Origin: an uncultured virus (IMG/VR IMGVR_UViG_3300008954_000038)
Lineage: Duplodnaviria; Heunggongvirae; Uroviricota; Caudoviricetes
Strand: one strand, 5' to 3'
Virus record (IMG/VR): IMGVR_UViG_3300008954_000038
DNA length: 64,000 nucleotides
Below are positions 1 through 64,000 of this stretch, piece after piece. A program made the translations under genes and the position numbers. The notes below the pieces were generated by a model, which saw only the letters and a program-made list of their open reading frames with translations, searched no databases and was not told the DNA's origin. Every line of letters begins with the position of its first letter. Positions within the stretch are counted from its first letter, which is position 1.

Positions 1-2925
1 ATCAAAGATGATACTGATGCTGTCTATGTAGGTCTAGATGCTTCTGCTGATATAATGTCACTTGGCTTCAGTAATTCTTTCGCTTCTACAAATTTAAGCA
101 TAGATACAGTAGGTAAGGTTGGTATAGGGACAACTACTCCAACTACTAGGCTTCATATTTCTTATCCAGCGGTAGGGCAAGATGGGTCTGCTGTTACCGC
201 GTTAACTACTACGACCGCAACCAATATAGGTGTTAAGTTATCATTTACCGGAGGAGCTAATTCGAATGGAAACATAATTGGTGGTATTTCTTTAGGTAAT
301 ACAGGGGAAGAATACGCAGGAATTTATGCTATAGACGCAGGCTCTTCTGCAGCTACTGACTTAGGATTATTTGTCGGGACCACAAGTGGAATAACAGAAG
401 CTGTTCATATAAGTTCTAATGGTAATTTTGGAATCGGGGTAGCGCCAAACACAGCTAATAAACTGGAAGTAAATGGCCAAGCAAGAGCTGCGACCGCAAT
501 GTTTGGTAATTCGTCAGTGAGCAATGTTGCTGCTAAACCTGTTCACATCAAATACGGAGGTCCTGCGTCACTTCGCCTTGAAGACTCTGAGGGCAGCAAT
601 TTAGTTTACGATCTAACTTCTGACTATGGCACAGGATTTATAATCAGAGACGAAACAGCAGGCACCAATCGACTAACAATATCCTCAAGCACTGGAGACG
701 CAACTTTCTCTAACGACGTAATAGTCACAGGAGACTTAACTGTAAATGGCACAGCAACTACAATTGATACTACTAATTTATTAATTGAAGACCCCTTAAT
801 GCTTCTGGCTAGAACTCAGTCTGGAACTCCTACTTTAGATAGTGGTTTGATTATAGAGAGAGGGAGTAGCACCAATGTTGGCATGATATGGGATGAGTCA
901 GGCGACGAGTTTGCTTTCATTAACACAACCGACACGGCAACGACCGCAGGCAATGTAACTATAGCAAGTTATGCGCCGTTGCAAATAGGTGCACTGACGG
1001 GTACTAGTGCTACGTTTAGTGGGGGTGTGGATGCACAGAGTCGTTATATTGTACAGCTAACAAGTAATGCTGGTGTATCCGATGTCTCCTACGGATCGTA
1101 TGTCAATGGCGCATGGGTAAACGGCAAGTCTGGGTCTAACAGTTACTTGAGTATAGCTGGTACTGGTGTCTTAAAATGGAACGCCGCAGGCATAGATGTA
1201 ACGGGAACGGGTTCATTCACAGGTGCGCTGACGGGTACTACTGCTGCGTTTAGTGGTAGCGACACAACGCCACAATTAAAAGTCAGCGGCGGCAACGCTA
1301 TGCTTGAGCTGGATGATACGACTAGCGGGAGTGCGTTTAATATATTCAGCAACGGCAACTGCTTGCGAATGGCCCGAACCGGGGCTGGCGGTTATCCAGC
1401 TAGTTATTTTGAGTTAAACACTACAGGTCAAGTTGGCATCGGAGTGGCGAGCGGAACGTATCAATTGAACGTAGGAGGGTCAGGAAACTTCAGCGGTGCG
1501 CTGACGGGTACTAGTGCTACGTTTAGTGGCGCAGTAACACCAACCACTTCCTATGGTAGCTCGTTAGGAAGCGGGTCTAAATACTGGAACACCCTTAACA
1601 CAGGTGTAATCACCGTTAAAGGGCAAAGCGGAGACGGCTTGATAACCCTGACCAATGGTGGCGGGACACAATCCATAAGAATGGATCAAAATTCTATCCG
1701 CACCACCACATCAAACAACATTACAATTTTTACGAGTGGCAACACTAACCAACTGCAACTAATTCAAAGCAATGGCTCGGTGAATATGAGCGGTGCGCTT
1801 ACAGTTGCGAGCGGAAATTCAACAGGGGATTTCACGGTTAGCGGTGCGTTGACGGGTACTAGTGCTACGTTTAGTGGCACGTTGACATCCTCCGCAGGTG
1901 TAGCAAACGGAACAAGTTATGATCGGATAGTAGTAGATGCCCAAACTGGAAATTATGGAGGCTTGTGGATTAAGAGCGATTGGAATTCGGGCAATCAAAG
2001 TCGGATTGGGTTTTATGGCACAAGCGCAAGCGCAAGAGGAATAGGATTCATTACCGATAACGGAACTTCTCCAGATGTATATATAAACGAAAACGGCAAA
2101 GTCGGCATCGGGACTACTGCGCCGGGAGCACTTTTAGATTCAGATACAGATACAGGTTGGTCAAGTGGCTGGGCAAACAATCTCAGATTGACGAGCCTTT
2201 ATTACCCCTGCCTACGGTTCTTTGCGCAGGCTAGCAACAAGACTTCCCTTATTGGAAACAATAATGATGGTGGTCTTTGGTTTGGAGTAAACGGTTCTGG
2301 AGATGCATACAGTGGTTATGGAATGGTTATTAAGCCTGACGGCAATGTCGGCATCGGGACTACTGGGCCGTCGCAAGCTTTAGAGGTGAAAGGAAGCAGT
2401 GCGGATACAAGAATTCTTGTTGATGATGGCGCAACTGGTGCTCCTATCTATATGAGATCTATGGGAAGCGGTGAAGCTGGATTATATTTAGGTGGCGAAA
2501 GCTCTTCAATAAACAGGACGGGCGGCGATTTAAATATTTGGGGCAATAGTGTTGACTTGGAATTAAGCACTAATAACGGTTCAACAGTAGCTTTGCGTAT
2601 AGACACGTCTCATAACGCCACATTCGCAGGAACAATAACAGAAAACTCTAGTATAGCATTAAAAGAAAATGTTTTTGATTTAAATACTACATTAGATAAA
2701 ATTAATAGAGTCCGCCCTGTTAGATACAACAAGAAAGTAAGCAAGGATAAAAAAGAAATAGGTTTAATTGCTGAAGAATTAGCTGAAATATTCCCAGAAT
2801 TAGTGGAAAATGATGAGAATGGTAACCCCACAAGTGTAAATTATACTAGAGCAGTGACTGTTTTATTTGATGGCTTCAAGCAAATGTACAAAGAATTAAA
2901 AGAAATAAAGGAAAAAATTAAATAA
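1..2925 (+). CDS. Tail fibre/spike protein with C-terminal intramolecular chaperone (Peptidase_S74-like); 5'-truncated
   Basis: Frame 1 is open from base 1 (IKDDTDAVYVGLDASADIMS...), so the gene starts before the window. It is G/S/T/N-rich with repeated G[KNQ]VGIGTT.P and GALTGTSATFSG motifs. The C-terminus from 2641 (ENSSIALKENVFDL...KINRVRPVRY...EIGLIAEELAEIFPELV...VNY plus a coiled coil) matches the S74 chaperone pattern. Confidence 0.9.
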   Translation: MKDDTDAVYVGLDASADIMSLGFSNSFASTNLSIDTVGKVGIGTTTPTTRLHISYPAVGQDGSAVTALTTTTATNIGVKLSFTGGANSNGNIIGGISLGNTGEEYAGIYAIDAGSSAATDLGLFVGTTSGITEAVHISSNGNFGIGVAPNTANKLEVNGQARAATAMFGNSSVSNVAAKPVHIKYGGPASLRLEDSEGSNLVYDLTSDYGTGFIIRDETAGTNRLTISSSTGDATFSNDVIVTGDLTVNGTATTIDTTNLLIEDPLMLLARTQSGTPTLDSGLIIERGSSTNVGMIWDESGDEFAFINTTDTATTAGNVTIASYAPLQIGALTGTSATFSGGVDAQSRYIVQLTSNAGVSDVSYGSYVNGAWVNGKSGSNSYLSIAGTGVLKWNAAGIDVTGTGSFTGALTGTTAAFSGSDTTPQLKVSGGNAMLELDDTTSGSAFNIFSNGNCLRMARTGAGGYPASYFELNTTGQVGIGVASGTYQLNVGGSGNFSGALTGTSATFSGAVTPTTSYGSSLGSGSKYWNTLNTGVITVKGQSGDGLITLTNGGGTQSIRMDQNSIRTTTSNNITIFTSGNTNQLQLIQSNGSVNMSGALTVASGNSTGDFTVSGALTGTSATFSGTLTSSAGVANGTSYDRIVVDAQTGNYGGLWIKSDWNSGNQSRIGFYGTSASARGIGFITDNGTSPDVYINENGKVGIGTTAPGALLDSDTDTGWSSGWANNLRLTSLYYPCLRFFAQASNKTSLIGNNNDGGLWFGVNGSGDAYSGYGMVIKPDGNVGIGTTGPSQALEVKGSSADTRILVDDGATGAPIYMRSMGSGEAGLYLGGESSSINRTGGDLNIWGNSVDLELSTNNGSTVALRIDTSHNATFAGTITENSSIALKENVFDLNTTLDKINRVRPVRYNKKVSKDKKEIGLIAEELAEIFPELVENDENGNPTSVNYTRAVTVLFDGFKQMYKELKEIKEKIK
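988..1878 (+). repeat. Four dispersed 36-bp direct repeats encoding GALTGT[ST]A[TA]FSG
   Basis: Copies at 988-1023, 1222-1257, 1495-1530 and 1843-1878; consensus ggtgcgctgacgggtactagtgctacgtttagtggN, conserved at most synonymous positions. Confidence 0.9.
2095..2370 (+). repeat. Two 30-bp direct repeats encoding G[KN]VGIGTT[AG]P
   Basis: ggcaaagtcggcatcgggactactgcgccg (2095-2124) vs ggcaatgtcggcatcgggactactgggccg (2341-2370): 28/30 identical. Confidence 0.85.
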
Positions 2926-5900
2926 ATGGCAAATCTTCTAGCAACTTGCGCGACTAACTACGGTTCTTCAACCATGTGTTGGAGTAGTACTGATATGAAG
3001 GCTGCTAACTTTTGGGTATGTAGTGGCTCTGATTCTTTTAAATTAGATCAAGGCGGTAGTGTTTTTGACATATGGGTTTCGGATAGTTCGATAAGTCATC
3101 AACCAAGAAATATTCTTCGCGCCTACAATCAGGGCAATTGTATAATATTGGGTCAAGGATGTAGTTCTAACACTAATGCTACTATACCAGTTTATGCATG
3201 TCATTGCTTACAATCTCCTACAATTACTGCTACTACTCGTATGTATACTCCTGAAATTCGAAACCCAGCAGCTGATGCTTATTTGGATTTACTTAGTGGT
3301 TGTCATGACTCTGGTTATGGTGGTATACATATTAAGAATTGTAATGGATCAGGTAAAGGTTATCTATATTGGGGTGGAACTAATTCTTTTGGTTTATTGC
3401 ATTGTGCTGGTGGCTGGGCAGTTAAATTAAACGGCGATACCTCTGTTTATCTATTTTACAACAACTCCCTTAAGCTACAAACAACTTCTGGTGGCGTAAC
3501 AGTTACAGGTGGGGCGACAGCCACAACTTTTGTCTGCGGTACTACTTGTCTTAAATCTCCTATAGTTTGTGCTACTAGTTGTATCAGAACAGAAAGTAAA
3601 CTTAAGTTTAATTATCCAAGTAATTGTGGACCATATTTAGAAACAGGTGGTACTTATACTGCTCCCAATTTACATTTAAAACATTTTAACGGAAGTACTG
3701 ATTGTACAGGGTTTTCTGCAGGGAGAGTTTGTGGTACAGTTTGTCTTTGTTCTCCTTATATTTGTGGTACTAGTTGTGTTAAAACTGGTCGTGTTTGTAT
3801 TTGTAATGGTAACAACTATTTAAATATGGTGTCGACGTGTGACGCTAATTATAACTTTAGTATATGCGCGATGTGGAGTTGGGCTTGTCCTCTTAATATT
3901 ACTAGTTATGGTTCTTCTATAATAAAGCAATGCTCTGGTCACGCTGTAACATCATTATGGGCTGCTGGTTCTGAGATTATTTGTCTTTGTAGTGGAGGAG
4001 CTTGTGTCGCTGGAATGGTATGCTCTCCTATAGTTTGTTATACAAATACCTTATGTGGTGGAAGACATGTTGATTCTTGTAATAAATATTACAATACTAG
4101 TAATTCTGTAGGGACTAACGTTACTACAACATTAGACGGCTGGTATCATTTACTTACATTTTCTGAAGGACAATCTCCTTTTTATGTTTCTTTAAAGAGT
4201 AGCGCTCATTCTAGTTCAACTTTTGCCATTACAATGGCATACTACGGATCAGACGTTGTAAACATTAATGTTTTAGGTGCGCAGTATGTTGCTAATAGTT
4301 GTTATCCTAACGCTAGATGTGTGAAAGTAGTAAAAGATGCAACTAACTCTAAATATGTTTTATTAGTTAATTTATATAAGTCAAGTAATACTACTTTTTG
4401 TGGTTTTGGCTTATGTACGTCTGTTTGGTCTCGTACAGGTGCAGCTCCTCCCTCTTTATGTGCTTGTTTATGTACTACTTGTACGGCATGTACTTGCTTG
4501 GGCGGGGTAAATCTTACGCTCACGGGCTTTCAGACAAATTGCTGTGTTACAGCTAGTATAATTTGTGGTACTAGTTGTGTTGACGCAGCAGTTGTAAAAA
4601 TCCCCGGTACTCAAACCATAGAATTAGCGTCTACTACGCATAGCTTAAAAGTCAAAAATTTGGGTTCTGCTGGCTCTAGTGGACTTGTATTACAGGGTAG
4701 CGGTGGAGCTCACCATCTGCAGCTATATGGAACAGGGTCACAGTATGGCTTCCTAGATGGGGCGTGGGCTGGCTGGGATATTAGAAAAACTGTTAATGGT
4801 AATTTAGACGTTTGGGTAGGTAGTAGTGGATTTATATGTGCATGTGAAGGCGGAGTATCGGCTGCTACTTGTGTTAAATCTCCTATAGTTTGTGGTACTA
4901 CTTGTGTTAATACTCCTACGGTTTGTGGTACTAGTTGCGTTCGGGGTAATTTAATTTATGGCAATCAGAACATTTGTTCTGCTGGTGTTTTATACGGTGC
5001 TGGGCTTTGGTGTATGCCTGTTGGCGGCGGTGGAAATCGGTTATTAATTGGTACTAAACGGGCACTTGAGGGTACAACAGATGGTGCGACACTTGGTTTA
5101 GGAGAAGATTATACATGCGTATGGAGTAGAGCTGGTTGTTTTGAGGCTGCTGGTTGTGTTATTTCTCCTATAGTTTGTGGTACTACTTGTCTTAGAGGAG
5201 CTGTAATTTGTGCTACTAGTTGTATACTGCTTTGTACGAAGGGTATTATGGGAGGAGATGCTGGAGGAGGGAATCTTAATTCAGCTGAGAACAAGGCGAG
5301 CGCTATTTATTATTGTCGTTATAATTGCGCGGCGACCAATAAACCAGTTACGGTCAATAATGCTAATGGCATATTGACAATGTTAACCCATTCAGGGCCT
5401 TACGGAAAACAAATTGCTTTTGGTGATAATAATGATCTATATATAAGAAAAATTACCAATAATTCATTCGGGACATGGTATAAAGTAATTACTACATATA
5501 ATTGTGGCTCAGGTGATATTTCGGGCGTTACGGCAGGTGCTGGGTTAGCTGGTGGTGGTAGTAGCGGTACTGTTACCCTTTGTCACTCTGATACGTCATC
5601 GGCTTCTAATATTGACACAAGTGGTGCTGCTGTAGTCAATCAACTAAATGTTGATACATACGGACATGTTACCACACTAAATACGCGTAACCTTACTCTA
5701 GCCAATTTGGGCTATACTGGAGCTACTAACGCTAACTACATCACTAACAATAGCCAGTTATCTAATGGTTGTGGTTATACTACAGTATCTGTTGGTACTG
5801 GTTCAGGTAACGCTCATAGAGGTGATCATGGTGTAACAGCTTATAATCATAGTCAATCGAAACATCTATGCTGTACTACTTATTGGAATATTGATAATTG

Positions 5901-8900
5901 GCTTAGTTACAACGGTGGAGGAGGTTTATATTGGCCAGCTTGCGCGAGTTATCACTGGTATCCGACATCTAATGCATGCATGACATTAAGAAATAATCAA
6001 ACCAGTCTTGCTATTAGATTTTTTACATCACATGGTGCAGATACAACTATGGGTCATTTGTATGGTGATTGTTCTCATAACTTTGGTTTATTAGATTGTG
6101 GTGGTGCTTGGAGAGTACGGGTTCATGGTACAAGTAGTATAAGCTTATGTAATCCTACTTGCGTATATGGTACTCTTACTGGTAATGGTGAAATTCGTTC
6201 TAGTACCAACTGTACTACTGGGTCTGGCTGGGCCACAAGGACAGCAGGATGTATATATGCAGGTGGATATATTCGTGGTCAACAATGGGTTTGTAGTGAT
6301 GGTTATTTACGCGCAGGTACATATGTGAGCGGATACACATGCGTTGTTGCTGGTACTTGTATGTGTGCAGACTCGTCAGTATGCGGAGCTCAATGTGTTA
6401 AATCTCCTATAGTTTGTGCTACTAGTTGTGTTCAATCTGTTTGTTCAAAGATAAATTCAACAGGCTCAGAATACCATGCATTGGCAAATTGCAGCACAAA
6501 TGAATTATACATACAGCCTCACACTTACACTCGTATATTAAAGGGGTATGGTTATACTTCTAGTAATCGAAAGATGTGCGCTTCCGACACGTCTTTGCTA
6601 ATCGCCAGCGGAGGTATTGTATGTGCTTGTACTGCCCTCCACTCTCCTATAGTTTGTGCTACTAGTAGTATTAAGAGCCCTAACATATCTTGCTTCTGGT
6701 CTCCGCTTTCCGGTAATGACGATTGGCAGTCTAGCCCAATAACCATAAGAGAGCGTGGGTTGAATAGCTCTGCTTGTAATCATTGCAAGTATGCACCAAA
6801 CATAAATTTTCATTGGGGTGGCATTTATTCTAATTCGTTATGGATGAGTAATGACGGTTGGCTACATTGGGGTAATTATGATAGTGCTGGTATCCCAGCT
6901 ACGTCTAGTGGTTTTTGTACTGATCGTCTTTGTGCTGTTACTGCCGTTTGTTCTCCTACAGTTTGTGCTACTACTTGCATTCAATCTCCTATAGTTTGTG
7001 GTACTAGTTGTGTTAGAGGGGAGGCTGTTTATGCTAATAATTGCGTATGCGCAAATATAATAAAAAATAAAGCAGGTAACGCTTATCTAAACGTATATAG
7101 TGGCTGTACTAATCCGGGAGGAACTCTGTATCGTGATTGTAGCGGGAACAACAGGGGGTATGTGTATTTTGATAGCACTGCTAATTTTGGTCTATTAAGT
7201 TGCTCTGGTTCTTGGGCTGTGCGGATTATAGGAAATACTAGCATGATGTTATGCAAGCCTACTTGTGTAGCGGGTGCTCTTACTGGTAGTTTGACCATAT
7301 GCGCTACTACTTGTCTTTGTTCTCCCATAATTTGCGGTACTAGTTGTGTCAGAGGAGGTGTTCTTCAGTCTACTGGTATGGTTACGGGTACTTGCACTTG
7401 TGGTACCGTATGTCTTAGAACACCGTATTTAAGAGTTGACGGTAGTTCATTGCATTGCGGACATACTGTTATTAGTTCTACTGCTAATAGTTGTATGCCT
7501 TTGACTCTTCAATCTGCTGAAACTAATACTGCTTGTATAGGTATAGAATTTAAGGATAATTACGGCAGTGGTGCTTATGGTCAAACAGGTTGTCTCTTTT
7601 CCTGTCATGGTGACACAAACTTAGGTCAAACTGTTGGGTTTCATTTTGGTTTTATTACAAGCGAGACTTCGTTAGGAGTTGTTGTTCGAAATACCAATGC
7701 TGCTTCTGGTTTCTATACTGGTTCTGGTAATAGTTACATAAATAATGCTTGTGTTAAATCTCCTACACTTTGCGGTACTACTTGTATTAGGAGTGCTTGT
7801 CTGCATTCAACAGCTACTATAACAGGTGACTCTGGTGTTTATTCCCCCATAATTTGCGGTACTACTTGTGTTAGAGGTGGTGTACTTTGTGCTACTACTT
7901 GCGCAAAAGTCAACAAACTTTGCTTATTGAATGACGTAAGTGGAGACATGGCCAATGGTATAGTCCTCGGTAGTAACGCGGGTATACCTCAAGCTGCTTG
8001 GGGCGAAAGTAGCACCACTACTGGTCGAATCGAGATAGGTTTGCCAACTAAGGATGGGCAAGGTGGATCTGTTCATTACGGAATGGTGCAGGTTCAAGTG
8101 GATGTTTATGAATACAATGGCAACAATACAATGAGCTTTCTTGTAGGTGGCCACAATTGGGGTCGTAACTGGCACAATAAAGGTATTCATATGATAGGCG
8201 GCTGCACCGACAAAACTTTAAAACTTGCGTATCATGAATGCGGTGGAACCTGTAACGGTAGATACGTTATATTAATTGGAGAGCCCGGTAGTAGTTGGAA
8301 CTACGGTTCTGTTCATGTTAGAAGAATAAATAATGGATTATATTATGCTGGTGCGATGGATTTCGGAACACCCATGTATGTGAAACGCGTTACTTGTGCG
8401 GATTCTTATTACATGAACACTACCGGTGATCTGCGACCCAGTTCGAAGAGTATGGCTGGATACCAATGCGCACTTACTTGTTCTTCAACGGCTATAGGGT
8501 GCGCTAGTTCTTGTTTTACGGCTCCACATGTTTGTGGTACTACTTGTATTAGGAGTGCTTGTCTGCATTCAACAGCTACTATAACAGGCGACTCTGGTGT
8601 TTATTCTCCTATAGTTTGTGGTACTACTTGTGTTAGAGGAGCTTGTGTGCATGCAACAGGTAATATACGTGGTGAAGAGATTTGTTCTGGTTCTTGGTTT
8701 AGAAATGAAAGCAGTGGTGAAGGTTTATATAATTCTGCTACAGGTCAACATTTTTATTCTGATGGAGATGATTATTGGAACGTTGCAGGAGGAACCTCGG
8801 CAAATGCTATTAGATTCAGAGACGAGAACGCCGGTACTGTGCGTGGAGTTATATACGCTAATAGTAGTAACGAGATAGGCTTTTTAGATCAAGGTCAAGA

Positions 8901-10785
8901 CTGGACTTACAAAGCCAAAAACGATGACGGCCACTACTGGTATACTAACAACACTGCAACAAGAATGTGCTTAAACACAAGTGGACAACTTTTTGTTTGT
9001 GGGTGTGTTCAAACACAAGTACTTTGTGGTACTTCTGCTGTTCGAGCCCCGGAAATATGCGCTACTAATTGGTTCAGAAATGCAGACGCCGGGGAAGGCT
9101 TATACAACGAATCTTCTTGTTCTCATTTTTATTCAGCTGGTGATAATTATTGGCATATTAATAACAGGTGTACTGCGAGCTCTGGTGGCCTAGTTTTTTA
9201 CAAAGCTCATAATGCTTCGCAAGGTCATCTTACTAATCGTCGGGGTTACATATATTGGGATGGTACTGCTAATTTTGGTTTATTATCATGCGCTGGAAAT
9301 TGGGGTATAAGGTTAGAAGCTGATACAAATATATGCTTAGGCAAAAGAACCTTTGTATGTACTTGTGTTTGTTCTCCTATAGTTTGTGCTACTTGTCAAT
9401 TTAAGGGTAATTGCCTGCATATTGATGGAGGTACTCAGAACACATTGAGCGATGCGACAGTTTACATTACAGCTACTAACAATGCTGATTGGGGGCTAGT
9501 AGTCAATAAAAATAATAGCAGCGCTTCTGAATATGGTATAGATTCTAGAGTGGGTTCGACTTCTGTTCTCGCTTATAGCGCTTTGTTTGCTGGTACCCGG
9601 AAGTTCTTGGTTGGCTATAATTGTTTGTGTCACAACACTATGATTTGTTCTCCCGCAATCAAAGCTTCTAGTTATATGAATAGTGGGAAGTTCTGTTCTG
9701 GCAGTACTTACATGTGCAATATATGTGCTCACGTAGCTGGTAACGTAACAGCGACTGCATTTTATGGAAGTGGAGCTAATTTAACAAACCTTCCTAGTAG
9801 TGGTTGGAACGCTTCTGGTGGTTGTACATGTACCTCTTGGACAAGTTTGAGAACATCTGTAGGTTATTGTACATTGGAATGTGAAAGTGCTGCTAATAGT
9901 AACAACGTCGTTTTTGGTGGTAATTCTTTCCGTAAAAGCTCGACTGGTGTTGAGAATGCAGTACTTGGTTCTAATGTTGGTAGTTATTCAACAGTTTTCC
10001 CACTTGTTTCGTATAATACGTTCGTAGGTAATCGAATTGCTTCATATCTAGGTGCTAATACATGTTGCAATGCTCAATATAATGTTTCAATGGGATACCA
10101 AAGTATGGCCAATTTATCTACGGGTTGTTATAACACAGCCGTCGGAACGTGGGCATTAATAAGTAATACCAATAGATTGACTTCCAAGATGAATACAGCG
10201 GTAGGTATGTATGCCCTTAAAAGTATTTCAACATCTACTGGTTGTAATACTGCGATAGGGGCATGCGCAGGGTACGCCACCGCTGGTTCTAGAAATACAT
10301 ATATTGGATATAAAGCAGGATATAACCATACCGGGTCTGATACAACGATTATTGGAGCCTGTGGTCAATCGTGTACATGTATATGTGGCAATACATATAT
10401 CGCAGGTTCTTTGAGTAAGAGTTCAGGTTGTTTCTTGATATCACATCCGGATCCAGCAAAGAAGGATAGAATGAATCTATCACATTCTTTTGTCGAATCC
10501 CCAACAGAAGGTGATAATATATATAGATGGCAAGTAAGTACTGAGAATTGCAGAAGCGTTGTTGAGCTTCCAACCTATTATAAATTTTTAAATAAAAATG
10601 ATATGGTTTGGGTATCTCCACATAGGAGCTTTGGGGCAGCTTATGGTAAAGTTACTGAAGATCAGGAATGTTTAATAGTCTGTTCTAATGAAGACGGTTG
10701 CTATAATGTATTATTAATAGGCACACGTAAAGACGAAGCTGTAAGAAATTGGAATGGTGTAGAAAGTTTAGTGATTAATAATTAA
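2926..10785 (+). CDS. Giant cysteine-rich modular tail fibre/adhesin (2619 aa)
   Basis: The start directly abuts the upstream fibre stop. Recognisable fibre modules include a knob-like LYIRKITNNSFGTWYKV, GDISGVTAGAGLAGGGSSGTVTL, two WFRN...GEGLYN units, NTA[VI]G..AL beta-roll repeats and a C-terminal GSLSKSSG.F.I.HP...L.HSFVESP domain. Hand count: about 34 Cys in the first ~390 aa. Confidence 0.8.
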   Translation: MANLLATCATNYGSSTMCWSSTDMKAANFWVCSGSDSFKLDQGGSVFDIWVSDSSISHQPRNILRAYNQGNCIILGQGCSSNTNATIPVYACHCLQSPTITATTRMYTPEIRNPAADAYLDLLSGCHDSGYGGIHIKNCNGSGKGYLYWGGTNSFGLLHCAGGWAVKLNGDTSVYLFYNNSLKLQTTSGGVTVTGGATATTFVCGTTCLKSPIVCATSCIRTESKLKFNYPSNCGPYLETGGTYTAPNLHLKHFNGSTDCTGFSAGRVCGTVCLCSPYICGTSCVKTGRVCICNGNNYLNMVSTCDANYNFSICAMWSWACPLNITSYGSSIIKQCSGHAVTSLWAAGSEIICLCSGGACVAGMVCSPIVCYTNTLCGGRHVDSCNKYYNTSNSVGTNVTTTLDGWYHLLTFSEGQSPFYVSLKSSAHSSSTFAITMAYYGSDVVNINVLGAQYVANSCYPNARCVKVVKDATNSKYVLLVNLYKSSNTTFCGFGLCTSVWSRTGAAPPSLCACLCTTCTACTCLGGVNLTLTGFQTNCCVTASIICGTSCVDAAVVKIPGTQTIELASTTHSLKVKNLGSAGSSGLVLQGSGGAHHLQLYGTGSQYGFLDGAWAGWDIRKTVNGNLDVWVGSSGFICACEGGVSAATCVKSPIVCGTTCVNTPTVCGTSCVRGNLIYGNQNICSAGVLYGAGLWCMPVGGGGNRLLIGTKRALEGTTDGATLGLGEDYTCVWSRAGCFEAAGCVISPIVCGTTCLRGAVICATSCILLCTKGIMGGDAGGGNLNSAENKASAIYYCRYNCAATNKPVTVNNANGILTMLTHSGPYGKQIAFGDNNDLYIRKITNNSFGTWYKVITTYNCGSGDISGVTAGAGLAGGGSSGTVTLCHSDTSSASNIDTSGAAVVNQLNVDTYGHVTTLNTRNLTLANLGYTGATNANYITNNSQLSNGCGYTTVSVGTGSGNAHRGDHGVTAYNHSQSKHLCCTTYWNIDNWLSYNGGGGLYWPACASYHWYPTSNACMTLRNNQTSLAIRFFTSHGADTTMGHLYGDCSHNFGLLDCGGAWRVRVHGTSSISLCNPTCVYGTLTGNGEIRSSTNCTTGSGWATRTAGCIYAGGYIRGQQWVCSDGYLRAGTYVSGYTCVVAGTCMCADSSVCGAQCVKSPIVCATSCVQSVCSKINSTGSEYHALANCSTNELYIQPHTYTRILKGYGYTSSNRKMCASDTSLLIASGGIVCACTALHSPIVCATSSIKSPNISCFWSPLSGNDDWQSSPITIRERGLNSSACNHCKYAPNINFHWGGIYSNSLWMSNDGWLHWGNYDSAGIPATSSGFCTDRLCAVTAVCSPTVCATTCIQSPIVCGTSCVRGEAVYANNCVCANIIKNKAGNAYLNVYSGCTNPGGTLYRDCSGNNRGYVYFDSTANFGLLSCSGSWAVRIIGNTSMMLCKPTCVAGALTGSLTICATTCLCSPIICGTSCVRGGVLQSTGMVTGTCTCGTVCLRTPYLRVDGSSLHCGHTVISSTANSCMPLTLQSAETNTACIGIEFKDNYGSGAYGQTGCLFSCHGDTNLGQTVGFHFGFITSETSLGVVVRNTNAASGFYTGSGNSYINNACVKSPTLCGTTCIRSACLHSTATITGDSGVYSPIICGTTCVRGGVLCATTCAKVNKLCLLNDVSGDMANGIVLGSNAGIPQAAWGESSTTTGRIEIGLPTKDGQGGSVHYGMVQVQVDVYEYNGNNTMSFLVGGHNWGRNWHNKGIHMIGGCTDKTLKLAYHECGGTCNGRYVILIGEPGSSWNYGSVHVRRINNGLYYAGAMDFGTPMYVKRVTCADSYYMNTTGDLRPSSKSMAGYQCALTCSSTAIGCASSCFTAPHVCGTTCIRSACLHSTATITGDSGVYSPIVCGTTCVRGACVHATGNIRGEEICSGSWFRNESSGEGLYNSATGQHFYSDGDDYWNVAGGTSANAIRFRDENAGTVRGVIYANSSNEIGFLDQGQDWTYKAKNDDGHYWYTNNTATRMCLNTSGQLFVCGCVQTQVLCGTSAVRAPEICATNWFRNADAGEGLYNESSCSHFYSAGDNYWHINNRCTASSGGLVFYKAHNASQGHLTNRRGYIYWDGTANFGLLSCAGNWGIRLEADTNICLGKRTFVCTCVCSPIVCATCQFKGNCLHIDGGTQNTLSDATVYITATNNADWGLVVNKNNSSASEYGIDSRVGSTSVLAYSALFAGTRKFLVGYNCLCHNTMICSPAIKASSYMNSGKFCSGSTYMCNICAHVAGNVTATAFYGSGANLTNLPSSGWNASGGCTCTSWTSLRTSVGYCTLECESAANSNNVVFGGNSFRKSSTGVENAVLGSNVGSYSTVFPLVSYNTFVGNRIASYLGANTCCNAQYNVSMGYQSMANLSTGCYNTAVGTWALISNTNRLTSKMNTAVGMYALKSISTSTGCNTAIGACAGYATAGSRNTYIGYKAGYNHTGSDTTIIGACGQSCTCICGNTYIAGSLSKSSGCFLISHPDPAKKDRMNLSHSFVESPTEGDNIYRWQVSTENCRSVVELPTYYKFLNKNDMVWVSPHRSFGAAYGKVTEDQECLIVCSNEDGCYNVLLIGTRKDEAVRNWNGVESLVINN
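3556..9396 (+). repeat. Dispersed SPIVC[GA]T[ST]C linker repeats
   Basis: The exact 15-mer tctcctatagtttgt occurs at 3556, 4024, 4879, 5164, 6403, 6643, 6985, 8605 and 9373. Variants occur at 3751, 6952, 7321, 7759 and 7843. Confidence 0.9.
7771..8639 (+). repeat. 107-bp direct repeat pair flanking an internal fibre module
   Basis: 7771-7877 vs 8533-8639, about 6 mismatches by eye; both encode CGTTCIRSACLHSTATITGDSGVYSPI[IV]CGTTCVR. Confidence 0.92.
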
Positions 10786-10805
10786 ATAAATAAGGAAAAA
10801 ATACA

Positions 10806-11171
10806 ATGGGATTAAAAAAAGGCATAACATTAATAGGCGGAATAGATTTGCCAGATGCTTATCATAGAATAAAGGAAGCGCAATTAGAGCTAACATCTAA
10901 TGTCGAGCTTGAGTTAAATGAAGACGGTGAATCTACTTCGGTAGTCATAAGAGAAGATTCTTCGTTTTCGGTACAACTTGCTTCTTATAAAGATTACACC
11001 TATAGGTCAACTTCAGCAGAGCCAGCTGCTATAAGAGAACGGCATTATAGTTTACCCCTGTCTGCTTTAAATGATCTCTCTTCTTCGTCTAGTGATTCTA
11101 TAAAAACTAAAATCTACACATATTTAAAAACACTAGATGAATTCTCTGGAGCAGAAGATGTTCTTGAGTAA
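10806..11171 (+). CDS. Small fibre-associated protein (putative fibre assembly chaperone)
   Basis: 121 aa, directly downstream of the fibre, with AAGGA upstream. G.DLPDAYHRI...IYTYLKTLDEFSGAEDV resembles small proteins commonly found after phage fibre genes. Confidence 0.6.
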   Translation: MGLKKGITLIGGIDLPDAYHRIKEAQLELTSNVELELNEDGESTSVVIREDSSFSVQLASYKDYTYRSTSAEPAAIRERHYSLPLSALNDLSSSSSDSIKTKIYTYLKTLDEFSGAEDVLE

Positions 11172-11731
11172 TGTTAGATTTAAAAGATTATTTTAAAAAA
11201 ATATATCTGATAACTAGTTATCACACCAAAGACAGGCTTGATCGGACTCTTTCTCATCTTAAGAAGAATGGAATAGAGCCAGAATTATTTATAGCCCCTT
11301 TCAAATATTACTTTCCTCATTTTCATAAGTTTAATACAGAGAATGTATGGCCCGGAAAACTATCTCTTGCGTGTGCGTATGAACAATTGTTTCAAAAATG
11401 TATATTAGAAAATACAAAAACAGCATTATTCATAGAAGACGATGTTCTTTTAATGGATGGATGGCAAGATAGAATAAAGGTAGAATGGGAATTGGATAAC
11501 TGGTGGTATGTCGTTAAGGCTGACGCGCAGACTCATTTTTTTGGCATGAAGCAGGAAGCTATGAAAGAGTATTTGAATCGGTTTGCTATGAATTTTAATT
11601 CCATAGACTTTCAAATAAATATGCTAAAATCTGTCAGAACTTCAGATTGTATAGCTAAGCAAAGAAGCATCGAAGGGGTAACTCCTTCTGCAATTGACGT
11701 AGAATCAGATAAATACAGACTTAAATTTTAA
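11171..11731 (+). CDS. Glycosyltransferase family 25-like protein (short, GT-A)
   Basis: FKKIYLIT...KDRLDR...ELFIA...GKLSLACAY...ALFIEDDV follows the GT25 (LgtB/Lic2A-type) pattern YVINL..R.DR...G..GC..SH...ALILEDD. Coupled to the upstream gene by a TAATG overlap. Confidence 0.7.
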   Translation: MLDLKDYFKKIYLITSYHTKDRLDRTLSHLKKNGIEPELFIAPFKYYFPHFHKFNTENVWPGKLSLACAYEQLFQKCILENTKTALFIEDDVLLMDGWQDRIKVEWELDNWWYVVKADAQTHFFGMKQEAMKEYLNRFAMNFNSIDFQINMLKSVRTSDCIAKQRSIEGVTPSAIDVESDKYRLKF

Positions 11732-11759
11732 ACATTTTTTAGTCTAAACAAGTCTATTG

Positions 11760-11768
11760 TGTTATAAT
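11760..11768 (+). promoter_or_regulatory. Extended -10 promoter (TG-N-TATAAT), likely leaderless
   Basis: tgttataat at 11760-11768; the GTG start at 11775 follows after a 6-nt gap and there is no Shine-Dalgarno sequence. Confidence 0.55.
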
Positions 11769-11774
11769 TAAGTA

Positions 11775-12842
11775 GTGAACGACAAAAACATTATCTTCCA
11801 TGTAGAGGGCGGAATCGGCAAGAATATTATGGCAACTGCGGTCGCAGCAGCCATTAAAAAGAAGCACCCAGACAGAGATATTATCACCATCGGCTCTTGG
11901 CCAGCTATCTGGTTTAATAACCCAAATGTCGAGAGATTTTACCAATTAGGTAATACTCCTTACATTTTTGAAGATTATATTAGAGATAAAGATACTCTAA
12001 TTTACAAACAAGAACCATACCACCACCACGGTTATATCAATAAAAAAGTTCATTGTATTCAAGCTTGGTGCGAGCTTCTTGGGGTTGACTATAACAACGA
12101 AAAGCCAGAATTTTATTTAACTCATTCGGAGTCAGAACAGGCCAGAATGCAGTTCGGTTCTTCTGATAAGCCTATTTTCTTAATTCAAACAAATGGTGGT
12201 CCAATGGGTCCAGACAGAGCCCCCATGTCTTGGGTTAGAGATGCGCCTTTGCCAACTGTTTTAAAAATGATTGAGCCTTTTGCTCAGGATTACAACCTTG
12301 TTCAAATAAGAACAGAAAATCAACCCGGCTTTCAAGATATGCCTTGGATAGCGAGCCCTAATATTAGAGAAATTATAGCTCTTTTAAAATGGTCGAGCAA
12401 GAGGTTGCTTATTGATAGCTTTGCTCAACATGCAGCTATGGCTTTCGGTAAAAAGTCGACCGTGCTTTGGCCAATGGATAATGTAAAAGCTTTAGGTTAC
12501 GAGTTTCATGATAATATTGTATCAAATGTAACTTTAAAGAAAACTCATTTGATTGATAGTTATTTAGGTGATTTGGACATATCTGGCCAACCTCATATGT
12601 GCCCATTTAAGGATGATGATATTTTTGATGTAGACAAAGCTATTAAAAGTTTGAAGAGACAAAAGGATACTAAGTTCCCGAAGAGCATGATGAATATGGC
12701 TCCACAACAAATGCAGCAACAGGGGTGTGGGCCGGGACAGCCTTGTCCGCCTCAAGGTGCGCCACAACAGGGAATGCCCATGGCTCCGATGCAGCCACAA
12801 CAGGCTCCAATTTCTCAACCCGAACCCGTCACAACAACTTAA
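11775..12842 (+). CDS. Glycosyltransferase family 9-like (heptosyltransferase-like, GT-B) with Q/P/M-rich tail
   Basis: N-terminal GGIGKNIMATAVAAAIKKKHPDRDII...FNNPNV (GT9 GLGD-type loop). C-terminal IREIIALLKWSSKRLLIDSFAQHAAMAFGKKSTVLW matches the DS..H.A.A motif. Confidence 0.75.
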   Translation: MNDKNIIFHVEGGIGKNIMATAVAAAIKKKHPDRDIITIGSWPAIWFNNPNVERFYQLGNTPYIFEDYIRDKDTLIYKQEPYHHHGYINKKVHCIQAWCELLGVDYNNEKPEFYLTHSESEQARMQFGSSDKPIFLIQTNGGPMGPDRAPMSWVRDAPLPTVLKMIEPFAQDYNLVQIRTENQPGFQDMPWIASPNIREIIALLKWSSKRLLIDSFAQHAAMAFGKKSTVLWPMDNVKALGYEFHDNIVSNVTLKKTHLIDSYLGDLDISGQPHMCPFKDDDIFDVDKAIKSLKRQKDTKFPKSMMNMAPQQMQQQGCGPGQPCPPQGAPQQGMPMAPMQPQQAPISQPEPVTTT

Positions 12843-12846
12843 AAAA

Positions 12847-12859
12847 AGTGTATCTATAA
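12847..12859 (+). promoter_or_regulatory. Variant of AGTGTAAT-N3-TA upstream motif (putative late promoter)
   Basis: agtgtatctataa upstream of the ORF at 12876; weaker match than the other copies. Confidence 0.4.
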
Positions 12860-12875
12860 ATAAGGAAACAATAAA

Positions 12876-13202
12876 ATGGCAATTGAATATGAATTCTCAA
12901 GAGTAAATCCGCTTTGCACATGCGATTCAGATGGATCTAATACTAAAACTCACAAAATAGAAGTAAGTATGAAAGCTTCTGAAACTGGTGCTGGTGGTCA
13001 TGTTTTTGAGGCTTATGCTAATGGAGATATAGAACTTACCGGAGATGATTGCATTGATCCTACTGGGTTAGATTTGGCAACCTTGCTAAACGATTACGCG
13101 ACCGAAAATAATTGGAAAACTGATCTAGCTGCTTCGATTAGCGCCCAACAAGCCGAAGCTCATGAGTGGACAGGTCACTTAGTTTCACCGGCAGTTTCAT
13201 AA
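12876..13202 (+). CDS. Small acidic fibre-associated protein, paralog 1 (CxC motif)
   Basis: MAIEYEFSRVNPLCTCD...WKTDLAASISAQQAE; aligns by eye with the next ORF and resembles small phage proteins ending in L.AQI.AQK.P that flank fibre genes. Confidence 0.65.
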   Translation: MAIEYEFSRVNPLCTCDSDGSNTKTHKIEVSMKASETGAGGHVFEAYANGDIELTGDDCIDPTGLDLATLLNDYATENNWKTDLAASISAQQAEAHEWTGHLVSPAVS

Positions 13203-13216
13203 GGAGAATTTTTAAA

Positions 13217-13531
13217 ATGGCTATAGAATATACATTTAGTAGAGTTGAGGCAAAATGCGTTTGTAAAGACGGAGACCCAGATGAGGGTAAAGTTTGCGAA
13301 GTTGTAGTAGGGATGACCGCTGTAGATGGAGACCATAGCGCGTATATTGACACTACGGTTTCGTTAACTGGTGATGCTAGGAAGGCTCCGGCTGACTTAG
13401 ATCTTTCCGCAATTTGTAATGGAGCAGCTACCGACGGGGACTGGAAAACTTCTCTTGAGTCGCAAATTAGCTCACAAAAAGAAGCACCTGAGAGCTGGTC
13501 GGGAGTATTGACTACTCCGTCTGTGTTGTAA
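13217..13531 (+). CDS. Small acidic fibre-associated protein, paralog 2 (CxC motif); start corrected to 13217
   Basis: AAGGAG lies upstream of the ATG at 13217. MAIEYTFSRVEAKCVCKD...WKTSLESQISSQKEAP aligns with paralog 1 from its first residue. Confidence 0.7.
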   Translation: MAIEYTFSRVEAKCVCKDGDPDEGKVCEVVVGMTAVDGDHSAYIDTTVSLTGDARKAPADLDLSAICNGAATDGDWKTSLESQISSQKEAPESWSGVLTTPSVL

Positions 13532-13576
13532 TTTTTTTTTGATTTTTATCAGCTTACTTAGTATCACTTTATTGAT

Positions 13577-13786
13577 ATGAGTGAAGATAATACACCCAAC
13601 CCAGACGAACAACAGGGAGCGGCCCCCGCAGAGGGAGCTGCACCGACTACTCCGACTCCAGAGCAGGCACTTAATACGCTTGCTGCTGCAGCACGTCAGG
13701 CCAGATTGACTTATGATGAGCACGCCGCAGTTGACGGTTGTGCTAGGGTTTTGGCCGAATTGGTGCAAGCTGCACCGGCTGAGTAA
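13577..13786 (+). CDS. Hypothetical 69-aa protein
   Basis: ATG start, disordered P/A/E-rich N-terminus then a helical segment (EQALNTLAAAARQARLTYDEHAAVDGCARVLAELV); followed by a terminator. Confidence 0.6.
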   Translation: MSEDNTPNPDEQQGAAPAEGAAPTTPTPEQALNTLAAAARQARLTYDEHAAVDGCARVLAELVQAAPAE

Positions 13787-13821
13787 GCGGTAAGATTGTT
13801 GTTCAGTTCTGTATCGAATAC

Positions 13822-13852
13822 AAAGGGCGACCTATTTTGGTTGCCCTTTTTT
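13822..13852 (+). terminator. Rho-independent terminator
   Basis: aaagggcgacc-tatttt-ggttgcccttt hairpin (one G-U pair) running into a T tract. Confidence 0.8.
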
Positions 13853-13860
13853 CCTTTATT

Positions 13861-13873
13861 AGTGTAATATCTA
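13861..13873 (+). promoter_or_regulatory. AGTGTAAT-N3-TA motif (putative late promoter)
   Basis: agtgtaatatcta lies just after the terminator and 3 nt before the ATG at 13877. Confidence 0.6.
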
Positions 13874-13876
13874 CAG

Positions 13877-14413
13877 ATGAAGGTTGTCGACATAGCGGAT
13901 GAAATTTTCAGGGAAGCAGGTGAACCGGCTGCTTATTCAATAGCTTCAATATCTTACTGGGTTAGAGCTAATATAGGCCGTCTAAACAGTCACATTAATA
14001 CTTTTTTTGAAATAGATTCTAGTACTCACGAAATAATTCAAAATATAGATGAAAAAAACGATGGGACTCTGGTCGAAAAAGAGATTACAATAGACGCAGC
14101 AGCTATATTAAAAAGAATGTTTCTTATTCATTATTATGATAGAGAAATTAGAACTAATATAACAAATGCTGGAACAGATACTATTGTACAGGTAACAGAC
14201 CAAGGGTCAACTGTTAGAAAAATCAATAAAAACGAAGTTGTAAAATCTTTAACAACTTTAAAGAAGCAAGAGTATGATGAAATGCGCGCCCTAATCAGTG
14301 ACTATCGCAGGGCAGAGTTCAGGCCTAGGCAAATAGTTGGTGATGATACTATCAAGGGCGTACATGGAGGAGATAATCAATTTGTCCGAACGGAAGTATA
14401 CACAGTTAGCTAA
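13877..14413 (+). CDS. Putative head-tail adaptor/connector protein
   Basis: 178 aa, mostly helical; first of four TAATG-coupled genes before the tail tube. Assigned by synteny. Confidence 0.5.
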   Translation: MKVVDIADEIFREAGEPAAYSIASISYWVRANIGRLNSHINTFFEIDSSTHEIIQNIDEKNDGTLVEKEITIDAAAILKRMFLIHYYDREIRTNITNAGTDTIVQVTDQGSTVRKINKNEVVKSLTTLKKQEYDEMRALISDYRRAEFRPRQIVGDDTIKGVHGGDNQFVRTEVYTVS

Positions 14414-14853
14414 TGCCAAGTCTAATATCAGAAACAGAAAAGAATAATTTAACTGGTATTTTTAATGATATTTTTGATACCTTTAAAAGGGATATAGTCG
14501 TACATAAAGAGCCTAAAAAGGTTATCTCTCAAATTAATACTTCTTCTCTATTTGGTTATGGAGACCCGGCTAGTTCTGTAAACTATACATATCAGCCTGT
14601 TTCTGGTGTTTTCCAAGCTACTATTAGATATAATTTAGACCAAGAAACTGAAAGATTGGGAGATATTCCTAGTCAAGTATCTGTGGGGGGAGTCTTCATA
14701 AAAGTGCAAGAAACTGCTAGAGATTTCATAAACAAAGGAAAAACAGAGAAGGTAACTTTTGATAATAAATCATTTAAAGTAATATCAGAAGATGCAAATA
14801 AAAGCTTCTTAAATAGTAAGTTTTTTGTATATAAATTGGAGGCCACAAAGTAA
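14413..14853 (+). CDS. Putative head-closure (stopper) protein
   Basis: 146 aa, beta-rich (KVTFDNKSFKVIS...FFVYKLEATK); second position in the neck cluster. Confidence 0.5.
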   Translation: MPSLISETEKNNLTGIFNDIFDTFKRDIVVHKEPKKVISQINTSSLFGYGDPASSVNYTYQPVSGVFQATIRYNLDQETERLGDIPSQVSVGGVFIKVQETARDFINKGKTEKVTFDNKSFKVISEDANKSFLNSKFFVYKLEATK

Positions 14854-15485
14854 TGGGTTTAGTTTCTATAAAAAAATTCTTAAAAGACAAAGGTTATTTA
14901 GAGAAAACTATTAGGAACTCCACTGTTGTCTCAAAGCAGGCAAATGTTCTTATGAAGAAAAGAGTAGGTGGCCTAAAGGGTGTTATTTTGAAAGAGTTTG
15001 ATAGGCATCCTGTCACCAGAGAACTGAGCCAAGGTCCTGCTGGAGTAAATGTATCAAACACTTTAAATGGAATAGGTAATTTATTTAGTTTTATAGGCTT
15101 CTATAAAGGTCAAAACGTTATTGGCCCAGTAAGAGACATGCTAAAGTCTCACTTTAGTTTAGTAGGAGCTCAGGGTAAAAAAAGAGGCCGTAAAGGTGTT
15201 GAGGCTTTTACTTATCAAATAGATTTTCCTACTCTAAATTCTTTTGATCTGGTATCACGCATGCCTTGGGAAAGCGGAAATAGTTGGATTGTTGGTATAG
15301 AAAGAGGTATCTCGGGTTTCAGTCATTTTATGTATTTAAAATTTGGCGAAGGCAAAGAGTTAACTAGTAAATCCAGATCTGGCAAAGGTTTGCAGAGCAG
15401 AAAAACACTAAATGCTGGAATTTTTAAACCCACACCTTATATAACAGAGATGTTAAACAACTACAGAAAAAGGCTTAAAGCGTAA
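14853..15485 (+). CDS. Putative neck/tail-completion protein (basic)
   Basis: 210 aa, K/R-rich, ending FKPTPYITEML; third position in the neck cluster, as for HK97 gp10-like proteins. Assigned by synteny. Confidence 0.45.
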   Translation: MGLVSIKKFLKDKGYLEKTIRNSTVVSKQANVLMKKRVGGLKGVILKEFDRHPVTRELSQGPAGVNVSNTLNGIGNLFSFIGFYKGQNVIGPVRDMLKSHFSLVGAQGKKRGRKGVEAFTYQIDFPTLNSFDLVSRMPWESGNSWIVGIERGISGFSHFMYLKFGEGKELTSKSRSGKGLQSRKTLNAGIFKPTPYITEMLNNYRKRLKA

Positions 15486-16384
15486 TGAAAGTTCAATACG
15501 AAAACAAAGTTATGAGTAGTTTGCTGCTTTTTGTTGATCATGAAGTTACGCAAAAGGGTGACGCTTATACTAACCATGGTTCGGCTTTTTATAAGATAGA
15601 TAGCTTGTTTTCTGATTATTATGTTTACGCTTCTCCATACAAGCAGTTAGTGGCTGATACTAGTATCACGGGAACAACAACGCCAAATATTTTAACTGGA
15701 ATATACTTCTCAGCTCCCGGAACAACTGATTACACCGAAGGACCTATGCATGTTCAAAGTGGTACTCCTCCGTGGGGCTTTGATTCCGTAAACCATATGC
15801 AGGGGCAGCTTTATTTTACTGGTGATAGTGATCCGGTAGGTGGGTCAGGAATTAGCGGATCTTACGCAATAAAAGAATTTAATGTATTTTTAACTAGTAT
15901 GCCGGAAGAACAACTCCTTTTTGAGACTAAGTTGGCTTTAAATCCGAGAACTAGTGACGCTAATCCTTCTGTTGGTATGGAAGCTAACGCGCAATCTTAT
16001 CCTGCTATATTTATTAAAGATAATGGGGGTACAAGCGAAGAGTTTGCTTTAGGTGGAGTCGAAGACACGATTGTTAACGCTAGAGCAATTGTTCTAGCTG
16101 ATTCTATGTTTTCTTTAGACGCTGTTTGCGGTATCCTAAAGGATACAGTGCGTAAAAGCATGCCAATAATTGAGCAGTCAGATTTAAATTTAAATGCCTT
16201 GGGAGCCTTTACAGGTGTAAATTATAATTATACAGGTTCGGCAACAGGAGCTTATTGCTACATAGACAGGGTTTCGGTATCAAAAAACATAGCTAATAGG
16301 GGGGATTTTGAAAATCTGAACCCCAACGTATTTTCAGCTTTTGTAGATTTTGAGCTGCATAATCATCGTATGCCTAGACTTTAA
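15485..16384 (+). CDS. Putative tail terminator protein
   Basis: 299 aa, directly before the tail tube; YPAIFI motif and C-terminal AFVDFEL strand are typical of terminator-like folds. Confidence 0.5.
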   Translation: MKVQYENKVMSSLLLFVDHEVTQKGDAYTNHGSAFYKIDSLFSDYYVYASPYKQLVADTSITGTTTPNILTGIYFSAPGTTDYTEGPMHVQSGTPPWGFDSVNHMQGQLYFTGDSDPVGGSGISGSYAIKEFNVFLTSMPEEQLLFETKLALNPRTSDANPSVGMEANAQSYPAIFIKDNGGTSEEFALGGVEDTIVNARAIVLADSMFSLDAVCGILKDTVRKSMPIIEQSDLNLNALGAFTGVNYNYTGSATGAYCYIDRVSVSKNIANRGDFENLNPNVFSAFVDFELHNHRMPRL

Positions 16385-16410
16385 AATTTATTTCTCTGAG
16401 GATATTTAAA

Positions 16411-16423
16411 AATGTAATAACTA
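16411..16423 (+). promoter_or_regulatory. AATGTAAT-N3-TA motif variant upstream of the tail tube gene
   Basis: aatgtaataacta followed by an AAGGAG Shine-Dalgarno and the ATG at 16451. Confidence 0.5.
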
Positions 16424-16450
16424 CTAAGAAAACAGAAGGAGAATTTAATT

Positions 16451-17566
16451 ATGGCTATTCAAAATGCAGGCACATTAGATGCAACCACCGGAGGAGATGC
16501 AGCGAGGAAGAGAGTTATCTACCAAAGTGAGGCTCTTTTCGCCAACAAGGCTGGCGGCACCACTACGGAATCGCACAATATTAAGAGGGTTCAGAGTATA
16601 AACTACAGTTTTACTGTCCCTAGAACAGACGTTAACCAATATGGTACTTTAGGTCAGATAGAAAGGGTTATCACAGAGGTTCCTACCGTGAACTTAGATT
16701 TCTCTTACCATATGAATGGGATCGCTAACGAAGCAAAGCTTTTGGGAGACGGTTCTGATGGGGCCAGCTATGGCTTTTTGAGAGATATAAACTTGGCAAC
16801 TAGCGATTATTACGAAATGGACTTCAAGGTCGGTTTATCAAGTGAAGGTCTTGACTATAACTCAGGAAATGCTCCTACTAAAAAGGGCATTATTATTCCG
16901 AAAGGATTTTTGAGTTCTTACTCTTGGACTGGAGCAGTTGGAGATGTTCCTAATGCTACAGTAAACGCTGAGTCAACTAGAATGGAAGTACCGAACGACT
17001 CTACCGGATTTCCAAGTGTTGCAGCCTTTACTGAGACAAAGCCTGTTGTATTGAGACCCGGAAATGTTGTCTTTTCTCATACTGCTGCGGACGGTACGCC
17101 TGTAGCGGGTGAAAACGATTTGCCTGTTTTAGGTTTTGATACCCTTCATGTTCAGAGTTTTACAGTTTCTATCGACATTCCTAGAGAATCAATTTCGAGA
17201 CTGGGAGATAAGTTTGAGTATGCGAGAGTTATTACTTTCCCAATGCAGGCTACTATGTCTCTTGAGGCTATTATCTCCTCTCAGGCCGCAAGTAAGCTAG
17301 AGGATATTGTTGGCACCACTGGAGGATCTGCTCCTGATCCCGGATATAATATAGATATTTATTGTAAGAAGCCGACTACGGACGCAGCCACTGAGGGTAT
17401 CAATTTAAGGTTTAAAAATGCTAAGATCGAAGGACATTCCATTAGCTCTAGCATAGGAGCCAATAAATCTGTTACTCTAGACTATGCTGTACAGGTAGAT
17501 GGCGGTGGGCTTTCATATGGTGCAGCAGGCGCAGGTTTCTTTATGCAGCAGCATACATCGGTTTAA
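16451..17566 (+). CDS. Major tail tube protein
   Basis: RVQSINYSFTVPRTDVNQYGTLG and HVQSFTVSIDIPRESISRLGDK are two tail-tube-type beta-hairpin loops. Strong SD, own terminator, and position between neck genes and chaperones/TMP. Confidence 0.8.
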   Translation: MAIQNAGTLDATTGGDAARKRVIYQSEALFANKAGGTTTESHNIKRVQSINYSFTVPRTDVNQYGTLGQIERVITEVPTVNLDFSYHMNGIANEAKLLGDGSDGASYGFLRDINLATSDYYEMDFKVGLSSEGLDYNSGNAPTKKGIIIPKGFLSSYSWTGAVGDVPNATVNAESTRMEVPNDSTGFPSVAAFTETKPVVLRPGNVVFSHTAADGTPVAGENDLPVLGFDTLHVQSFTVSIDIPRESISRLGDKFEYARVITFPMQATMSLEAIISSQAASKLEDIVGTTGGSAPDPGYNIDIYCKKPTTDAATEGINLRFKNAKIEGHSISSSIGANKSVTLDYAVQVDGGGLSYGAAGAGFFMQQHTSV

Positions 17567-17597
17567 TCCGTTTTATTAAAATTCTCTTTCTTTTAAG

Positions 17598-17630
17598 AAA
17601 AATCCCCGTTCGCGGGGATTTTTTTGTTTT
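17598..17630 (+). terminator. Rho-independent terminator with UUCG loop
   Basis: aaaaatccccg-ttcg-cggggattttt followed by a T tract. Confidence 0.9.
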
Positions 17631-17676
17631 TATTCTTATTTTTTTATATAACTTGTGAAGGATAAAGGTTTTAATT

Positions 17677-17973
17677 ATGGAAGAACAAGCTGAAATAAAG
17701 GATGTCATTTCCTTTCAGGTTCATAGAAATATAATAAATTTATATAAAAAATACTTCGAAATAACAGAGGATTTGCTACTTGAGCATAGGCTTTTCGTCT
17801 CTAAAATTCAAACAAAGCTACAATCTTCTAAATCAGATATTAATTTAAAAGACTTAGATTATTTTACTGATGAAAAATTTAACCAAATTAGAAAAAAAAT
17901 TCTTGACGCTGGTAATGATGCCACTAGAGAATTAGATAAAGCTCTTGAATTCGTTGATATAGTTTTAAAATAA
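17677..17973 (+). CDS. Hypothetical 98-aa helical protein
   Basis: AAGG upstream and tightly packed with the next gene; contains IRKKILDAGNDATRELD. No family recognised. Confidence 0.7.
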   Translation: MEEQAEIKDVISFQVHRNIINLYKKYFEITEDLLLEHRLFVSKIQTKLQSSKSDINLKDLDYFTDEKFNQIRKKILDAGNDATRELDKALEFVDIVLK

Positions 17974-17974
17974 A

Positions 17975-19000
17975 ATGAGTGAGAACAACAAAAAAGAAGA
18001 AGTAGAAGCGCCGCCAATCAATACTAAGAAATGGCTTTATAGTTTTCCTATTACTAGAACATACGAAAAAGAAGTAGAGGAAACCCGTAAAGAAAACGGA
18101 GAAGAAATTAAGGTAACTAAAAAGAAATTAATTAAGGAAGAAGTAGAGGTTTACCTAAAAAGACCCACAAGAAAGATGTACGATGAGTGCAATCTTTTTT
18201 ATTCAGTTGAAATATCTAAGGGAGTAAAGGCTGGTCTGCTAACCAGAGCAATGATATCCAAAAGATATAAAAACGATGGGGGAGGACTAAGCGAAGAAGA
18301 ACAAAAAGAATTCGCACAAGGCTACAACGAGCTCTTGATTAAAGAAAAGGAGTTCCAAGTAGTCCAGCTAAATTTACAAGAAGACGAAAAACTATCTCTT
18401 AAAGAAAGACAAGACATGCTGGAGAAGCTCGTTGAAGAAATAGAGACTTTAAAGGCTGACCTAGAGAAATATGAAGTTGCTGCAGAAAGTCTTTATGAGC
18501 ATACTGCCGAATCTAGGGCAGCTAGGTTAACGAACATGTGGTGGCTTTTCTTTTTAACTTATGTTAAGTTTGTGAACGAAGACCGTGGTGGTATAGATGA
18601 CTACGCACCTTTCTTTAATGGGAAAAACTTTGACGCAAAATCAGAAAATTACGAACAAATAGAACTGGGTATTCAAGAGTCAGAAGAAAAGAGGTTTGAC
18701 AACTTTGAAGCCGCTTTAATAGAAAAATCTAGTTATTTGCTTGCTGCTTGGAATGGCGGGAATGCGAAAACTTATGAAGACTTTAAAAAGGTAGATCTTT
18801 CTTTAGAGTACATCAAAGAAGAAGTTAGAAAAGACGAGGCTTTACAGGAGGTATACGACGATAAAATAAAACAACTAGCTGGGTTAGAGATAGAGATACC
18901 TCCTGTATCCACTGAAGAAGAACCTCAAGAGAGTACCGAAGAAGAGCCTAAAGAAGAGCCTAAGGGGGAACCTGTGAAACCAGAGGCTGAAGGTGGCTGA
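17975..19000 (+). CDS. Putative tail assembly chaperone
   Basis: Acidic and coiled-coil-rich, with a YLKRPTRK motif; lies between tube and tape measure genes; E/P-rich C-terminal repeats. Confidence 0.55.
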   Translation: MSENNKKEEVEAPPINTKKWLYSFPITRTYEKEVEETRKENGEEIKVTKKKLIKEEVEVYLKRPTRKMYDECNLFYSVEISKGVKAGLLTRAMISKRYKNDGGGLSEEEQKEFAQGYNELLIKEKEFQVVQLNLQEDEKLSLKERQDMLEKLVEEIETLKADLEKYEVAAESLYEHTAESRAARLTNMWWLFFLTYVKFVNEDRGGIDDYAPFFNGKNFDAKSENYEQIELGIQESEEKRFDNFEAALIEKSSYLLAAWNGGNAKTYEDFKKVDLSLEYIKEEVRKDEALQEVYDDKIKQLAGLEIEIPPVSTEEEPQESTEEEPKEEPKGEPVKPEAEGG

Positions 19001-20003
19001 AGAACTAAAAAATTCTTTTAAAGAGTGCAAAAGACTCTATAGGGATATAATCTTCGGGTTTTCTGAAAAACGATTCAGCGCCTCAAAGAGAAAAGTATAC
19101 TTAAAGCACCCTAATCAAATAGATACAGGGGAATCAGACAAAAAGTATGACGATTACTTTTTTCTTGCTCAGGAAAAGGGATTAAAGTCCGAAGAAGAAG
19201 CCTTAAGTTTTATTATAAAAGAGGGCTTATGGTCTGAAGATCTGGAAGAGGAGCTAAAACAAGACAGGGAGAGGCTGAAAACTCTATATCTTACAAAAGA
19301 AAAACTTATAATTAAAAAACAAGTAGACTCTTTAATGGAGGATATAAAACCTATAGAAAATAAAATTTACTTACTTGACCACGAAAGAACAGAGCACATA
19401 GGGCTTACTGCTGAAACATTTGCTTTAAAGAAGGTAAATGAATTTAAAATACAGCGATCTTTTTTTAAAAATAAAGAGCTAAAGGATGCTTTTTATTCTG
19501 AGGAAGAGTTTGATTTATTGGAGCAACAAGAAGTCAGCGAGTGTCTATCTTTATTTGGCCAAATGTTTATGGATTTTTCCTCTGATCAAGTAAAGCTTAT
19601 TGCTATAAGCCCCTTTTTCATGAATGATTTTTATTTATGCGGAGAAAATTCAGCAGATTTTTTTCGTAAACCTATTATTGAATTAACTAATTTTCAAACG
19701 TCTTTACTTTCTTCTGGTAGATATTACAAAAGTTTAATAAGTAACTCTAAACCTGCTCCGGAAGAATACTATGAAACGCCCAGAAAGCTTACAGAATGGT
19801 ACCATTTACAAGATAAGACTCAAGCGGTCAAAGATTCATTAGAAAGCAAGGGCGAAGCAGGCGGCAAGTCTATAGTAGGAGCTAATGCAAAAGAGCTAAA
19901 AGCGTTAGAATCTGAGAACGAGCAAGTTATTGACCTCAATGCAATAGCTCAAGAAAAGGGAGAGCTTAGTTTTGAGGAAATCCTAAAGCTTCACGGAATA
20001 TAG
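18993..20003 (+). CDS. Putative second tail assembly chaperone
   Basis: GTG start overlaps the previous gene by 8 nt; YLKHP motif parallels YLKRP of the previous gene; directly upstream of the TMP. Confidence 0.5.
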   Translation: MAEELKNSFKECKRLYRDIIFGFSEKRFSASKRKVYLKHPNQIDTGESDKKYDDYFFLAQEKGLKSEEEALSFIIKEGLWSEDLEEELKQDRERLKTLYLTKEKLIIKKQVDSLMEDIKPIENKIYLLDHERTEHIGLTAETFALKKVNEFKIQRSFFKNKELKDAFYSEEEFDLLEQQEVSECLSLFGQMFMDFSSDQVKLIAISPFFMNDFYLCGENSADFFRKPIIELTNFQTSLLSSGRYYKSLISNSKPAPEEYYETPRKLTEWYHLQDKTQAVKDSLESKGEAGGKSIVGANAKELKALESENEQVIDLNAIAQEKGELSFEEILKLHGI

Positions 20004-20013
20004 GCCATATTTA

Positions 20014-20027
20014 AGTGTAATTATTTA
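20014..20027 (+). promoter_or_regulatory. AGTGTAAT motif upstream of the tape measure gene
   Basis: agtgtaattattta in the 44-bp intergenic gap. Confidence 0.55.
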
Positions 20028-20047
20028 AGATTACGGCTTAAGGGAAT

Positions 20048-23000
20048 ATGGCTAGAGATAAAATTCATATTGATTTAGTATTAAACACCAAGGGTTTTAG
20101 ACCTTTGGGTCGTATTAATGGTCAATTAGGCGAATTTGAAAAATCTCTAGACGCTTCCAATGCTCGTGTTCTTGCGTTTGGAGCTTCAGCTGGAGCAATT
20201 CTAGCTGTTAAGAAAGCTTTTACGGCTACAGTTAAAGCAGCGATAGAGGTTGAAAAATCTCTCCAAGATATTAACGTTATTCTTGGAGCTACTAGCGCAA
20301 ACCTTAAGAAATTTGGATCAGAGCTTTTTGAAATAGCTTCGAAAACAGGTCAGGCTTTTCAAGTCGCTGCCACAGCAGCTACAGAATTAGCTAGGCAGGG
20401 TTTGGGTACAGAAGAAACCCTGAAGAGAACCAGAGATGCTCTTATCTTAGCAAGACTGGCCGGTATGGATGCTGCAGAAGCTGTTAATGCTCTTACTGCG
20501 GCTATTAACACCTTTAATAAGGCAGGCTTAGACAGCACTACTATAATTAATAAATTAGCTAATGTTGATGCTGCATTTGCTGTTAGCTCTGACGACTTAG
20601 CAAAAGCCCTTGGTCGTGTTGGTGCCTCAGCTAAAAGTGCAGGCGTAAGCTTTGATCAGCTTTTGGCTATTGTTACTACCGTTCAGCAAAAAACAGCTCG
20701 AGGCGGTGCTGTGATTGGCAACAGTTTTAAAACTATATTTACCAGAATTCAGAGACCAAGAGTTATTAAAGAACTTGAAAATTTAGGCATTGCTATTAGA
20801 GGCGTTGAGGGCGAAGTTCTGCCAGCGATGAAAGTTTTGCAAAATTTAGCAAGACAATTTGACAATCTAAGTCAATCTCAGAAAGCCCAGATAACAGAAT
20901 TAATAGGTGGCGTATTCCAAGTCAACATATTAAAAGCTGCTATGAGCGATTTAAGCAAGGAAACAGGTATATATAATAGAGCATTAGGAGTATCTATCGG
21001 TTCCAGCGACCAAGCCTTAAGAAGAAACGAGGAGCTTAATAAAACTTTAGCTGCTCAATTCCAAAGAACAGTAAATACATTCAAAGAAGGAGCTGCGGAG
21101 CTAGGAGAATTAACTCTCGGTCCTGCTTTAGAAAGAATGTTTGGTTTTGTGGATGAGATGAGTAAGATTGGCGAATCGGACTTTGGTAAAGTTGGTGTTT
21201 CTATAGCTAAGAGTATATTTGAAGGTTTAGGTAAGTTTATTTCCGGCCCCGGTTTGTTGGTTATTGGGTTAGTATTATTTAAAACTTTTTCTCAATTAGG
21301 TAAGTTCGCTGCTGACGCTTTTAAAACTTTAACTGGTTTAAATAAAACTTTACAGACTCAGCAAAGTTTGCAAAGACAGGTATTTGATGTACTAAGTGAG
21401 AACCCAGACTTACTTAAGAAGATTAAAGACGGAACTATGAGCGTTGAGGATGCTCATGAAGCAATATACGACCAAATTAAAAAGAACACTGGTGCTTTAG
21501 ACGATCAACTCTTAGTTTCTCAGCAGCTAGCTAGAAATTTAATGAGTGGTGGAGTAGGCTACTCTGCTGACTTTGGTGCAACTACAGGTAAAAAGCCCCG
21601 TAAGTTCGGAAGTGCTGGGTATATACCTAGTTTCGCTGCTGATAGGGGAGAAGTGCTTGGTATGATGGCTGGAGGATACTCCAAGTCTCAAATAAAAAAT
21701 CCCAAGACAAGGCAACAAACCATACACGATGGTCGCGGGGGAGTGTTTAATGCTACAGTAAACGGTCACGAATCGGTATTTACATCAGAGAACTCAAGAG
21801 GTAAGAAAGCTACATTCGTAGTTCCTCCAAAAAACTCAAAAGCTTATGATGGGTACATGGCAGCTTTATCCGGCGGCTTTGTTCCTAACTTTATGGGAAG
21901 TCAGGCAGATCTCAACAGGCTAAAAGAGATTAAAGAAGCATTTGCAGAAGTAAGCAGATCTCAAAACCCTAAAGTAATGGCAGATAGACAAAAGTTGGTA
22001 TTGGAAGCCAGAGCACTGGGTTATAAATTTGGTTTAGACAAAGACCGAAGTGGAGACCCAAATACAAGCTTTCATGGTGCGATGCCTCAAAAGATTTTTA
22101 CAGATGCTGGAAAACGTTACGCCGAAAATTTAAGAGGACTAGCAGAACAAAAGATGGTAAAGCAAGGAAAGGCTGCTGTTGGTCCTCAGGGTGAATTCAG
22201 AGGGGAAATTGGTGAAGACGGCCTCATTAAAGGGCTAGAAGGACGCGGTGCGAAACCGGGACTTAAGGTATACGATGCTAGAAAAAAATACGGCTTATTA
22301 GGTTTGTACGGTGTTAAAGAGACAAATAAAGGTTACGCTGAGGCCCCTATTGCCGAAATATCTAAGTTAAAAAAGATCGCTAAACTATCTCCTGAAGATG
22401 CTAAGAGAAACAGCAGACTAGGTTTTGAAAGAGTGGGTTTTAAAAATTTACAATATAGATCGGTAACTGATTACCATGAAGACGCTGCCCAAGATAAATG
22501 GTTTTCTGGTGCTGTCAGGGAAGAGTTTGCCAAACCAACACAGAAGCTAGCTAAGAGATTTTCAGAAAGACTTCTTCAAGGTAAGGGTGCTATAGCTGTT
22601 AAAATTGCTAAAAGCGGACCGGCTCTTTTTCCTCATGGTGCAGAAGGAGAGATTTTTGAAACAATCGCCAACTCCTTATCAAGCGGGTCGTCAGATGCTT
22701 TTAAAGAGGCTTTAAAAAGTGACCCAAACAAAACTTGGGATTTCGAAGGGGGAGGAAAGTTCAGCGATCATTTTAATTTCAAGAAAGTGGCTGGTGCAAA
22801 ATTTGATGGTAAAAGAACGCTTACCGAAAACGCTAGCAAATCTTTAGTTAATAAAATAGTTAATACGCCGGGTGGCCCAGCTCAGGGAGAGGTTGACGCA
22901 TTATCAAAAATATTAGGGGGTCAGGCTAAAAAAGCCGTAAAGAAAGGAAAAAGAAAAGCAGGAGGCTTTATACCAAACTTTAACGCTCTCTTCGAGGCAG

Positions 23001-26000
23001 TCCGTAGGGAAAGAGAAGCCGGTGTGCCCGCAGGTAGAATAAGGGTTGGCCGTAGCGATAGATTAAAGAACTCCGCAAACCCAAGCGGTTTTGGTATATA
23101 CAACACCAGAGATGAACCCATGGGGCTTAATCAAGGCATTAATAATAGCGTGGCTGCTGGTATAGACCCTAAGAGGAAAGGTATGGCTAGTGGCCATATC
23201 CCTAACTTTAGATGGAATAAGGGTGTGACTAAAGCACAAGTCACAGGTGCTGGTTTTGAATACAACAGCGCTGGGGTACAAGAATTCAAAAAAAGCCAAA
23301 ATGAGCTCACCAAAGCTACCAAACAACAAACTAGCTCCGCTATGAGTACCTTGGTAGTGATGGGATTGCTTCAGCAAGGCATAACTGGACTAAATAACGC
23401 TGTAGACGAAAATAACAACAAAGCAAAAGGTATAATAAACGCATTGGGGGCTGTTGCTTCTACAATAATGGCTGCAAAATTCGCATCAGGCGAGCTTAGA
23501 GAGATGGGGATGAACAGGCTCTCTGCTGAAAGAAGAGATGCTGTACAGGCAGGAAAAATCGGCTTGGGTCGCGCGTCTTTTGGCGAAGTCAAAGACAAGT
23601 TTAAGGGGAATATAGCAGCTGCCAGAAAGAAAAAGGGGCTCGGAAAAGTGGCAGGAATGGCGAGGGCCGGGATGTCGGCGACTGGCGGCTTAGCTGCAGC
23701 TGGTTCTGTTGGGTTGGCTGCTTCTGGGGCTTTGACTGCAATTGCTGGCACGGCCGCTGTCTTTAACCAAATTGGTGTATTAGCCACTCAAACAGATTTT
23801 AGCGCAACCTTTAAGGAGGCTAGAGTAGCCGGTAAGATGCTAGAAAAGCAAAAAGAATCAACAGAGAAAAATATAGCCAAGCTTAATAAATTTGGTACGG
23901 CTGCTGAGCAAGCAGCGAAAACTTTTGAAGATCAAAACGCAACGATGAGTCAAGTGTTGGATGCTTCAAGAAAAATGCAAAAGGAATTAGATAAGCTACC
24001 TATAGAATTTAGAACTAAGCTTGGTGGAATCATGGATCCTGAAAAGGTTAATACCATGATTCAGCAGTTTGTATCTGACGAACAGAAAAAAACTCAAAAA
24101 GCTCAAAACAGGAAAGACGCGGCCGATACATTAGAGGCAACTAGGGAAAAAACTTATATGGATGTATTTGCTAATCCTATAGATACTCTCATTAACCTCG
24201 GAACCGCAGGTAATTTAAGTGGTAAAACACCAGAAGAAATTGCCCAAGACCAAAAACAGGTAAAGGGTGTTGCTGCGGGTATACTACAAAGGACCATAGA
24301 AAGGAACAAGGGTAAGTTCGAAGCGATGGATGAAGAAGATTTTCTAAAGAGATTTGGGGGAGCTAAAGATGACGAAGAGAGGAGAGCGGTAGCTAAAGAA
24401 CTTGGGATGAGCGATGCGGATTACGCTATATGGACCAAATGGATACAACATGGCGGGGAGGATTTTCAGAAACTCGCGGGGCATATGGCTAATTTAATTG
24501 CAGAGACAAAAGCTCAACTACAAGTAGAGAAGGCAATGAAGCCTATAAGAGAAGCGCTGCTAAAACAAAATAGAGCTCAGTTAAAAGCTATTAAAGATCG
24601 AAAAAGAGTTCTGGAATCAGAGCAGAAAATAAGGAAAGAAGTCATAAAAATTACAGCCGCAGGAGCCAAATCCTTCCTTACTGAAGTTGGTAAAATTAAA
24701 CTTGACACACATCTTAAAATAGGCGAAGCCAGACAGGAAAAAGCAACTCAATTTGGAGGCGTAATATCTCAAACTCAAAAAGCTTTAACTAAAGCTTCAG
24801 GTAGCGAGGCCCTTGCCGGAACAGCCGTAGAAGCAGATATAAAGAAGACTCTTGCTACGGCTTCAAGGGGCGGTGTAGGTTCGGTTAGCCAAGCCACGAT
24901 AGATACTCAAACAACTGAGCTAGACAATTTAATAGCTCAATTAGAAAATTCTGATAAAGCTGAAGACCCTTTGGTAAAACAACAAGTCACAGAACTTCAA
25001 AGCTTAAAAGCGGAGCTTCAAAACCTAGGTGGTACGAGCGACAGACTCAAGGAAGAGCTTAAACTGCAGACAAAAGAAATTCGCGCAGCGGCAGCAGCTC
25101 AAAAAATGGTAGCAGACCAGCAAAGGAGGCTCAAGTCTTTTGGCGGACCTCAGGCGCTTCTTGATCCAACTAAACTAGACCCAATGTTGTCTAAAATAAG
25201 TGCCGGTGGTAAAGCTATGATGGCATCAGCAAGATCTGGGAGTAGGACAGGTTTTAACAGAGGTCTTATAAATCAGTTATCCGGTATGCAAGAAATGATG
25301 GGAGGCGAACTTCCGGAACCTATGCGAAGACGAGGCGTAGCTGCTGCTACTCAGGTAGGAGTGAGCCAAATGTCAACCTTAAACCGAGTCATGGGGTTTG
25401 GTATGTCTCCACAAGAAATTAGAAAAGCAGCTTCAGAGCAAGCTAATAATCTTTTTAAAGGCGACCCTCAACAGCAAAACACTAAGGCTCTCGAAACTTT
25501 AAATACGACTTTGATGGCCAACAATGATTTAATTAAACATAGTCGTCAAGACAGAGTTGAAATAGGGGCAAAAGAAATGCGATTTGGCCAAGATTCTGCT
25601 ACAAGGCAAATAGGGTTTATGCAACGAATGCAGGGAGCTGATGCGGTTAAACAAGCGGGAGCAAGAGACTTGGGGAGCCTTACTCGCTCCATGTTAGATT
25701 TTAGGCAGAGTGGCGGAGATTATTTTGTGGATGAAAACGCGCATATGATGGGAAGCAAGGATTATAAACCTAAAATTGTTAAAAGGCGAGCAGATAAAAA
25801 CATGTCAAACGAAGATCTCGTTAAGCACTTTGAATGGAAAAAAGGCCCAAGAGAGGGTTCTCATGAAGATGAAAATTCATGGATGTTACGGGAAGTAGAT
25901 GGAGAAAGAATGCGTCCACAACAGTTCGGGGAGACACGAGACGCTTACAATAAGGAATCCCGGGAATGGGAATTTAATAAACATATAGAAGGAGCAAGAG

Positions 26001-26239
26001 ATGTACAGAGACAAGGACAAGAAGCGGTCGATAAAGCCAGAGGAGGCCCGACCACAAATAATAATACTTTCACTTTCACTAATGGGGAAGTAAATGCAGA
26101 CGGAACACCTACTGTCGAAGTTGTGGATGCTGGAATAAGCGCCATGCAAGACTTAAAACAAAAATTAAAAGAACTCGAAGGCGGAATCGAATTGATGGAC
26201 GGTGGGCAGGCGGCTCTTAATAAAACAAGGTTAAGTTAG
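20048..26239 (+). CDS. Tail tape measure protein (TP901-family core)
   Basis: A/G/K-rich helical protein with the classic core ELARQGLG...ALILARLAGMDAAEAVNALTAAINTF...VDAAFAVSSDDLAKAL...GGAVIGNSFKTIFTRI; hydrophobic segments near aa 400 and 1100-1240. Confidence 0.92.
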   Translation: MARDKIHIDLVLNTKGFRPLGRINGQLGEFEKSLDASNARVLAFGASAGAILAVKKAFTATVKAAIEVEKSLQDINVILGATSANLKKFGSELFEIASKTGQAFQVAATAATELARQGLGTEETLKRTRDALILARLAGMDAAEAVNALTAAINTFNKAGLDSTTIINKLANVDAAFAVSSDDLAKALGRVGASAKSAGVSFDQLLAIVTTVQQKTARGGAVIGNSFKTIFTRIQRPRVIKELENLGIAIRGVEGEVLPAMKVLQNLARQFDNLSQSQKAQITELIGGVFQVNILKAAMSDLSKETGIYNRALGVSIGSSDQALRRNEELNKTLAAQFQRTVNTFKEGAAELGELTLGPALERMFGFVDEMSKIGESDFGKVGVSIAKSIFEGLGKFISGPGLLVIGLVLFKTFSQLGKFAADAFKTLTGLNKTLQTQQSLQRQVFDVLSENPDLLKKIKDGTMSVEDAHEAIYDQIKKNTGALDDQLLVSQQLARNLMSGGVGYSADFGATTGKKPRKFGSAGYIPSFAADRGEVLGMMAGGYSKSQIKNPKTRQQTIHDGRGGVFNATVNGHESVFTSENSRGKKATFVVPPKNSKAYDGYMAALSGGFVPNFMGSQADLNRLKEIKEAFAEVSRSQNPKVMADRQKLVLEARALGYKFGLDKDRSGDPNTSFHGAMPQKIFTDAGKRYAENLRGLAEQKMVKQGKAAVGPQGEFRGEIGEDGLIKGLEGRGAKPGLKVYDARKKYGLLGLYGVKETNKGYAEAPIAEISKLKKIAKLSPEDAKRNSRLGFERVGFKNLQYRSVTDYHEDAAQDKWFSGAVREEFAKPTQKLAKRFSERLLQGKGAIAVKIAKSGPALFPHGAEGEIFETIANSLSSGSSDAFKEALKSDPNKTWDFEGGGKFSDHFNFKKVAGAKFDGKRTLTENASKSLVNKIVNTPGGPAQGEVDALSKILGGQAKKAVKKGKRKAGGFIPNFNALFEAVRREREAGVPAGRIRVGRSDRLKNSANPSGFGIYNTRDEPMGLNQGINNSVAAGIDPKRKGMASGHIPNFRWNKGVTKAQVTGAGFEYNSAGVQEFKKSQNELTKATKQQTSSAMSTLVVMGLLQQGITGLNNAVDENNNKAKGIINALGAVASTIMAAKFASGELREMGMNRLSAERRDAVQAGKIGLGRASFGEVKDKFKGNIAAARKKKGLGKVAGMARAGMSATGGLAAAGSVGLAASGALTAIAGTAAVFNQIGVLATQTDFSATFKEARVAGKMLEKQKESTEKNIAKLNKFGTAAEQAAKTFEDQNATMSQVLDASRKMQKELDKLPIEFRTKLGGIMDPEKVNTMIQQFVSDEQKKTQKAQNRKDAADTLEATREKTYMDVFANPIDTLINLGTAGNLSGKTPEEIAQDQKQVKGVAAGILQRTIERNKGKFEAMDEEDFLKRFGGAKDDEERRAVAKELGMSDADYAIWTKWIQHGGEDFQKLAGHMANLIAETKAQLQVEKAMKPIREALLKQNRAQLKAIKDRKRVLESEQKIRKEVIKITAAGAKSFLTEVGKIKLDTHLKIGEARQEKATQFGGVISQTQKALTKASGSEALAGTAVEADIKKTLATASRGGVGSVSQATIDTQTTELDNLIAQLENSDKAEDPLVKQQVTELQSLKAELQNLGGTSDRLKEELKLQTKEIRAAAAAQKMVADQQRRLKSFGGPQALLDPTKLDPMLSKISAGGKAMMASARSGSRTGFNRGLINQLSGMQEMMGGELPEPMRRRGVAAATQVGVSQMSTLNRVMGFGMSPQEIRKAASEQANNLFKGDPQQQNTKALETLNTTLMANNDLIKHSRQDRVEIGAKEMRFGQDSATRQIGFMQRMQGADAVKQAGARDLGSLTRSMLDFRQSGGDYFVDENAHMMGSKDYKPKIVKRRADKNMSNEDLVKHFEWKKGPREGSHEDENSWMLREVDGERMRPQQFGETRDAYNKESREWEFNKHIEGARDVQRQGQEAVDKARGGPTTNNNTFTFTNGEVNADGTPTVEVVDAGISAMQDLKQKLKELEGGIELMDGGQAALNKTRLS

Positions 26240-26241
26240 TT

Positions 26242-28152
26242 ATGGCGTCATCAATCAATTTAACTAATGTAGAAGTTTTAGACTACAGTCAGACAGCAAA
26301 CTTTATACAAGGGGGTATGTATCAGTTTGGCCGAACAGTCAGCTTAAACCTCACCGCCTTCATGTTTCCTGTTAGTGGGGGTAGTGTATCTGACAAATTT
26401 AAAGAGATAGACGATTTACAAAAAAGTCATCTAACTGAAATATTAGATAATGGATTTGCTGACTCTATTACTCTTGGTTCTGGCTCGGGTTCTGAAACTA
26501 TAAATAATGTAAAAATATTATCCTACAGTTTTCCTACCGAACCAGCCTTAAACAATAAAATAAATCTTCTAAGAGTAAACATGGCTCTTGAATTCAGGGA
26601 AGGTATGGACAACAGGAATAAATTGCCTAATAGCGACAGTTCTTACGACGGTTTAGAGAGCCTTGCTTCTGCAGGAAATTTTGAAAGTTTTTCAGAAAAT
26701 TTCAGTTTTAGCTTGACTAACAATTGGGAATATTCTTTTGGTCAAAATGTTAATTTTACTCTAAGGCAAACAAGCTCTTCTTCTTCGGACCTAGTTACAA
26801 AGGCAAAAAATTTAATAAAATCATCATTTTTAGTGGACCCTCCTAAACTTGGTTATTTGGACGCTAGGTATAATAACTTTATACAAATAATAAAACAAAG
26901 GGGGAGACTTAACGAGTCCTACGACTCAATAACTAATACCTACTCTTTTTCTAAAGCTGTTAATACTAAATCTGGCGCTTACTCAACGGAACTTAGGGGG
27001 GACAATTGGTCGGCCGATCTAAGCTACTCTCTTTCGACAGACCAAAGCGGAACAGTTTCTGTAAACGAAGCAGCAAGTATTCAGTCTTTTTTAACCGCTT
27101 CCTCTACGGAAACAACAGAATCCCTATATAAACATGCGTACGATGGGTTTATTGAGGTAAAAGAAGGGGCGCATTCAAGGTGCCAAAAAATATTTGAAGA
27201 TTTTGTTCAAGGTAACAATACAGAATGGATACCAAAAGACTTAGAATGGAATCAAGAAGATAATCTTAAAAGTAAATATATTTCTTTTGGTAGAAATATA
27301 GATAGGATTAATGGATCTATTAGTTATTCTGTGGGCTTCACTAATAATCCAAGAATGCACGAAGAGGCTATTTTCGAGTATACTGTATCGGCATCGCAAG
27401 ACCAAGACAAGATTACTCAAGTAACCGAAAACGGAACAATAAAACCTTATGACGAAAACAGAAACGCAGATTTTGACGCAAAAGGTTTGTACGATAAATT
27501 TACTGCTTCAGATGATGTTTTAACGAGGATTACTCCTTTATGGGAATCAATGAGAGATAAGGGTGATTCATATGTAGCGCCTCAGACAGCAGTTACGCCC
27601 GGTATTTTTATCGATCAAACATCGGCATATAAGCTAGAGCATCCTAGGAACTTAGTCTCTTCTAATATTTCTTTTCCTGCTTATGGGCTAACTATAAGCT
27701 ACAGCTTCGTTTACTCTGATGACCATACATTAAGAAATGAAACGTACTTGAGGAAAATAGAAAAAGAAGAAAATTATAAATTGCCTACCTTACACAGGGA
27801 AAACGTTATTGCTCCAAATATAAAAGAAACAAATTACGACGCAAATCAAACACAACAAGGATCCAAATCTATAGAATTTAATTGTATTTTCAAAAGAAAC
27901 CCTAACTCAAATAAAATAAACAATGCTCATGTAGTTTACTTAAAAAGCGCTACAGACGATATTTATAGTAAGGTGAAACAAGAGGTTGAAAAATCAGCTT
28001 TTGTAAAAGGTAAACAGGTAGTAAAAGATGATATATCTTGGTTTCTAGAAAGCTTAAGTTATAATTTTGATTCTGAATATAAATTTGGCAGTTCTAGTAG
28101 CCTTGGTTTTGTTGATAAGAGGGGCGTCTCGGCTAGAGCTTTGGAGTATTGA
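26242..28152 (+). CDS. Distal tail/hub-like beta protein, paralog A
   Basis: First gene after the TMP; S/T/F/Y-rich beta strands; shares F[ED]YTVS...D.I..V...GTI and I[ST]YS..F motifs with the next ORF. Confidence 0.55.
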   Translation: MASSINLTNVEVLDYSQTANFIQGGMYQFGRTVSLNLTAFMFPVSGGSVSDKFKEIDDLQKSHLTEILDNGFADSITLGSGSGSETINNVKILSYSFPTEPALNNKINLLRVNMALEFREGMDNRNKLPNSDSSYDGLESLASAGNFESFSENFSFSLTNNWEYSFGQNVNFTLRQTSSSSSDLVTKAKNLIKSSFLVDPPKLGYLDARYNNFIQIIKQRGRLNESYDSITNTYSFSKAVNTKSGAYSTELRGDNWSADLSYSLSTDQSGTVSVNEAASIQSFLTASSTETTESLYKHAYDGFIEVKEGAHSRCQKIFEDFVQGNNTEWIPKDLEWNQEDNLKSKYISFGRNIDRINGSISYSVGFTNNPRMHEEAIFEYTVSASQDQDKITQVTENGTIKPYDENRNADFDAKGLYDKFTASDDVLTRITPLWESMRDKGDSYVAPQTAVTPGIFIDQTSAYKLEHPRNLVSSNISFPAYGLTISYSFVYSDDHTLRNETYLRKIEKEENYKLPTLHRENVIAPNIKETNYDANQTQQGSKSIEFNCIFKRNPNSNKINNAHVVYLKSATDDIYSKVKQEVEKSAFVKGKQVVKDDISWFLESLSYNFDSEYKFGSSSSLGFVDKRGVSARALEY

Positions 28153-28153
28153 T

Positions 28154-29962
28154 GTGGCATATGATCAGGACATATTAGTTAAGTATGGAGATTTTACATT
28201 TCCAACTCCGTCTCCTTTTGTCTCGAGGAATTATCAAAGTCAGTTTGTGGGTGGAGATATTTGGGTTACGACTGTAGAGGTAACCCTCGCTGGTCAAGTA
28301 GCTATACTGCCTAAAAGAGATACTTCTGCCGTTGGGAATCAATACTCAGCGTTAAAAGATAAAAGAAACGAAATTACTGCGGCTTTTGCTGGAGCTTTAG
28401 GTAAAAACTTTCAAACCCTAGAAGTTTCTGGGCATGACACAAGCTTTACTTTAAGTGGTTGCTCGGTTACTAATTTAAGTTTTAGTTCTTCTAATTATCG
28501 GGGATTAGTAGATTACACTATTACGTTGTCTGGGTATGACAACACAAACAGTTTTGTAACAGCTAACTTTGGAGTAACGAACCCTGTTGACACTTGGGCT
28601 TATTCAGATGCTGGAGGCACAGCTACCTTAACCCATACGGTATCTGCTCAAGGTTATAATACGTCGTCTAGTTATGACGCTTTTACAAAAGCTAAAGCCT
28701 TTGTTAATTCTAAAAAAGGTACTTCTAGTAAAATACCATCCTTTTTAATTAATAATGCCCATCCGGGATCAGGTTTGATATTAAATACCGTAAGTGAGCA
28801 AATTAATAGGTTGGGTGGTAGTTACGGTATAACCGAAAATTATTCATTCGCAACAAACGAATCTGAGGAGGGGGCCGGACTAGAAACTGGCATACCAAAA
28901 GTACAGACAGCAAATATATTACTGACTTACTCATTAAGGATTGATGAGCAACAAGGGGGAGATTTTATTAGCGTGGCTTTGTCTGGTAACGTGGCGGGCA
29001 GTAAGGCAGACGGCACAAGCTGGGAGCAAGTGAGAGACGACTTTAAATCCAGAGACTTTTATAATTTAGCAAACGAAGCTTATAAAAACTATATAAGAAA
29101 AACAGATAATAATAACTATACGTTAAATAAAGATCCTATAGCTTTTTCAATTAGCCCAAATGAGCATGCAAGAACAATAGCGTTTAATGTGACTTTTGAT
29201 AATAATGATTTATTTGATAAAGCTAAAATAAAAAGAGGTAGCGCTTACTTTGATTATACTGTCTCTTTTCAACACGATAATATAAAAGATATAATCAATG
29301 TTCAATGTAGTGGGACGATACGTAATCGATCACCGCTCAAAAAAAGCAACAGGGAAGCTAAGGAGCTGCTTGATGAAGAAATATTAAAAAATAACTCAGA
29401 AAAAATTAGAAAAGAAGCTGAGGAGCTGTACCATAAAGTGTATCCGGATAGAACAAAATATGTATTATGCCCTATGCCTTTGTCAGTGAGTTCGACGGAA
29501 AATAAATTCGATGGAACGATAACTTACTCAGCTACTTTTACAGACAAAGATTTCCCTGAAAATTCTAAACTAAGAACCTTGTCATATAGCGTAAACGTCG
29601 ATCCTGCTACTCAGGAATACAGACCTGTGGCTTCTTGTCAGTCTAACGGGCATTATCTAATATACGACTTAGATCTAAAAACTAAAAGAGAAACGGTGAA
29701 CGTCTCTGTAGTCGCCTCTCCGCATTCGAAAAACGACAAAGCTATTTCTGAGGCTTGGGACGAGTCTTATTCTACGAGCGATTTTCTGAAAAGTTCCCTT
29801 TTACTCTTAGACGAAGAAGGAGATGACGATAAAGCGGTTGTGAGATTGGATTCTGAAAATAAAGTAGAAAATAAAGATACCGGAGCTATAACTTATAGTA
29901 GAGGATTTTCTCAGGAAAAGGCCGCAGAAACCATGATTTTAGAAAGAAAGAACCCTTCGTAG
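28154..29962 (+). CDS. Distal tail/hub-like beta protein, paralog B; start corrected to GTG 28154
   Basis: GGAG at 28143-28146 and an in-frame GTG just after the upstream TGA; VKYGDFTFPTPSPFVSR...VTLAGQV is a typical N-terminal pattern for tail-tip proteins. Confidence 0.55.
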   Translation: MAYDQDILVKYGDFTFPTPSPFVSRNYQSQFVGGDIWVTTVEVTLAGQVAILPKRDTSAVGNQYSALKDKRNEITAAFAGALGKNFQTLEVSGHDTSFTLSGCSVTNLSFSSSNYRGLVDYTITLSGYDNTNSFVTANFGVTNPVDTWAYSDAGGTATLTHTVSAQGYNTSSSYDAFTKAKAFVNSKKGTSSKIPSFLINNAHPGSGLILNTVSEQINRLGGSYGITENYSFATNESEEGAGLETGIPKVQTANILLTYSLRIDEQQGGDFISVALSGNVAGSKADGTSWEQVRDDFKSRDFYNLANEAYKNYIRKTDNNNYTLNKDPIAFSISPNEHARTIAFNVTFDNNDLFDKAKIKRGSAYFDYTVSFQHDNIKDIINVQCSGTIRNRSPLKKSNREAKELLDEEILKNNSEKIRKEAEELYHKVYPDRTKYVLCPMPLSVSSTENKFDGTITYSATFTDKDFPENSKLRTLSYSVNVDPATQEYRPVASCQSNGHYLIYDLDLKTKRETVNVSVVASPHSKNDKAISEAWDESYSTSDFLKSSLLLLDEEGDDDKAVVRLDSENKVENKDTGAITYSRGFSQEKAAETMILERKNPS

Positions 29963-29963
29963 A

Positions 29964-32117
29964 ATGATTAAGTCAGTCCTAGATACTTATGTAGAAAAAG
30001 CCGGAATAGAAAGTGGTGTTTTGTCGGCTTATTACGATTTAAGTGGTGCTATAACAGGTCCCAACGAAAGCTCTTTTTTTAAATTAACGAGCGGGGCGAG
30101 TAATACTTTGGATACGTACGTCGTATACAATCAGCTTTTTTCTACTGGTTCTCAGTTATATCGTGATGCAGAAGATGACCCTTTAATATCTACAGATAAT
30201 TATCCAGCGGTAATAACTAGCACCTCAACTGCCCCTACGGGAAGTGGCTTTTTTGATGGAAGATCTTCTCTTAAAATTTCTAAACCTTTTACTGGTCAAA
30301 ATTGGACATGTTTTTTTGATTTTTCTGGTTACGATATTGATGATGATACTTTTGAGTTAAACCAGATTATTTTTTCCACAATGGCTAACCCGTCCAGTCC
30401 TTCAGGCTTTAATGTTGGCGTGAATGGTTCTAATCGTTTTTATTATGAGTATGTTTCGGGTAACGAAGGAACAAATTATCACAGAGTTTCCGAGGCTTTG
30501 CCTACTCATTTAAAATCTTTGAATTTAATTTCTTTAGCTAAAAATGAAAATAGCATAGAGTTTTCTTTGCATAAACCAAATGAAGATACGCTATCTTTAA
30601 AAAACTTTACAGATAACTTTAGTAGATCTGATGACATGTATATTGGGGGTATGTCAAACGGGGGTGTTTACAATCATTTTTATACAGGTTACTCTGGACA
30701 TATAAATACTTTTCTTTTATTTAATGAATATATAACTGAGACAAGTAGAGATACTATAGCTGAAAGTTTTTTTACAACTGGATACCAAACGGAAACTCTA
30801 GTAACTGGAGAGTCTATAAATAAAGAGGTTACGGGAGCGGAGGTTCAAAATGTTTTATCTGGGGTGGGGATAACTTCTTATGATTTAATAAAGAGCGGAA
30901 CCTACCCTAATGAGGCTGGAGACGACGTGCCTATATATGCTTTGAAAGGCGTACAAGGTAATATATATCAAGATGTGCTGGTAGATCTAACTGGGCATAG
31001 AAATATAACTTCTGTTACTGGTTATTACTCACCGGAAACAAATACAAGAGATGATTATTATGTTCGTAAGTCTAATACGGTTCCCGGTAAAATAAAATTT
31101 GACGAACCTTTGTTAGAAAACGAAACCTATGAAATATATAGCCACTATAACTGGCTAAATACTATAAATTACAGAACAGAAAAAAATCTTTTTAGCTTTG
31201 GAGACTTTGGCCCCGCAGATGGCAATATTGGTGTTTTTGGTATGGAGGCTAGGAATAATAATTTTTCTTACGACTCGACGAGCACTCAGCCTTTTATTCA
31301 GTTTTTCTTAAATGGGGTTTACCGTAATGAAGTCTCTGGTATGTACTCTGCAAGCGATGTGTTCTCTACTAATTTTGGTTGCGTGGGTGTTGGTGAAAGC
31401 ACAGCTCTTTATAAGGGGGATTATTTTATTCATAATAATGACGCTGGCGCTTATGGAACAAAAAACATAGACTCTCGTGTTGAGAATAATAGTTATTATT
31501 TGGTCTTAAATGAAAACGATTCAAGTTTAGCTCCTGACGACTTTGGTTTATTTGATATAGTTTCTGGAGAGACTATAACGGGGCAATATGATCCAGAGCT
31601 TGCTCCTCATCCTGAGTTTAAAGGGGAAGATGGTTATTTAGATAAGGATATATACTATAACGGCATGAAGATCATGTCTGGTGTTCATTATCAGTACGAT
31701 GCCGATGATCCTCCCGGAATTGTTACAATAAATAGTGATATACTTCATCATCTTGGTTTACAGGGGGCAGATCCGGTTCGTTTTAATTTTGTTCCTCAGG
31801 CTTCTACTACTTTTTCAAGAGCAACAGGAACTGTAACTACCGAAACAAATGAAGTAGACGTAGATAATATTTATTTTGAACAGGTTTGGAGAAACGGTAT
31901 AAGACTAATCCCCGGGGTTGATTATTTTAGAACTCCTTTAGACAGTTTGATAAGCGGCACGGATTATCCTAGTTACGCGAATAAATCATTTGGTTTTGAC
32001 TTTACCAACGCCGCTATAGATGTTAAAATAGACGACCAAAGAGAAAATACTAACACAAAATTATTTTCACTTAACAAAGCGCAACAAAAGACCAATTTAT
32101 TTAAAACAACCAATTAG
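29964..32117 (+). CDS. Tail-tip structural protein with LamG/ConA-like N-terminal region
   Basis: GSGFFDGRSSLKI...WTCFFDF...MYIGG...YSGHINTFLLFNE resembles a LamG fold; repeated [FYW].NG.....G..Y motifs in the C-terminal half. Confidence 0.5.
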   Translation: MIKSVLDTYVEKAGIESGVLSAYYDLSGAITGPNESSFFKLTSGASNTLDTYVVYNQLFSTGSQLYRDAEDDPLISTDNYPAVITSTSTAPTGSGFFDGRSSLKISKPFTGQNWTCFFDFSGYDIDDDTFELNQIIFSTMANPSSPSGFNVGVNGSNRFYYEYVSGNEGTNYHRVSEALPTHLKSLNLISLAKNENSIEFSLHKPNEDTLSLKNFTDNFSRSDDMYIGGMSNGGVYNHFYTGYSGHINTFLLFNEYITETSRDTIAESFFTTGYQTETLVTGESINKEVTGAEVQNVLSGVGITSYDLIKSGTYPNEAGDDVPIYALKGVQGNIYQDVLVDLTGHRNITSVTGYYSPETNTRDDYYVRKSNTVPGKIKFDEPLLENETYEIYSHYNWLNTINYRTEKNLFSFGDFGPADGNIGVFGMEARNNNFSYDSTSTQPFIQFFLNGVYRNEVSGMYSASDVFSTNFGCVGVGESTALYKGDYFIHNNDAGAYGTKNIDSRVENNSYYLVLNENDSSLAPDDFGLFDIVSGETITGQYDPELAPHPEFKGEDGYLDKDIYYNGMKIMSGVHYQYDADDPPGIVTINSDILHHLGLQGADPVRFNFVPQASTTFSRATGTVTTETNEVDVDNIYFEQVWRNGIRLIPGVDYFRTPLDSLISGTDYPSYANKSFGFDFTNAAIDVKIDDQRENTNTKLFSLNKAQQKTNLFKTTN

Positions 32118-32128
32118 TGTAATGTATA
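32116..32128 (+). promoter_or_regulatory. AGTGTAAT-N3-TA motif overlapping a TAG stop
   Basis: agtgtaatgtata followed by AAGGA and the ATG at 32139. Confidence 0.6.
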
Positions 32129-32138
32129 GGTAAGGATT

Positions 32139-35100
32139 ATGGCAAAAGATAAAGTAAAGGTACCAAGTATAAAGATAAGCAACCAAAGGGCCGGTGTTGC
32201 TTTCGGTGGAGTAATATATTCTTCTGATGTGGCTGTTGGTTACAATGCCGACCCTACTAAGCTAAACATAAACGTTGCTTTAGACACTAAGCTTTCCAAA
32301 AAAAGAGACTTTTTAATTTCTAAAAATGACCTAGATCTAACTTCCCCTGTAGATATACAAATTGCAGACGAACCGTTATTTAAGAACATGTTCCTGCATT
32401 CTTACAATATAAGCACAGGCGTCAGTTCTAAATTGCTAAACTTAACGTATATTGATGGCTCGGCTCTTTTAGATAGGATATTCGTGGGCTTGATTCACGA
32501 ACATTTTCAAGTAGACAAAGAAAAGCACATGGTTCCTAACGTGGTAGAGTTTGACGCTAGGTGCCCTACTATAGAAATAGTAAATGTAGAAGGTACAGAT
32601 ATGCCGGTGTGTGCTTCAGAGGGGACTACGCTACATAAGGGGCTTAAAAGTTATAAGTATTTAGCTTCGCCAACTGGTATACCGGGTAGGCCTTACCAAA
32701 TATACATGCAGAATAAAAAAGTTCTTTGGGAAGGTGGGTATATAGTTTTAGGAAGAGAGGAGTTTACTGAGGTAAACTGCGATATACGTGACGTAAGTTA
32801 TGGTTTCGAGGATCTTTTAAACTCCCTTGAAGATAAGGAATTTGGATGGGGTATTAAAATAGATAAGTCTAGATACACCGTAACAAAAGACTCTAATCTT
32901 TTACAAAGATCTTATACAGGAACAGTAAAAGATGTGTTACAAAACTGGGGAAATGATTTAAAAATATCTTACTATTGGGACTTTACCCAAAAAGACCCTA
33001 CTCTTGTTATAATAAGTAATGCTGACAGGTCCGTAGACAAAAAAGTTGAAAAAGCTGCTGCCGATATAGAAAAACTTGACCAAGGAATGGAAGGCTCAAG
33101 TGGGTCGAGCGGCTCTTCTGGTGCGGCTGGAAAAGCTACGGATTTTATAATAAATTCAAAAAGTCAGGAAGTTACATTAGACGGAACATTATCTCAAGCT
33201 TACTCTTCTATTTTCACCGTAGGACCAAAAGCAAAAAGTGAAAGCACAAGAAAGACGAGCGATGTTTACTTTAGCTGTCAAACAATAGAAGACATAGCTG
33301 CCTCTGGTAACATATCAGGCAGACATCCTAGAGACGTAAAGATAAGTTTAGGTTTAGGTAAATACTCTAAAGATTTAAGAGATATATGGAATGCGAGAAA
33401 AGCTATATCTATTACTATGACAGACAACGGAAGCTTAGATCAATCTTTAGGTTACTTTAGGGCTCTAGGTTTTCATGATGTAATGCCGGTTACTTTTGGG
33501 GGCCAAGGCCCAGCCTTTAATAGGTTTCGTGAGATGGTTGTAGGTATGTGTAGCTTAACTCAAATGTTTACTAATCAAGCTGGCAAACAAGATAGTGATA
33601 CTTTTCTAGAAGATTTAAATAACCCCGGAGGTTATGAAATATTTATAGGTTTGTATGACGAGTCACTCAAGTCTTTACATAGTTCGATTGAGAGTGAGAT
33701 AGAGGGAGGTTATCTAGGCAAGCACTATTTACTTGGTGCTCCTAAGTCAGAATCTTTCGATGGTAGTAGTGAACATAAGACATCAATGAAGTCAGAAACA
33801 AGGCCTGCTTCTCAGTATTACTCACTAAACCAACACTATAAAACTCCGTTAGCTAAATTTGCTAAAAAGATACAGGATCTTCGTATAAATAGACTTGCTC
33901 AAAGTGACGATGTTTATATAAATAAGCTTTACGATGAGACGAATAAACTTAAATTTAATATTCTTGACGAATGCAACCAAAAAGACAAAGACAAAAACCT
34001 TTACAAAGACTCCATGAAGAGAGGGTTTTATCATTTCGAAAGAGAAGCCAATTGGGCAACGTTTCAAGAAGATATTGATAATTTAGTAAACCCAAATAAA
34101 TTACAGCTTCAAAATTGGCTGGATAACGAAGGGTTTCTGATATACGAAGGTGATAAAGAAAGAGTTAAGACTAACATGCTCAAAGACTATGTTCCATTTA
34201 ATTCGGAGATACCTATGATTCTTCAATTTATCGAACAAATGCCAAACAAACTAAAGACTATGATTGACGCAGGGGAGGCTTCAGATAAAAAGGTCGTAGT
34301 ATGCATGGTAAAAACAGGAACCGGGCAAGAGGGAATGCAAAAAACACCTACAAATGGTGTGCCCGGGGGCTCACCTAATGATCAAGGTATAACAACAATA
34401 GGTAGTCCGGGTACTGGTTACATAACAATCAACCCAAGCATGAAAACGTATCACGAAAACGTAAATATAACAGGAAGATTTGTTGAGACAAGAGGTGGAA
34501 TGAGAAACCCTATTGAAGAAATAAACGCTCTTAGAAGCTTATGCGATAGAACAGTTAGTGCAAAATCTGACGCTCAGTCGAAATTTAAAACAAAATGTGA
34601 GAGAGATTTCATGCAGGAGCTTTGTTCTTCTACTAATTTTGGACAAGAAGACAAAACTTGTGGTGAAGCCGAGGCTTTAAAAGACTCGCTTTATAATTTA
34701 GAGCTTGAACCTGATATAAGATCAAAACAAACTGACAAGCATGGTATATACGCAGACTGCATACACCTTACAAGATTTAACCCTCAAGTTAAGATTACTA
34801 AAGGTGGATTAACAAAATATCTCTTTCAAGACGTAAGAGACTCTGCGTACAGTGTGGAAAATGACCGTGGAGCAGTTGATATAATTTACCCAAGCGAAAA
34901 CCCTCATAACGGCATGATAATATACGATACAGAGTCAACAACTACTGATCTTGGAGTAAGGAAAGTGCTCGATCCTATCAATGGGTCAAGGGTGGCAATA
35001 AACAAAAGAGCTTCTTCTGTTCAATACCAGACTAAAGATATAACACAAGATATTACTTCAGTAGTAAACGACGATAATGAAGCCAAACTTGCTGAAGGAG

Positions 35101-35495
35101 ATGTTCCTACAGATATAGTAGCAGACGTAGATAATATACAGAAAAAAGATGGAAATGACCAAGATTATACCGAGCTACAAACTTTAACGGCAGAAAAATA
35201 TCACGAAAGATTAAGAGGAAACATTAATGATATTCAAATTGAGGAACCGAGAAAAAGCTATTCCTTTAAGATATACGTATCTGCACTTGACTCTTTGACA
35301 GAGCTGGTAGCTCTTCTTAAACCAGAAAACGGGCTTGATAGCATGTCGATAAATATGGACGAGGGAGGATTCAATATATCGGTTAACTTAAGTAATAGGG
35401 CTTCATCAAATGTTGCTTTAAAGGAAATATTTAATAAAGTTGGTGCTCAGGCAAAAGAAGTAGGCAGAAAGTTCTCTACATTAAGATCAACATAA
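32139..35495 (+). CDS. Putative tail-tip/baseplate hub protein (1118 aa)
   Basis: N-terminal FGGVIYSSDVAVGYNADPTKLNINV and YTGTVKDVLQNWGNDLKISYYWD, plus C-terminal GLDSMSINMDEGGFNISVNL, resemble hub (gp27/Tal-like) architecture; position supports this. Confidence 0.55.
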   Translation: MAKDKVKVPSIKISNQRAGVAFGGVIYSSDVAVGYNADPTKLNINVALDTKLSKKRDFLISKNDLDLTSPVDIQIADEPLFKNMFLHSYNISTGVSSKLLNLTYIDGSALLDRIFVGLIHEHFQVDKEKHMVPNVVEFDARCPTIEIVNVEGTDMPVCASEGTTLHKGLKSYKYLASPTGIPGRPYQIYMQNKKVLWEGGYIVLGREEFTEVNCDIRDVSYGFEDLLNSLEDKEFGWGIKIDKSRYTVTKDSNLLQRSYTGTVKDVLQNWGNDLKISYYWDFTQKDPTLVIISNADRSVDKKVEKAAADIEKLDQGMEGSSGSSGSSGAAGKATDFIINSKSQEVTLDGTLSQAYSSIFTVGPKAKSESTRKTSDVYFSCQTIEDIAASGNISGRHPRDVKISLGLGKYSKDLRDIWNARKAISITMTDNGSLDQSLGYFRALGFHDVMPVTFGGQGPAFNRFREMVVGMCSLTQMFTNQAGKQDSDTFLEDLNNPGGYEIFIGLYDESLKSLHSSIESEIEGGYLGKHYLLGAPKSESFDGSSEHKTSMKSETRPASQYYSLNQHYKTPLAKFAKKIQDLRINRLAQSDDVYINKLYDETNKLKFNILDECNQKDKDKNLYKDSMKRGFYHFEREANWATFQEDIDNLVNPNKLQLQNWLDNEGFLIYEGDKERVKTNMLKDYVPFNSEIPMILQFIEQMPNKLKTMIDAGEASDKKVVVCMVKTGTGQEGMQKTPTNGVPGGSPNDQGITTIGSPGTGYITINPSMKTYHENVNITGRFVETRGGMRNPIEEINALRSLCDRTVSAKSDAQSKFKTKCERDFMQELCSSTNFGQEDKTCGEAEALKDSLYNLELEPDIRSKQTDKHGIYADCIHLTRFNPQVKITKGGLTKYLFQDVRDSAYSVENDRGAVDIIYPSENPHNGMIIYDTESTTTDLGVRKVLDPINGSRVAINKRASSVQYQTKDITQDITSVVNDDNEAKLAEGDVPTDIVADVDNIQKKDGNDQDYTELQTLTAEKYHERLRGNINDIQIEEPRKSYSFKIYVSALDSLTELVALLKPENGLDSMSINMDEGGFNISVNLSNRASSNVALKEIFNKVGAQAKEVGRKFSTLRST

Positions 35496-37237
35496 TGAAG
35501 ATATCGGGATACAGAACAAGAAAAATATCAGTTGCCGACAGCTCTGCGGTCGCTTTTGATCTTGATATGGAGGTTACAAGCACTACCGGAGAGGCTACTT
35601 TTGGTATCTCTGGTCTTCTTGGTGCTCACTATAAAACAGCAGCTTTCGTTTTTAAAAGTGGTAGAGTTTTTGATCCAGAAGGCAGAAATGTTTATTCTTA
35701 TTTAAAAAATAAAAACATAAACTTAAAAGGTACTTTTCTTCCTGAGACTTATGACTATTTTATTGATAATAATTTAGTTTGCTCGATAGGTAAGAAGGAT
35801 GATTTTAAGATTAATAGTTTCTTTTTCGATTCTAATGGTTGCGAAATAGAAATAAACGATTTAAATATTTATGCTCCTGTAGGTACTCTAGATATGGACT
35901 CTACCCTGCAGGCAGGTGTCTTTGGTAGTAGTGGAACAGCTGGATCAGCTGGAAGCGCAAATGCGATAGTAGGGTCTTCTGGTCCGGGAGACACTATTGT
36001 TTTTGAGGATACTTTAACTTTTAATAAAAACACAAGCTTAAAGGGGAGTATCCTTTCTGGAGAAGTTACTTTAGGCCATGAATTTTTTGCTTTTGATAAT
36101 TCCGAGTCTTATATAACTAGCCTGACCGACGTAGCAGGAAACACGAAAAAGAACCTAAATTTAATATCTCAAACTGAATTAGCTGAACGTATTTATCCTA
36201 TAGAGGTAAATTTTTACACAACTTTTGGGAATATAACAGCAGGCGCTTTGATAACGGCTGGTGTTCCAGATAACCCAAGCGGAATAATAATTAATGTAGG
36301 AGGAGAGGGTTCTCCATTACAAAGTGGAGGGCATAGAAGGAACCATTCTTTCTCTGCAACAGAAGGAGACTTAACGAGCGGTGAGTTTTACTTTACCTAT
36401 TCTGCCGATCTAATGTCACCAACTGAAGCTAACCTTGGTTTGCCGTACAAAATATATTTTGAGCATGTAGAGGGAGACCATTCAAAGAAGTATGCTTTTA
36501 TAACTGGTGTCGAATTAAGCGGCAGCGGCCTTAATTATAATTATGAAAATGGCATTTATAGGGGTATTAGGTTTAGAACAGGAGATGTTGGGGAAACGAT
36601 TCCTTATAATGGACCCGGTAATGTTGGAATAGATGGAGAAACTTTTGGTCTATCTGTGTTAGACGAAGGCTCTGGCTTAATATCAAGGTCGTCTTCTTAT
36701 TCCACGATGATGACTGAGGCTCATATATCAAGCATAAGGACAAATCTATATACAGGAGACATAGCTGAGGGTTCGGAAAATATGGATTTTAATATTGGTA
36801 AAATGCAAGATGGTCACTTGATTACTCACTACCCTAATTCAGGTATAGCTGATATAGTTACCTTAATGCCTGTTCCAGAAAGTTATTCTGCCTCTTTAGA
36901 GAATTTGAAACCAAGTGGTGTAGCGAAAGTTTTCTCTTATACTAAGCCTGCTTCAGATTGGAAGCTATTTACTGGAGACCCATATTTATCTACTGATACT
37001 TATGTAGAACATACCATAACAGGTAAAGAAAACACGCCTTTAAGAAGGCATAATTATATAGAAGGAGAAAATGAGTTTTTCCTTAAGGCCGTCGTTCAGG
37101 CTAAAAATTATGTTGATTCCGACCCAATGGTGTATAGGTTGGTATTCAGTGGTGCCGATGGCTACACTTCGCAAACAAGAATAACGGGTACTGTTATGCA
37201 ATCTGGTTACGAACTACCGTTTTCACCCGTATTATAG
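35495..37237 (+). CDS. Tail-tip structural protein, unknown function (580 aa)
   Basis: TAATG-coupled to the hub gene; beta-rich and S/T/G-rich. Confidence 0.6.
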   Translation: MKISGYRTRKISVADSSAVAFDLDMEVTSTTGEATFGISGLLGAHYKTAAFVFKSGRVFDPEGRNVYSYLKNKNINLKGTFLPETYDYFIDNNLVCSIGKKDDFKINSFFFDSNGCEIEINDLNIYAPVGTLDMDSTLQAGVFGSSGTAGSAGSANAIVGSSGPGDTIVFEDTLTFNKNTSLKGSILSGEVTLGHEFFAFDNSESYITSLTDVAGNTKKNLNLISQTELAERIYPIEVNFYTTFGNITAGALITAGVPDNPSGIIINVGGEGSPLQSGGHRRNHSFSATEGDLTSGEFYFTYSADLMSPTEANLGLPYKIYFEHVEGDHSKKYAFITGVELSGSGLNYNYENGIYRGIRFRTGDVGETIPYNGPGNVGIDGETFGLSVLDEGSGLISRSSSYSTMMTEAHISSIRTNLYTGDIAEGSENMDFNIGKMQDGHLITHYPNSGIADIVTLMPVPESYSASLENLKPSGVAKVFSYTKPASDWKLFTGDPYLSTDTYVEHTITGKENTPLRRHNYIEGENEFFLKAVVQAKNYVDSDPMVYRLVFSGADGYTSQTRITGTVMQSGYELPFSPVL

Positions 37238-37249
37238 AGACTAAAAATC

Positions 37250-37684
37250 ATGGGACTTAAAAAAGCATTATTATATAAAGTATCACCAATAGAAGGTAAA
37301 ATTCCTGACCCTGCTGGAGACTGGACCTTGCCGAATAAAGGAAGTCGTTTTTATAGCGCAGACCGTAGGGTTTTATTGGTCCGCCATGTTTTTCCGCGTC
37401 GTGGCCCAAAGCAAGAGACAGATACAAATCTTCAGGATGAGGTAAAGGGTGATTTCTTCTACATAGATGTACCTAAGCATTTTTTTGCTCAATCAGAAGA
37501 AGAAAATGGGGAGTTGGGTGATTTTATAGCTAATCCTATTTATACGCATACAGACATATTGGTTGTTCAATGGACAGGCTACGGTAAATTTTCTGGGTGG
37601 ATAGATACTAATGTTCAAATGAGGGGTGCTGGAATCGGTACTGTTATAGAGCAAGGTGGAGTTGCTTGTGCAAAATGGAGTTGA
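37250..37684 (+). CDS. Hypothetical protein (144 aa)
   Basis: ATG ORF filling the gap in the tail operon; no family recognised. Confidence 0.65.
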   Translation: MGLKKALLYKVSPIEGKIPDPAGDWTLPNKGSRFYSADRRVLLVRHVFPRRGPKQETDTNLQDEVKGDFFYIDVPKHFFAQSEEENGELGDFIANPIYTHTDILVVQWTGYGKFSGWIDTNVQMRGAGIGTVIEQGGVACAKWS

Positions 37685-37693
37685 TGATATATT

Positions 37694-40600
37694 ATGTTGT
37701 TCTACTCTAATGTGCCCTTAGCCGAGGAAAACAAATGCCCAAGCCATTTACATCATAATAGGTTAGCTAGGCAGGTTAACCTTAGGCTTAAGCGCTCTGG
37801 GCCTGATTGCGCTTGGAGAATCTTCTATTATGCTGATAGTATATTTCTTGGGATGAGAAATACAGCTACCCCTCAGCAGCCTCTAGGGGTAAGCCCTGCG
37901 GAAGACGAGTGGTGGAAGGTGTACATGAACATTGAGTATCCTACCGCAAATACAGGCGAAGGTAATTGGCCTATGTCTTGGGCTGGTACGCCTCAAGGGG
38001 CAAACGTAATGAACCCTTTAAACGCCTTTATTTTTGGAAGGAAAACTGCTGAAAATAAATTGCTAGAAAAGATGGGTCCTTGGGCAGAGGGTAATAATTT
38101 TGACCATGGGGTAGTTGACTCTTCTCGTGCTGTACTCAGCAACAAGCAATATTGGGAAAGCGCTTTTAGGCAAAGGGGCGCTATGGCAGTTAACAGTAAG
38201 TATTCTGCTGGTTTTACGAGGTCTTCTTGGAGGGGTTATTCTTATTTTGGTCGGAATGTTTCTGCTGATTATTTGCCTAGTCCTTATGACCCTATATTTT
38301 TTAGTACAAGTTTATTTACTGCTGGCAGGACATACGAAAAATTTTTCAAAGAGTATGCTAGTAATACTATATATATGAGATACCCGCCCTCCATCAAGGG
38401 AGGTGTTCATGTTGAATATGGTTGGCCCAAGCCAGCTCCAAATGGGGTGTTAAAAAGAAAAAATGCTGCTAAAGACCTCTTAGGTTGGGGTCTTTGGGCG
38501 TATGCGTATTATTTCAAAGGAAGCGAGCAACAAAGAAGTATCTTTTGTGACAGGAGGCCTTGGAAATCTCAAGTTATAGACTTTTCAGCCACAAAGGCGT
38601 ATACAGGCCAACAAAGGCCTTTCGTAGAGAAAAGAGATGTTAACGGACCCTTAACTGTTTGTGATGTTGGTTTTGATTTTTATAAATATTATACTAGGCA
38701 AAATGTCTTTGCTCCTGCTGTCGCTTTGCCTCATTCATTGGGTGTTCCCGGGGGAGTAAGGGAGGCATATAGTCAGTACGGTGCTTATCAGGCTCTTGAT
38801 AAGTTAGGTAATCCAAAATTAGAACAATATAGGGTTTCTTACAAATACGAAATACCCGGCGTTAATCAGACCGCGGAGGAGGCTCGCGAGTTTGCTCGTT
38901 ATTCTTGGTGTTACAGAGATTATAAAAATTATCCTAACATAAGTGAAGGAGTAGAAAATTACGATTGGTTACAGCTTAGGAGAACAGGAAAGTTTTACGG
39001 GAAAACCCTTAGGGTTAGAAAGCAAGATATGAATCAGTACTTTAACTCAATTCTAGAGGACGGAGGAGAGAAAGAGGCGATTCAGAAGTACGCGGACAGA
39101 CATCTATTTGAATGTTATTATGATAACGCTAACTTAAACTCGCTCGGGAGCAAAAGCTTCTCTTTTAGAACGTTGGCTGGGTCTGGAGCAGATACTGAGG
39201 TATTCGATTACACAACAAGAAAATCCATTAATAGTTTCCCTGCTGTTCTAGCTGGTTATTATTTACAAACCACTGCAGTAGATAACCCAAGTATGAAGTT
39301 CAAGCTTCGGATATGGAAGGGTACTGCAAAAGCGGCAGTTCTATATGAAGCAGGAGATGAAATACCTGATGATAAATCAATAGGAGATATAAAAGAACAG
39401 GCTAAGAAGCCTAAGATAGTGCACGAGACAATAATAAGTAAAAAGTATAGCTATGCTATTAATAGAAACTTTGATAAAAAATATAATGATGGAAAAGGAG
39501 GAGCAAGAGCTTATATCTTTAATAAAATGCACTATTTTAAACAAGGTATATCTGATAAATATGGACCTTTGCGTTTTGAAATAGTTCCTGCTGAAAGAGA
39601 TGTAGATCCGCCTTATTCGAACGTGGTTATACCGTCAGAGAAAAAGTCGGCAAAGGATATGTATAGAGGGGATGGTTTGATATCTTTTGGGGATCCTTTT
39701 TCAGATACAATTAAGTATTATCAACCTGTCGGCCCAAATTACAAACCCTATATATCTTGGGAAGCTGGAATTGATTCGGTTCCCGGAGACACGCAGGCGG
39801 TGGGAGCTCAATATTTACGAATGCCTGATTATACGGGAGTGCGTACTGGGGATTTAGTTAGAATTAAATATAGATACAAAACAATAGGTGAAAAAGTCAA
39901 TTGGTCAACTAAGCATCGGTATTTACGAGGAGTTGAGAATATAACTGGATATGTAAGAGGTGGTCAGATTTTATTTGCGAGAAGAGTTGATGATAAACTT
40001 TATTTCTATGAGAGGCAAGATGGTTATCGGATGTTTGCTGCTGCTCCAGACGGTTCCTTACCGGGTCACGAAGGAGGTAACGTTAAAATTTATGAGGCTT
40101 TAGGTCGTTTTCGTAAAGAACAATTCAATGAAAATGCAACTCTCGCAGATAATGTAATCAATCACACGTATTTACCTACTAGAGATATTATTATAGAAAA
40201 AATGGAGCCTCCTCCGGAGACTTTTAAAGTTACATTGGATCTAGCTGTATTAGTAAAGACTAAGCCCACTTTTCAGGACGCATACGCTTTGCTGAGGGCG
40301 GCTACAGACAAGCAAAACAGAAGGAATACCGACTCTAATATAATATTTGGTGATGCACAAGGGGTAGGTACGGTTGGCCATCATTTTAGTGAAGCTAATA
40401 GAGTCTTTAATAATTATTATAAGTATGGTTCAGCTATGAACATATATGGCTCTAGCGTTGTTCCTGCGTTGCGTATGTATGTTTCAGCTAACCCTATTTA
40501 TGAATCAATGAGGAAGTTTGTGAGTTCTTTTATGCGGTTTTCGGATAGGAGAGACTTAATAAATTATACGGTAGAAAATGGTAGAGGGGTTTTCTATTTT

Positions 40601-41947
40601 AGAAGATTTTCTATTGGCCTGCCGAAGAGCGCCAAGGCTATTATATTTAGAAATATGGAAGGGGGCGTTGAGCCTTCTGGGTGGTTCGATGGGAGTGACG
40701 ATAGACCTGATTCTCTTAAGAAAGGTCATGTTAAATTTAACCCAATTAGACCCAATGTCAGATACAAAGTAAGTTGTCCTAGAGGCGGTGGGATATATTA
40801 CAAAAAAAAGCCTTACGGAGATGGGAAGACGTTTTGGGGAGAAGATCAAGAGCATATAGATAGTTATAGAAATTTAAATCCAGAAAGACACGGAGCTTTT
40901 CCAATAGATGGTATACGTAATGAAACAGCAACCCATTTAGTTCCCGGCGCAGTTGAATCTGGTGGTGTTTTTCAGGGAGAAACCAATGAGTGGATAATGT
41001 TTATGACGAGCTCTCATTATCATTGGGCGAATAGCAATATATATAAACCAGATGTCTATAACGATATTATGGGTTTTCTTAATAATAGGTGTCATCATAG
41101 ATCAAAAGAATACGAAAGGAGTTATGGTCACCAATATGATATGATTAGGACGGAGTTATGCAGGGTAATGCCGGGACCAAGAAATGATCCGGGGCCTAGG
41201 TTGCATATATTTATGTCTAAAAGTTCAAGTAATCTTACATATGTTTTCAATACAAATGACCCTTATCAAGGAAACTTGGGTTTGTATGCGGAGCATGAAG
41301 CGCCTCCTTATGATTATTATAGATCATGTCCGCCTATGACGCGTAGGCCTTATAGGATTAGGAGTGTGAAAGTGGTAAGCATGCCAATGAAAGACTGGAA
41401 CCCTACAGCATACAAAGTGAATGGAAAAGGGCCATCTGAAGTAGTTAGGGTGGAATTAACTAGGCCTTTAGCAGGAACAGGAAGACTTGGTGTGGGTAGA
41501 AGTGGTTGGCGTGGTGTTAATGCTGCAAAGCTTCAAAAGGAACCTTATAGAACAGACGAAAATGCGGTTATTGAGTATATACATCACGATGCAAGTAAAT
41601 ACTCTTGCAAAAGAAATATGATAGGAGATCATGGTGCGCTGTCAGATGTAGTAGAAGGTGTTGGCTATAGGCCTTTCGGTGCTTGTTATCCTAGATTTTA
41701 TTTTCTTAAGTTAATACCCAAAGTTCCTAAAGGGGCTCTTTTGGACACAGAGCCTTATGCTCAGATGGACTTTTATTTCAGGGCTATGAGTGGAGCTTTC
41801 GTAAATCCGTATTCAACACCGATTAAATACGGGCTTTACAAACAAACCAGCGTACTTAATTGGCAGTACGGAGAGTTGGCCTCAAGGTCTTCTGAAGAAG
41901 ACCCAACTTTGTATGAATATATCGACCCAAGAGACATCCAAAGTTAG
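37694..41947 (+). CDS. Large hypothetical virion protein (1417 aa; Y/W/R/K/P-rich)
   Basis: Long ORF in the tail operon; no family recognised. Confidence 0.6.
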   Translation: MLFYSNVPLAEENKCPSHLHHNRLARQVNLRLKRSGPDCAWRIFYYADSIFLGMRNTATPQQPLGVSPAEDEWWKVYMNIEYPTANTGEGNWPMSWAGTPQGANVMNPLNAFIFGRKTAENKLLEKMGPWAEGNNFDHGVVDSSRAVLSNKQYWESAFRQRGAMAVNSKYSAGFTRSSWRGYSYFGRNVSADYLPSPYDPIFFSTSLFTAGRTYEKFFKEYASNTIYMRYPPSIKGGVHVEYGWPKPAPNGVLKRKNAAKDLLGWGLWAYAYYFKGSEQQRSIFCDRRPWKSQVIDFSATKAYTGQQRPFVEKRDVNGPLTVCDVGFDFYKYYTRQNVFAPAVALPHSLGVPGGVREAYSQYGAYQALDKLGNPKLEQYRVSYKYEIPGVNQTAEEAREFARYSWCYRDYKNYPNISEGVENYDWLQLRRTGKFYGKTLRVRKQDMNQYFNSILEDGGEKEAIQKYADRHLFECYYDNANLNSLGSKSFSFRTLAGSGADTEVFDYTTRKSINSFPAVLAGYYLQTTAVDNPSMKFKLRIWKGTAKAAVLYEAGDEIPDDKSIGDIKEQAKKPKIVHETIISKKYSYAINRNFDKKYNDGKGGARAYIFNKMHYFKQGISDKYGPLRFEIVPAERDVDPPYSNVVIPSEKKSAKDMYRGDGLISFGDPFSDTIKYYQPVGPNYKPYISWEAGIDSVPGDTQAVGAQYLRMPDYTGVRTGDLVRIKYRYKTIGEKVNWSTKHRYLRGVENITGYVRGGQILFARRVDDKLYFYERQDGYRMFAAAPDGSLPGHEGGNVKIYEALGRFRKEQFNENATLADNVINHTYLPTRDIIIEKMEPPPETFKVTLDLAVLVKTKPTFQDAYALLRAATDKQNRRNTDSNIIFGDAQGVGTVGHHFSEANRVFNNYYKYGSAMNIYGSSVVPALRMYVSANPIYESMRKFVSSFMRFSDRRDLINYTVENGRGVFYFRRFSIGLPKSAKAIIFRNMEGGVEPSGWFDGSDDRPDSLKKGHVKFNPIRPNVRYKVSCPRGGGIYYKKKPYGDGKTFWGEDQEHIDSYRNLNPERHGAFPIDGIRNETATHLVPGAVESGGVFQGETNEWIMFMTSSHYHWANSNIYKPDVYNDIMGFLNNRCHHRSKEYERSYGHQYDMIRTELCRVMPGPRNDPGPRLHIFMSKSSSNLTYVFNTNDPYQGNLGLYAEHEAPPYDYYRSCPPMTRRPYRIRSVKVVSMPMKDWNPTAYKVNGKGPSEVVRVELTRPLAGTGRLGVGRSGWRGVNAAKLQKEPYRTDENAVIEYIHHDASKYSCKRNMIGDHGALSDVVEGVGYRPFGACYPRFYFLKLIPKVPKGALLDTEPYAQMDFYFRAMSGAFVNPYSTPIKYGLYKQTSVLNWQYGELASRSSEEDPTLYEYIDPRDIQS

Positions 41948-41958
41948 TGTAATTTATA
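41946..41958 (+). promoter_or_regulatory. AGTGTAAT-N3-TA motif overlapping a TAG stop
   Basis: agtgtaatttata followed by AAGGA repeats and the ATG at 41976. Confidence 0.6.
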
Positions 41959-41975
41959 GGAAGGAATAAGGATAA

Positions 41976-44900
41976 ATGCCGCTTAACGCAAAAAACGAGA
42001 ACGAAAATAATATAAAATTTATTGAAAAGTTCTTTGATCCAAACTCAGCAAAGTACGGCCCTGTAAATAGAAATTACCCTGAATTTAACTACAGGTTAAG
42101 AATGGCTGAGATTACGGACTTCTGGCCTTATTATTCCGAAATGGAGAGAGAGTCTTTTGAGACTGAGGCTCAATATAAAGCTAGGGTAAATACTTCTGGT
42201 AGGTTGTTTGGCAATCAGTTTATACTTTTAAATGATGTTATCCATAACGATGTAGATATCTCTGGTGCTATCTGGGGTGATTATTATGCGGGGGACGTTC
42301 CAGAAGCTATGTTTTACATAGAAAGATGTGAGCTTCTAGAAGGTGGCAAGGAGTACGAAGTACACACCAAAAACTTAAATGATAAAAACTTTATATTAGA
42401 TAGTTCTCCTCAGGTTATTTTCCCTATAAACCCAGATCTATCTGAAGATAAGGGCTACTACTGTTACAGAAGAAGCTCAGCTGTACAAAAAAACAACAAT
42501 AAATTATCAGCAATTCACTCTGGTTGGGAAAAAGTAGCAGAATTTTCTAACAAGGATATAAAAAATTATATAGATAATTTAAACCTTGGGGATAAAGATC
42601 CGGTTCCGCATGGTTTTTCTTTTATTGACTCTGGAGTCTCTGGTTATTCAGGTTGGACTAACGAATTGCAGACAAGTTATAAGGTGCTTGACAGTGGTTC
42701 TGTGGAGAATGTTTCTGACAACCTTTTTTACTTGCGTAAATCTAGGACAATCAACTATATGAGTGACCCTAGTAAAACTTACACTTTGGAGAGAAAGGTG
42801 GGGAGAGCAAGTAATAATTCCACAACTAATCCTCCCGCTTGGGAGCTCGTTAGTCCTCAGGCTGAGTTTCCTTATACTGATAATGAGGTGCTGTCTGATA
42901 CGGTAACCGGAGACATAGACTTTAAAGTAAGCGGCGTGTATGATGTAGTTAAGCCCGCTGGCAGTTACGCCGAAAATGGTTTAGACTATTTTCAGGTAGA
43001 TATGATAGAGGACTGGGGTAAGTCTGAACAGAAAAGTTATACATTTAATCAGGACTCAAAAGAATTACTCTTCGAAAGTGGGGAAGCTTTAAGAATTGTA
43101 CAAAAGGCAAATTCTTATTATTCGCCTCCTCCGGTTGAATCACGTCGTATACTTGGAACTATTGAGACCTCATTTAGCCCAAATTCCACAGGGGTTAGCG
43201 GTTCTGTAACTGGAGCTGATAATGCTGAAAATTTTTATCGACTAGAGTATCAACTCATTCCTAAGCAAAGAGAATTTAAAAAGCTTTATTACGAAACTGG
43301 GGTTTTTGATAATGTTAGCGTCGGAGATAGGGTATTTTTTAATAGTGGGGCAGATCAGCAGGGAGATTATAATCCTATAGAGACCAACTTTTTTGGAGAT
43401 AGTGTAGATGAGCTAGACTCTAGATCTCCTATCGCAGAAGAAATGGGACAAGCTAGAAAAGAAGAGTATATAGGTCCTTCTTTAGTTTCTGGCATGTTTC
43501 ATACTATAGAACCAAAAGAAGCAATAAATAATGAATCAAGCGGGTTGGGTTGGTCCCATTATTCTTCTGGAGAAAAATATCTGGTTGTTCCCAAGGGAGG
43601 ATACAGTAGTTTAGACTTTGAGTCTGATACAAGCTTAGTCTCTTATTCTGCGGGAGAAGTCAGGAATACTTTCTACCAAGGCCACCAAAGCTGGGGTGAC
43701 GAAAATACGCAATACGCTTTAACTGAATATAGAAGCTTTGATCCAGTTAGCAATACAGAGGAGCCTTATGTCTACAATAAAGAAAGAGAAATAAGGATAA
43801 GCGATCAGGCTTTATGCTTAGGAGATTCTGCGACGGAGCTGCCTGACAGAAAGAATCCGGTGAAAGTTTTTCTTCTTGATTTTGAATATGGTTCAGATCA
43901 AATTTTTAGAAACGCTAGTATATTAAATATAGATTCTATTGATGGTTCTGTAGATATATCAAATCTAAAATCCAATAAAGAAGAATACGAAAGAAAACCT
44001 AATTTATTTTTCGAAAAAGAATATATAGCTAGCCTAACTATATTAGCTACAGGGCAAAAACAAGATCATGATATTTCTACTTTAAAAGAAATGATTTCAA
44101 CAGAGCGTGGTGCTGGAGCTTCTGTGTTTTATCTAGAGAGAGATATTTATATTGACTCTGATATAACTACTCAATCCAACTTAGTTTCCCCTACTGTTTT
44201 CTCGACTGGTTTAGGTGGTGCGTCAGATCCTTTTATTCTTAATGAAAATTCTATTAATCCTTTAGTAAGGGGTGAAGAGAAGCTTTACCTTACTGAGACT
44301 TATCATAAGACGCCAAAAGAATATCCGTTTACTGATAGTAGCTACTTTATTAAAAGGCCCGCCATAAGTGAAACCTTTGAATATAAAAATGATGCTGGTA
44401 GTGAAGAGAAAAACTTTTCTTTAACTAATATAGAAAGCGATTGGTCTTATAATCCTGACAATTTTAGCTGTTCTTTGGGTTATGGGGGGTCTGTAAATGT
44501 AGATGGTTATAGCGTGCTATCTTATAGAGGTGTTTCTCTTACTGGTTCGGCTTCTGAAAATGACATAACAAAAGCTGGATCAACTGCAGGAGAGAGGGAC
44601 ATAACGTTCACCCCTTTGAATACAGGAGTATACTACGAAATCCAAGCTAGGTACACTGACTCTAGTTATAACTGGACGGATGTATCTCCGGCTATAGATA
44701 TACACGACAATACTAGTTTTCCAATTAAGTTAAAAAATGATATTTTCACATCCAGTGATACAAACTTGGAGATAAGAGCTCTTGAGTGGAATAAATCTCA
44801 CATAACTACTGAAATAAATTCTCAACGCCTTATAAACGAGTCTTCTGATAGCTTAATCCTTAAATCTGAAGCTAGTAATGTTTTTTACGATTGGTCTAAG

Positions 44901-47900
44901 TTCGAACATAATATTACAAACAATGGTTCAGTTACTTCGCTTGCTACATCCGAGGGTGATATTTTTCCTTCGGTTGTGTCTAATGTTATAGACTTATCTA
45001 GCGTTACTGATAATAGTAAGTATTTATCTTTTAGTTCTCATCGGTCTTTTAGTGTTCAAAACGGAGACTTTTCCGTGGAGTTTTGGGTTAACTCTAATAA
45101 CTCTTATGACAGCGGAAGAAATAACTACATAATTAAGAGAGCTAATGGATTCGAGGCTTCTATAAATAGCAACAACAAAATCCAGTTTAAAATTGGAGGG
45201 TACACTTTGTCTTCTTCGTTTGCGCAAAATCAGTGGGTTCATGTTGCTGTAAGCGCTAATTTTAACAAAAGAAAGAAGCAGATGAACTTATCTTTGTTTG
45301 TGGATGGTAACCTAAAAGACTCCTTTTTTGAGCCAGCAGATGATTCAAAAGACCCCGAGGTTGTGTATTTTGGTGACTTGTCTAGTCGTGGAGATGGGCC
45401 TCTAATTATAGGTCAAGGTTTTAAGGGTAAATTATATGACGTCAGGATATATATAGGTAAGTCCAGCTACAACAAAACAATTATTAAGCCTGCTGCTCCT
45501 TTTGAAAAAGAGGCCAAGCCTAGGTCTTATAAAATTTTAAAGTATAAATCTAAAAGAGAAGTCTCAAATCAGTGCGATTGGATAATTAATAAAAATACTT
45601 TTAATAACGTTTCTTCTTCTTCATTATGGTCTTACAGCGACGGACCTAATGCTGCTGAGCCATTTTTTATGAACGAATGGGTACAAGCAGCTTCGACTAC
45701 TGAGGAGACGAATAATAGATATAATCGAGCTTTAATAAATTATATAAACGGTTACGCTTACAATGCTCCTAACAACCCTCATATTAATAAAAACTACGAA
45801 GGTACCCCTATTGAAAAAGCTTCAGATTTAGAACCAAGAATTGGTAAGCAAGGAAAAATAGTTTTTGATAATTATAAATATATAGATAAGAATGCATCAA
45901 GTAACAAAGAAATTCAATCTGCTCCGTATTTATATGAATATACAAAAGGCAACGATTTAGATATAATAAGACAACGAAACAAAGGTGGGTACGACATTGC
46001 TCTGGAAGATAAATCAGAGGAGGGGGCTTTTGCTGAAGGGTCTAGACTTAGGATAACAAAATATGTATACAAGTTGTATACCAAACGAGCTGTTGTAGTT
46101 GCTGACGTTGGTTATAAAAATAACAGAGGGCATCAGTCTGGATGGGCTTACCAGCTTCAGTTTTCTACCGACAATGGTTCTACTTGGTCTGATGTTGATT
46201 CAGACTCTACTTCTCAAGCCGAAAATATTTTTTATAATAATGAATATGTTGTTAATCCGTCTCCAGATGGACTTGGAAACATTTCCTCTTTTAATTCTTT
46301 ACCTGTGGTTTTGTTGAGATCTGATATTACCAAAAAACACAGAGTAGACGCTATGCAATTTAGGGTAAGAAAAGAGCAGAATATAAGCTTAGGTAACTCT
46401 GCTGATAGAGGAAAGGTTCTCAAGAAATTGAATTTTTTACCTTTAGAGGTAGACATACCTTCTTCTGGATGTTTGCTTGATATGACTCAGCAAGCGGAAC
46501 ACTCTGCGGTTATTAGTGATGCCAGATGGACAGAGGTTAAGTTAGATGAAAAAGAGACTTATGTTTTAATTAAAAATTCAGCCGAAAAGATTCTAAAGCC
46601 TTCAAATTCGATTAGCATCTCTTCTATTTCCGAGGAAGATTCAGGAGTAGCGACGGTAACAACAGGTAGAAATATCAATGTTTCTACTATAACAGAGTCT
46701 TCTGGTAAAGCAACGGTGACGACGTCTACAGTTCACCTTTTGAAAACAGGAGACATCGTGTCTATTTCTGGCGCTACGCCATCAGCTTATAACGATTACT
46801 TTGCGGTAACTGTTACTGGAGGCACCACCTTCACTTTTTCTATTACAGAAGGCACTGGTAATGCAAGCGGTACAATTATAGCAAACATGCCAGAGCCCCA
46901 TCTTTTAAAAACAGGAGACGTTATAAATATTACTGGCGCTACACCAGCAGCCTATAATGATAGTTTTAAGGTGGGTGTTATTAGTGACTTCACGTTTACC
47001 ATTAACATTACAGACGGTACAGGTAGCGCAACCGGTACTATTATAGCTTATAAGACTGACGTAGAAAAACTACAAATAAGCACTCTGTCTTTTAACGAAG
47101 GGGAGTCTAATAATAACGACAATTATTATCAAGACGACTCTATCGTAAATACTCTGTCTGATTTACCGGATGGACAGCCCATAGAGTTTAGGGGTTTAAC
47201 TGGCTTACGTATTTCTGGGGATTCTTTGACTTCGTTAGAGAGTATAAAAACAGTTGTTGGACTTAAGCCAAGCGGGCTTGTTTTGAACAGGGTTGAGAAA
47301 TCTTACAAGGGAAAATCTTCTGATAGTTTTATAAGGACGGGAGAATTTTTTCCTTTAAATTATGGTGAAACCAAAGCTTTTATTACTCCTTCTATTACCG
47401 GAAGTCACTTTGACGAACTGGATGATTTTAATAAGTTTGCTGATCAACCAGAAGATCCGACCAACGGCTCTTTAGTTAATTTTTCATGTCAGTCTTATAC
47501 TACTGGTGACGCTCAGGCTTCCATAGAAACGGGTGTCTCTGGTGTTAAGTTCGCCCCTTTGAATCAGTTCTATAACTCTCCTGTCATAACTGGTAGCATA
47601 ACAGTTGGAAAAGAAGACGCTGGTAAAACATTTATCACTTCTGGTGCTTTAACCTTAACGAAAACCTCAACGGACAACGCTTATGATATAACGGTTGCAA
47701 ATATAACGAATAGCAATGATCTTACTACAGTTGGCGACCCTACAATGATTACTGCAGAGACACCTGTTCCTGCTGCTACTTTAGAAAATACTGATGATAT
47801 AGTTATAATTCAAGATAGCGGTAGAGTAAAGATAGATAATGGGCACAATACTCAGAGCACAGGAATAGTAAACATATTTACTGGGGATAGTAGTAATATT

Positions 47901-50900
47901 GTTTTAGACGGGACACATGTTTCGGCTAATGGAGGTATAGCGGAAAAGAGTAACGTGGTTTTTGTAGAGCATGGAAAAATAAATCTAACAAAAGATGATG
48001 TAGGCGAAACTATAGTAGTAGACTGCGCTTCTGATGTTGTTTTACCAGATGGATTTTCGAATACAAACGACATAACATTCCTAAACTCGACAAAATATGA
48101 GACTAAGGTTTCGTGTGAAAATTTATCTAATACTATAGGGTTGGCTAGTAATAAAGTTGATTACATTCCAAAAGAGACAGCTCGAAAATACACATACAAC
48201 AGCAACTCTTGGTCTGCTTCGGATGTGGATTTAGTCAAGTTCAATCAGCTTAACCTGACAAACAGCGAATTTTCTGCAACCGGAAATACTATAGTTCATA
48301 ATGAGGATGTCGACATTAGGATAACGGGAACTATAACTAATGATACATACGTAAATATAGTAAGAAATCAAGTAAATAATTTTGATATAGAGGATGATTT
48401 GAGTGATTGGTCTACTCCTATAATTAGAGTCTATATAGATGGAACCTTAAAGCATGTTGCGCCTAGTGGTTCGTTAGGGGTGAGAATAAGTAAGAGCGCA
48501 GAAGGTTGGAAATTTAAAAAAATAAAACCTATTGTATTAAATGAAGTAGTTGTGACTCCGGCAAGTGGGGGCAAGGTCTTTTCGTACAACGGTTATGAAA
48601 AATCTGTGTCTATGAGGTTTTCTGATGGGGATTATCCTCCAAACTTTAAAGTATTTTTAGTATCAAACCAAGAGTTTTTAACAGATATAAATGTAGGTGC
48701 TTCTTCAGAAAATGAGTCGGTTAAATTCCTTAATAAGTATGGTGAAGATATTGGTTGGTCGATTGACATACCTATGGATAAACTATCTGTCGTTAGTATA
48801 TCAAAAAATCCAGAAGGATTCAACTTCACTATAAAGGAAGAGGACCAATCTAATACATATAAATTTAATCAACCCAATGACAGCTCTACTAGAGTGATAA
48901 TAAATAGAAATGAAAATTTTGGTCTAGAATTACCGACTATAACGGACGATTTTCTTAATGAAAGAGGTTTTGATTTAATTTTTTGTAATTTTTCTGAAAG
49001 CTTTTGCGCCTCTAAAACTCCTACGGAAGACACCTCTAGGCTGGATTCAAATATACCTAGCTTTAAGTCTAGAAATTATAAGTACATAAACCCAAATGTA
49101 CTAGAAACCTCATACGACAGATTTAAAACTACCTCAAAAGTAAAAGATTCATCTATAGATATAAATGATGGAGACTTTGTTTTATTAGATGGCTCTATTA
49201 CTGATCCTAGGCTCAAATCTTTCAAGACTTCATCTAGAACCAGAAAAGAACATAAGTTCTCTATGGCTAAACTAGAAAGGGACATTAATATTTGGGGAGA
49301 GACTACTAAATATATTACTTTTGATCACAACACTAATCATTTTACTCTTAAAAATCATGAGCTAAAAACTGGTCAGAGGTTGGTTTTTGCTTGCGATAAG
49401 TTGTTCGTAGCAGATCATTACTATGACGCTAGCTCTAGCGCTTTTGCGGGACAAAACAGCACAGGGCAAACTATTAATGCAGGAGAAACTGTGTTGATAT
49501 ATAGTCACTACGAGGAAAATAACTATACCCTTTTTGTAAGTAAGGGCGGAACTAGTCTTAAGGAAGAATCTATAGAGTTCCCATATTCCTTAATGGGTTT
49601 GTTTGAAACTGCTTCCCAAATAGAACCCGGGAATTTATATGAACCAGATGATCTTTTTGTTTACATAAATAATCTTGATAAGGTATATGACTTTTACGAT
49701 AATGATTTGGGCTTAACTACGGAAAAAAGTTTATCCAGCCGTATTGACTTTGAGCTTACTATAAACGAAGAAGACGACATCTCCGTTACTAAAAAGCAGA
49801 CGTTCTTTGTTGAGGTTGTGGATGATAATAAATTTAAATTATATAAAGATAGCGATCGAACCACGCCACTTACGAAAAGTAATGCAATAAGCTTTCTATC
49901 TGAAACTTTTTATGTTGAAAATATAAATGTCGGGAGCTTAAACGTAATAAACTTAGGCGACAGTGATATTGCTATAAAAAATTACTCGGAAGAAGCGGAT
50001 ATAGCTTCTCCTTTGGGGACTCTTAAGGAGGCAACTTTGCATCAACATTCTTCTTCGGTTTATACAAGTGGCGATGCCGTGGCTTCAGGTGTCTATCTTG
50101 CTACTGGATGGAACGGAACTTCGGATACTTTGGATATAGATAATTTAGAAGGACAAAATACTGTATTTCTAAGTGGTAAATTTCACGCTAAGGGTGACTT
50201 GGGTTCGGGACCTTTGGACGAAAACGGTGATCCTAGCAATGGTTTCGATAACAATTATTATGTCAACGTTGGTTTAGATGAGGTTGTTATAACAAATACA
50301 GAAGAATACGAAGAAGAGTATGTTTGGGGTACTTACGAAGACGAGAGAACAGTACCTACTTCTCATCCAACCCCTATTAGCTTTGGGGCAGATTCAAATT
50401 CTGCTGATTTAGGATGGGTGGCTGGTCAAGTAGTTAAGGTTACAGAATATGATAACGAGGTATCGAGTTTTAAGGCTTCTATAGTCTCTTACAATAATTC
50501 AACTGGAGCTATAACTTTATCTTCTATTTCTCATGTCGGAACCGCTGAAACATCTAGCAATTGGATAGTTAACCTTGTCTCTGTTAGTAAGACTTTAAAG
50601 AAAAATAGGGCTTACAAGCATACTGGCGCGGGTTTTCTTGTTGAACAAGACCAAAATTCTTCTTCGGCTAACGCTGGGGATATAATTTATTACCCCAAGA
50701 ACGAGCTGCATGTTTTAGATAGAAAATACTTAGGTAAAAACAGCCAGAACCAAACCTACAATTTTGTTTTCTTTAAGCCTGATGAACATAATGATAACTT
50801 AAAGATTGTCTTGCCGGACGCTTGGTCTAATTTAAGTAAGGTTGCAGTAGCTAATTTACACAACAGACAAATTCTTGTATCTAATTTTACTGGCGACAAG

Positions 50901-53900
50901 AGTTTTACTTTGAATGCGGATAGCGTTGTGTTTATGGAGAGCGCTACTGATTATGCAGGCGTTAATAAATCTTTATTTACTGGCGATAGTACAGACCTAA
51001 AGGGTCTTACTATCTCCTATGACGAAAATGCGCGTGAAGCTTCGGTTGAGAAAGATAATGTAGAAGAGGTCTATTACATAACAAAACCGTCAGATATAAT
51101 TGTAGATCATTCTATACATGGTGGTAAAAAAATATTCATAGATGGCCCAGCAAACTTTTTGCGGCCTTATTTAAATTCTAAAGATGGTGGGACAGACTAT
51201 AGTGGAGAAAAATACGACAACCAAACTGCTAAACCTACTTCCTTTCAGATATCAAACGTAAGCAGGGATCCTGTTGTTGTTCGTATTAATAATAAAGAGG
51301 CTTGGGGAGGTACTGGGAATGAGGAAACGGTAGCTTCTGACTCTGATAAGGACCAGTTAATATATCCTTCTCAGTTTTACTCTGTAGAAATTAATGAATT
51401 TGAAATAAAAGAGGATGAAGATGTGTATTTTAAGCACTTTACTCTAGAAAGAGCATCTTCTGCGGCTGACTTTTTTGAGTACCCCGGAACCAACCTTAAC
51501 TCAGCTAAGACCTATAATATTTTTGGTGTGGAGCTACCGCTAAAGCTTAATATATATACTTCATATTTAGATACTGGGGATGCTGAAAAAATTAATATAG
51601 TATTTCCTTTAGAGCAGAATGGTGCGCAGGTAGAGGCAGATAGCTATTTTAAGATAAGTGGTATAGGCGCTACGGATATCCCTAGGCTCAACATAGTAAA
51701 CTCTGTTTATGAAGACATAAGAATATCTTCTGTTTTGATCAAAGGAGACGCTGTTGTTGATGAGGGAGTAGTCTTAAAAAATAAAATAAAGAAGATTTTT
51801 GATGATGCTCAAATACCTATACAGGCCGCTTTCAAGTCATATGTAATATCGGCGTCGGACGCAGAGGTTACTGCTATGTTTAACGAGTCTTTTACTCCAA
51901 AGCTTTTAGGAAAAAATAAAGCTTTTAGTATAAGTTTAGCCGATATGGTAGATAGGGTTCCTTCTGTTAATGATTTATATAGTTGTTCTGCTTTTATTTA
52001 CGAGTGGGGTGTCGATGAAAACGACGAAGATATTGAGGTTCTTGGCTTACCAAGCGAGTTGCTGGCTACAGAAGAAGCTTTTATGTCCGACTTGATAAAA
52101 GTAAGTAAGAGAAATGTTAAGGAGCTCAAAAAACAGACTATTGATGCGTCTTTAGTTGATGCTGTCTTTAGTGAGTCAAGTTTTTCTAGGTCTATAACTT
52201 CAATTTCTGATTCTTTTGACATAGCGTTGCCTCATAGGAGGCTAATAGGGGATAAAGATTTTGATTTTATACTAACAAACGCTTCATATAGTAGCGTTAA
52301 TGTAGTTTTCCCAGAGGGTTTTGGGACTAGCTTTTCAATTGCGAAAGGAGAGGCTAAAAAAGTAAGTTATAAACAAAGCTCTAAAGCTTATCAGAGTGAG
52401 ACATCTGTAGCAACAGAAGTCTTAAATAAAGGTTTATATTCGACAGACTTAGATATTTTCTTGGTAAGCGAGATTACTACAGATAGTACGCCTTTTAAAG
52501 TCAAGGGTTCAGACTCTGCTTTAAACAAAGTTAAAGTTATAAATAATACAGGCACGACCCTGCATACCCAAGCTATGGGAGGAGGGGATAGGAAAACTAT
52601 AAGTAAAAATAGTTACAGTAGAGTAGCTTATAAAAATAACAGCGTTATAGAGGACGCGCAAGATAATAATGTACCATTAACACGAATTAGGGATGGAGCT
52701 ATTGTATTGGGTGATAGCTATATTAATGAGGTAGTTTTGTTTAATTCTGATAAAATTGACTTGTTAGATTTTACTAGAAAGCCTCTCTCTACTGATAAAT
52801 ATTTTAAGACAGATATTGTTCCGTTTATAAATAATACAAAGTTTAAGCGTTATAGTTTAACGAGAACTGAATCTAGTGTTGGAAGCTATGCTGTAAGAAA
52901 CGATAAGAAAAATCCAGATAAAAATACCATACCTCATCTTAATCCTATTAAACTTGAAGCAAATGGAAATAAAAGTTTAATAGATATTTCTTGTTATCTT
53001 TTTGAATTTATTCTTGAAAATATAAATGGTAAGGTGGCTTACCCTAACAAGGATTACGATTACGTTATAAAACATAATGCAAACTTTTCTTGTATCTTGT
53101 ATAATGGTGTTACAAACTTTAATGATGGAACTTATTTTTACAAACTTGACTCCGGGGGTAAGGTTGTATATGGCGTAGACGAAGAAGAGAATAAAACACT
53201 TCATACTTCTTATTCCGCAGAAGGAAAGCCTGTCTTTACCGTTACTCAGTCTGGCGCTAGCGTCACTGCTGTTAAGGGTCAGGCTTACTCTGATCAAAAA
53301 TACAAAGGGTCGGAGTTTGAGTGGGATCTAAAATGGAAAGATTCTCCGGAAAGCAAACTGTTCTTGTATCAGAAGTTTTATTTGAATAAAGCTTCCTACA
53401 ACGATAAAATAATAATATTCAAAGATCCTTTTGATATTATATATAATACCACAAACGTTAACGATGATTATTATTACAATAAAGCTAGCGCTACAAGATT
53501 AGTTAATATATCCAAAGAGTCAAGCTGCTACAAAAATCTTTTTCTGGGCGGAGAGGGAGAGCTTTTGCCTGAGTATTATATATCAGCCTCGAAAAATTGG
53601 CAGTCTGATGGGGTAAGCTTCCCTGTGGTCAGGCCGAAGTACAATCTGTCTCCGGATGAAGATAAGCTGTATGTGCTTAGGCACTTGGCTGACGTTAGGC
53701 AGTCCTCTATGTCTAATTTAAAAATAGCCAACGTTAGTAGGGGCGCTATAAAGGTGGGATATTTGGATAAGTGTGATAATGAACTTGAATGGAAAATATT
53801 TTCTTCTGAGAGAGCCGATTTTAGAACTGATGATCCTTGGGAACCTAATCAGTACGATAGCTCAGAAGGGCCAATAAACCCAAATAACGAAAAAAGGCCA

Positions 53901-56900
53901 TTACTTAAAATGGCAACCCAAATAGAAGACAACCATTTACCTCCTACGGAGGCAGATGAGCCAACTAAGCCTACTGTGCCAAATAGACAGGACCCTTTAC
54001 CTGAGGATGCTTGTGCGGAAGAACAGGTCTATGTTAAATACTCGGAAGTTCGTAAGCAGGATAAAAGAGATTGGTTTATTCGTTTAACAGACCTTGACGT
54101 TCCTCATTTCATAAGAGATAATTCTTACTTTGACGAGAAGGAACACGAAATGGAGCTCAAAACTAAAAAATTTGGGAGAATAAACGTTGACTACAGCGGA
54201 ACCAGATTTAAGTTTTCTAATATATTTGGTACCAACAAAATGGATTTCAAAGAACATCAAACAGGTTTCCAGACTATAGAAGATTATGATGATCCATATA
54301 AATTTGGTATTACGTTGCTTAGTAACAGAAGAGGAATTCAGAAAAAAATATTTTGGGAAAAAGATGTATCAGATAAGTTTTTCCCTGTCTATCTTAAGTT
54401 GCCTTGGGACATGCCGAAGGATATAATTGCTTACATGCTAAGCACTGGTCACGAGAGGCTTAGTAAGTGTTTGCATTTTAACGAAAGAAATGGAGAGATA
54501 ACCCTAGGGGGCATTCAGCCTGATAAATGTTACTCTTTAGCATCCGAATCTTTATCTTCTTATGATTTCGTTCATGATGCGACCCAAGTTGACGCGCCTC
54601 TTTCGACAAGTGGGTCGGCTCGTCATTACCACGATAAGGATTATATGCGAAGCCTTAAGAGCATGATATTTAGGCCAAAGCTAATATATAACAAAAAAGC
54701 TTATTTTTCTGGCGAAAAAATTACAGGGGGAGACCTTTCTGAATACAAGGTTACTTATCCTTACTTTTCTACTCTTTCTGTTTCTCAGTTTTCTGCGAAA
54801 GGTCTCGAGGAGACAAGTATGGAAGAAACTAGAGTGCAAGAAAAGAAGCAAATGCAGGAAGATATATCAGACGAAGCGCGAGCAGAAGGAAGAGATATTG
54901 ATATCCATACCATAACGGAGTCCTCAGGGGTAGCTACAGCGACTACCTTAGATAACCATAGCATACAGAACGGTAGCACTATAACTATTACAGGAGCTAC
55001 GCCGGAAGTTTACAATAGTAGTTTTGAGGTAACTATTACTGGAGATAAAACCTTTACTTTTTCTATAGCGGAAGGTACTGGAGACGCGAGCGGAGACCTA
55101 CTTGCTGCGAATATAAAAGATCTTGATCCTATAATATTTTCTTGGGATAAAGTCACAAAAGATTCTCACGAGAATGATTTTCTTAGTGGAAGAGTTGAGT
55201 CTATAGTTGATCATCACGTTTCTGAAAAACAAGAGCTTATACAGGGTAGAAAAATAAAAGATATAAAAGGTTTTTACGAGCAAGAAATATGGAAGGGTGA
55301 TAATGTTGGGTCTGTGGACGAGGAAGGTTATGTTGTTCAAGAGTTGAATGAAAATTACTGGAAGACTAGCCGTTTCTTTAAATTTGTTATTCCTTTAAAA
55401 GCAGGTTTTACTTACAGCAAACAAGATTCCCCTGAGGAAAAAATTATAATTAGAGATAAAGATGAGAATGAAAAAAATATAGGCTTAGCGGAGGAGGGTG
55501 ACATTGCTGAAGTAACTATACAGTTTACAGAAGAAGATGTTAATAAATATGTGGAGCTACCGGGATTAGAGTACGAAGTTTCAGCTTCCCTTACTTATAA
55601 CAGAAGTGATCTACAAACAGAAGGGGGTACTAACGTTAAGGTTGCGCAGATAAGTCTTGAACCTAAAGATTCTATGCCTTTTGTTGCAGATGGGTATATA
55701 TCTAGTTTAAATGAAGACTTTGCTTCTCCAGATGGAGATGAATATACTACTAAATCTTTAGATAATCTTGCAAAAAAATATAAAAATAATGAGCAAGACG
55801 AGGAATACAAAAAGATATCAGGTAGTTTGATGCAGTTAAAAGATAACCAAGTATATCAATCTTTAAAAAATAATTTAGGATACTCTTTTGTTCCTCTTTT
55901 CGGCGTTACTTCTGGAAATAACCCTATGGTGGGCTTTAGTTTCAACTTAAAAAGAAATTTAAATTCTTACAGGGCAATAAGATTTAGGTTGAAAAAATTA
56001 ACAGACAGGAGAATTGTATTTGATGACTTAACTAAAGATGATAAAATAGGACCTTATTTAATCAATAACCCTGACGAAGCTAATTTGCAGTATCGGTTGA
56101 ATACTAGCGTAAATAGTATAGCTTACCATGACATAGCTCATCCCGGTGGAGTTGCAACGACACCTGTTCAGGGTTGGAGTGATGTGGTTTTATCTGGTTC
56201 TGATTTAGAGCTTCCGCAATGTGCAGATGGTGACGGTATAGTTTTCAAAGAAGATAACGGAGAGATAAAAGCAGGAAAGGTTTACTACGTTAGGCTTAAT
56301 AATATTGATACTGCTAACGATAAATACAAAGTAGATGTTTTAAAAATATATTGCGACTCAGCGACTTCTTCAGCACAAGGTTTCGATAATTCAATTAAAG
56401 TTAATAGCGATTTAACAGAGAGTGGCCCTGCTCAAAAATACAAAATTGTTAATTATTTTAATTTAGATAAAAAAGCCGGAGATGAGGGGCACAGGGGTTA
56501 TACCCCAGTTATAGATAAGCTTTACCCAGAGGGTGTTGGTTCCGCTGATGATCAGGGTTTAGCAAGGGGTTCTACTTTTAATTTCCCAATTATAATAGGC
56601 TCTAAAAAGTTTTATTTGGAACGAGCGTTATATAAAAATCCCGGAGATACTACAGAATTTAGCACTTGGGCTGACACGGTTTGGGAGAGGGAAAGTTCGG
56701 GTTTTAGAGTTCGGGCTAATTTAGAAATGTCTGAAATAGCGCAGACTTTTATATCTGACTTAGGCGCTACTGAAGATATGACAACCTTTTTGAATCCCGG
56801 TTCAGATTGGAGGGACGAAGATATCTTTAATGGGGTCAAAAACCTTCTGTACAGAAGTAATAGTCAGGTCCAGTTGGTTAACTGGTATAAATCTGGCGAA

Positions 56901-59900
56901 TCTATTATTGTTAAGCTTAATGTTGAGCTTACAAAAGGAAAAGAGTATAGATGTCTTTTTAATAATGAAAAGTGGACTGACGATGAATCTTATATATCTT
57001 CAGTAAGTTTTGATGGAACCAAAAAGACCGCTTCTTTTTGTGATGTATTTACTTCCTCGTCAGGAGATTTGGATATAGAATTAAATGCCACAAAGCTTGG
57101 TATCAAAAACGAAGAGCAGTTAGATATATTTTCTGAAACAATTGGGGAAACACAAGGAAACAAAAACTTAATATTAGATCACCTCAAAAGCAGGGTATGC
57201 GTTGTCGAATCGGCTGGTTTTGTTGACCAAACAATTAAGATAGATGGGGATAATTTAGGAGTTGCTGATTATATTGATTACCAAATACCAATACTAAACA
57301 ACACAAATGATCGTGGGTTTGGTTTTCTTAATCCAGATAGCTTTTACTATACAGAAGAGCATAACGATATATTTACGAGAGGACAAAGGTGGGATAATTT
57401 AACAAGAGAAGCAGCCGGTCTGGAGGGGGATAGCTTCAATGGGTTAATGTACGATGGGCCTTTGCCTGCTGACATAAAGTATATATATCCTAGAACTCAG
57501 GTAACAGAAGGTAAGAATCAGCTTGACTTTCTTATAAGTAATGATTTTTGGGATGGTTTTATAGACAGATTTGAGGTTGAAGACGAGTATGGTTCTCAGT
57601 CGAATAGAACTAAACCAAAAAATATTGAGTTTACTTTACAACAGCTTGTTGATGAAGAGTGGGAGGATGTTAAGAATAGCAAAAATGAAATCGTCTCTTT
57701 GACCGCAAGCCAAGAATCTAGATCTGGAAAAACTGCATATGCTAAAGTCTCTGTGCCCAGTGATCCGGGGGTAATAAGTGGCGCAACTTATAGGCTTGTT
57801 ATCATTAATGAAGAAGTAGAATATTATAAAGAAGGAAAAAGGCATACCTTTTCTAATTCTAGCATGAGGGTTCCTTTTAGCTGGAAGAGCGTTGTATTTG
57901 CTTCAGAAATAACTAGCGTTAAAAACGTTTCTAGAGGAGATATTTATGAAAATAATATTAGTTTGGTTGAAAACCCAACACTTCAAAAGTCAATAGCTTT
58001 CCCTAAAGAAGGAGTATCTAAATTAGGCTCTTACTCTTATAGAAAAGATCACCCCTATCTTGGGCTTAGGGTTCCTTATACTAGGCGTTACATGTACAGA
58101 TTAGATCATAGCTTAAACGCTATCTATAGAGATAAGATAAGTCAAGGTGGTATATCTAGAGTAGAGATAACTAACTCTGGTTCTGATTATAGGCTTGCTC
58201 CAGACATAACCATTGCTTCTCCTGAAGAGGGCACGACAGCTACAGCTAAGGCTTACATAGAATCTGGAAAGTTAAAGTTTATTAAAGTCACTAATAGTGG
58301 GTCTGGTTACTCTGATTTATCAAAGCTAAATGTTAATAAATTTATAAGCAGCAACTGGGGAAGAGGAGCTGTTGTTAGGAAGGAGTGGATGATTCAGGCG
58401 GCTAAATTTACTCATAACTTTACCTTAAATGGAACAAAAGTAGTGACTCATGACGGGATAAAGAATATAGTATTTGGTTCTCTTGTGTCTGGAACAGGCA
58501 TACCTTTGGGGACAAGAGTCACAAAGGTAAATAGCTCAACTGAATTTGAAATTAGTGATAGCGCTACTGCAAGTGGAACCCAGACTCTAGCTATAGATCG
58601 AGCGGAAAGACCTATGCCCTATATATCTCTTGAAGATCAATTTGGTGTTGAGACGGCTGATGTTACGCTTAAAACTATTGATCCGGCTAAGCTGCCCAAG
58701 AGCGACCCTCGTTACGATAATCCTTGCCAAGAAAGCTTTGGTATAGATTTTGATGAGTCTGAAATTATAGCTGATTATACGGACTCTTACGAAGGTCAGG
58801 ATTTAGCTGAAGATGCTATTAGTGCCGTAACTAATTATGTAGCTTTGATAGAGGGAGCCACAGAGGACCCAAATTGGCTTGAGAAAAGTGTTGATGATAA
58901 AGCTTCCCTTATTGGGGACTTAAATGCAGGGGAAAATTCTTCTGATGTGGAATCAAAAGAGATTTCTGCTTACGGACAAACAACTGAAGACGAATATGTT
59001 GATGACATAAAAGGGACTGAGCATCCTAGCGTGCAGGGCTTATATATAGCAAAAGAAGCAGACGAAATAGAACAAACGGGCACAACTGTAAATGATGATG
59101 GAACATGCCTGAGAGAAGTCTTTCCGTCTGTTAGTTCTGGGGCAGCTAAGGCTATAGTGAATAATCAATCTTTAGCAGAATACAGAGTTGTGGAAAATGC
59201 AGTAGCTAATACCGCTACCCCTTGGCTTTCTTCTTTTTCTAGAGAAGAGAACCCTTCTTTACCTAAGGGTTTTGGTATTAATCCGGGATCTCCTTTAACT
59301 TCAGAGGTTTTTAATAATTATGCTAGAGCTGTTAATAATATGTCTCTAGTTGGTGCTTATGTTCCGGTTTTCGCTAGAGTCAGAAAGTTTAGACAGTATG
59401 AGTATAGGTATATAGACGACATGGGAGGTATTACTTTTAATGTAGAGAACCCGAAAGAAGCAGGAGAGGAAGAATCTGGGGGAGGGGTGTTAGGTTATGG
59501 TACTTGGGAAGCTGAGTCTAAAATTAATTACATAGACTTTATTGATCCAAATGATAGACAATATAAAACCGCTTGGTTTTCTGCTGACTTTGGTAATACA
59601 ATTAAATATTCAGATGATGTTACAAAAAATATAACAGGTCAAGTTTACGATACAGGGATTGAATTATACAGAGATATTGATGAGACTGACGTAGCATATA
59701 ATAGAAGATTAAAGAAGAGAAATCTTAAAATAGAAGACAGCTCTTATAAGCCTGACGATATAGGCTTACCAACCATCGTTAATATACCTAAAGAATTAGG
59801 GGTATTTTGTAATCCAAAAATGAAGCTCAAGAGGAATGAAAATGTTGGAAAAGACGTAGGGATTGAACTGCCTTCTTTAAATAATATAAGAGCTTCTGTT

Positions 59901-60707
59901 TTTGGTGGTGAGTTAGTGCATACTAGTGAAACTTACGATATAACAGACGAAGACGGTAGAATAGTTTCTTCTATTATAAACATAGCGGGCTCTGATATAA
60001 TAGATACTTCTTACGAAAACGAAATAATATTTGGCTGTCAGACTAGAGGCAAGCCTTTTTGGTCTACGTTTTTAAAGACTACGAAAGAGTGGACTGAGTT
60101 TGAGATTGTTCCTTCTCCTTCGTTTGTTGATTCTCTTTCTTCAGATGAGGGCATGGGTACTTTGAACCAAATAAAGGGCTCTGTATCTAGGGTTACGACT
60201 TTATGCGAAAATAAGGAATTTTCTAAAGTAGATACTAGTTTAGGAGAGACCCATAGTCTTTGTGTTGATGGTGGGAACGGCATGGGGGTCAGTGCGGAAT
60301 TTTCTTACGAAAATTTATTTAATTTGCGTGACGGTGATGCTGTTATAGGTCCTGTGGCAGATAGTCATGAGATTGTTTTTGATCAAACTTTTGGAGGGCA
60401 AGGAACTCAGATATTTAAGATGGAGCCGGAATTTACTCAAGCTCTAGCTGTTTATGGTTCTCATGGTGTTGCAAGCTTCTCGAGGCTAGGGGGAAGTGCT
60501 GGTGATACACTGCATGGTTACGTTGGTCCTTGCATTCATAAGTGTTCTCCTAGGGCAGAGGCTGTTTTTAACGCTAGTGATGAACAGTTGGTTTTTGATT
60601 TGATGGCGGGGTCTAAAAAAAGAGCTCTTAGCTCTACTAGTCGTATGCCAAAATTAGTTGTTTTTACTGACCCGCAGACGGGAGAAAAAAGTTATAGGTA
60701 TGAATAA
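41976..60707 (+). CDS. Giant multidomain virion protein (6243 aa) with a LamG domain and repeated beta modules
   Basis: Uninterrupted 18.7-kb ORF. LamG-like segment at ~45068-45452 (FSVEFWV...QWVHVAV...LFVDG...LYDVRIY). Three ATVTT...H.L..GD.V.I.GATP..YN..F.V modules at ~46672-47050 and ~54895-55110. VEITNSGSDY..AP.ITI...VTNSGSGY repeat at ~58147-58312. Confidence 0.75.
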   Translation: MPLNAKNENENNIKFIEKFFDPNSAKYGPVNRNYPEFNYRLRMAEITDFWPYYSEMERESFETEAQYKARVNTSGRLFGNQFILLNDVIHNDVDISGAIWGDYYAGDVPEAMFYIERCELLEGGKEYEVHTKNLNDKNFILDSSPQVIFPINPDLSEDKGYYCYRRSSAVQKNNNKLSAIHSGWEKVAEFSNKDIKNYIDNLNLGDKDPVPHGFSFIDSGVSGYSGWTNELQTSYKVLDSGSVENVSDNLFYLRKSRTINYMSDPSKTYTLERKVGRASNNSTTNPPAWELVSPQAEFPYTDNEVLSDTVTGDIDFKVSGVYDVVKPAGSYAENGLDYFQVDMIEDWGKSEQKSYTFNQDSKELLFESGEALRIVQKANSYYSPPPVESRRILGTIETSFSPNSTGVSGSVTGADNAENFYRLEYQLIPKQREFKKLYYETGVFDNVSVGDRVFFNSGADQQGDYNPIETNFFGDSVDELDSRSPIAEEMGQARKEEYIGPSLVSGMFHTIEPKEAINNESSGLGWSHYSSGEKYLVVPKGGYSSLDFESDTSLVSYSAGEVRNTFYQGHQSWGDENTQYALTEYRSFDPVSNTEEPYVYNKEREIRISDQALCLGDSATELPDRKNPVKVFLLDFEYGSDQIFRNASILNIDSIDGSVDISNLKSNKEEYERKPNLFFEKEYIASLTILATGQKQDHDISTLKEMISTERGAGASVFYLERDIYIDSDITTQSNLVSPTVFSTGLGGASDPFILNENSINPLVRGEEKLYLTETYHKTPKEYPFTDSSYFIKRPAISETFEYKNDAGSEEKNFSLTNIESDWSYNPDNFSCSLGYGGSVNVDGYSVLSYRGVSLTGSASENDITKAGSTAGERDITFTPLNTGVYYEIQARYTDSSYNWTDVSPAIDIHDNTSFPIKLKNDIFTSSDTNLEIRALEWNKSHITTEINSQRLINESSDSLILKSEASNVFYDWSKFEHNITNNGSVTSLATSEGDIFPSVVSNVIDLSSVTDNSKYLSFSSHRSFSVQNGDFSVEFWVNSNNSYDSGRNNYIIKRANGFEASINSNNKIQFKIGGYTLSSSFAQNQWVHVAVSANFNKRKKQMNLSLFVDGNLKDSFFEPADDSKDPEVVYFGDLSSRGDGPLIIGQGFKGKLYDVRIYIGKSSYNKTIIKPAAPFEKEAKPRSYKILKYKSKREVSNQCDWIINKNTFNNVSSSSLWSYSDGPNAAEPFFMNEWVQAASTTEETNNRYNRALINYINGYAYNAPNNPHINKNYEGTPIEKASDLEPRIGKQGKIVFDNYKYIDKNASSNKEIQSAPYLYEYTKGNDLDIIRQRNKGGYDIALEDKSEEGAFAEGSRLRITKYVYKLYTKRAVVVADVGYKNNRGHQSGWAYQLQFSTDNGSTWSDVDSDSTSQAENIFYNNEYVVNPSPDGLGNISSFNSLPVVLLRSDITKKHRVDAMQFRVRKEQNISLGNSADRGKVLKKLNFLPLEVDIPSSGCLLDMTQQAEHSAVISDARWTEVKLDEKETYVLIKNSAEKILKPSNSISISSISEEDSGVATVTTGRNINVSTITESSGKATVTTSTVHLLKTGDIVSISGATPSAYNDYFAVTVTGGTTFTFSITEGTGNASGTIIANMPEPHLLKTGDVINITGATPAAYNDSFKVGVISDFTFTINITDGTGSATGTIIAYKTDVEKLQISTLSFNEGESNNNDNYYQDDSIVNTLSDLPDGQPIEFRGLTGLRISGDSLTSLESIKTVVGLKPSGLVLNRVEKSYKGKSSDSFIRTGEFFPLNYGETKAFITPSITGSHFDELDDFNKFADQPEDPTNGSLVNFSCQSYTTGDAQASIETGVSGVKFAPLNQFYNSPVITGSITVGKEDAGKTFITSGALTLTKTSTDNAYDITVANITNSNDLTTVGDPTMITAETPVPAATLENTDDIVIIQDSGRVKIDNGHNTQSTGIVNIFTGDSSNIVLDGTHVSANGGIAEKSNVVFVEHGKINLTKDDVGETIVVDCASDVVLPDGFSNTNDITFLNSTKYETKVSCENLSNTIGLASNKVDYIPKETARKYTYNSNSWSASDVDLVKFNQLNLTNSEFSATGNTIVHNEDVDIRITGTITNDTYVNIVRNQVNNFDIEDDLSDWSTPIIRVYIDGTLKHVAPSGSLGVRISKSAEGWKFKKIKPIVLNEVVVTPASGGKVFSYNGYEKSVSMRFSDGDYPPNFKVFLVSNQEFLTDINVGASSENESVKFLNKYGEDIGWSIDIPMDKLSVVSISKNPEGFNFTIKEEDQSNTYKFNQPNDSSTRVIINRNENFGLELPTITDDFLNERGFDLIFCNFSESFCASKTPTEDTSRLDSNIPSFKSRNYKYINPNVLETSYDRFKTTSKVKDSSIDINDGDFVLLDGSITDPRLKSFKTSSRTRKEHKFSMAKLERDINIWGETTKYITFDHNTNHFTLKNHELKTGQRLVFACDKLFVADHYYDASSSAFAGQNSTGQTINAGETVLIYSHYEENNYTLFVSKGGTSLKEESIEFPYSLMGLFETASQIEPGNLYEPDDLFVYINNLDKVYDFYDNDLGLTTEKSLSSRIDFELTINEEDDISVTKKQTFFVEVVDDNKFKLYKDSDRTTPLTKSNAISFLSETFYVENINVGSLNVINLGDSDIAIKNYSEEADIASPLGTLKEATLHQHSSSVYTSGDAVASGVYLATGWNGTSDTLDIDNLEGQNTVFLSGKFHAKGDLGSGPLDENGDPSNGFDNNYYVNVGLDEVVITNTEEYEEEYVWGTYEDERTVPTSHPTPISFGADSNSADLGWVAGQVVKVTEYDNEVSSFKASIVSYNNSTGAITLSSISHVGTAETSSNWIVNLVSVSKTLKKNRAYKHTGAGFLVEQDQNSSSANAGDIIYYPKNELHVLDRKYLGKNSQNQTYNFVFFKPDEHNDNLKIVLPDAWSNLSKVAVANLHNRQILVSNFTGDKSFTLNADSVVFMESATDYAGVNKSLFTGDSTDLKGLTISYDENAREASVEKDNVEEVYYITKPSDIIVDHSIHGGKKIFIDGPANFLRPYLNSKDGGTDYSGEKYDNQTAKPTSFQISNVSRDPVVVRINNKEAWGGTGNEETVASDSDKDQLIYPSQFYSVEINEFEIKEDEDVYFKHFTLERASSAADFFEYPGTNLNSAKTYNIFGVELPLKLNIYTSYLDTGDAEKINIVFPLEQNGAQVEADSYFKISGIGATDIPRLNIVNSVYEDIRISSVLIKGDAVVDEGVVLKNKIKKIFDDAQIPIQAAFKSYVISASDAEVTAMFNESFTPKLLGKNKAFSISLADMVDRVPSVNDLYSCSAFIYEWGVDENDEDIEVLGLPSELLATEEAFMSDLIKVSKRNVKELKKQTIDASLVDAVFSESSFSRSITSISDSFDIALPHRRLIGDKDFDFILTNASYSSVNVVFPEGFGTSFSIAKGEAKKVSYKQSSKAYQSETSVATEVLNKGLYSTDLDIFLVSEITTDSTPFKVKGSDSALNKVKVINNTGTTLHTQAMGGGDRKTISKNSYSRVAYKNNSVIEDAQDNNVPLTRIRDGAIVLGDSYINEVVLFNSDKIDLLDFTRKPLSTDKYFKTDIVPFINNTKFKRYSLTRTESSVGSYAVRNDKKNPDKNTIPHLNPIKLEANGNKSLIDISCYLFEFILENINGKVAYPNKDYDYVIKHNANFSCILYNGVTNFNDGTYFYKLDSGGKVVYGVDEEENKTLHTSYSAEGKPVFTVTQSGASVTAVKGQAYSDQKYKGSEFEWDLKWKDSPESKLFLYQKFYLNKASYNDKIIIFKDPFDIIYNTTNVNDDYYYNKASATRLVNISKESSCYKNLFLGGEGELLPEYYISASKNWQSDGVSFPVVRPKYNLSPDEDKLYVLRHLADVRQSSMSNLKIANVSRGAIKVGYLDKCDNELEWKIFSSERADFRTDDPWEPNQYDSSEGPINPNNEKRPLLKMATQIEDNHLPPTEADEPTKPTVPNRQDPLPEDACAEEQVYVKYSEVRKQDKRDWFIRLTDLDVPHFIRDNSYFDEKEHEMELKTKKFGRINVDYSGTRFKFSNIFGTNKMDFKEHQTGFQTIEDYDDPYKFGITLLSNRRGIQKKIFWEKDVSDKFFPVYLKLPWDMPKDIIAYMLSTGHERLSKCLHFNERNGEITLGGIQPDKCYSLASESLSSYDFVHDATQVDAPLSTSGSARHYHDKDYMRSLKSMIFRPKLIYNKKAYFSGEKITGGDLSEYKVTYPYFSTLSVSQFSAKGLEETSMEETRVQEKKQMQEDISDEARAEGRDIDIHTITESSGVATATTLDNHSIQNGSTITITGATPEVYNSSFEVTITGDKTFTFSIAEGTGDASGDLLAANIKDLDPIIFSWDKVTKDSHENDFLSGRVESIVDHHVSEKQELIQGRKIKDIKGFYEQEIWKGDNVGSVDEEGYVVQELNENYWKTSRFFKFVIPLKAGFTYSKQDSPEEKIIIRDKDENEKNIGLAEEGDIAEVTIQFTEEDVNKYVELPGLEYEVSASLTYNRSDLQTEGGTNVKVAQISLEPKDSMPFVADGYISSLNEDFASPDGDEYTTKSLDNLAKKYKNNEQDEEYKKISGSLMQLKDNQVYQSLKNNLGYSFVPLFGVTSGNNPMVGFSFNLKRNLNSYRAIRFRLKKLTDRRIVFDDLTKDDKIGPYLINNPDEANLQYRLNTSVNSIAYHDIAHPGGVATTPVQGWSDVVLSGSDLELPQCADGDGIVFKEDNGEIKAGKVYYVRLNNIDTANDKYKVDVLKIYCDSATSSAQGFDNSIKVNSDLTESGPAQKYKIVNYFNLDKKAGDEGHRGYTPVIDKLYPEGVGSADDQGLARGSTFNFPIIIGSKKFYLERALYKNPGDTTEFSTWADTVWERESSGFRVRANLEMSEIAQTFISDLGATEDMTTFLNPGSDWRDEDIFNGVKNLLYRSNSQVQLVNWYKSGESIIVKLNVELTKGKEYRCLFNNEKWTDDESYISSVSFDGTKKTASFCDVFTSSSGDLDIELNATKLGIKNEEQLDIFSETIGETQGNKNLILDHLKSRVCVVESAGFVDQTIKIDGDNLGVADYIDYQIPILNNTNDRGFGFLNPDSFYYTEEHNDIFTRGQRWDNLTREAAGLEGDSFNGLMYDGPLPADIKYIYPRTQVTEGKNQLDFLISNDFWDGFIDRFEVEDEYGSQSNRTKPKNIEFTLQQLVDEEWEDVKNSKNEIVSLTASQESRSGKTAYAKVSVPSDPGVISGATYRLVIINEEVEYYKEGKRHTFSNSSMRVPFSWKSVVFASEITSVKNVSRGDIYENNISLVENPTLQKSIAFPKEGVSKLGSYSYRKDHPYLGLRVPYTRRYMYRLDHSLNAIYRDKISQGGISRVEITNSGSDYRLAPDITIASPEEGTTATAKAYIESGKLKFIKVTNSGSGYSDLSKLNVNKFISSNWGRGAVVRKEWMIQAAKFTHNFTLNGTKVVTHDGIKNIVFGSLVSGTGIPLGTRVTKVNSSTEFEISDSATASGTQTLAIDRAERPMPYISLEDQFGVETADVTLKTIDPAKLPKSDPRYDNPCQESFGIDFDESEIIADYTDSYEGQDLAEDAISAVTNYVALIEGATEDPNWLEKSVDDKASLIGDLNAGENSSDVESKEISAYGQTTEDEYVDDIKGTEHPSVQGLYIAKEADEIEQTGTTVNDDGTCLREVFPSVSSGAAKAIVNNQSLAEYRVVENAVANTATPWLSSFSREENPSLPKGFGINPGSPLTSEVFNNYARAVNNMSLVGAYVPVFARVRKFRQYEYRYIDDMGGITFNVENPKEAGEEESGGGVLGYGTWEAESKINYIDFIDPNDRQYKTAWFSADFGNTIKYSDDVTKNITGQVYDTGIELYRDIDETDVAYNRRLKKRNLKIEDSSYKPDDIGLPTIVNIPKELGVFCNPKMKLKRNENVGKDVGIELPSLNNIRASVFGGELVHTSETYDITDEDGRIVSSIINIAGSDIIDTSYENEIIFGCQTRGKPFWSTFLKTTKEWTEFEIVPSPSFVDSLSSDEGMGTLNQIKGSVSRVTTLCENKEFSKVDTSLGETHSLCVDGGNGMGVSAEFSYENLFNLRDGDAVIGPVADSHEIVFDQTFGGQGTQIFKMEPEFTQALAVYGSHGVASFSRLGGSAGDTLHGYVGPCIHKCSPRAEAVFNASDEQLVFDLMAGSKKRALSSTSRMPKLVVFTDPQTGEKSYRYE

Positions 60708-61062
60708 AAAAGTAGAGTCAAGAGATCTTTACTCCTCTTCTGTGTACAGAGAGTCTGTAGATCATGTTTATGCTTCTAGGGAACCTATGGCTTTTAAAAA
60801 AATAAATAAACCTAAAGATCTAAAGATGCCGAAAGCAAGAGAGATGGCAAAGAATTTAGGGAAGAGTCTTGTTAAGACTGCTAAAGCAGCAATAAAGGGA
60901 GATAAGATTATTGCTTCTTCTGATTTAGCTCTCCAAAGAACCGCTATATGCAAGACTTGCCCTTGGTTTGATCCGAAGAGTCAAAGATGCGCTAAGTGTG
61001 GGTGCGTGGTGCCTATGAAGGTTTATTTTGAGGAAGAGGAATGCCCTATCAAAAAGTGGTAA
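60700..61062 (+). CDS. Small Cys-cluster (probable Zn-binding) protein, DUF6171-like; start corrected to 60700
   Basis: RTAICKTCPWF...RCAKCGC...K.....ECPIKKW; the ATG at 60700 overlaps the end of the giant gene. Confidence 0.65.
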   Translation: MNKKVESRDLYSSSVYRESVDHVYASREPMAFKKINKPKDLKMPKAREMAKNLGKSLVKTAKAAIKGDKIIASSDLALQRTAICKTCPWFDPKSQRCAKCGCVVPMKVYFEEEECPIKKW

Positions 61063-61800
61063 TTATATTTTCTTCAGTCTCCCTATTAGTTCAAAAGTTT
61101 TACTTTTTGGTATGTCGTCTATAGATTCAATATCTGTTGCTCCAGCAAAATCTTCTTGTATAAGTTTTGACTTGATATTATTAAACGAAATATTCTTTGA
61201 CTCCATTATTTTTTCAAGTAATTGAGAAGGGTTTGATCCGGCTTTGCTTGGAGCGGCCTTTTTATATGAGGCGGCAGAGTTTTTAGCTGATCCTCCTCCC
61301 ATCTCCTCTTGTCCGACTACATTGATCTTTAGAAAATTTCTAACGCATCTTACAAAGGCTCTGTTTTCTGCTGTGGCTGCTAAGAAGTTAGAAGCAAAGC
61401 TGTAGGTGTTATCTACGTGTGCATCTGCTAAAGCAGAAAAAATTACAGACTTATTATCTGTTTCGTAGTTTGGCGTCCAGCTTATGATACAGCTAGTGGC
61501 AAAATACTCTTGATTAGCCGCTACTACTTCGTAAGAAACAGAATTGAAACCTCTGATTTGAGCAAGCTCTTTAATTCCCCCAAGGAGAATTAACAAATCT
61601 CTATCTTCTAGAAGAGATACATCTGTTTCGTTTGTTTTTTGTTTATTTGGGACTAGGTACTCTTTCCTGACCATTTTTCTCCAGTTTACTGAACCGTCTT
61701 CATTGAAGACATAGTCGATAGGGGGGTTCTCTAGGAGGCCTCTTGAGTTTCTGGAGAGTTTCTCTGCATTGAGCTCAACTTCTTTGGCTTTGTCCGTCAT
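61063..61800 (-). CDS. Putative single-strand annealing recombinase (Rad52/Sak-like superfamily)
   Basis: ILLGGIKELAQIRGF...ALADAH..N...FLAATAENRAFVRCVRNFLKINVVGQEEM matches the A.AE.RA..R..R..L.I....EE annealase motif; low-complexity linker and a small helical C-terminal domain follow. Confidence 0.6.
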   Translation of the reverse strand: MTDKAKEVELNAEKLSRNSRGLLENPPIDYVFNEDGSVNWRKMVRKEYLVPNKQKTNETDVSLLEDRDLLILLGGIKELAQIRGFNSVSYEVVAANQEYFATSCIISWTPNYETDNKSVIFSALADAHVDNTYSFASNFLAATAENRAFVRCVRNFLKINVVGQEEMGGGSAKNSAASYKKAAPSKAGSNPSQLLEKIMESKNISFNNIKSKLIQEDFAGATDIESIDDIPKSKTFELIGRLKKI

Positions 61801-61808
61801 ATATCTAC

Positions 61809-61837
61809 AGTATAACTTAAACTTGGGTTTTTGTCAA
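61809..61837 (-). promoter_or_regulatory. Near-consensus sigma70 promoter TTGACA-N17-TATACT
   Basis: The minus strand reads TTGACA (61837-61832), aaaacccaagtttaagt, TATACT (61814-61809), gtagatat, ATG (61800). Confidence 0.85.
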
Positions 61838-63018
61838 ACTCTTTCTGTTATCCAGAAAAAATCCATTTCTTCCCAGAACTCTTTTTGGTCCAAGATTGGT
61901 ATTGGGTCCGGAGTGAAATTGTTGATAGTTATGTCGTTCAGGAATGCAGCTCTTCCCGGGTATATTTTATCCTCTTTTATTAAAAATTTTCTACTTCTGA
62001 ATGTTAGTTTGTCTAGTTGTAAATTTTCGTAATTTGGTAGAGACTTTTTATCTTTTTTCTCTATGATCATTATGGGTTTATTTAAATTTAGAATACTATA
62101 TTTAAGTTTTTTTAAATCTTCTCCTTCTAAGTCTGAGTATATAGAATTAGGAATATTGTTTCTTTCTAATTCTCTAGAGAAGTCAGCGTCGTATTCTTCG
62201 TTTCTTATTAAATATATAACTTGAGAAATTTTTTCTTGATTCCTAGTAAGGTAATCAATGGGTATAGTTTTGTTCGTAACTATTAGTCCGGGGTTAACGT
62301 TTAACTGTTCTTCCATTACTTTTAAATCGTAATGATAGTCCATTCTTATAACGTGTCTGTCTTTTGGTACTGGTTTACTGAAATTTGTTATAGCAGAAGG
62401 TATGATTTCTAAAAATTCATTATTCCATTTCGGCCCTATTTGAACTGTTTTATTTTTTATTTTAGCCTCAATCCCTAATAAGCTAAACACAGACTGCGCT
62501 ATTTTTTCTGGCGCTATCGTATCAATAGTCTTAGGCTTTTCTTCTGTTGAGAAAGAGTGCTTGAGTCCTTTTTTGTCGCTTTCGAGTAAGATGACATCTT
62601 CTTTTTTTGACCAAAAAGGCCCACAGTTTTGGACGGGGCTGTGAGAATATAGAGATACTATTTTCTTTTGGGATGCTGATGCTATATGTGTAGAGAAGGT
62701 GTCTGTACCTAGGTGAAGTAAGCCTCTCTTTATTAAGTAGGCTGCTTGATTAATACTCGTTTTTCCGCATAGGTCATAGCATCCTTCGAATACCTGTTCT
62801 TTTTCTGTTCCAAGCTGGACCATGTGTATGTTTAGCTTTCTGAGGACAGGGATTAGCATGGACAGTGTGTCTTTCCAGTAGCTATAATTTTTAGAAGGTT
62901 TAGAAAAGGGGCTAAAGGTTATATATTTATCGAAAGGTAGGGGAGAAAACTTTTCATAGATATAAGGTTTATCTATTTTTGCTCCAGAAGCTAAAGAGTA
63001 TTGTTCTACTAAGTGCAT
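61834..63018 (-). CDS. GT9-like glycosyltransferase C-terminal (nucleotide-sugar-binding) half plus an additional domain
   Basis: MHLVEQY...KYITFSPFS.PSKNY...MVQLG...DLCGKTSINQAAYLIKRGLLHLGTDTFSTHIASASQKKIVSLY corresponds to the second Rossmann domain of WaaF/RfaQ-type enzymes. Confidence 0.75.
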   Translation of the reverse strand: MHLVEQYSLASGAKIDKPYIYEKFSPLPFDKYITFSPFSKPSKNYSYWKDTLSMLIPVLRKLNIHMVQLGTEKEQVFEGCYDLCGKTSINQAAYLIKRGLLHLGTDTFSTHIASASQKKIVSLYSHSPVQNCGPFWSKKEDVILLESDKKGLKHSFSTEEKPKTIDTIAPEKIAQSVFSLLGIEAKIKNKTVQIGPKWNNEFLEIIPSAITNFSKPVPKDRHVIRMDYHYDLKVMEEQLNVNPGLIVTNKTIPIDYLTRNQEKISQVIYLIRNEEYDADFSRELERNNIPNSIYSDLEGEDLKKLKYSILNLNKPIMIIEKKDKKSLPNYENLQLDKLTFRSRKFLIKEDKIYPGRAAFLNDITINNFTPDPIPILDQKEFWEEMDFFWITERV

Positions 63019-63023
63019 GGTTT

Positions 63024-64000
63024 TTAATCGGTTAAATTTAAGGCTATGACATCTTTGCCATTATGTTGATAGTTAAAGAGTCTTTGTGTTCCTAGGTGAA
63101 GAAGGTAGGCTATCTCAAAGAACCCTTTATGTTTTCCTCTTCCTTCTAGCCATAGTAAGTCGTCCATTTTTGGGTCATAAGGTATAGTTTTATGGATAAA
63201 AGGGTTACCGTCTAATACTTCAAAATATTCGGGAGCGGTTGCGAAATAAATATTATAATCTTTGTATGTTTTTGCTAGACTTTCGAGAACAGACGTAGAC
63301 ATAAAAACGTCCCCTATGCTGCCGGGCATTACAGCTAAAAGCCTTTTACCTTCGTCGTCTTTATCTAGTAGTTCTTCTATTTTAAAAGGGATGTTTTCTT
63401 TGTTTTCTTCTTCTGCTTTGTTCCTGAAGAAGTTTTCTATGTTTTTTCTTGGTGTCTTGTTAGCTATCTGTTTCATCCAGTATTTATGTCCGTCGTTTGT
63501 TGGGTCAACGTTCATATTGAGTATATTCTTATACAAGTAGATAAGCCACTCGGAATCATCTTCAATACTGTTGGGGATCGTAGCCTTCGGGTTTCTAGCT
63601 TTCCATTCTAGGCTATTGAAATCGAAATCAGCGAAAGGAGCAGAGTCAATAAATTCTTCTATAATTTTACCTGTCACTTCTGTTGAGAAGTTTTTTATAG
63701 CCCATTCCCTTGCTTGCTTTCCAAGCTTGTCCCTTTCTTCTGGGAGCATCTTAAAAACCTTATCTAGGTTTTTAGCTATTGACTTAGGGCAGGTTGAGGC
63801 TTTTCTAAATTGTGTTCCTACTTCTCTGTACTCTGACCATTCTAAAGGTATGGACCCTGAGCCTTTTTCACAACTCTCTTCTCCGCAGCTATAGTTTGTA
63901 ACTAGTGTTATTAGTTCTGCTAGTTTGGCTTCTTGTATTGGTATCTCTTGGCCTCCGCTTGTAAATGGGTGACAATACACATCCATTAAGTTATAAATTT
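63024..64000 (-). CDS. Multidomain glycosyltransferase (GT4-like C-terminal domain, DUF4214-like helical domain, GT9 N-terminal half); 5'-truncated
   Basis: The frame is open to the window end (IYNLMDVYCHPFTSGGQEIPIQEAK, a GT4-type EX7E-region variant). WLIYLYKNILNMNVD...GHKYWMKQI is DUF4214-like. MPGSIGDVFMSTSVLESLAKTYKDYNIYFAT...VLDGNPFI is a GT9 N-terminal pattern. Confidence 0.75.
   Translation of the reverse strand, partial: IYNLMDVYCHPFTSGGQEIPIQEAKLAELITLVTNYSCGEESCEKGSGSIPLEWSEYREVGTQFRKASTCPKSIAKNLDKVFKMLPEERDKLGKQAREWAIKNFSTEVTGKIIEEFIDSAPFADFDFNSLEWKARNPKATIPNSIEDDSEWLIYLYKNILNMNVDPTNDGHKYWMKQIANKTPRKNIENFFRNKAEEENKENIPFKIEELLDKDDEGKRLLAVMPGSIGDVFMSTSVLESLAKTYKDYNIYFATAPEYFEVLDGNPFIHKTIPYDPKMDDLLWLEGRGKHKGFFEIAYLLHLGTQRLFNYQHNGKDVIALNLTD

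Follow-up and report, generated by a model that had tools for sequence, protein, structure and literature searches.

Tail fibres decide the host range of phages and are generally poor in Cys. The modular trimeric long fibres of the T4 gp34/gp37 and S74 types share with the protein described here a place in the tail module, a giant size, a mosaic of modules and a homotrimeric build, the last of which is predicted in our case. T4-type fibres carry His-x-His iron sites; no such metal motif was noted in the giant fibre. Seven of the eight Cys-poor relatives contain 0.06–0.6% Cys compared to ~7% in the giant fibre, which also has an 11-mer Cys connector of its own, lacks S74 and ends in a distinct C-terminal domain without a significant solved fold match. 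The Tenebrio antifreeze protein, Giardia variant surface proteins and keratin-associated proteins are long-lived extracellular proteins of high Cys content, in which disulfides give rigidity and protease resistance, and in Cys-braced beta-solenoids each turn or unit of a short, periodic repeat contributes two Cys. These proteins are monomeric or eukaryotic secretory and are oxidised in a dedicated compartment, whereas the giant fibre would be a homotrimer assembled in the cytoplasm, with an 11-residue unit; neither sequence nor fold points to a relationship.

In cyanophage Pam3 and the Agrobacterium phages 7-7-1 and Milano, Cys cross-link extracellular parts of the virion, including the fibre attachment; in the fibre considered here disulfides may form. 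The tail fibres of Pam3 are fixed by disulfides, on which their retention depends, and DTT releases the fibres (PMC9942802). Phage 7-7-1 has a disulfide network in the capsid with a raised Cys content of 2.58% (PMC12796354). In such disulfide-stabilised phages, Cys make up 1.45% of the proteome and 2.58% of four capsid proteins. In Pam3 a single Cys of each fibre chain takes part, whereas here ~7% Cys extends over 2619 residues in a window (the whole 64,000-nt stretch of uncultured-virus DNA that was analysed) with 0.58% Cys otherwise.

TibC and AAH have beta-helical substrates encoded next to the enzyme, and the acceptor residue of TibC is reportedly Ser. TibC is a solved GT-B protein glycosyltransferase of GT9 type acting on the adhesins TibA and AIDA-I, and BAHT (TibC-like) enzymes have an N-terminal beta-barrel, a beta-hairpin thumb and an iron-finger motif (PMC4358343). 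Mycobacteriophage capsid and tail glycosylation resembles the present case in that phage glycosyltransferase genes lie beside structural genes. Compared to known virion glycosylation and the S-linked glycocins, the genes linked to fibre genes here are GT25-like and GT9-fold ones, often with a sulfotransferase, and the glycan is putative.

At the locus examined here, two tail fibre genes adjoin each other:

55..2925, + strand: upstream Cys-poor tail fibre, 956 aa with 2 Cys, matched by Pfam PF13884 and PHROG tail-fibre families
2926..10785, + strand: giant Cys-rich fibre of 2619 aa, built as a mosaic in which Cys-bearing connectors separate the repeated modules

The stop codon of the upstream gene, which encodes a C-terminal Peptidase_S74 intramolecular chaperone (PF13884, E = 7e-11, residues 865–917), abuts the start of the Cys-rich fibre gene. 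The tape measure gene (2063 aa; PF10145, E = 1.9e-30) lies 9 kb downstream of the latter, which is encoded inside the tail module, and the related locus L001 has the same gene order. The fibre diverges much faster than its neighbours, with 39% identity to L001 compared to 52–88% for the neighbour genes. The whole fibre gave no Pfam, PHROG or PDB sequence match, and the ESM Atlas returned weak leads to T4 fibre families (scores of 0.88–0.92, low recognition). Its modules are common to the Cys-poor Peptidase_S74 giants P0030–P0032 and P0036. Among isolated phages, megablast found no close relatives and tblastn found only a 51-aa match (E = 5e-6) to the annotated tail fibre of Synechococcus phage S-WAM2; the 371-aa structural protein of the window had no match there, and the tape measure is 24–28% identical to those of assorted phages. 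Two runs labelled marine metagenome, both from the same study, contain the fibre gene (0.98 of its words in the first, which is possibly the source, and 0.71 in the second), runs with small word shares having been left out of this habitat reading. We propose that the gene encodes a long tail fibre for receptor binding, predicted to be part of the virion, in a marine, siphovirus-like phage that is uncultured.

The giant fibre contains 187 Cys (7.14% by count of the translation; 139 TGT and 48 TGC codons), compared to 107 Cys among 18,468 residues (0.58%) in the remaining 27 ORFs of the window pooled, an excess with a binomial tail of ~1e-133. An earlier sequence-only reading had put the Cys fraction at 8–9%; the high content is borne out, and the exact figure is somewhat lower. 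Its hand count of 34 Cys in the first 390 aa was exact on recount, and the 2 Cys of the adjacent 956-aa fibre (0.21%) were likewise counted. The Cys extend beyond any one domain, as that reading had also held, with 3–13 in every 100-aa block. All the Cys-bearing motifs that it had picked out were found in the translation, namely GTVTLCHSDTS, QLSNGCGYTT, YYCRYNC, SKSSGCFLISHP and four copies of FGLL[HDS]C.G.W. The spacing, which it had proposed to compute together with the exact content, is non-random: CxxxC occurs 35 times compared to 13.4 ± 3.4 in 1000 shuffles (maximum 24) and Cx6C 25 times compared to 13.2 ± 3.2 (1000 shuffles), giving a Cys periodicity with spacings of 4 and 7. His, at 2.25%, is not enriched. 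By arithmetic only, a trimer has ~560 thiols (187 × 3). A genetic-code or frame artefact was ruled out, given the 7.9-kb open frame, the conservation of Cys in homologues and the normal composition of the other genes of the window.

Along the giant fibre, the following parts were delineated:

2926..3582, + strand: N-terminal region, ~residues 1–219, with BLASTP segments to the N-termini of Cys-rich homologues
6913..7425, + strand: representative module, residues 1330–1500, consisting of a connector pair, the FGLL globular domain and a second connector pair
6964..7029, + strand: example of a paired 11-mer connector, residues 1347–1368, CATTCIQSPIVCGTSCVRGEAV, from motif and column conservation
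8662..9360, + strand: two tandem WFRN...GFLD/FGLL modules, ~residues 1913–2144, from BLASTP and profile search
9733..10425, + strand: Gly/Asn/Ala-rich repeat region, ~residues 2270–2500, from multiple BLASTP segments
10420..10782, + strand: conserved C-terminal domain, residues 2499–2619, from alignments

The N-terminal region is 30–34% identical to the N-termini of several Cys-rich homologues (P0008, P0009, P0013, P0014), with fibre segments 1–219 or 1–288 aligned by BLASTP from residue 1 of those homologues, and may be the attachment end of the fibre. The tandem WFRN/FGLL modules match the Cys-poor giant Peptidase_S74 fibres P0030, P0031 and P0036 (BLASTP, 31–56% identity), and the Gly/Asn/Ala-rich repeats resemble those of Cys-poor fibres and adhesin-like proteins (P0029, P0032, P0033, P0035, P0036). 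The C-terminal domain (motifs HSFVESPxEGDNIYRW, LNKNDMVWVSP and YNVLLIGTRKD) has 123 relatives in metagenome contigs and is the hallmark that travels together with a downstream GT9-fold gene. Its AF2 model is all-beta (pLDDT 66.9) and gave no significant Foldseek match, the best (E = 0.25) being to adenovirus fibre heads and the receptor-binding domain of the Pam1 tailspike. Within the domain, Cys alternates with T/S/A, and two Cys are invariant in the domain alignment (C84 and C88, alignment numbering).

The best-conserved Cys of the fibre are those of the connector (63–87% over ~240 module copies), an 11-residue, usually paired element with the consensus [ST]-P-x-V-C-[GA]-T-[ST]-C-V, in which a conserved Thr sits between the two Cys. 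The module HMM found 14 copies in the fibre and ~240 across the family. The strict connector core, [SATG]Px[IVLT]C[GAS]T[STAN]C[VILFA], occurs 13 times in the fibre, starting at residues 211, 276, 652, 663, 747, 1160, 1343, 1354, 1466, 1612, 1640, 1866 and 1894. Connector motif matches numbered 140 in the Cys-rich group and 0 in the Cys-poor relatives, which carry other connectors at the same places (e.g. APIFYD..NT.YY.DP). In 36 of the 140 motifs the first Cys alone is kept, and in 6 the second alone; a missing connector Cys is mostly replaced by Y, I, L or F, which is what partly buried packing positions would lead one to expect.

Among long homologues of the fibre, 26/34 contain 4.7–7.4% Cys, and seven of the eight Cys-poor relatives contain 0.06–0.6%; at least 3% Cys was found in 46 of the 65 metagenomic fibres with the same C-terminal domain. 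Matches to the WFRN/FGLL module profile comprise 1775 representative proteins, among them many giant fibres poor in Cys, and the best 150 matches are bimodal in Cys content (120 below 1.5%, 1 at 1.5–3%, 29 at 3% or above). Within the Cys-rich homologues, whose alignments are ~25–40% identical overall, Cys is the fifth most conserved residue type after W, G, P and Y, with 56.5% identity. This conservation, together with that of the connector Cys, agrees with the selection for Cys along the fibre suggested by the sequence-only reading. Its view that standard modules had been rewritten with Cys holds in part: the WFRN/FGLL module is indeed widespread and mostly Cys-poor (120 of the best 150 matches), but the Cys that are conserved most strongly do not replace residues of a standard motif and lie instead in a connector absent from Cys-poor relatives. 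Where Cys-rich members have Cys, the Cys-poor relatives have S/T/G/A/N, the small residues expected there, but also Y, R and H. Cys columns covary weakly (best phi 0.44), and no CxxxC pair within connectors stands out; covariation is confounded by subfamilies. The number of Cys, 187 here, is even in 16 and odd in 10 of the 26 Cys-rich homologues, some of which are fragments. Enrichment in Cys is seen again in unrelated types of fibre (S74, collagen, YadA-like), and no sequence context around Cys common to unrelated Cys-rich fibres was found when sought. The Cys background in these comparisons rests on the within-locus distance gradient, the Cys-poor relatives and published proteome values. By its sequence, the fibre is no one-off and belongs to a Cys-rich fibre family, so far undescribed, that counts dozens to hundreds of proteins; literature searches found no account of such fibres, in agreement with the earlier impression that no system like this had been described.

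A homotrimer model of residues 1330–1500 (three copies) scored ipSAE values of 0.91, 0.91 and 0.92, compared to 0.00 for the best control, with a pLDDT of 90–91 and a contact agreement of at least 94%. The mark applied to this score was reached by 20/30 proteins solved as pairs and 1/23 solved as single chains, counts that apply roughly here because the trimer was run with its own alignment and three copies. The module is thus predicted to form a parallel homotrimer. The inter-chain contacts of lowest error involve V1357, G1359, V1363, I1458, L1464, I1469 and V1475, i.e. motif positions 4, 6 and 10, and L1464 contacts itself across chains; the connector Cys (positions 5 and 9) are direct neighbours of these residues. 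In the model, the hydrophobic connector positions 4 and 10 lie on the three-fold axis with the Cys flanking them.

Immediately behind the fibre gene lie three further genes:

10806..11171, + strand: 121-aa gene, with homologues at the same place in 5 other loci
11171..11731, + strand: GT25-like candidate glycosyltransferase, 186 aa, GT-A type with an EDD motif, Pfam PF01755 below cut-off
11775..12842, + strand: GT9-fold protein, 355 aa, GT-B fold with a P/Q-rich tail, from AF2 and Foldseek

The GT25-like protein matched PF01755 with E = 0.007 (16.7 bits; cut-off 24), and PF01755 weakly matched 7/7 aligned members of its family (best E = 1.1e-4); its profile gave no PDB sequence match. The gene lies between the fibre and GT9-fold genes in 14 other loci. 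The GT9-fold protein had no Pfam match, PF01075 included, even at E = 10, and a 33-sequence profile of its family (434 homologues) had no PDB sequence match. Another ORF of the window (61834..63018) matches PF01075 with E = 2.7e-11. The AF2 model of the 355-aa protein (pLDDT 85.9) has a GT-B fold closest to GT9 heptosyltransferases of the LPS type: 3tov was the best Foldseek match (E = 4.8e-10, TM 0.57), followed by 1psw, WaaC and TibC. The TibC chains matched more weakly than 3tov (E = 4.6e-7 to 7.5e-7, TM 0.46–0.48; 13% identity), and the model lacks the N-terminal beta-barrel of BAHT, beginning instead with strand 4–9 and helix 14–30 of the first Rossmann domain. The motifs invariant in the 33 sequences (I-D-S-x-x-Q-H, R-D and G-G-x-G-K) may resemble the D-[ST]-G..H region of GT9. 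The two glycosyltransferases claimed from the sequence alone stand as a weakly GT25-like protein and one that is GT9-like by fold, neither reaching a Pfam cut-off.

The GT9-fold gene follows the fibre in 57/63 loci with at least 1200 nt downstream, within 2.5 kb in 54. It accompanies the Cys-rich family fibres in the window, L001 and L002, and is absent from L003–L008. It also lies beside Cys-poor (<2%) fibres with the same C-terminal domain in 7/10 loci, and Cys-poor fibres adjoin genes of the family in L151, L157, L158, L162, L164 and L168. In 80 viral loci chosen solely by homology to the GT9-fold gene, 67 ORFs that reach 300 aa lie no more than 600 nt from it, and 38 of these have at least 3% Cys, compared to 18/155 at 5–11 kb; since the loci were picked by GT homology, shared ancestry may account for this association. 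Most of these Cys-rich neighbours are not homologous to the giant fibre. A sulfotransferase homologue is present alongside the GT in 66/163 loci, which suggests a glycan pathway.

We favour a reading, at a probability of about 0.45, in which the trimeric fibre is braced by Cys clamps, most likely disulfides formed after lysis, and is possibly glycosylated by the enzymes encoded behind it. Ordinary modules (WFRN/FGLL knots, knob-like domains, Gly/Asn-rich repeats and a C-terminal head) would be strung together by the family-specific connectors. The Cys would remain reduced during cytoplasmic folding of the fibre and, upon lysis into oxic seawater, would oxidise to disulfides within and between chains, which could lock the thin intertwined shaft and shield a very long fibre from unfolding and proteases. 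The GT25-like and GT9-fold enzymes would most likely glycosylate the fibre, probably on Ser/Thr, e.g. the Thr between the two Cys, by analogy with TibC. The analysis shows the Cys content and its conservation, the motif, the family, the trimer model and the gene linkage, whereas disulfide formation, its timing and the enzyme substrate are parts that we infer. Given the frequent loss of one Cys, the weak covariation and the lack of preference for even Cys counts, the data do not indicate an obligate pattern of fully paired disulfides, and the finding that aliphatic residues rather than Cys form the best axial trimer contacts argues against disulfide clamps. A search for an Erv1/ALR sulfhydryl oxidase in 5 related viral records gave no match and, with the control genomes silent too, is uninformative.

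It is unlikely, on our estimate, that the Cys are plain packing residues by the trimer core, without dedicated chemistry, in a lineage-specific type of connector. The replacement of connector Cys by Y, I, L and F, the loss of one Cys of the CxxxC pair in 42/140 motifs, the lack of clear pair covariation or parity preference, and the other connectors at the same places in Cys-poor relatives all fit packing, and a single substitution separates Cys codons from those of the abundant Gly, Ser and Tyr. As a small, hydrophobic, beta-favouring residue, Cys would then be present as free thiols or be haphazardly oxidised. However, the bimodal Cys content (29, 1 and 120 of the best 150 matches) and the recurrence of Cys enrichment in unrelated fibre types point to a common selective cause and away from a neutral pick among the small residues. 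Packing would be served equally well by Ala, Ser or Val, which carry no risk of oxidation, and the globular modules also show Cys enrichment, at positions occupied by S, T, G, N, R and H in relatives. The sequence-only reading had raised S-linked glycosylation, with the Cys as acceptors for the GT25-like and/or GT9-fold enzymes and a hydrolysis-resistant thio-glycoside coat as the product. The GT9-fold gene behind the fibre (57/63 loci), its pairing with Cys-rich fibres in the window, L001 and L002 and not in L003–L008, the Cys-rich ORFs near its homologues (38/67 compared to 18/155), most of them unrelated to the giant fibre, and the sulfotransferase homologues (66/163 loci) speak for it; as they flank core positions, the modelled Cys may face outward beside the conserved Thr. 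We nevertheless consider it improbable and without specific support: the enzyme family also occurs beside Cys-poor fibres (7/10 loci), so the enzyme does not need Cys, unrelated Cys-rich fibres have no common Cys context, and where a conserved Cys is replaced, the new residue is often a hydrophobic one and not Ser/Thr. To our knowledge, moreover, S-glycosyltransferases are GT2 enzymes acting on small peptides, not GT9. We give a similarly slim chance to the broader proposal that a high Cys content is the sign of a virion organelle under chemical modification, in which the cassette (GT25-like, GT9-fold and, in relatives, a sulfotransferase) would put sugars on outward Cys or on the Thr between two Cys, having arisen convergently in unrelated S74, collagen-like and YadA-like fibres of many aquatic phages, including ones with jumbo-size genomes. 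If so, no phage fibre before it would have been thio-glycosylated, or glycosylated within a frame of thiols.

Coordination of Fe, Zn or Cu along the trimer, in analogy to the His-x-His iron sites of T4-type fibres and whether stabilising the fibre or mimicking a metal-loaded ligand for uptake receptors, would account for the regular CxxxC and Cx6C spacing, three-fold around the axis, and would suit a marine setting, for which fibres that carry metal have been discussed as a 'Ferrojan Horse'. It appears quite improbable, since the modelled connector axis is filled by aliphatic contacts (L1464 with L1464), so that no metal site is evident on the axis, His shows no enrichment (2.25%), and the frequent loss of a single Cys would break a coordination site. 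The trace-metal supply of seawater is also low for ~560 thiols per fibre. A redox device, exchanging thiols with host envelope proteins at adsorption or switching upon reduction, has a parallel in Pam3, where reduction releases the fibres and triggers contraction (PMC9942802), and Cys are present in the C-terminal head, including the invariant C84 and C88. Most Cys, however, belong to connectors of the shaft, a long way from the distal tip, and no thiol-oxidoreductase partner was identified in the window or related records, which makes such a device very unlikely. That the protein is not a virion fibre at all, being a phage-borne secreted or cell-surface adhesin or a mis-called frame, is hardly credible. 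Pfam and PHROGs do not recognise it, and no RNA run was listed with the gene, which is uninformative; yet the frame is open over 7.9 kb, dozens of homologues keep both frame and Cys, the tail-module synteny extends to L001, the modules are common to S74 fibres and the trimer model is confident.

The family exceeds the low Cys content that is the rule for fibres about tenfold, in a pattern that is conserved, and apparently in abundant uncultured marine phages. A Cys-rich fibre next to a sugar-transferase-like gene suggests an unstudied way of hardening or decorating the host-recognition organ, and the linkage of the GT9-fold gene to fibres, with its frequent unrelated Cys-rich neighbours, points to an unstudied fibre-modification system. 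If the Cys do form disulfide clamps, the oxidising shift at lysis would be a means by which phages covalently cure a fibre of great length, with a bearing on virion persistence at sea and on the engineering of robust fibres. Neither Pfam nor PHROGs contains the 11-mer connector, the C-terminal domain or the 355-aa family, and defining them would annotate hundreds of metagenomic proteins.

The cassette continues with a pair of small paralogues:

12876..13202, + strand: first small CxC protein, 108 aa, beginning MAIEYEFSRV
13217..13531, + strand: second CxC paralogue, with its likely start, MAIEYTFSRV, inside the listed ORF 13166..13531

The second paralogue, which judging by alignment with the first likely starts at the Met of MAIEYTFSRV, has a weak match to DUF7936 (E = 0.1). 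The co-occurrence of the fibre with the GT9/GT25 and CxC genes that the sequence-only reading had proposed to examine is seen as a conserved cassette behind the fibre, and the CxC family comprises 35 ORFs in 19 loci.

The ORF at 2926..10785 (+), with 2619 open codons, contained 187 Cys (7.14% of the fibre; 139 TGT and 48 TGC codons). The neighbouring 956-aa fibre at 55..2925 contained 2, as the sequence-only reading had counted, and the remaining 27 ORFs of the window, pooled, contained 107 in 18468 residues (0.58%; binomial tail near 1e-133). The same reading had put the overall content at 8–9%, which the computed value lowers to 7.1%; its count of ~34 Cys within the first ~390 aa came out at exactly 34, and all the motifs it quoted occur in the translation. 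It had also described the Cys as not limited to one domain, and every block of 100 residues indeed holds 3–13. The commonest gaps between Cys were 4, 7 and 2 residues; CxxxC occurred 35 times (13.4 ± 3.4 in 1000 shuffles) and Cx6C 25 times (13.2 ± 3.2 in 1000 shuffles). AT skew was negative (–0.09 to –0.18) solely over the Cys-rich gene (window 4000–10000), other plus-strand genes being mostly positive, a dip that fits the surplus of TGT codons.

The Cys-rich fibre is a member of a family, not a singleton. Among proteins of 1440–4584 aa we found 34 homologues, 26 with 4.7–7.4% Cys, one with 3.0%, and seven with 0.06–0.57% that matched short parts of the query only. Cys was 56.5% identical where the alignments overall were ~25–40% identical, placing it fifth among residue types, behind W, G, P and Y. 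A 99-kb IMG/VR contig (L001) is closely related to the phage as a whole, with neighbouring genes 52–88% identical and a fibre of 6.8% Cys that is ~39% identical. On a 119-kb viral contig from IMG/VR (L002), three consecutive Cys-rich giants of 2528, 1337 and 1718 aa contain 4.8%, 6.1% and 7.4% Cys. Scanning metagenome contigs with the C-terminal domain (residues 2499–2619) gave 123 relatives, of which the best 80 were kept; those loci yielded 65 fibre ORF parts 300 aa or longer, 46 with at least 3% Cys, 8 with 2–3% and 11 below 2%. Some loci are duplicates: L001, L009 and L119 are one contig, and L131, L134 and L135 are another. The largest single-linkage cluster of ORFs of up to 700 aa in loci L010–L168 comprised 173 ORFs from 108 loci (median 375 aa, median Cys 3.5%), which may be short fibre paralogues or fragments.

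The fibre is strongly repetitive internally. An HMM seeded on residues 1330–1500 found 14 copies in the window fibre and about 240 across the family. In each unit, a globular domain of the FGLL or WFRN...GFLD type is flanked on either side by two 11-residue connectors. The connector consensus is [ST]-P-x-[VI]-C-[GA]-T-[ST]-C-[VIL]-x. Over the module copies its Cys were conserved at 63–87% and its central Thr at about 75%, the Cys of the globular domain at 22–26%. A loose form of the pattern occurred 140 times in 31 Cys-rich proteins, with both Cys in 93 cases, the first only in 36, the second only in 6 and neither in 5; the 29.5 kilo-residues of Cys-poor relatives contained none.

We compared the module profile with 1.84 billion representative proteins, which gave 1775 matches at E ≤ 1e-3 and 748 at E ≤ 1e-10. 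Cys content was bimodal among the best 150 matches: 29 had at least 3% Cys, one had 1.5–3%, and 120 had less than 1.5% (median 0.33%). The Cys-poor proteins aligned to the central domain only (about profile columns 25–135), never to the connectors, and their own connectors are different motifs, e.g. APIFYD..NT.YY.DP or GNDGSGSGLDAD. Where the Cys-rich group has its Cys columns, the Cys-poor group carries Y at one (112 of 150) and, at the others, R/T, S/T/G, H/S/G, A/S/Q/N/G or T/S/A. For the C-terminal domain, Cys-poor relatives 45–61% identical covered 11 Cys positions, with C in 32 cells, T in 17, S in 16 and A in 11. The sequence-only reading had taken the protein as standard fibre motifs rewritten with Cys. 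This is half borne out: it fits the globular modules, which are ordinary modules with Cys at mostly small or polar positions, but not the most strongly selected Cys, which sit in the family-specific connector.

Three copies of residues 1330–1500 were modelled as a complex with a 22-row alignment, together with three controls. The trimer model reached ipSAE values of 0.91, 0.91 and 0.92 (0.00 for the best control), with pLDDT of 90–91 and contact agreement of at least 94%. In calibration, 20 of 30 proteins with paired structures pass the modelling tool's mark, as does 1 of 23 with single-chain structures; these counts are only a rough guide for a custom alignment and three copies. The model supports, and is not proof of, trimer formation by this piece. 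In it, the connector segments (piece residues 1–52 and 105–169) are nearly all interface. The inter-chain pairs of lowest predicted error involve V1357, G1359, V1363, I1458, L1464 (a self-contact between copies), I1469 and V1475, and in the globular part V1413, L1423 (of FGLL), V1432 and I1434. From these pairs, connector positions 4, 6 and 10 would form the core, with the Cys at 5 and 9 as immediate neighbours. We infer that the Cys may ring the thin core, or may face outward at its corners beside the conserved Thr.

Downstream of the fibre lies a conserved group of genes:
11171..11731 (+), GT25-like gene, 186 aa
11775..12842 (+), GT9-fold gene, 355 aa
12876–13202 (+), first of two tandem CxC paralogues
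13217–13531 (+), second CxC paralogue

The 355-aa protein had no Pfam match even at E 10, and its 434 homologues are without annotation. Its AF2 model was confident (pLDDT 85.9), and the best structure matches were GT9 structures: 3tov (E 4.8e-10, TM 0.57), WaaF 1psw and WaaC. Because the fold matches GT9 structures without a Pfam match, we call the protein GT9-fold and not a GT9 member; it is like GT9 in fold but fails membership by sequence. The adhesin heptosyltransferase TibC also matched (E 4.6e-7); the model does not contain TibC's N-terminal barrel. The window, L001 (88% identity) and L002 (53% identity) all have the GT9-fold gene behind the fibre; it was not found in the six loci of Cys-poor relatives (L003–L008). 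On L002 the giants and their downstream genes occupy L002:182-17026 and L002:18153-18971. Behind the giants come the GT9-fold gene and a gene for a sulfotransferase (PF13469, E 1.9e-13), which has homologues in 66 of 163 de-duplicated loci. Among the best 80 of the 123 metagenome relatives, 63 loci extended 1200 nt or more past the fibre and 57 of these had the GT9-fold gene, in 54 cases within 2.5 kb of the fibre. The GT25-like gene, between the fibre and the GT9-fold gene, fell below the Pfam threshold (E 0.007), but 7 of 7 relatives matched (best E 1.1e-4), and it occupies the same place in 14 other loci. The CxC paralogues start MAIEY.FSRV, have CxC near the N-terminus and match DUF7936 weakly (E 0.1); their family (35 ORFs in 19 loci) always lies directly after the GT9-fold gene.

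The association of the GT9-fold gene with Cys was examined in the best 80 of its 550 viral-contig relatives, where stop-to-stop ORFs 300 aa or longer were scored by distance from the gene. The share of ORFs with at least 3% Cys fell with distance, from 38 of 67 within 600 nt (median 3.26%) to 15 of 61 at 0.6–2 kb, 30 of 111 at 2–5 kb and 18 of 155 at 5–11 kb (median 0.5%). At least one such ORF was present in 50 of the 80 loci, the maximum being 9.4% Cys on a contig of about 464 kb, and the contig of L001 was the only one to match the module HMM of the window fibre. In 25 Cys-rich ORFs scanned, Peptidase_S74 was present in 5 (one just under the Pfam cut-off), collagen repeats in 2, a YadA head in 1 and UspA1 or beta-roll repeats in 3. 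The Cys-rich ORFs near GT9-fold homologues are fibre-like proteins unrelated to the window fibre. Four such ORFs with 7.4–9.4% Cys lie on viral contigs of 74–465 kb (L012:14122-19578; L013:3587-8440 (-); L017:2747-6535, with a Peptidase_S74 domain; L030:5408-9199).

In MAGs the enrichment was weaker: a Cys-rich ORF lay within 10 kb on 39 of 73 contigs with the GT9-fold gene, with a peak of 18 of 73 ORFs at 0.6–2 kb. All 73 genome-collection loci with the gene (L169–L241) are MAG contigs, often several per MAG, and are either phage contigs binned with the host or bacterial copies; their labels, mostly Bacteroidota (Flavipsychrobacter, Chitinophagaceae, Sphingobacteriales), are the sole hint about the host. 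Among metagenome loci with the same C-terminal domain, the GT9-fold gene was present beside the fibre in 42 of 43 cases where the fibre had at least 3% Cys, in 5 of 6 at 2–3% and in 7 of 10 below 2%, and in several loci tandem ~800-aa fibres of 0.5–1.7% Cys precede it. Five loci (L151, L157, L158, L162, L164) have arrays of three paralogous Cys-poor fibres (about 700–1040 aa), each ending with the window fibre's C-terminal domain, followed by the GT9-fold gene; these arrays look like a multi-fibre host-range cassette. As the loci were picked by homology, shared ancestry may lie behind the association. Our reading is that the GT9-fold enzyme is a fibre-associated partner, a candidate modifier or assembly factor, of fibres that are unusually often Cys-rich, Cys not being required.

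The best-supported account of the Cys is structural, with a long, thin, intertwined trimer in which the family-specific connectors would place Cys beside each core layer, and these Cys would oxidise into clamps after release into oxic seawater. We propose oxidative clamping on the strength of the predicted position of the connector Cys and of published precedents for disulfides in extracellular parts of phage virions, and give it a probability of about 0.45. The Pam3 fibres are disulfide-held and released by DTT (PMC9942802), and the capsid proteins of phage 7-7-1 form a disulfide network at 2.58% Cys, compared with 0.9% in the T4 proteome and 0.7% in that of A511 (PMC12796354). Full pairing of the Cys is opposed by the single-Cys connectors (42 of 140 motifs), by weak Cys covariation, by the lack of a preference for even counts per protein among homologues, and by axis contacts that are predicted to be aliphatic rather than Cys. 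The Cys could instead be plain packing residues, which we consider unlikely; where a connector Cys is replaced, the usual substitutes are Y, I, L, F and N.

That the Cys serve as acceptors for S-glycosylation is a long shot: candidate glycan enzymes lie next to the fibre, and no sequence context around Cys was common to the unrelated Cys-rich fibres. Metal sites, for which the recurrent short Cys spacings might be cited, seem a slightly longer shot still in view of the single-Cys connectors, and a redox device acting in adsorption is very doubtful, most of the Cys being in shaft connectors distant from the tip. We give hardly any credence to the protein not being a virion fibre. It would function as modular trimeric tail fibres do, and it has the testable features of one, with trimer formation as a prediction. 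Unlike such fibres, it has a Cys content higher by an order of magnitude, its own connector motif, a C-terminal domain without a significant solved fold match, and the conserved downstream cassette of candidate glycan enzymes. Full-text searches, with most subscription journals outside them, found no account of Cys-rich tail fibres or of a fibre/GT9-fold gene pairing. The Cys-rich fibre, for which we favour oxidative clamping, is a robust, patterned and widespread anomaly with chemistry open to testing.

The window covers a structural region of a highly divergent tailed phage, and its genes run in this order:
55..2925, S74 fibre (PF13884), first
2926..10785 (+), Cys-rich fibre, next
six small or medium-sized genes
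head-tail and tail genes
tape measure, 2063 aa (PF10145 and PHROG tape-measure families)
several large distal-tail proteins
41976–60707 (+), 6243-aa ORF with 0.53% Cys, past the distal tail genes

To our knowledge the 6243-aa ORF is among the largest phage ORFs. Most window ORFs had no Pfam or PHROG match, and megablast found no isolated-phage relatives of the window. With the fibre, tblastn against isolated phages matched solely 51 aa of a Synechococcus phage fibre, and a 371-aa structural protein of the window had no match among isolated phages. Two sequencing runs, both labelled marine metagenome, contained at least half of the fibre gene's words (X1, 0.98; X2, 0.71); X1 is possibly the source of the window, and X2 is from the same study. 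Apart from the fibre cassette, a second glycosyltransferase (61834–63018 (-); Pfam Glyco_transf_9, E 2.7e-11) adjoins an ORF with a weak DUF4214 match (63024–63986 (-)). Two large plus-strand ORFs, 26242–28152 and 28067–29962, lie in different frames and share 86 nt, and the second starts with TTG; a wrongly set start, or programmed frameshifting within a distal tail gene, could account for the overlap.
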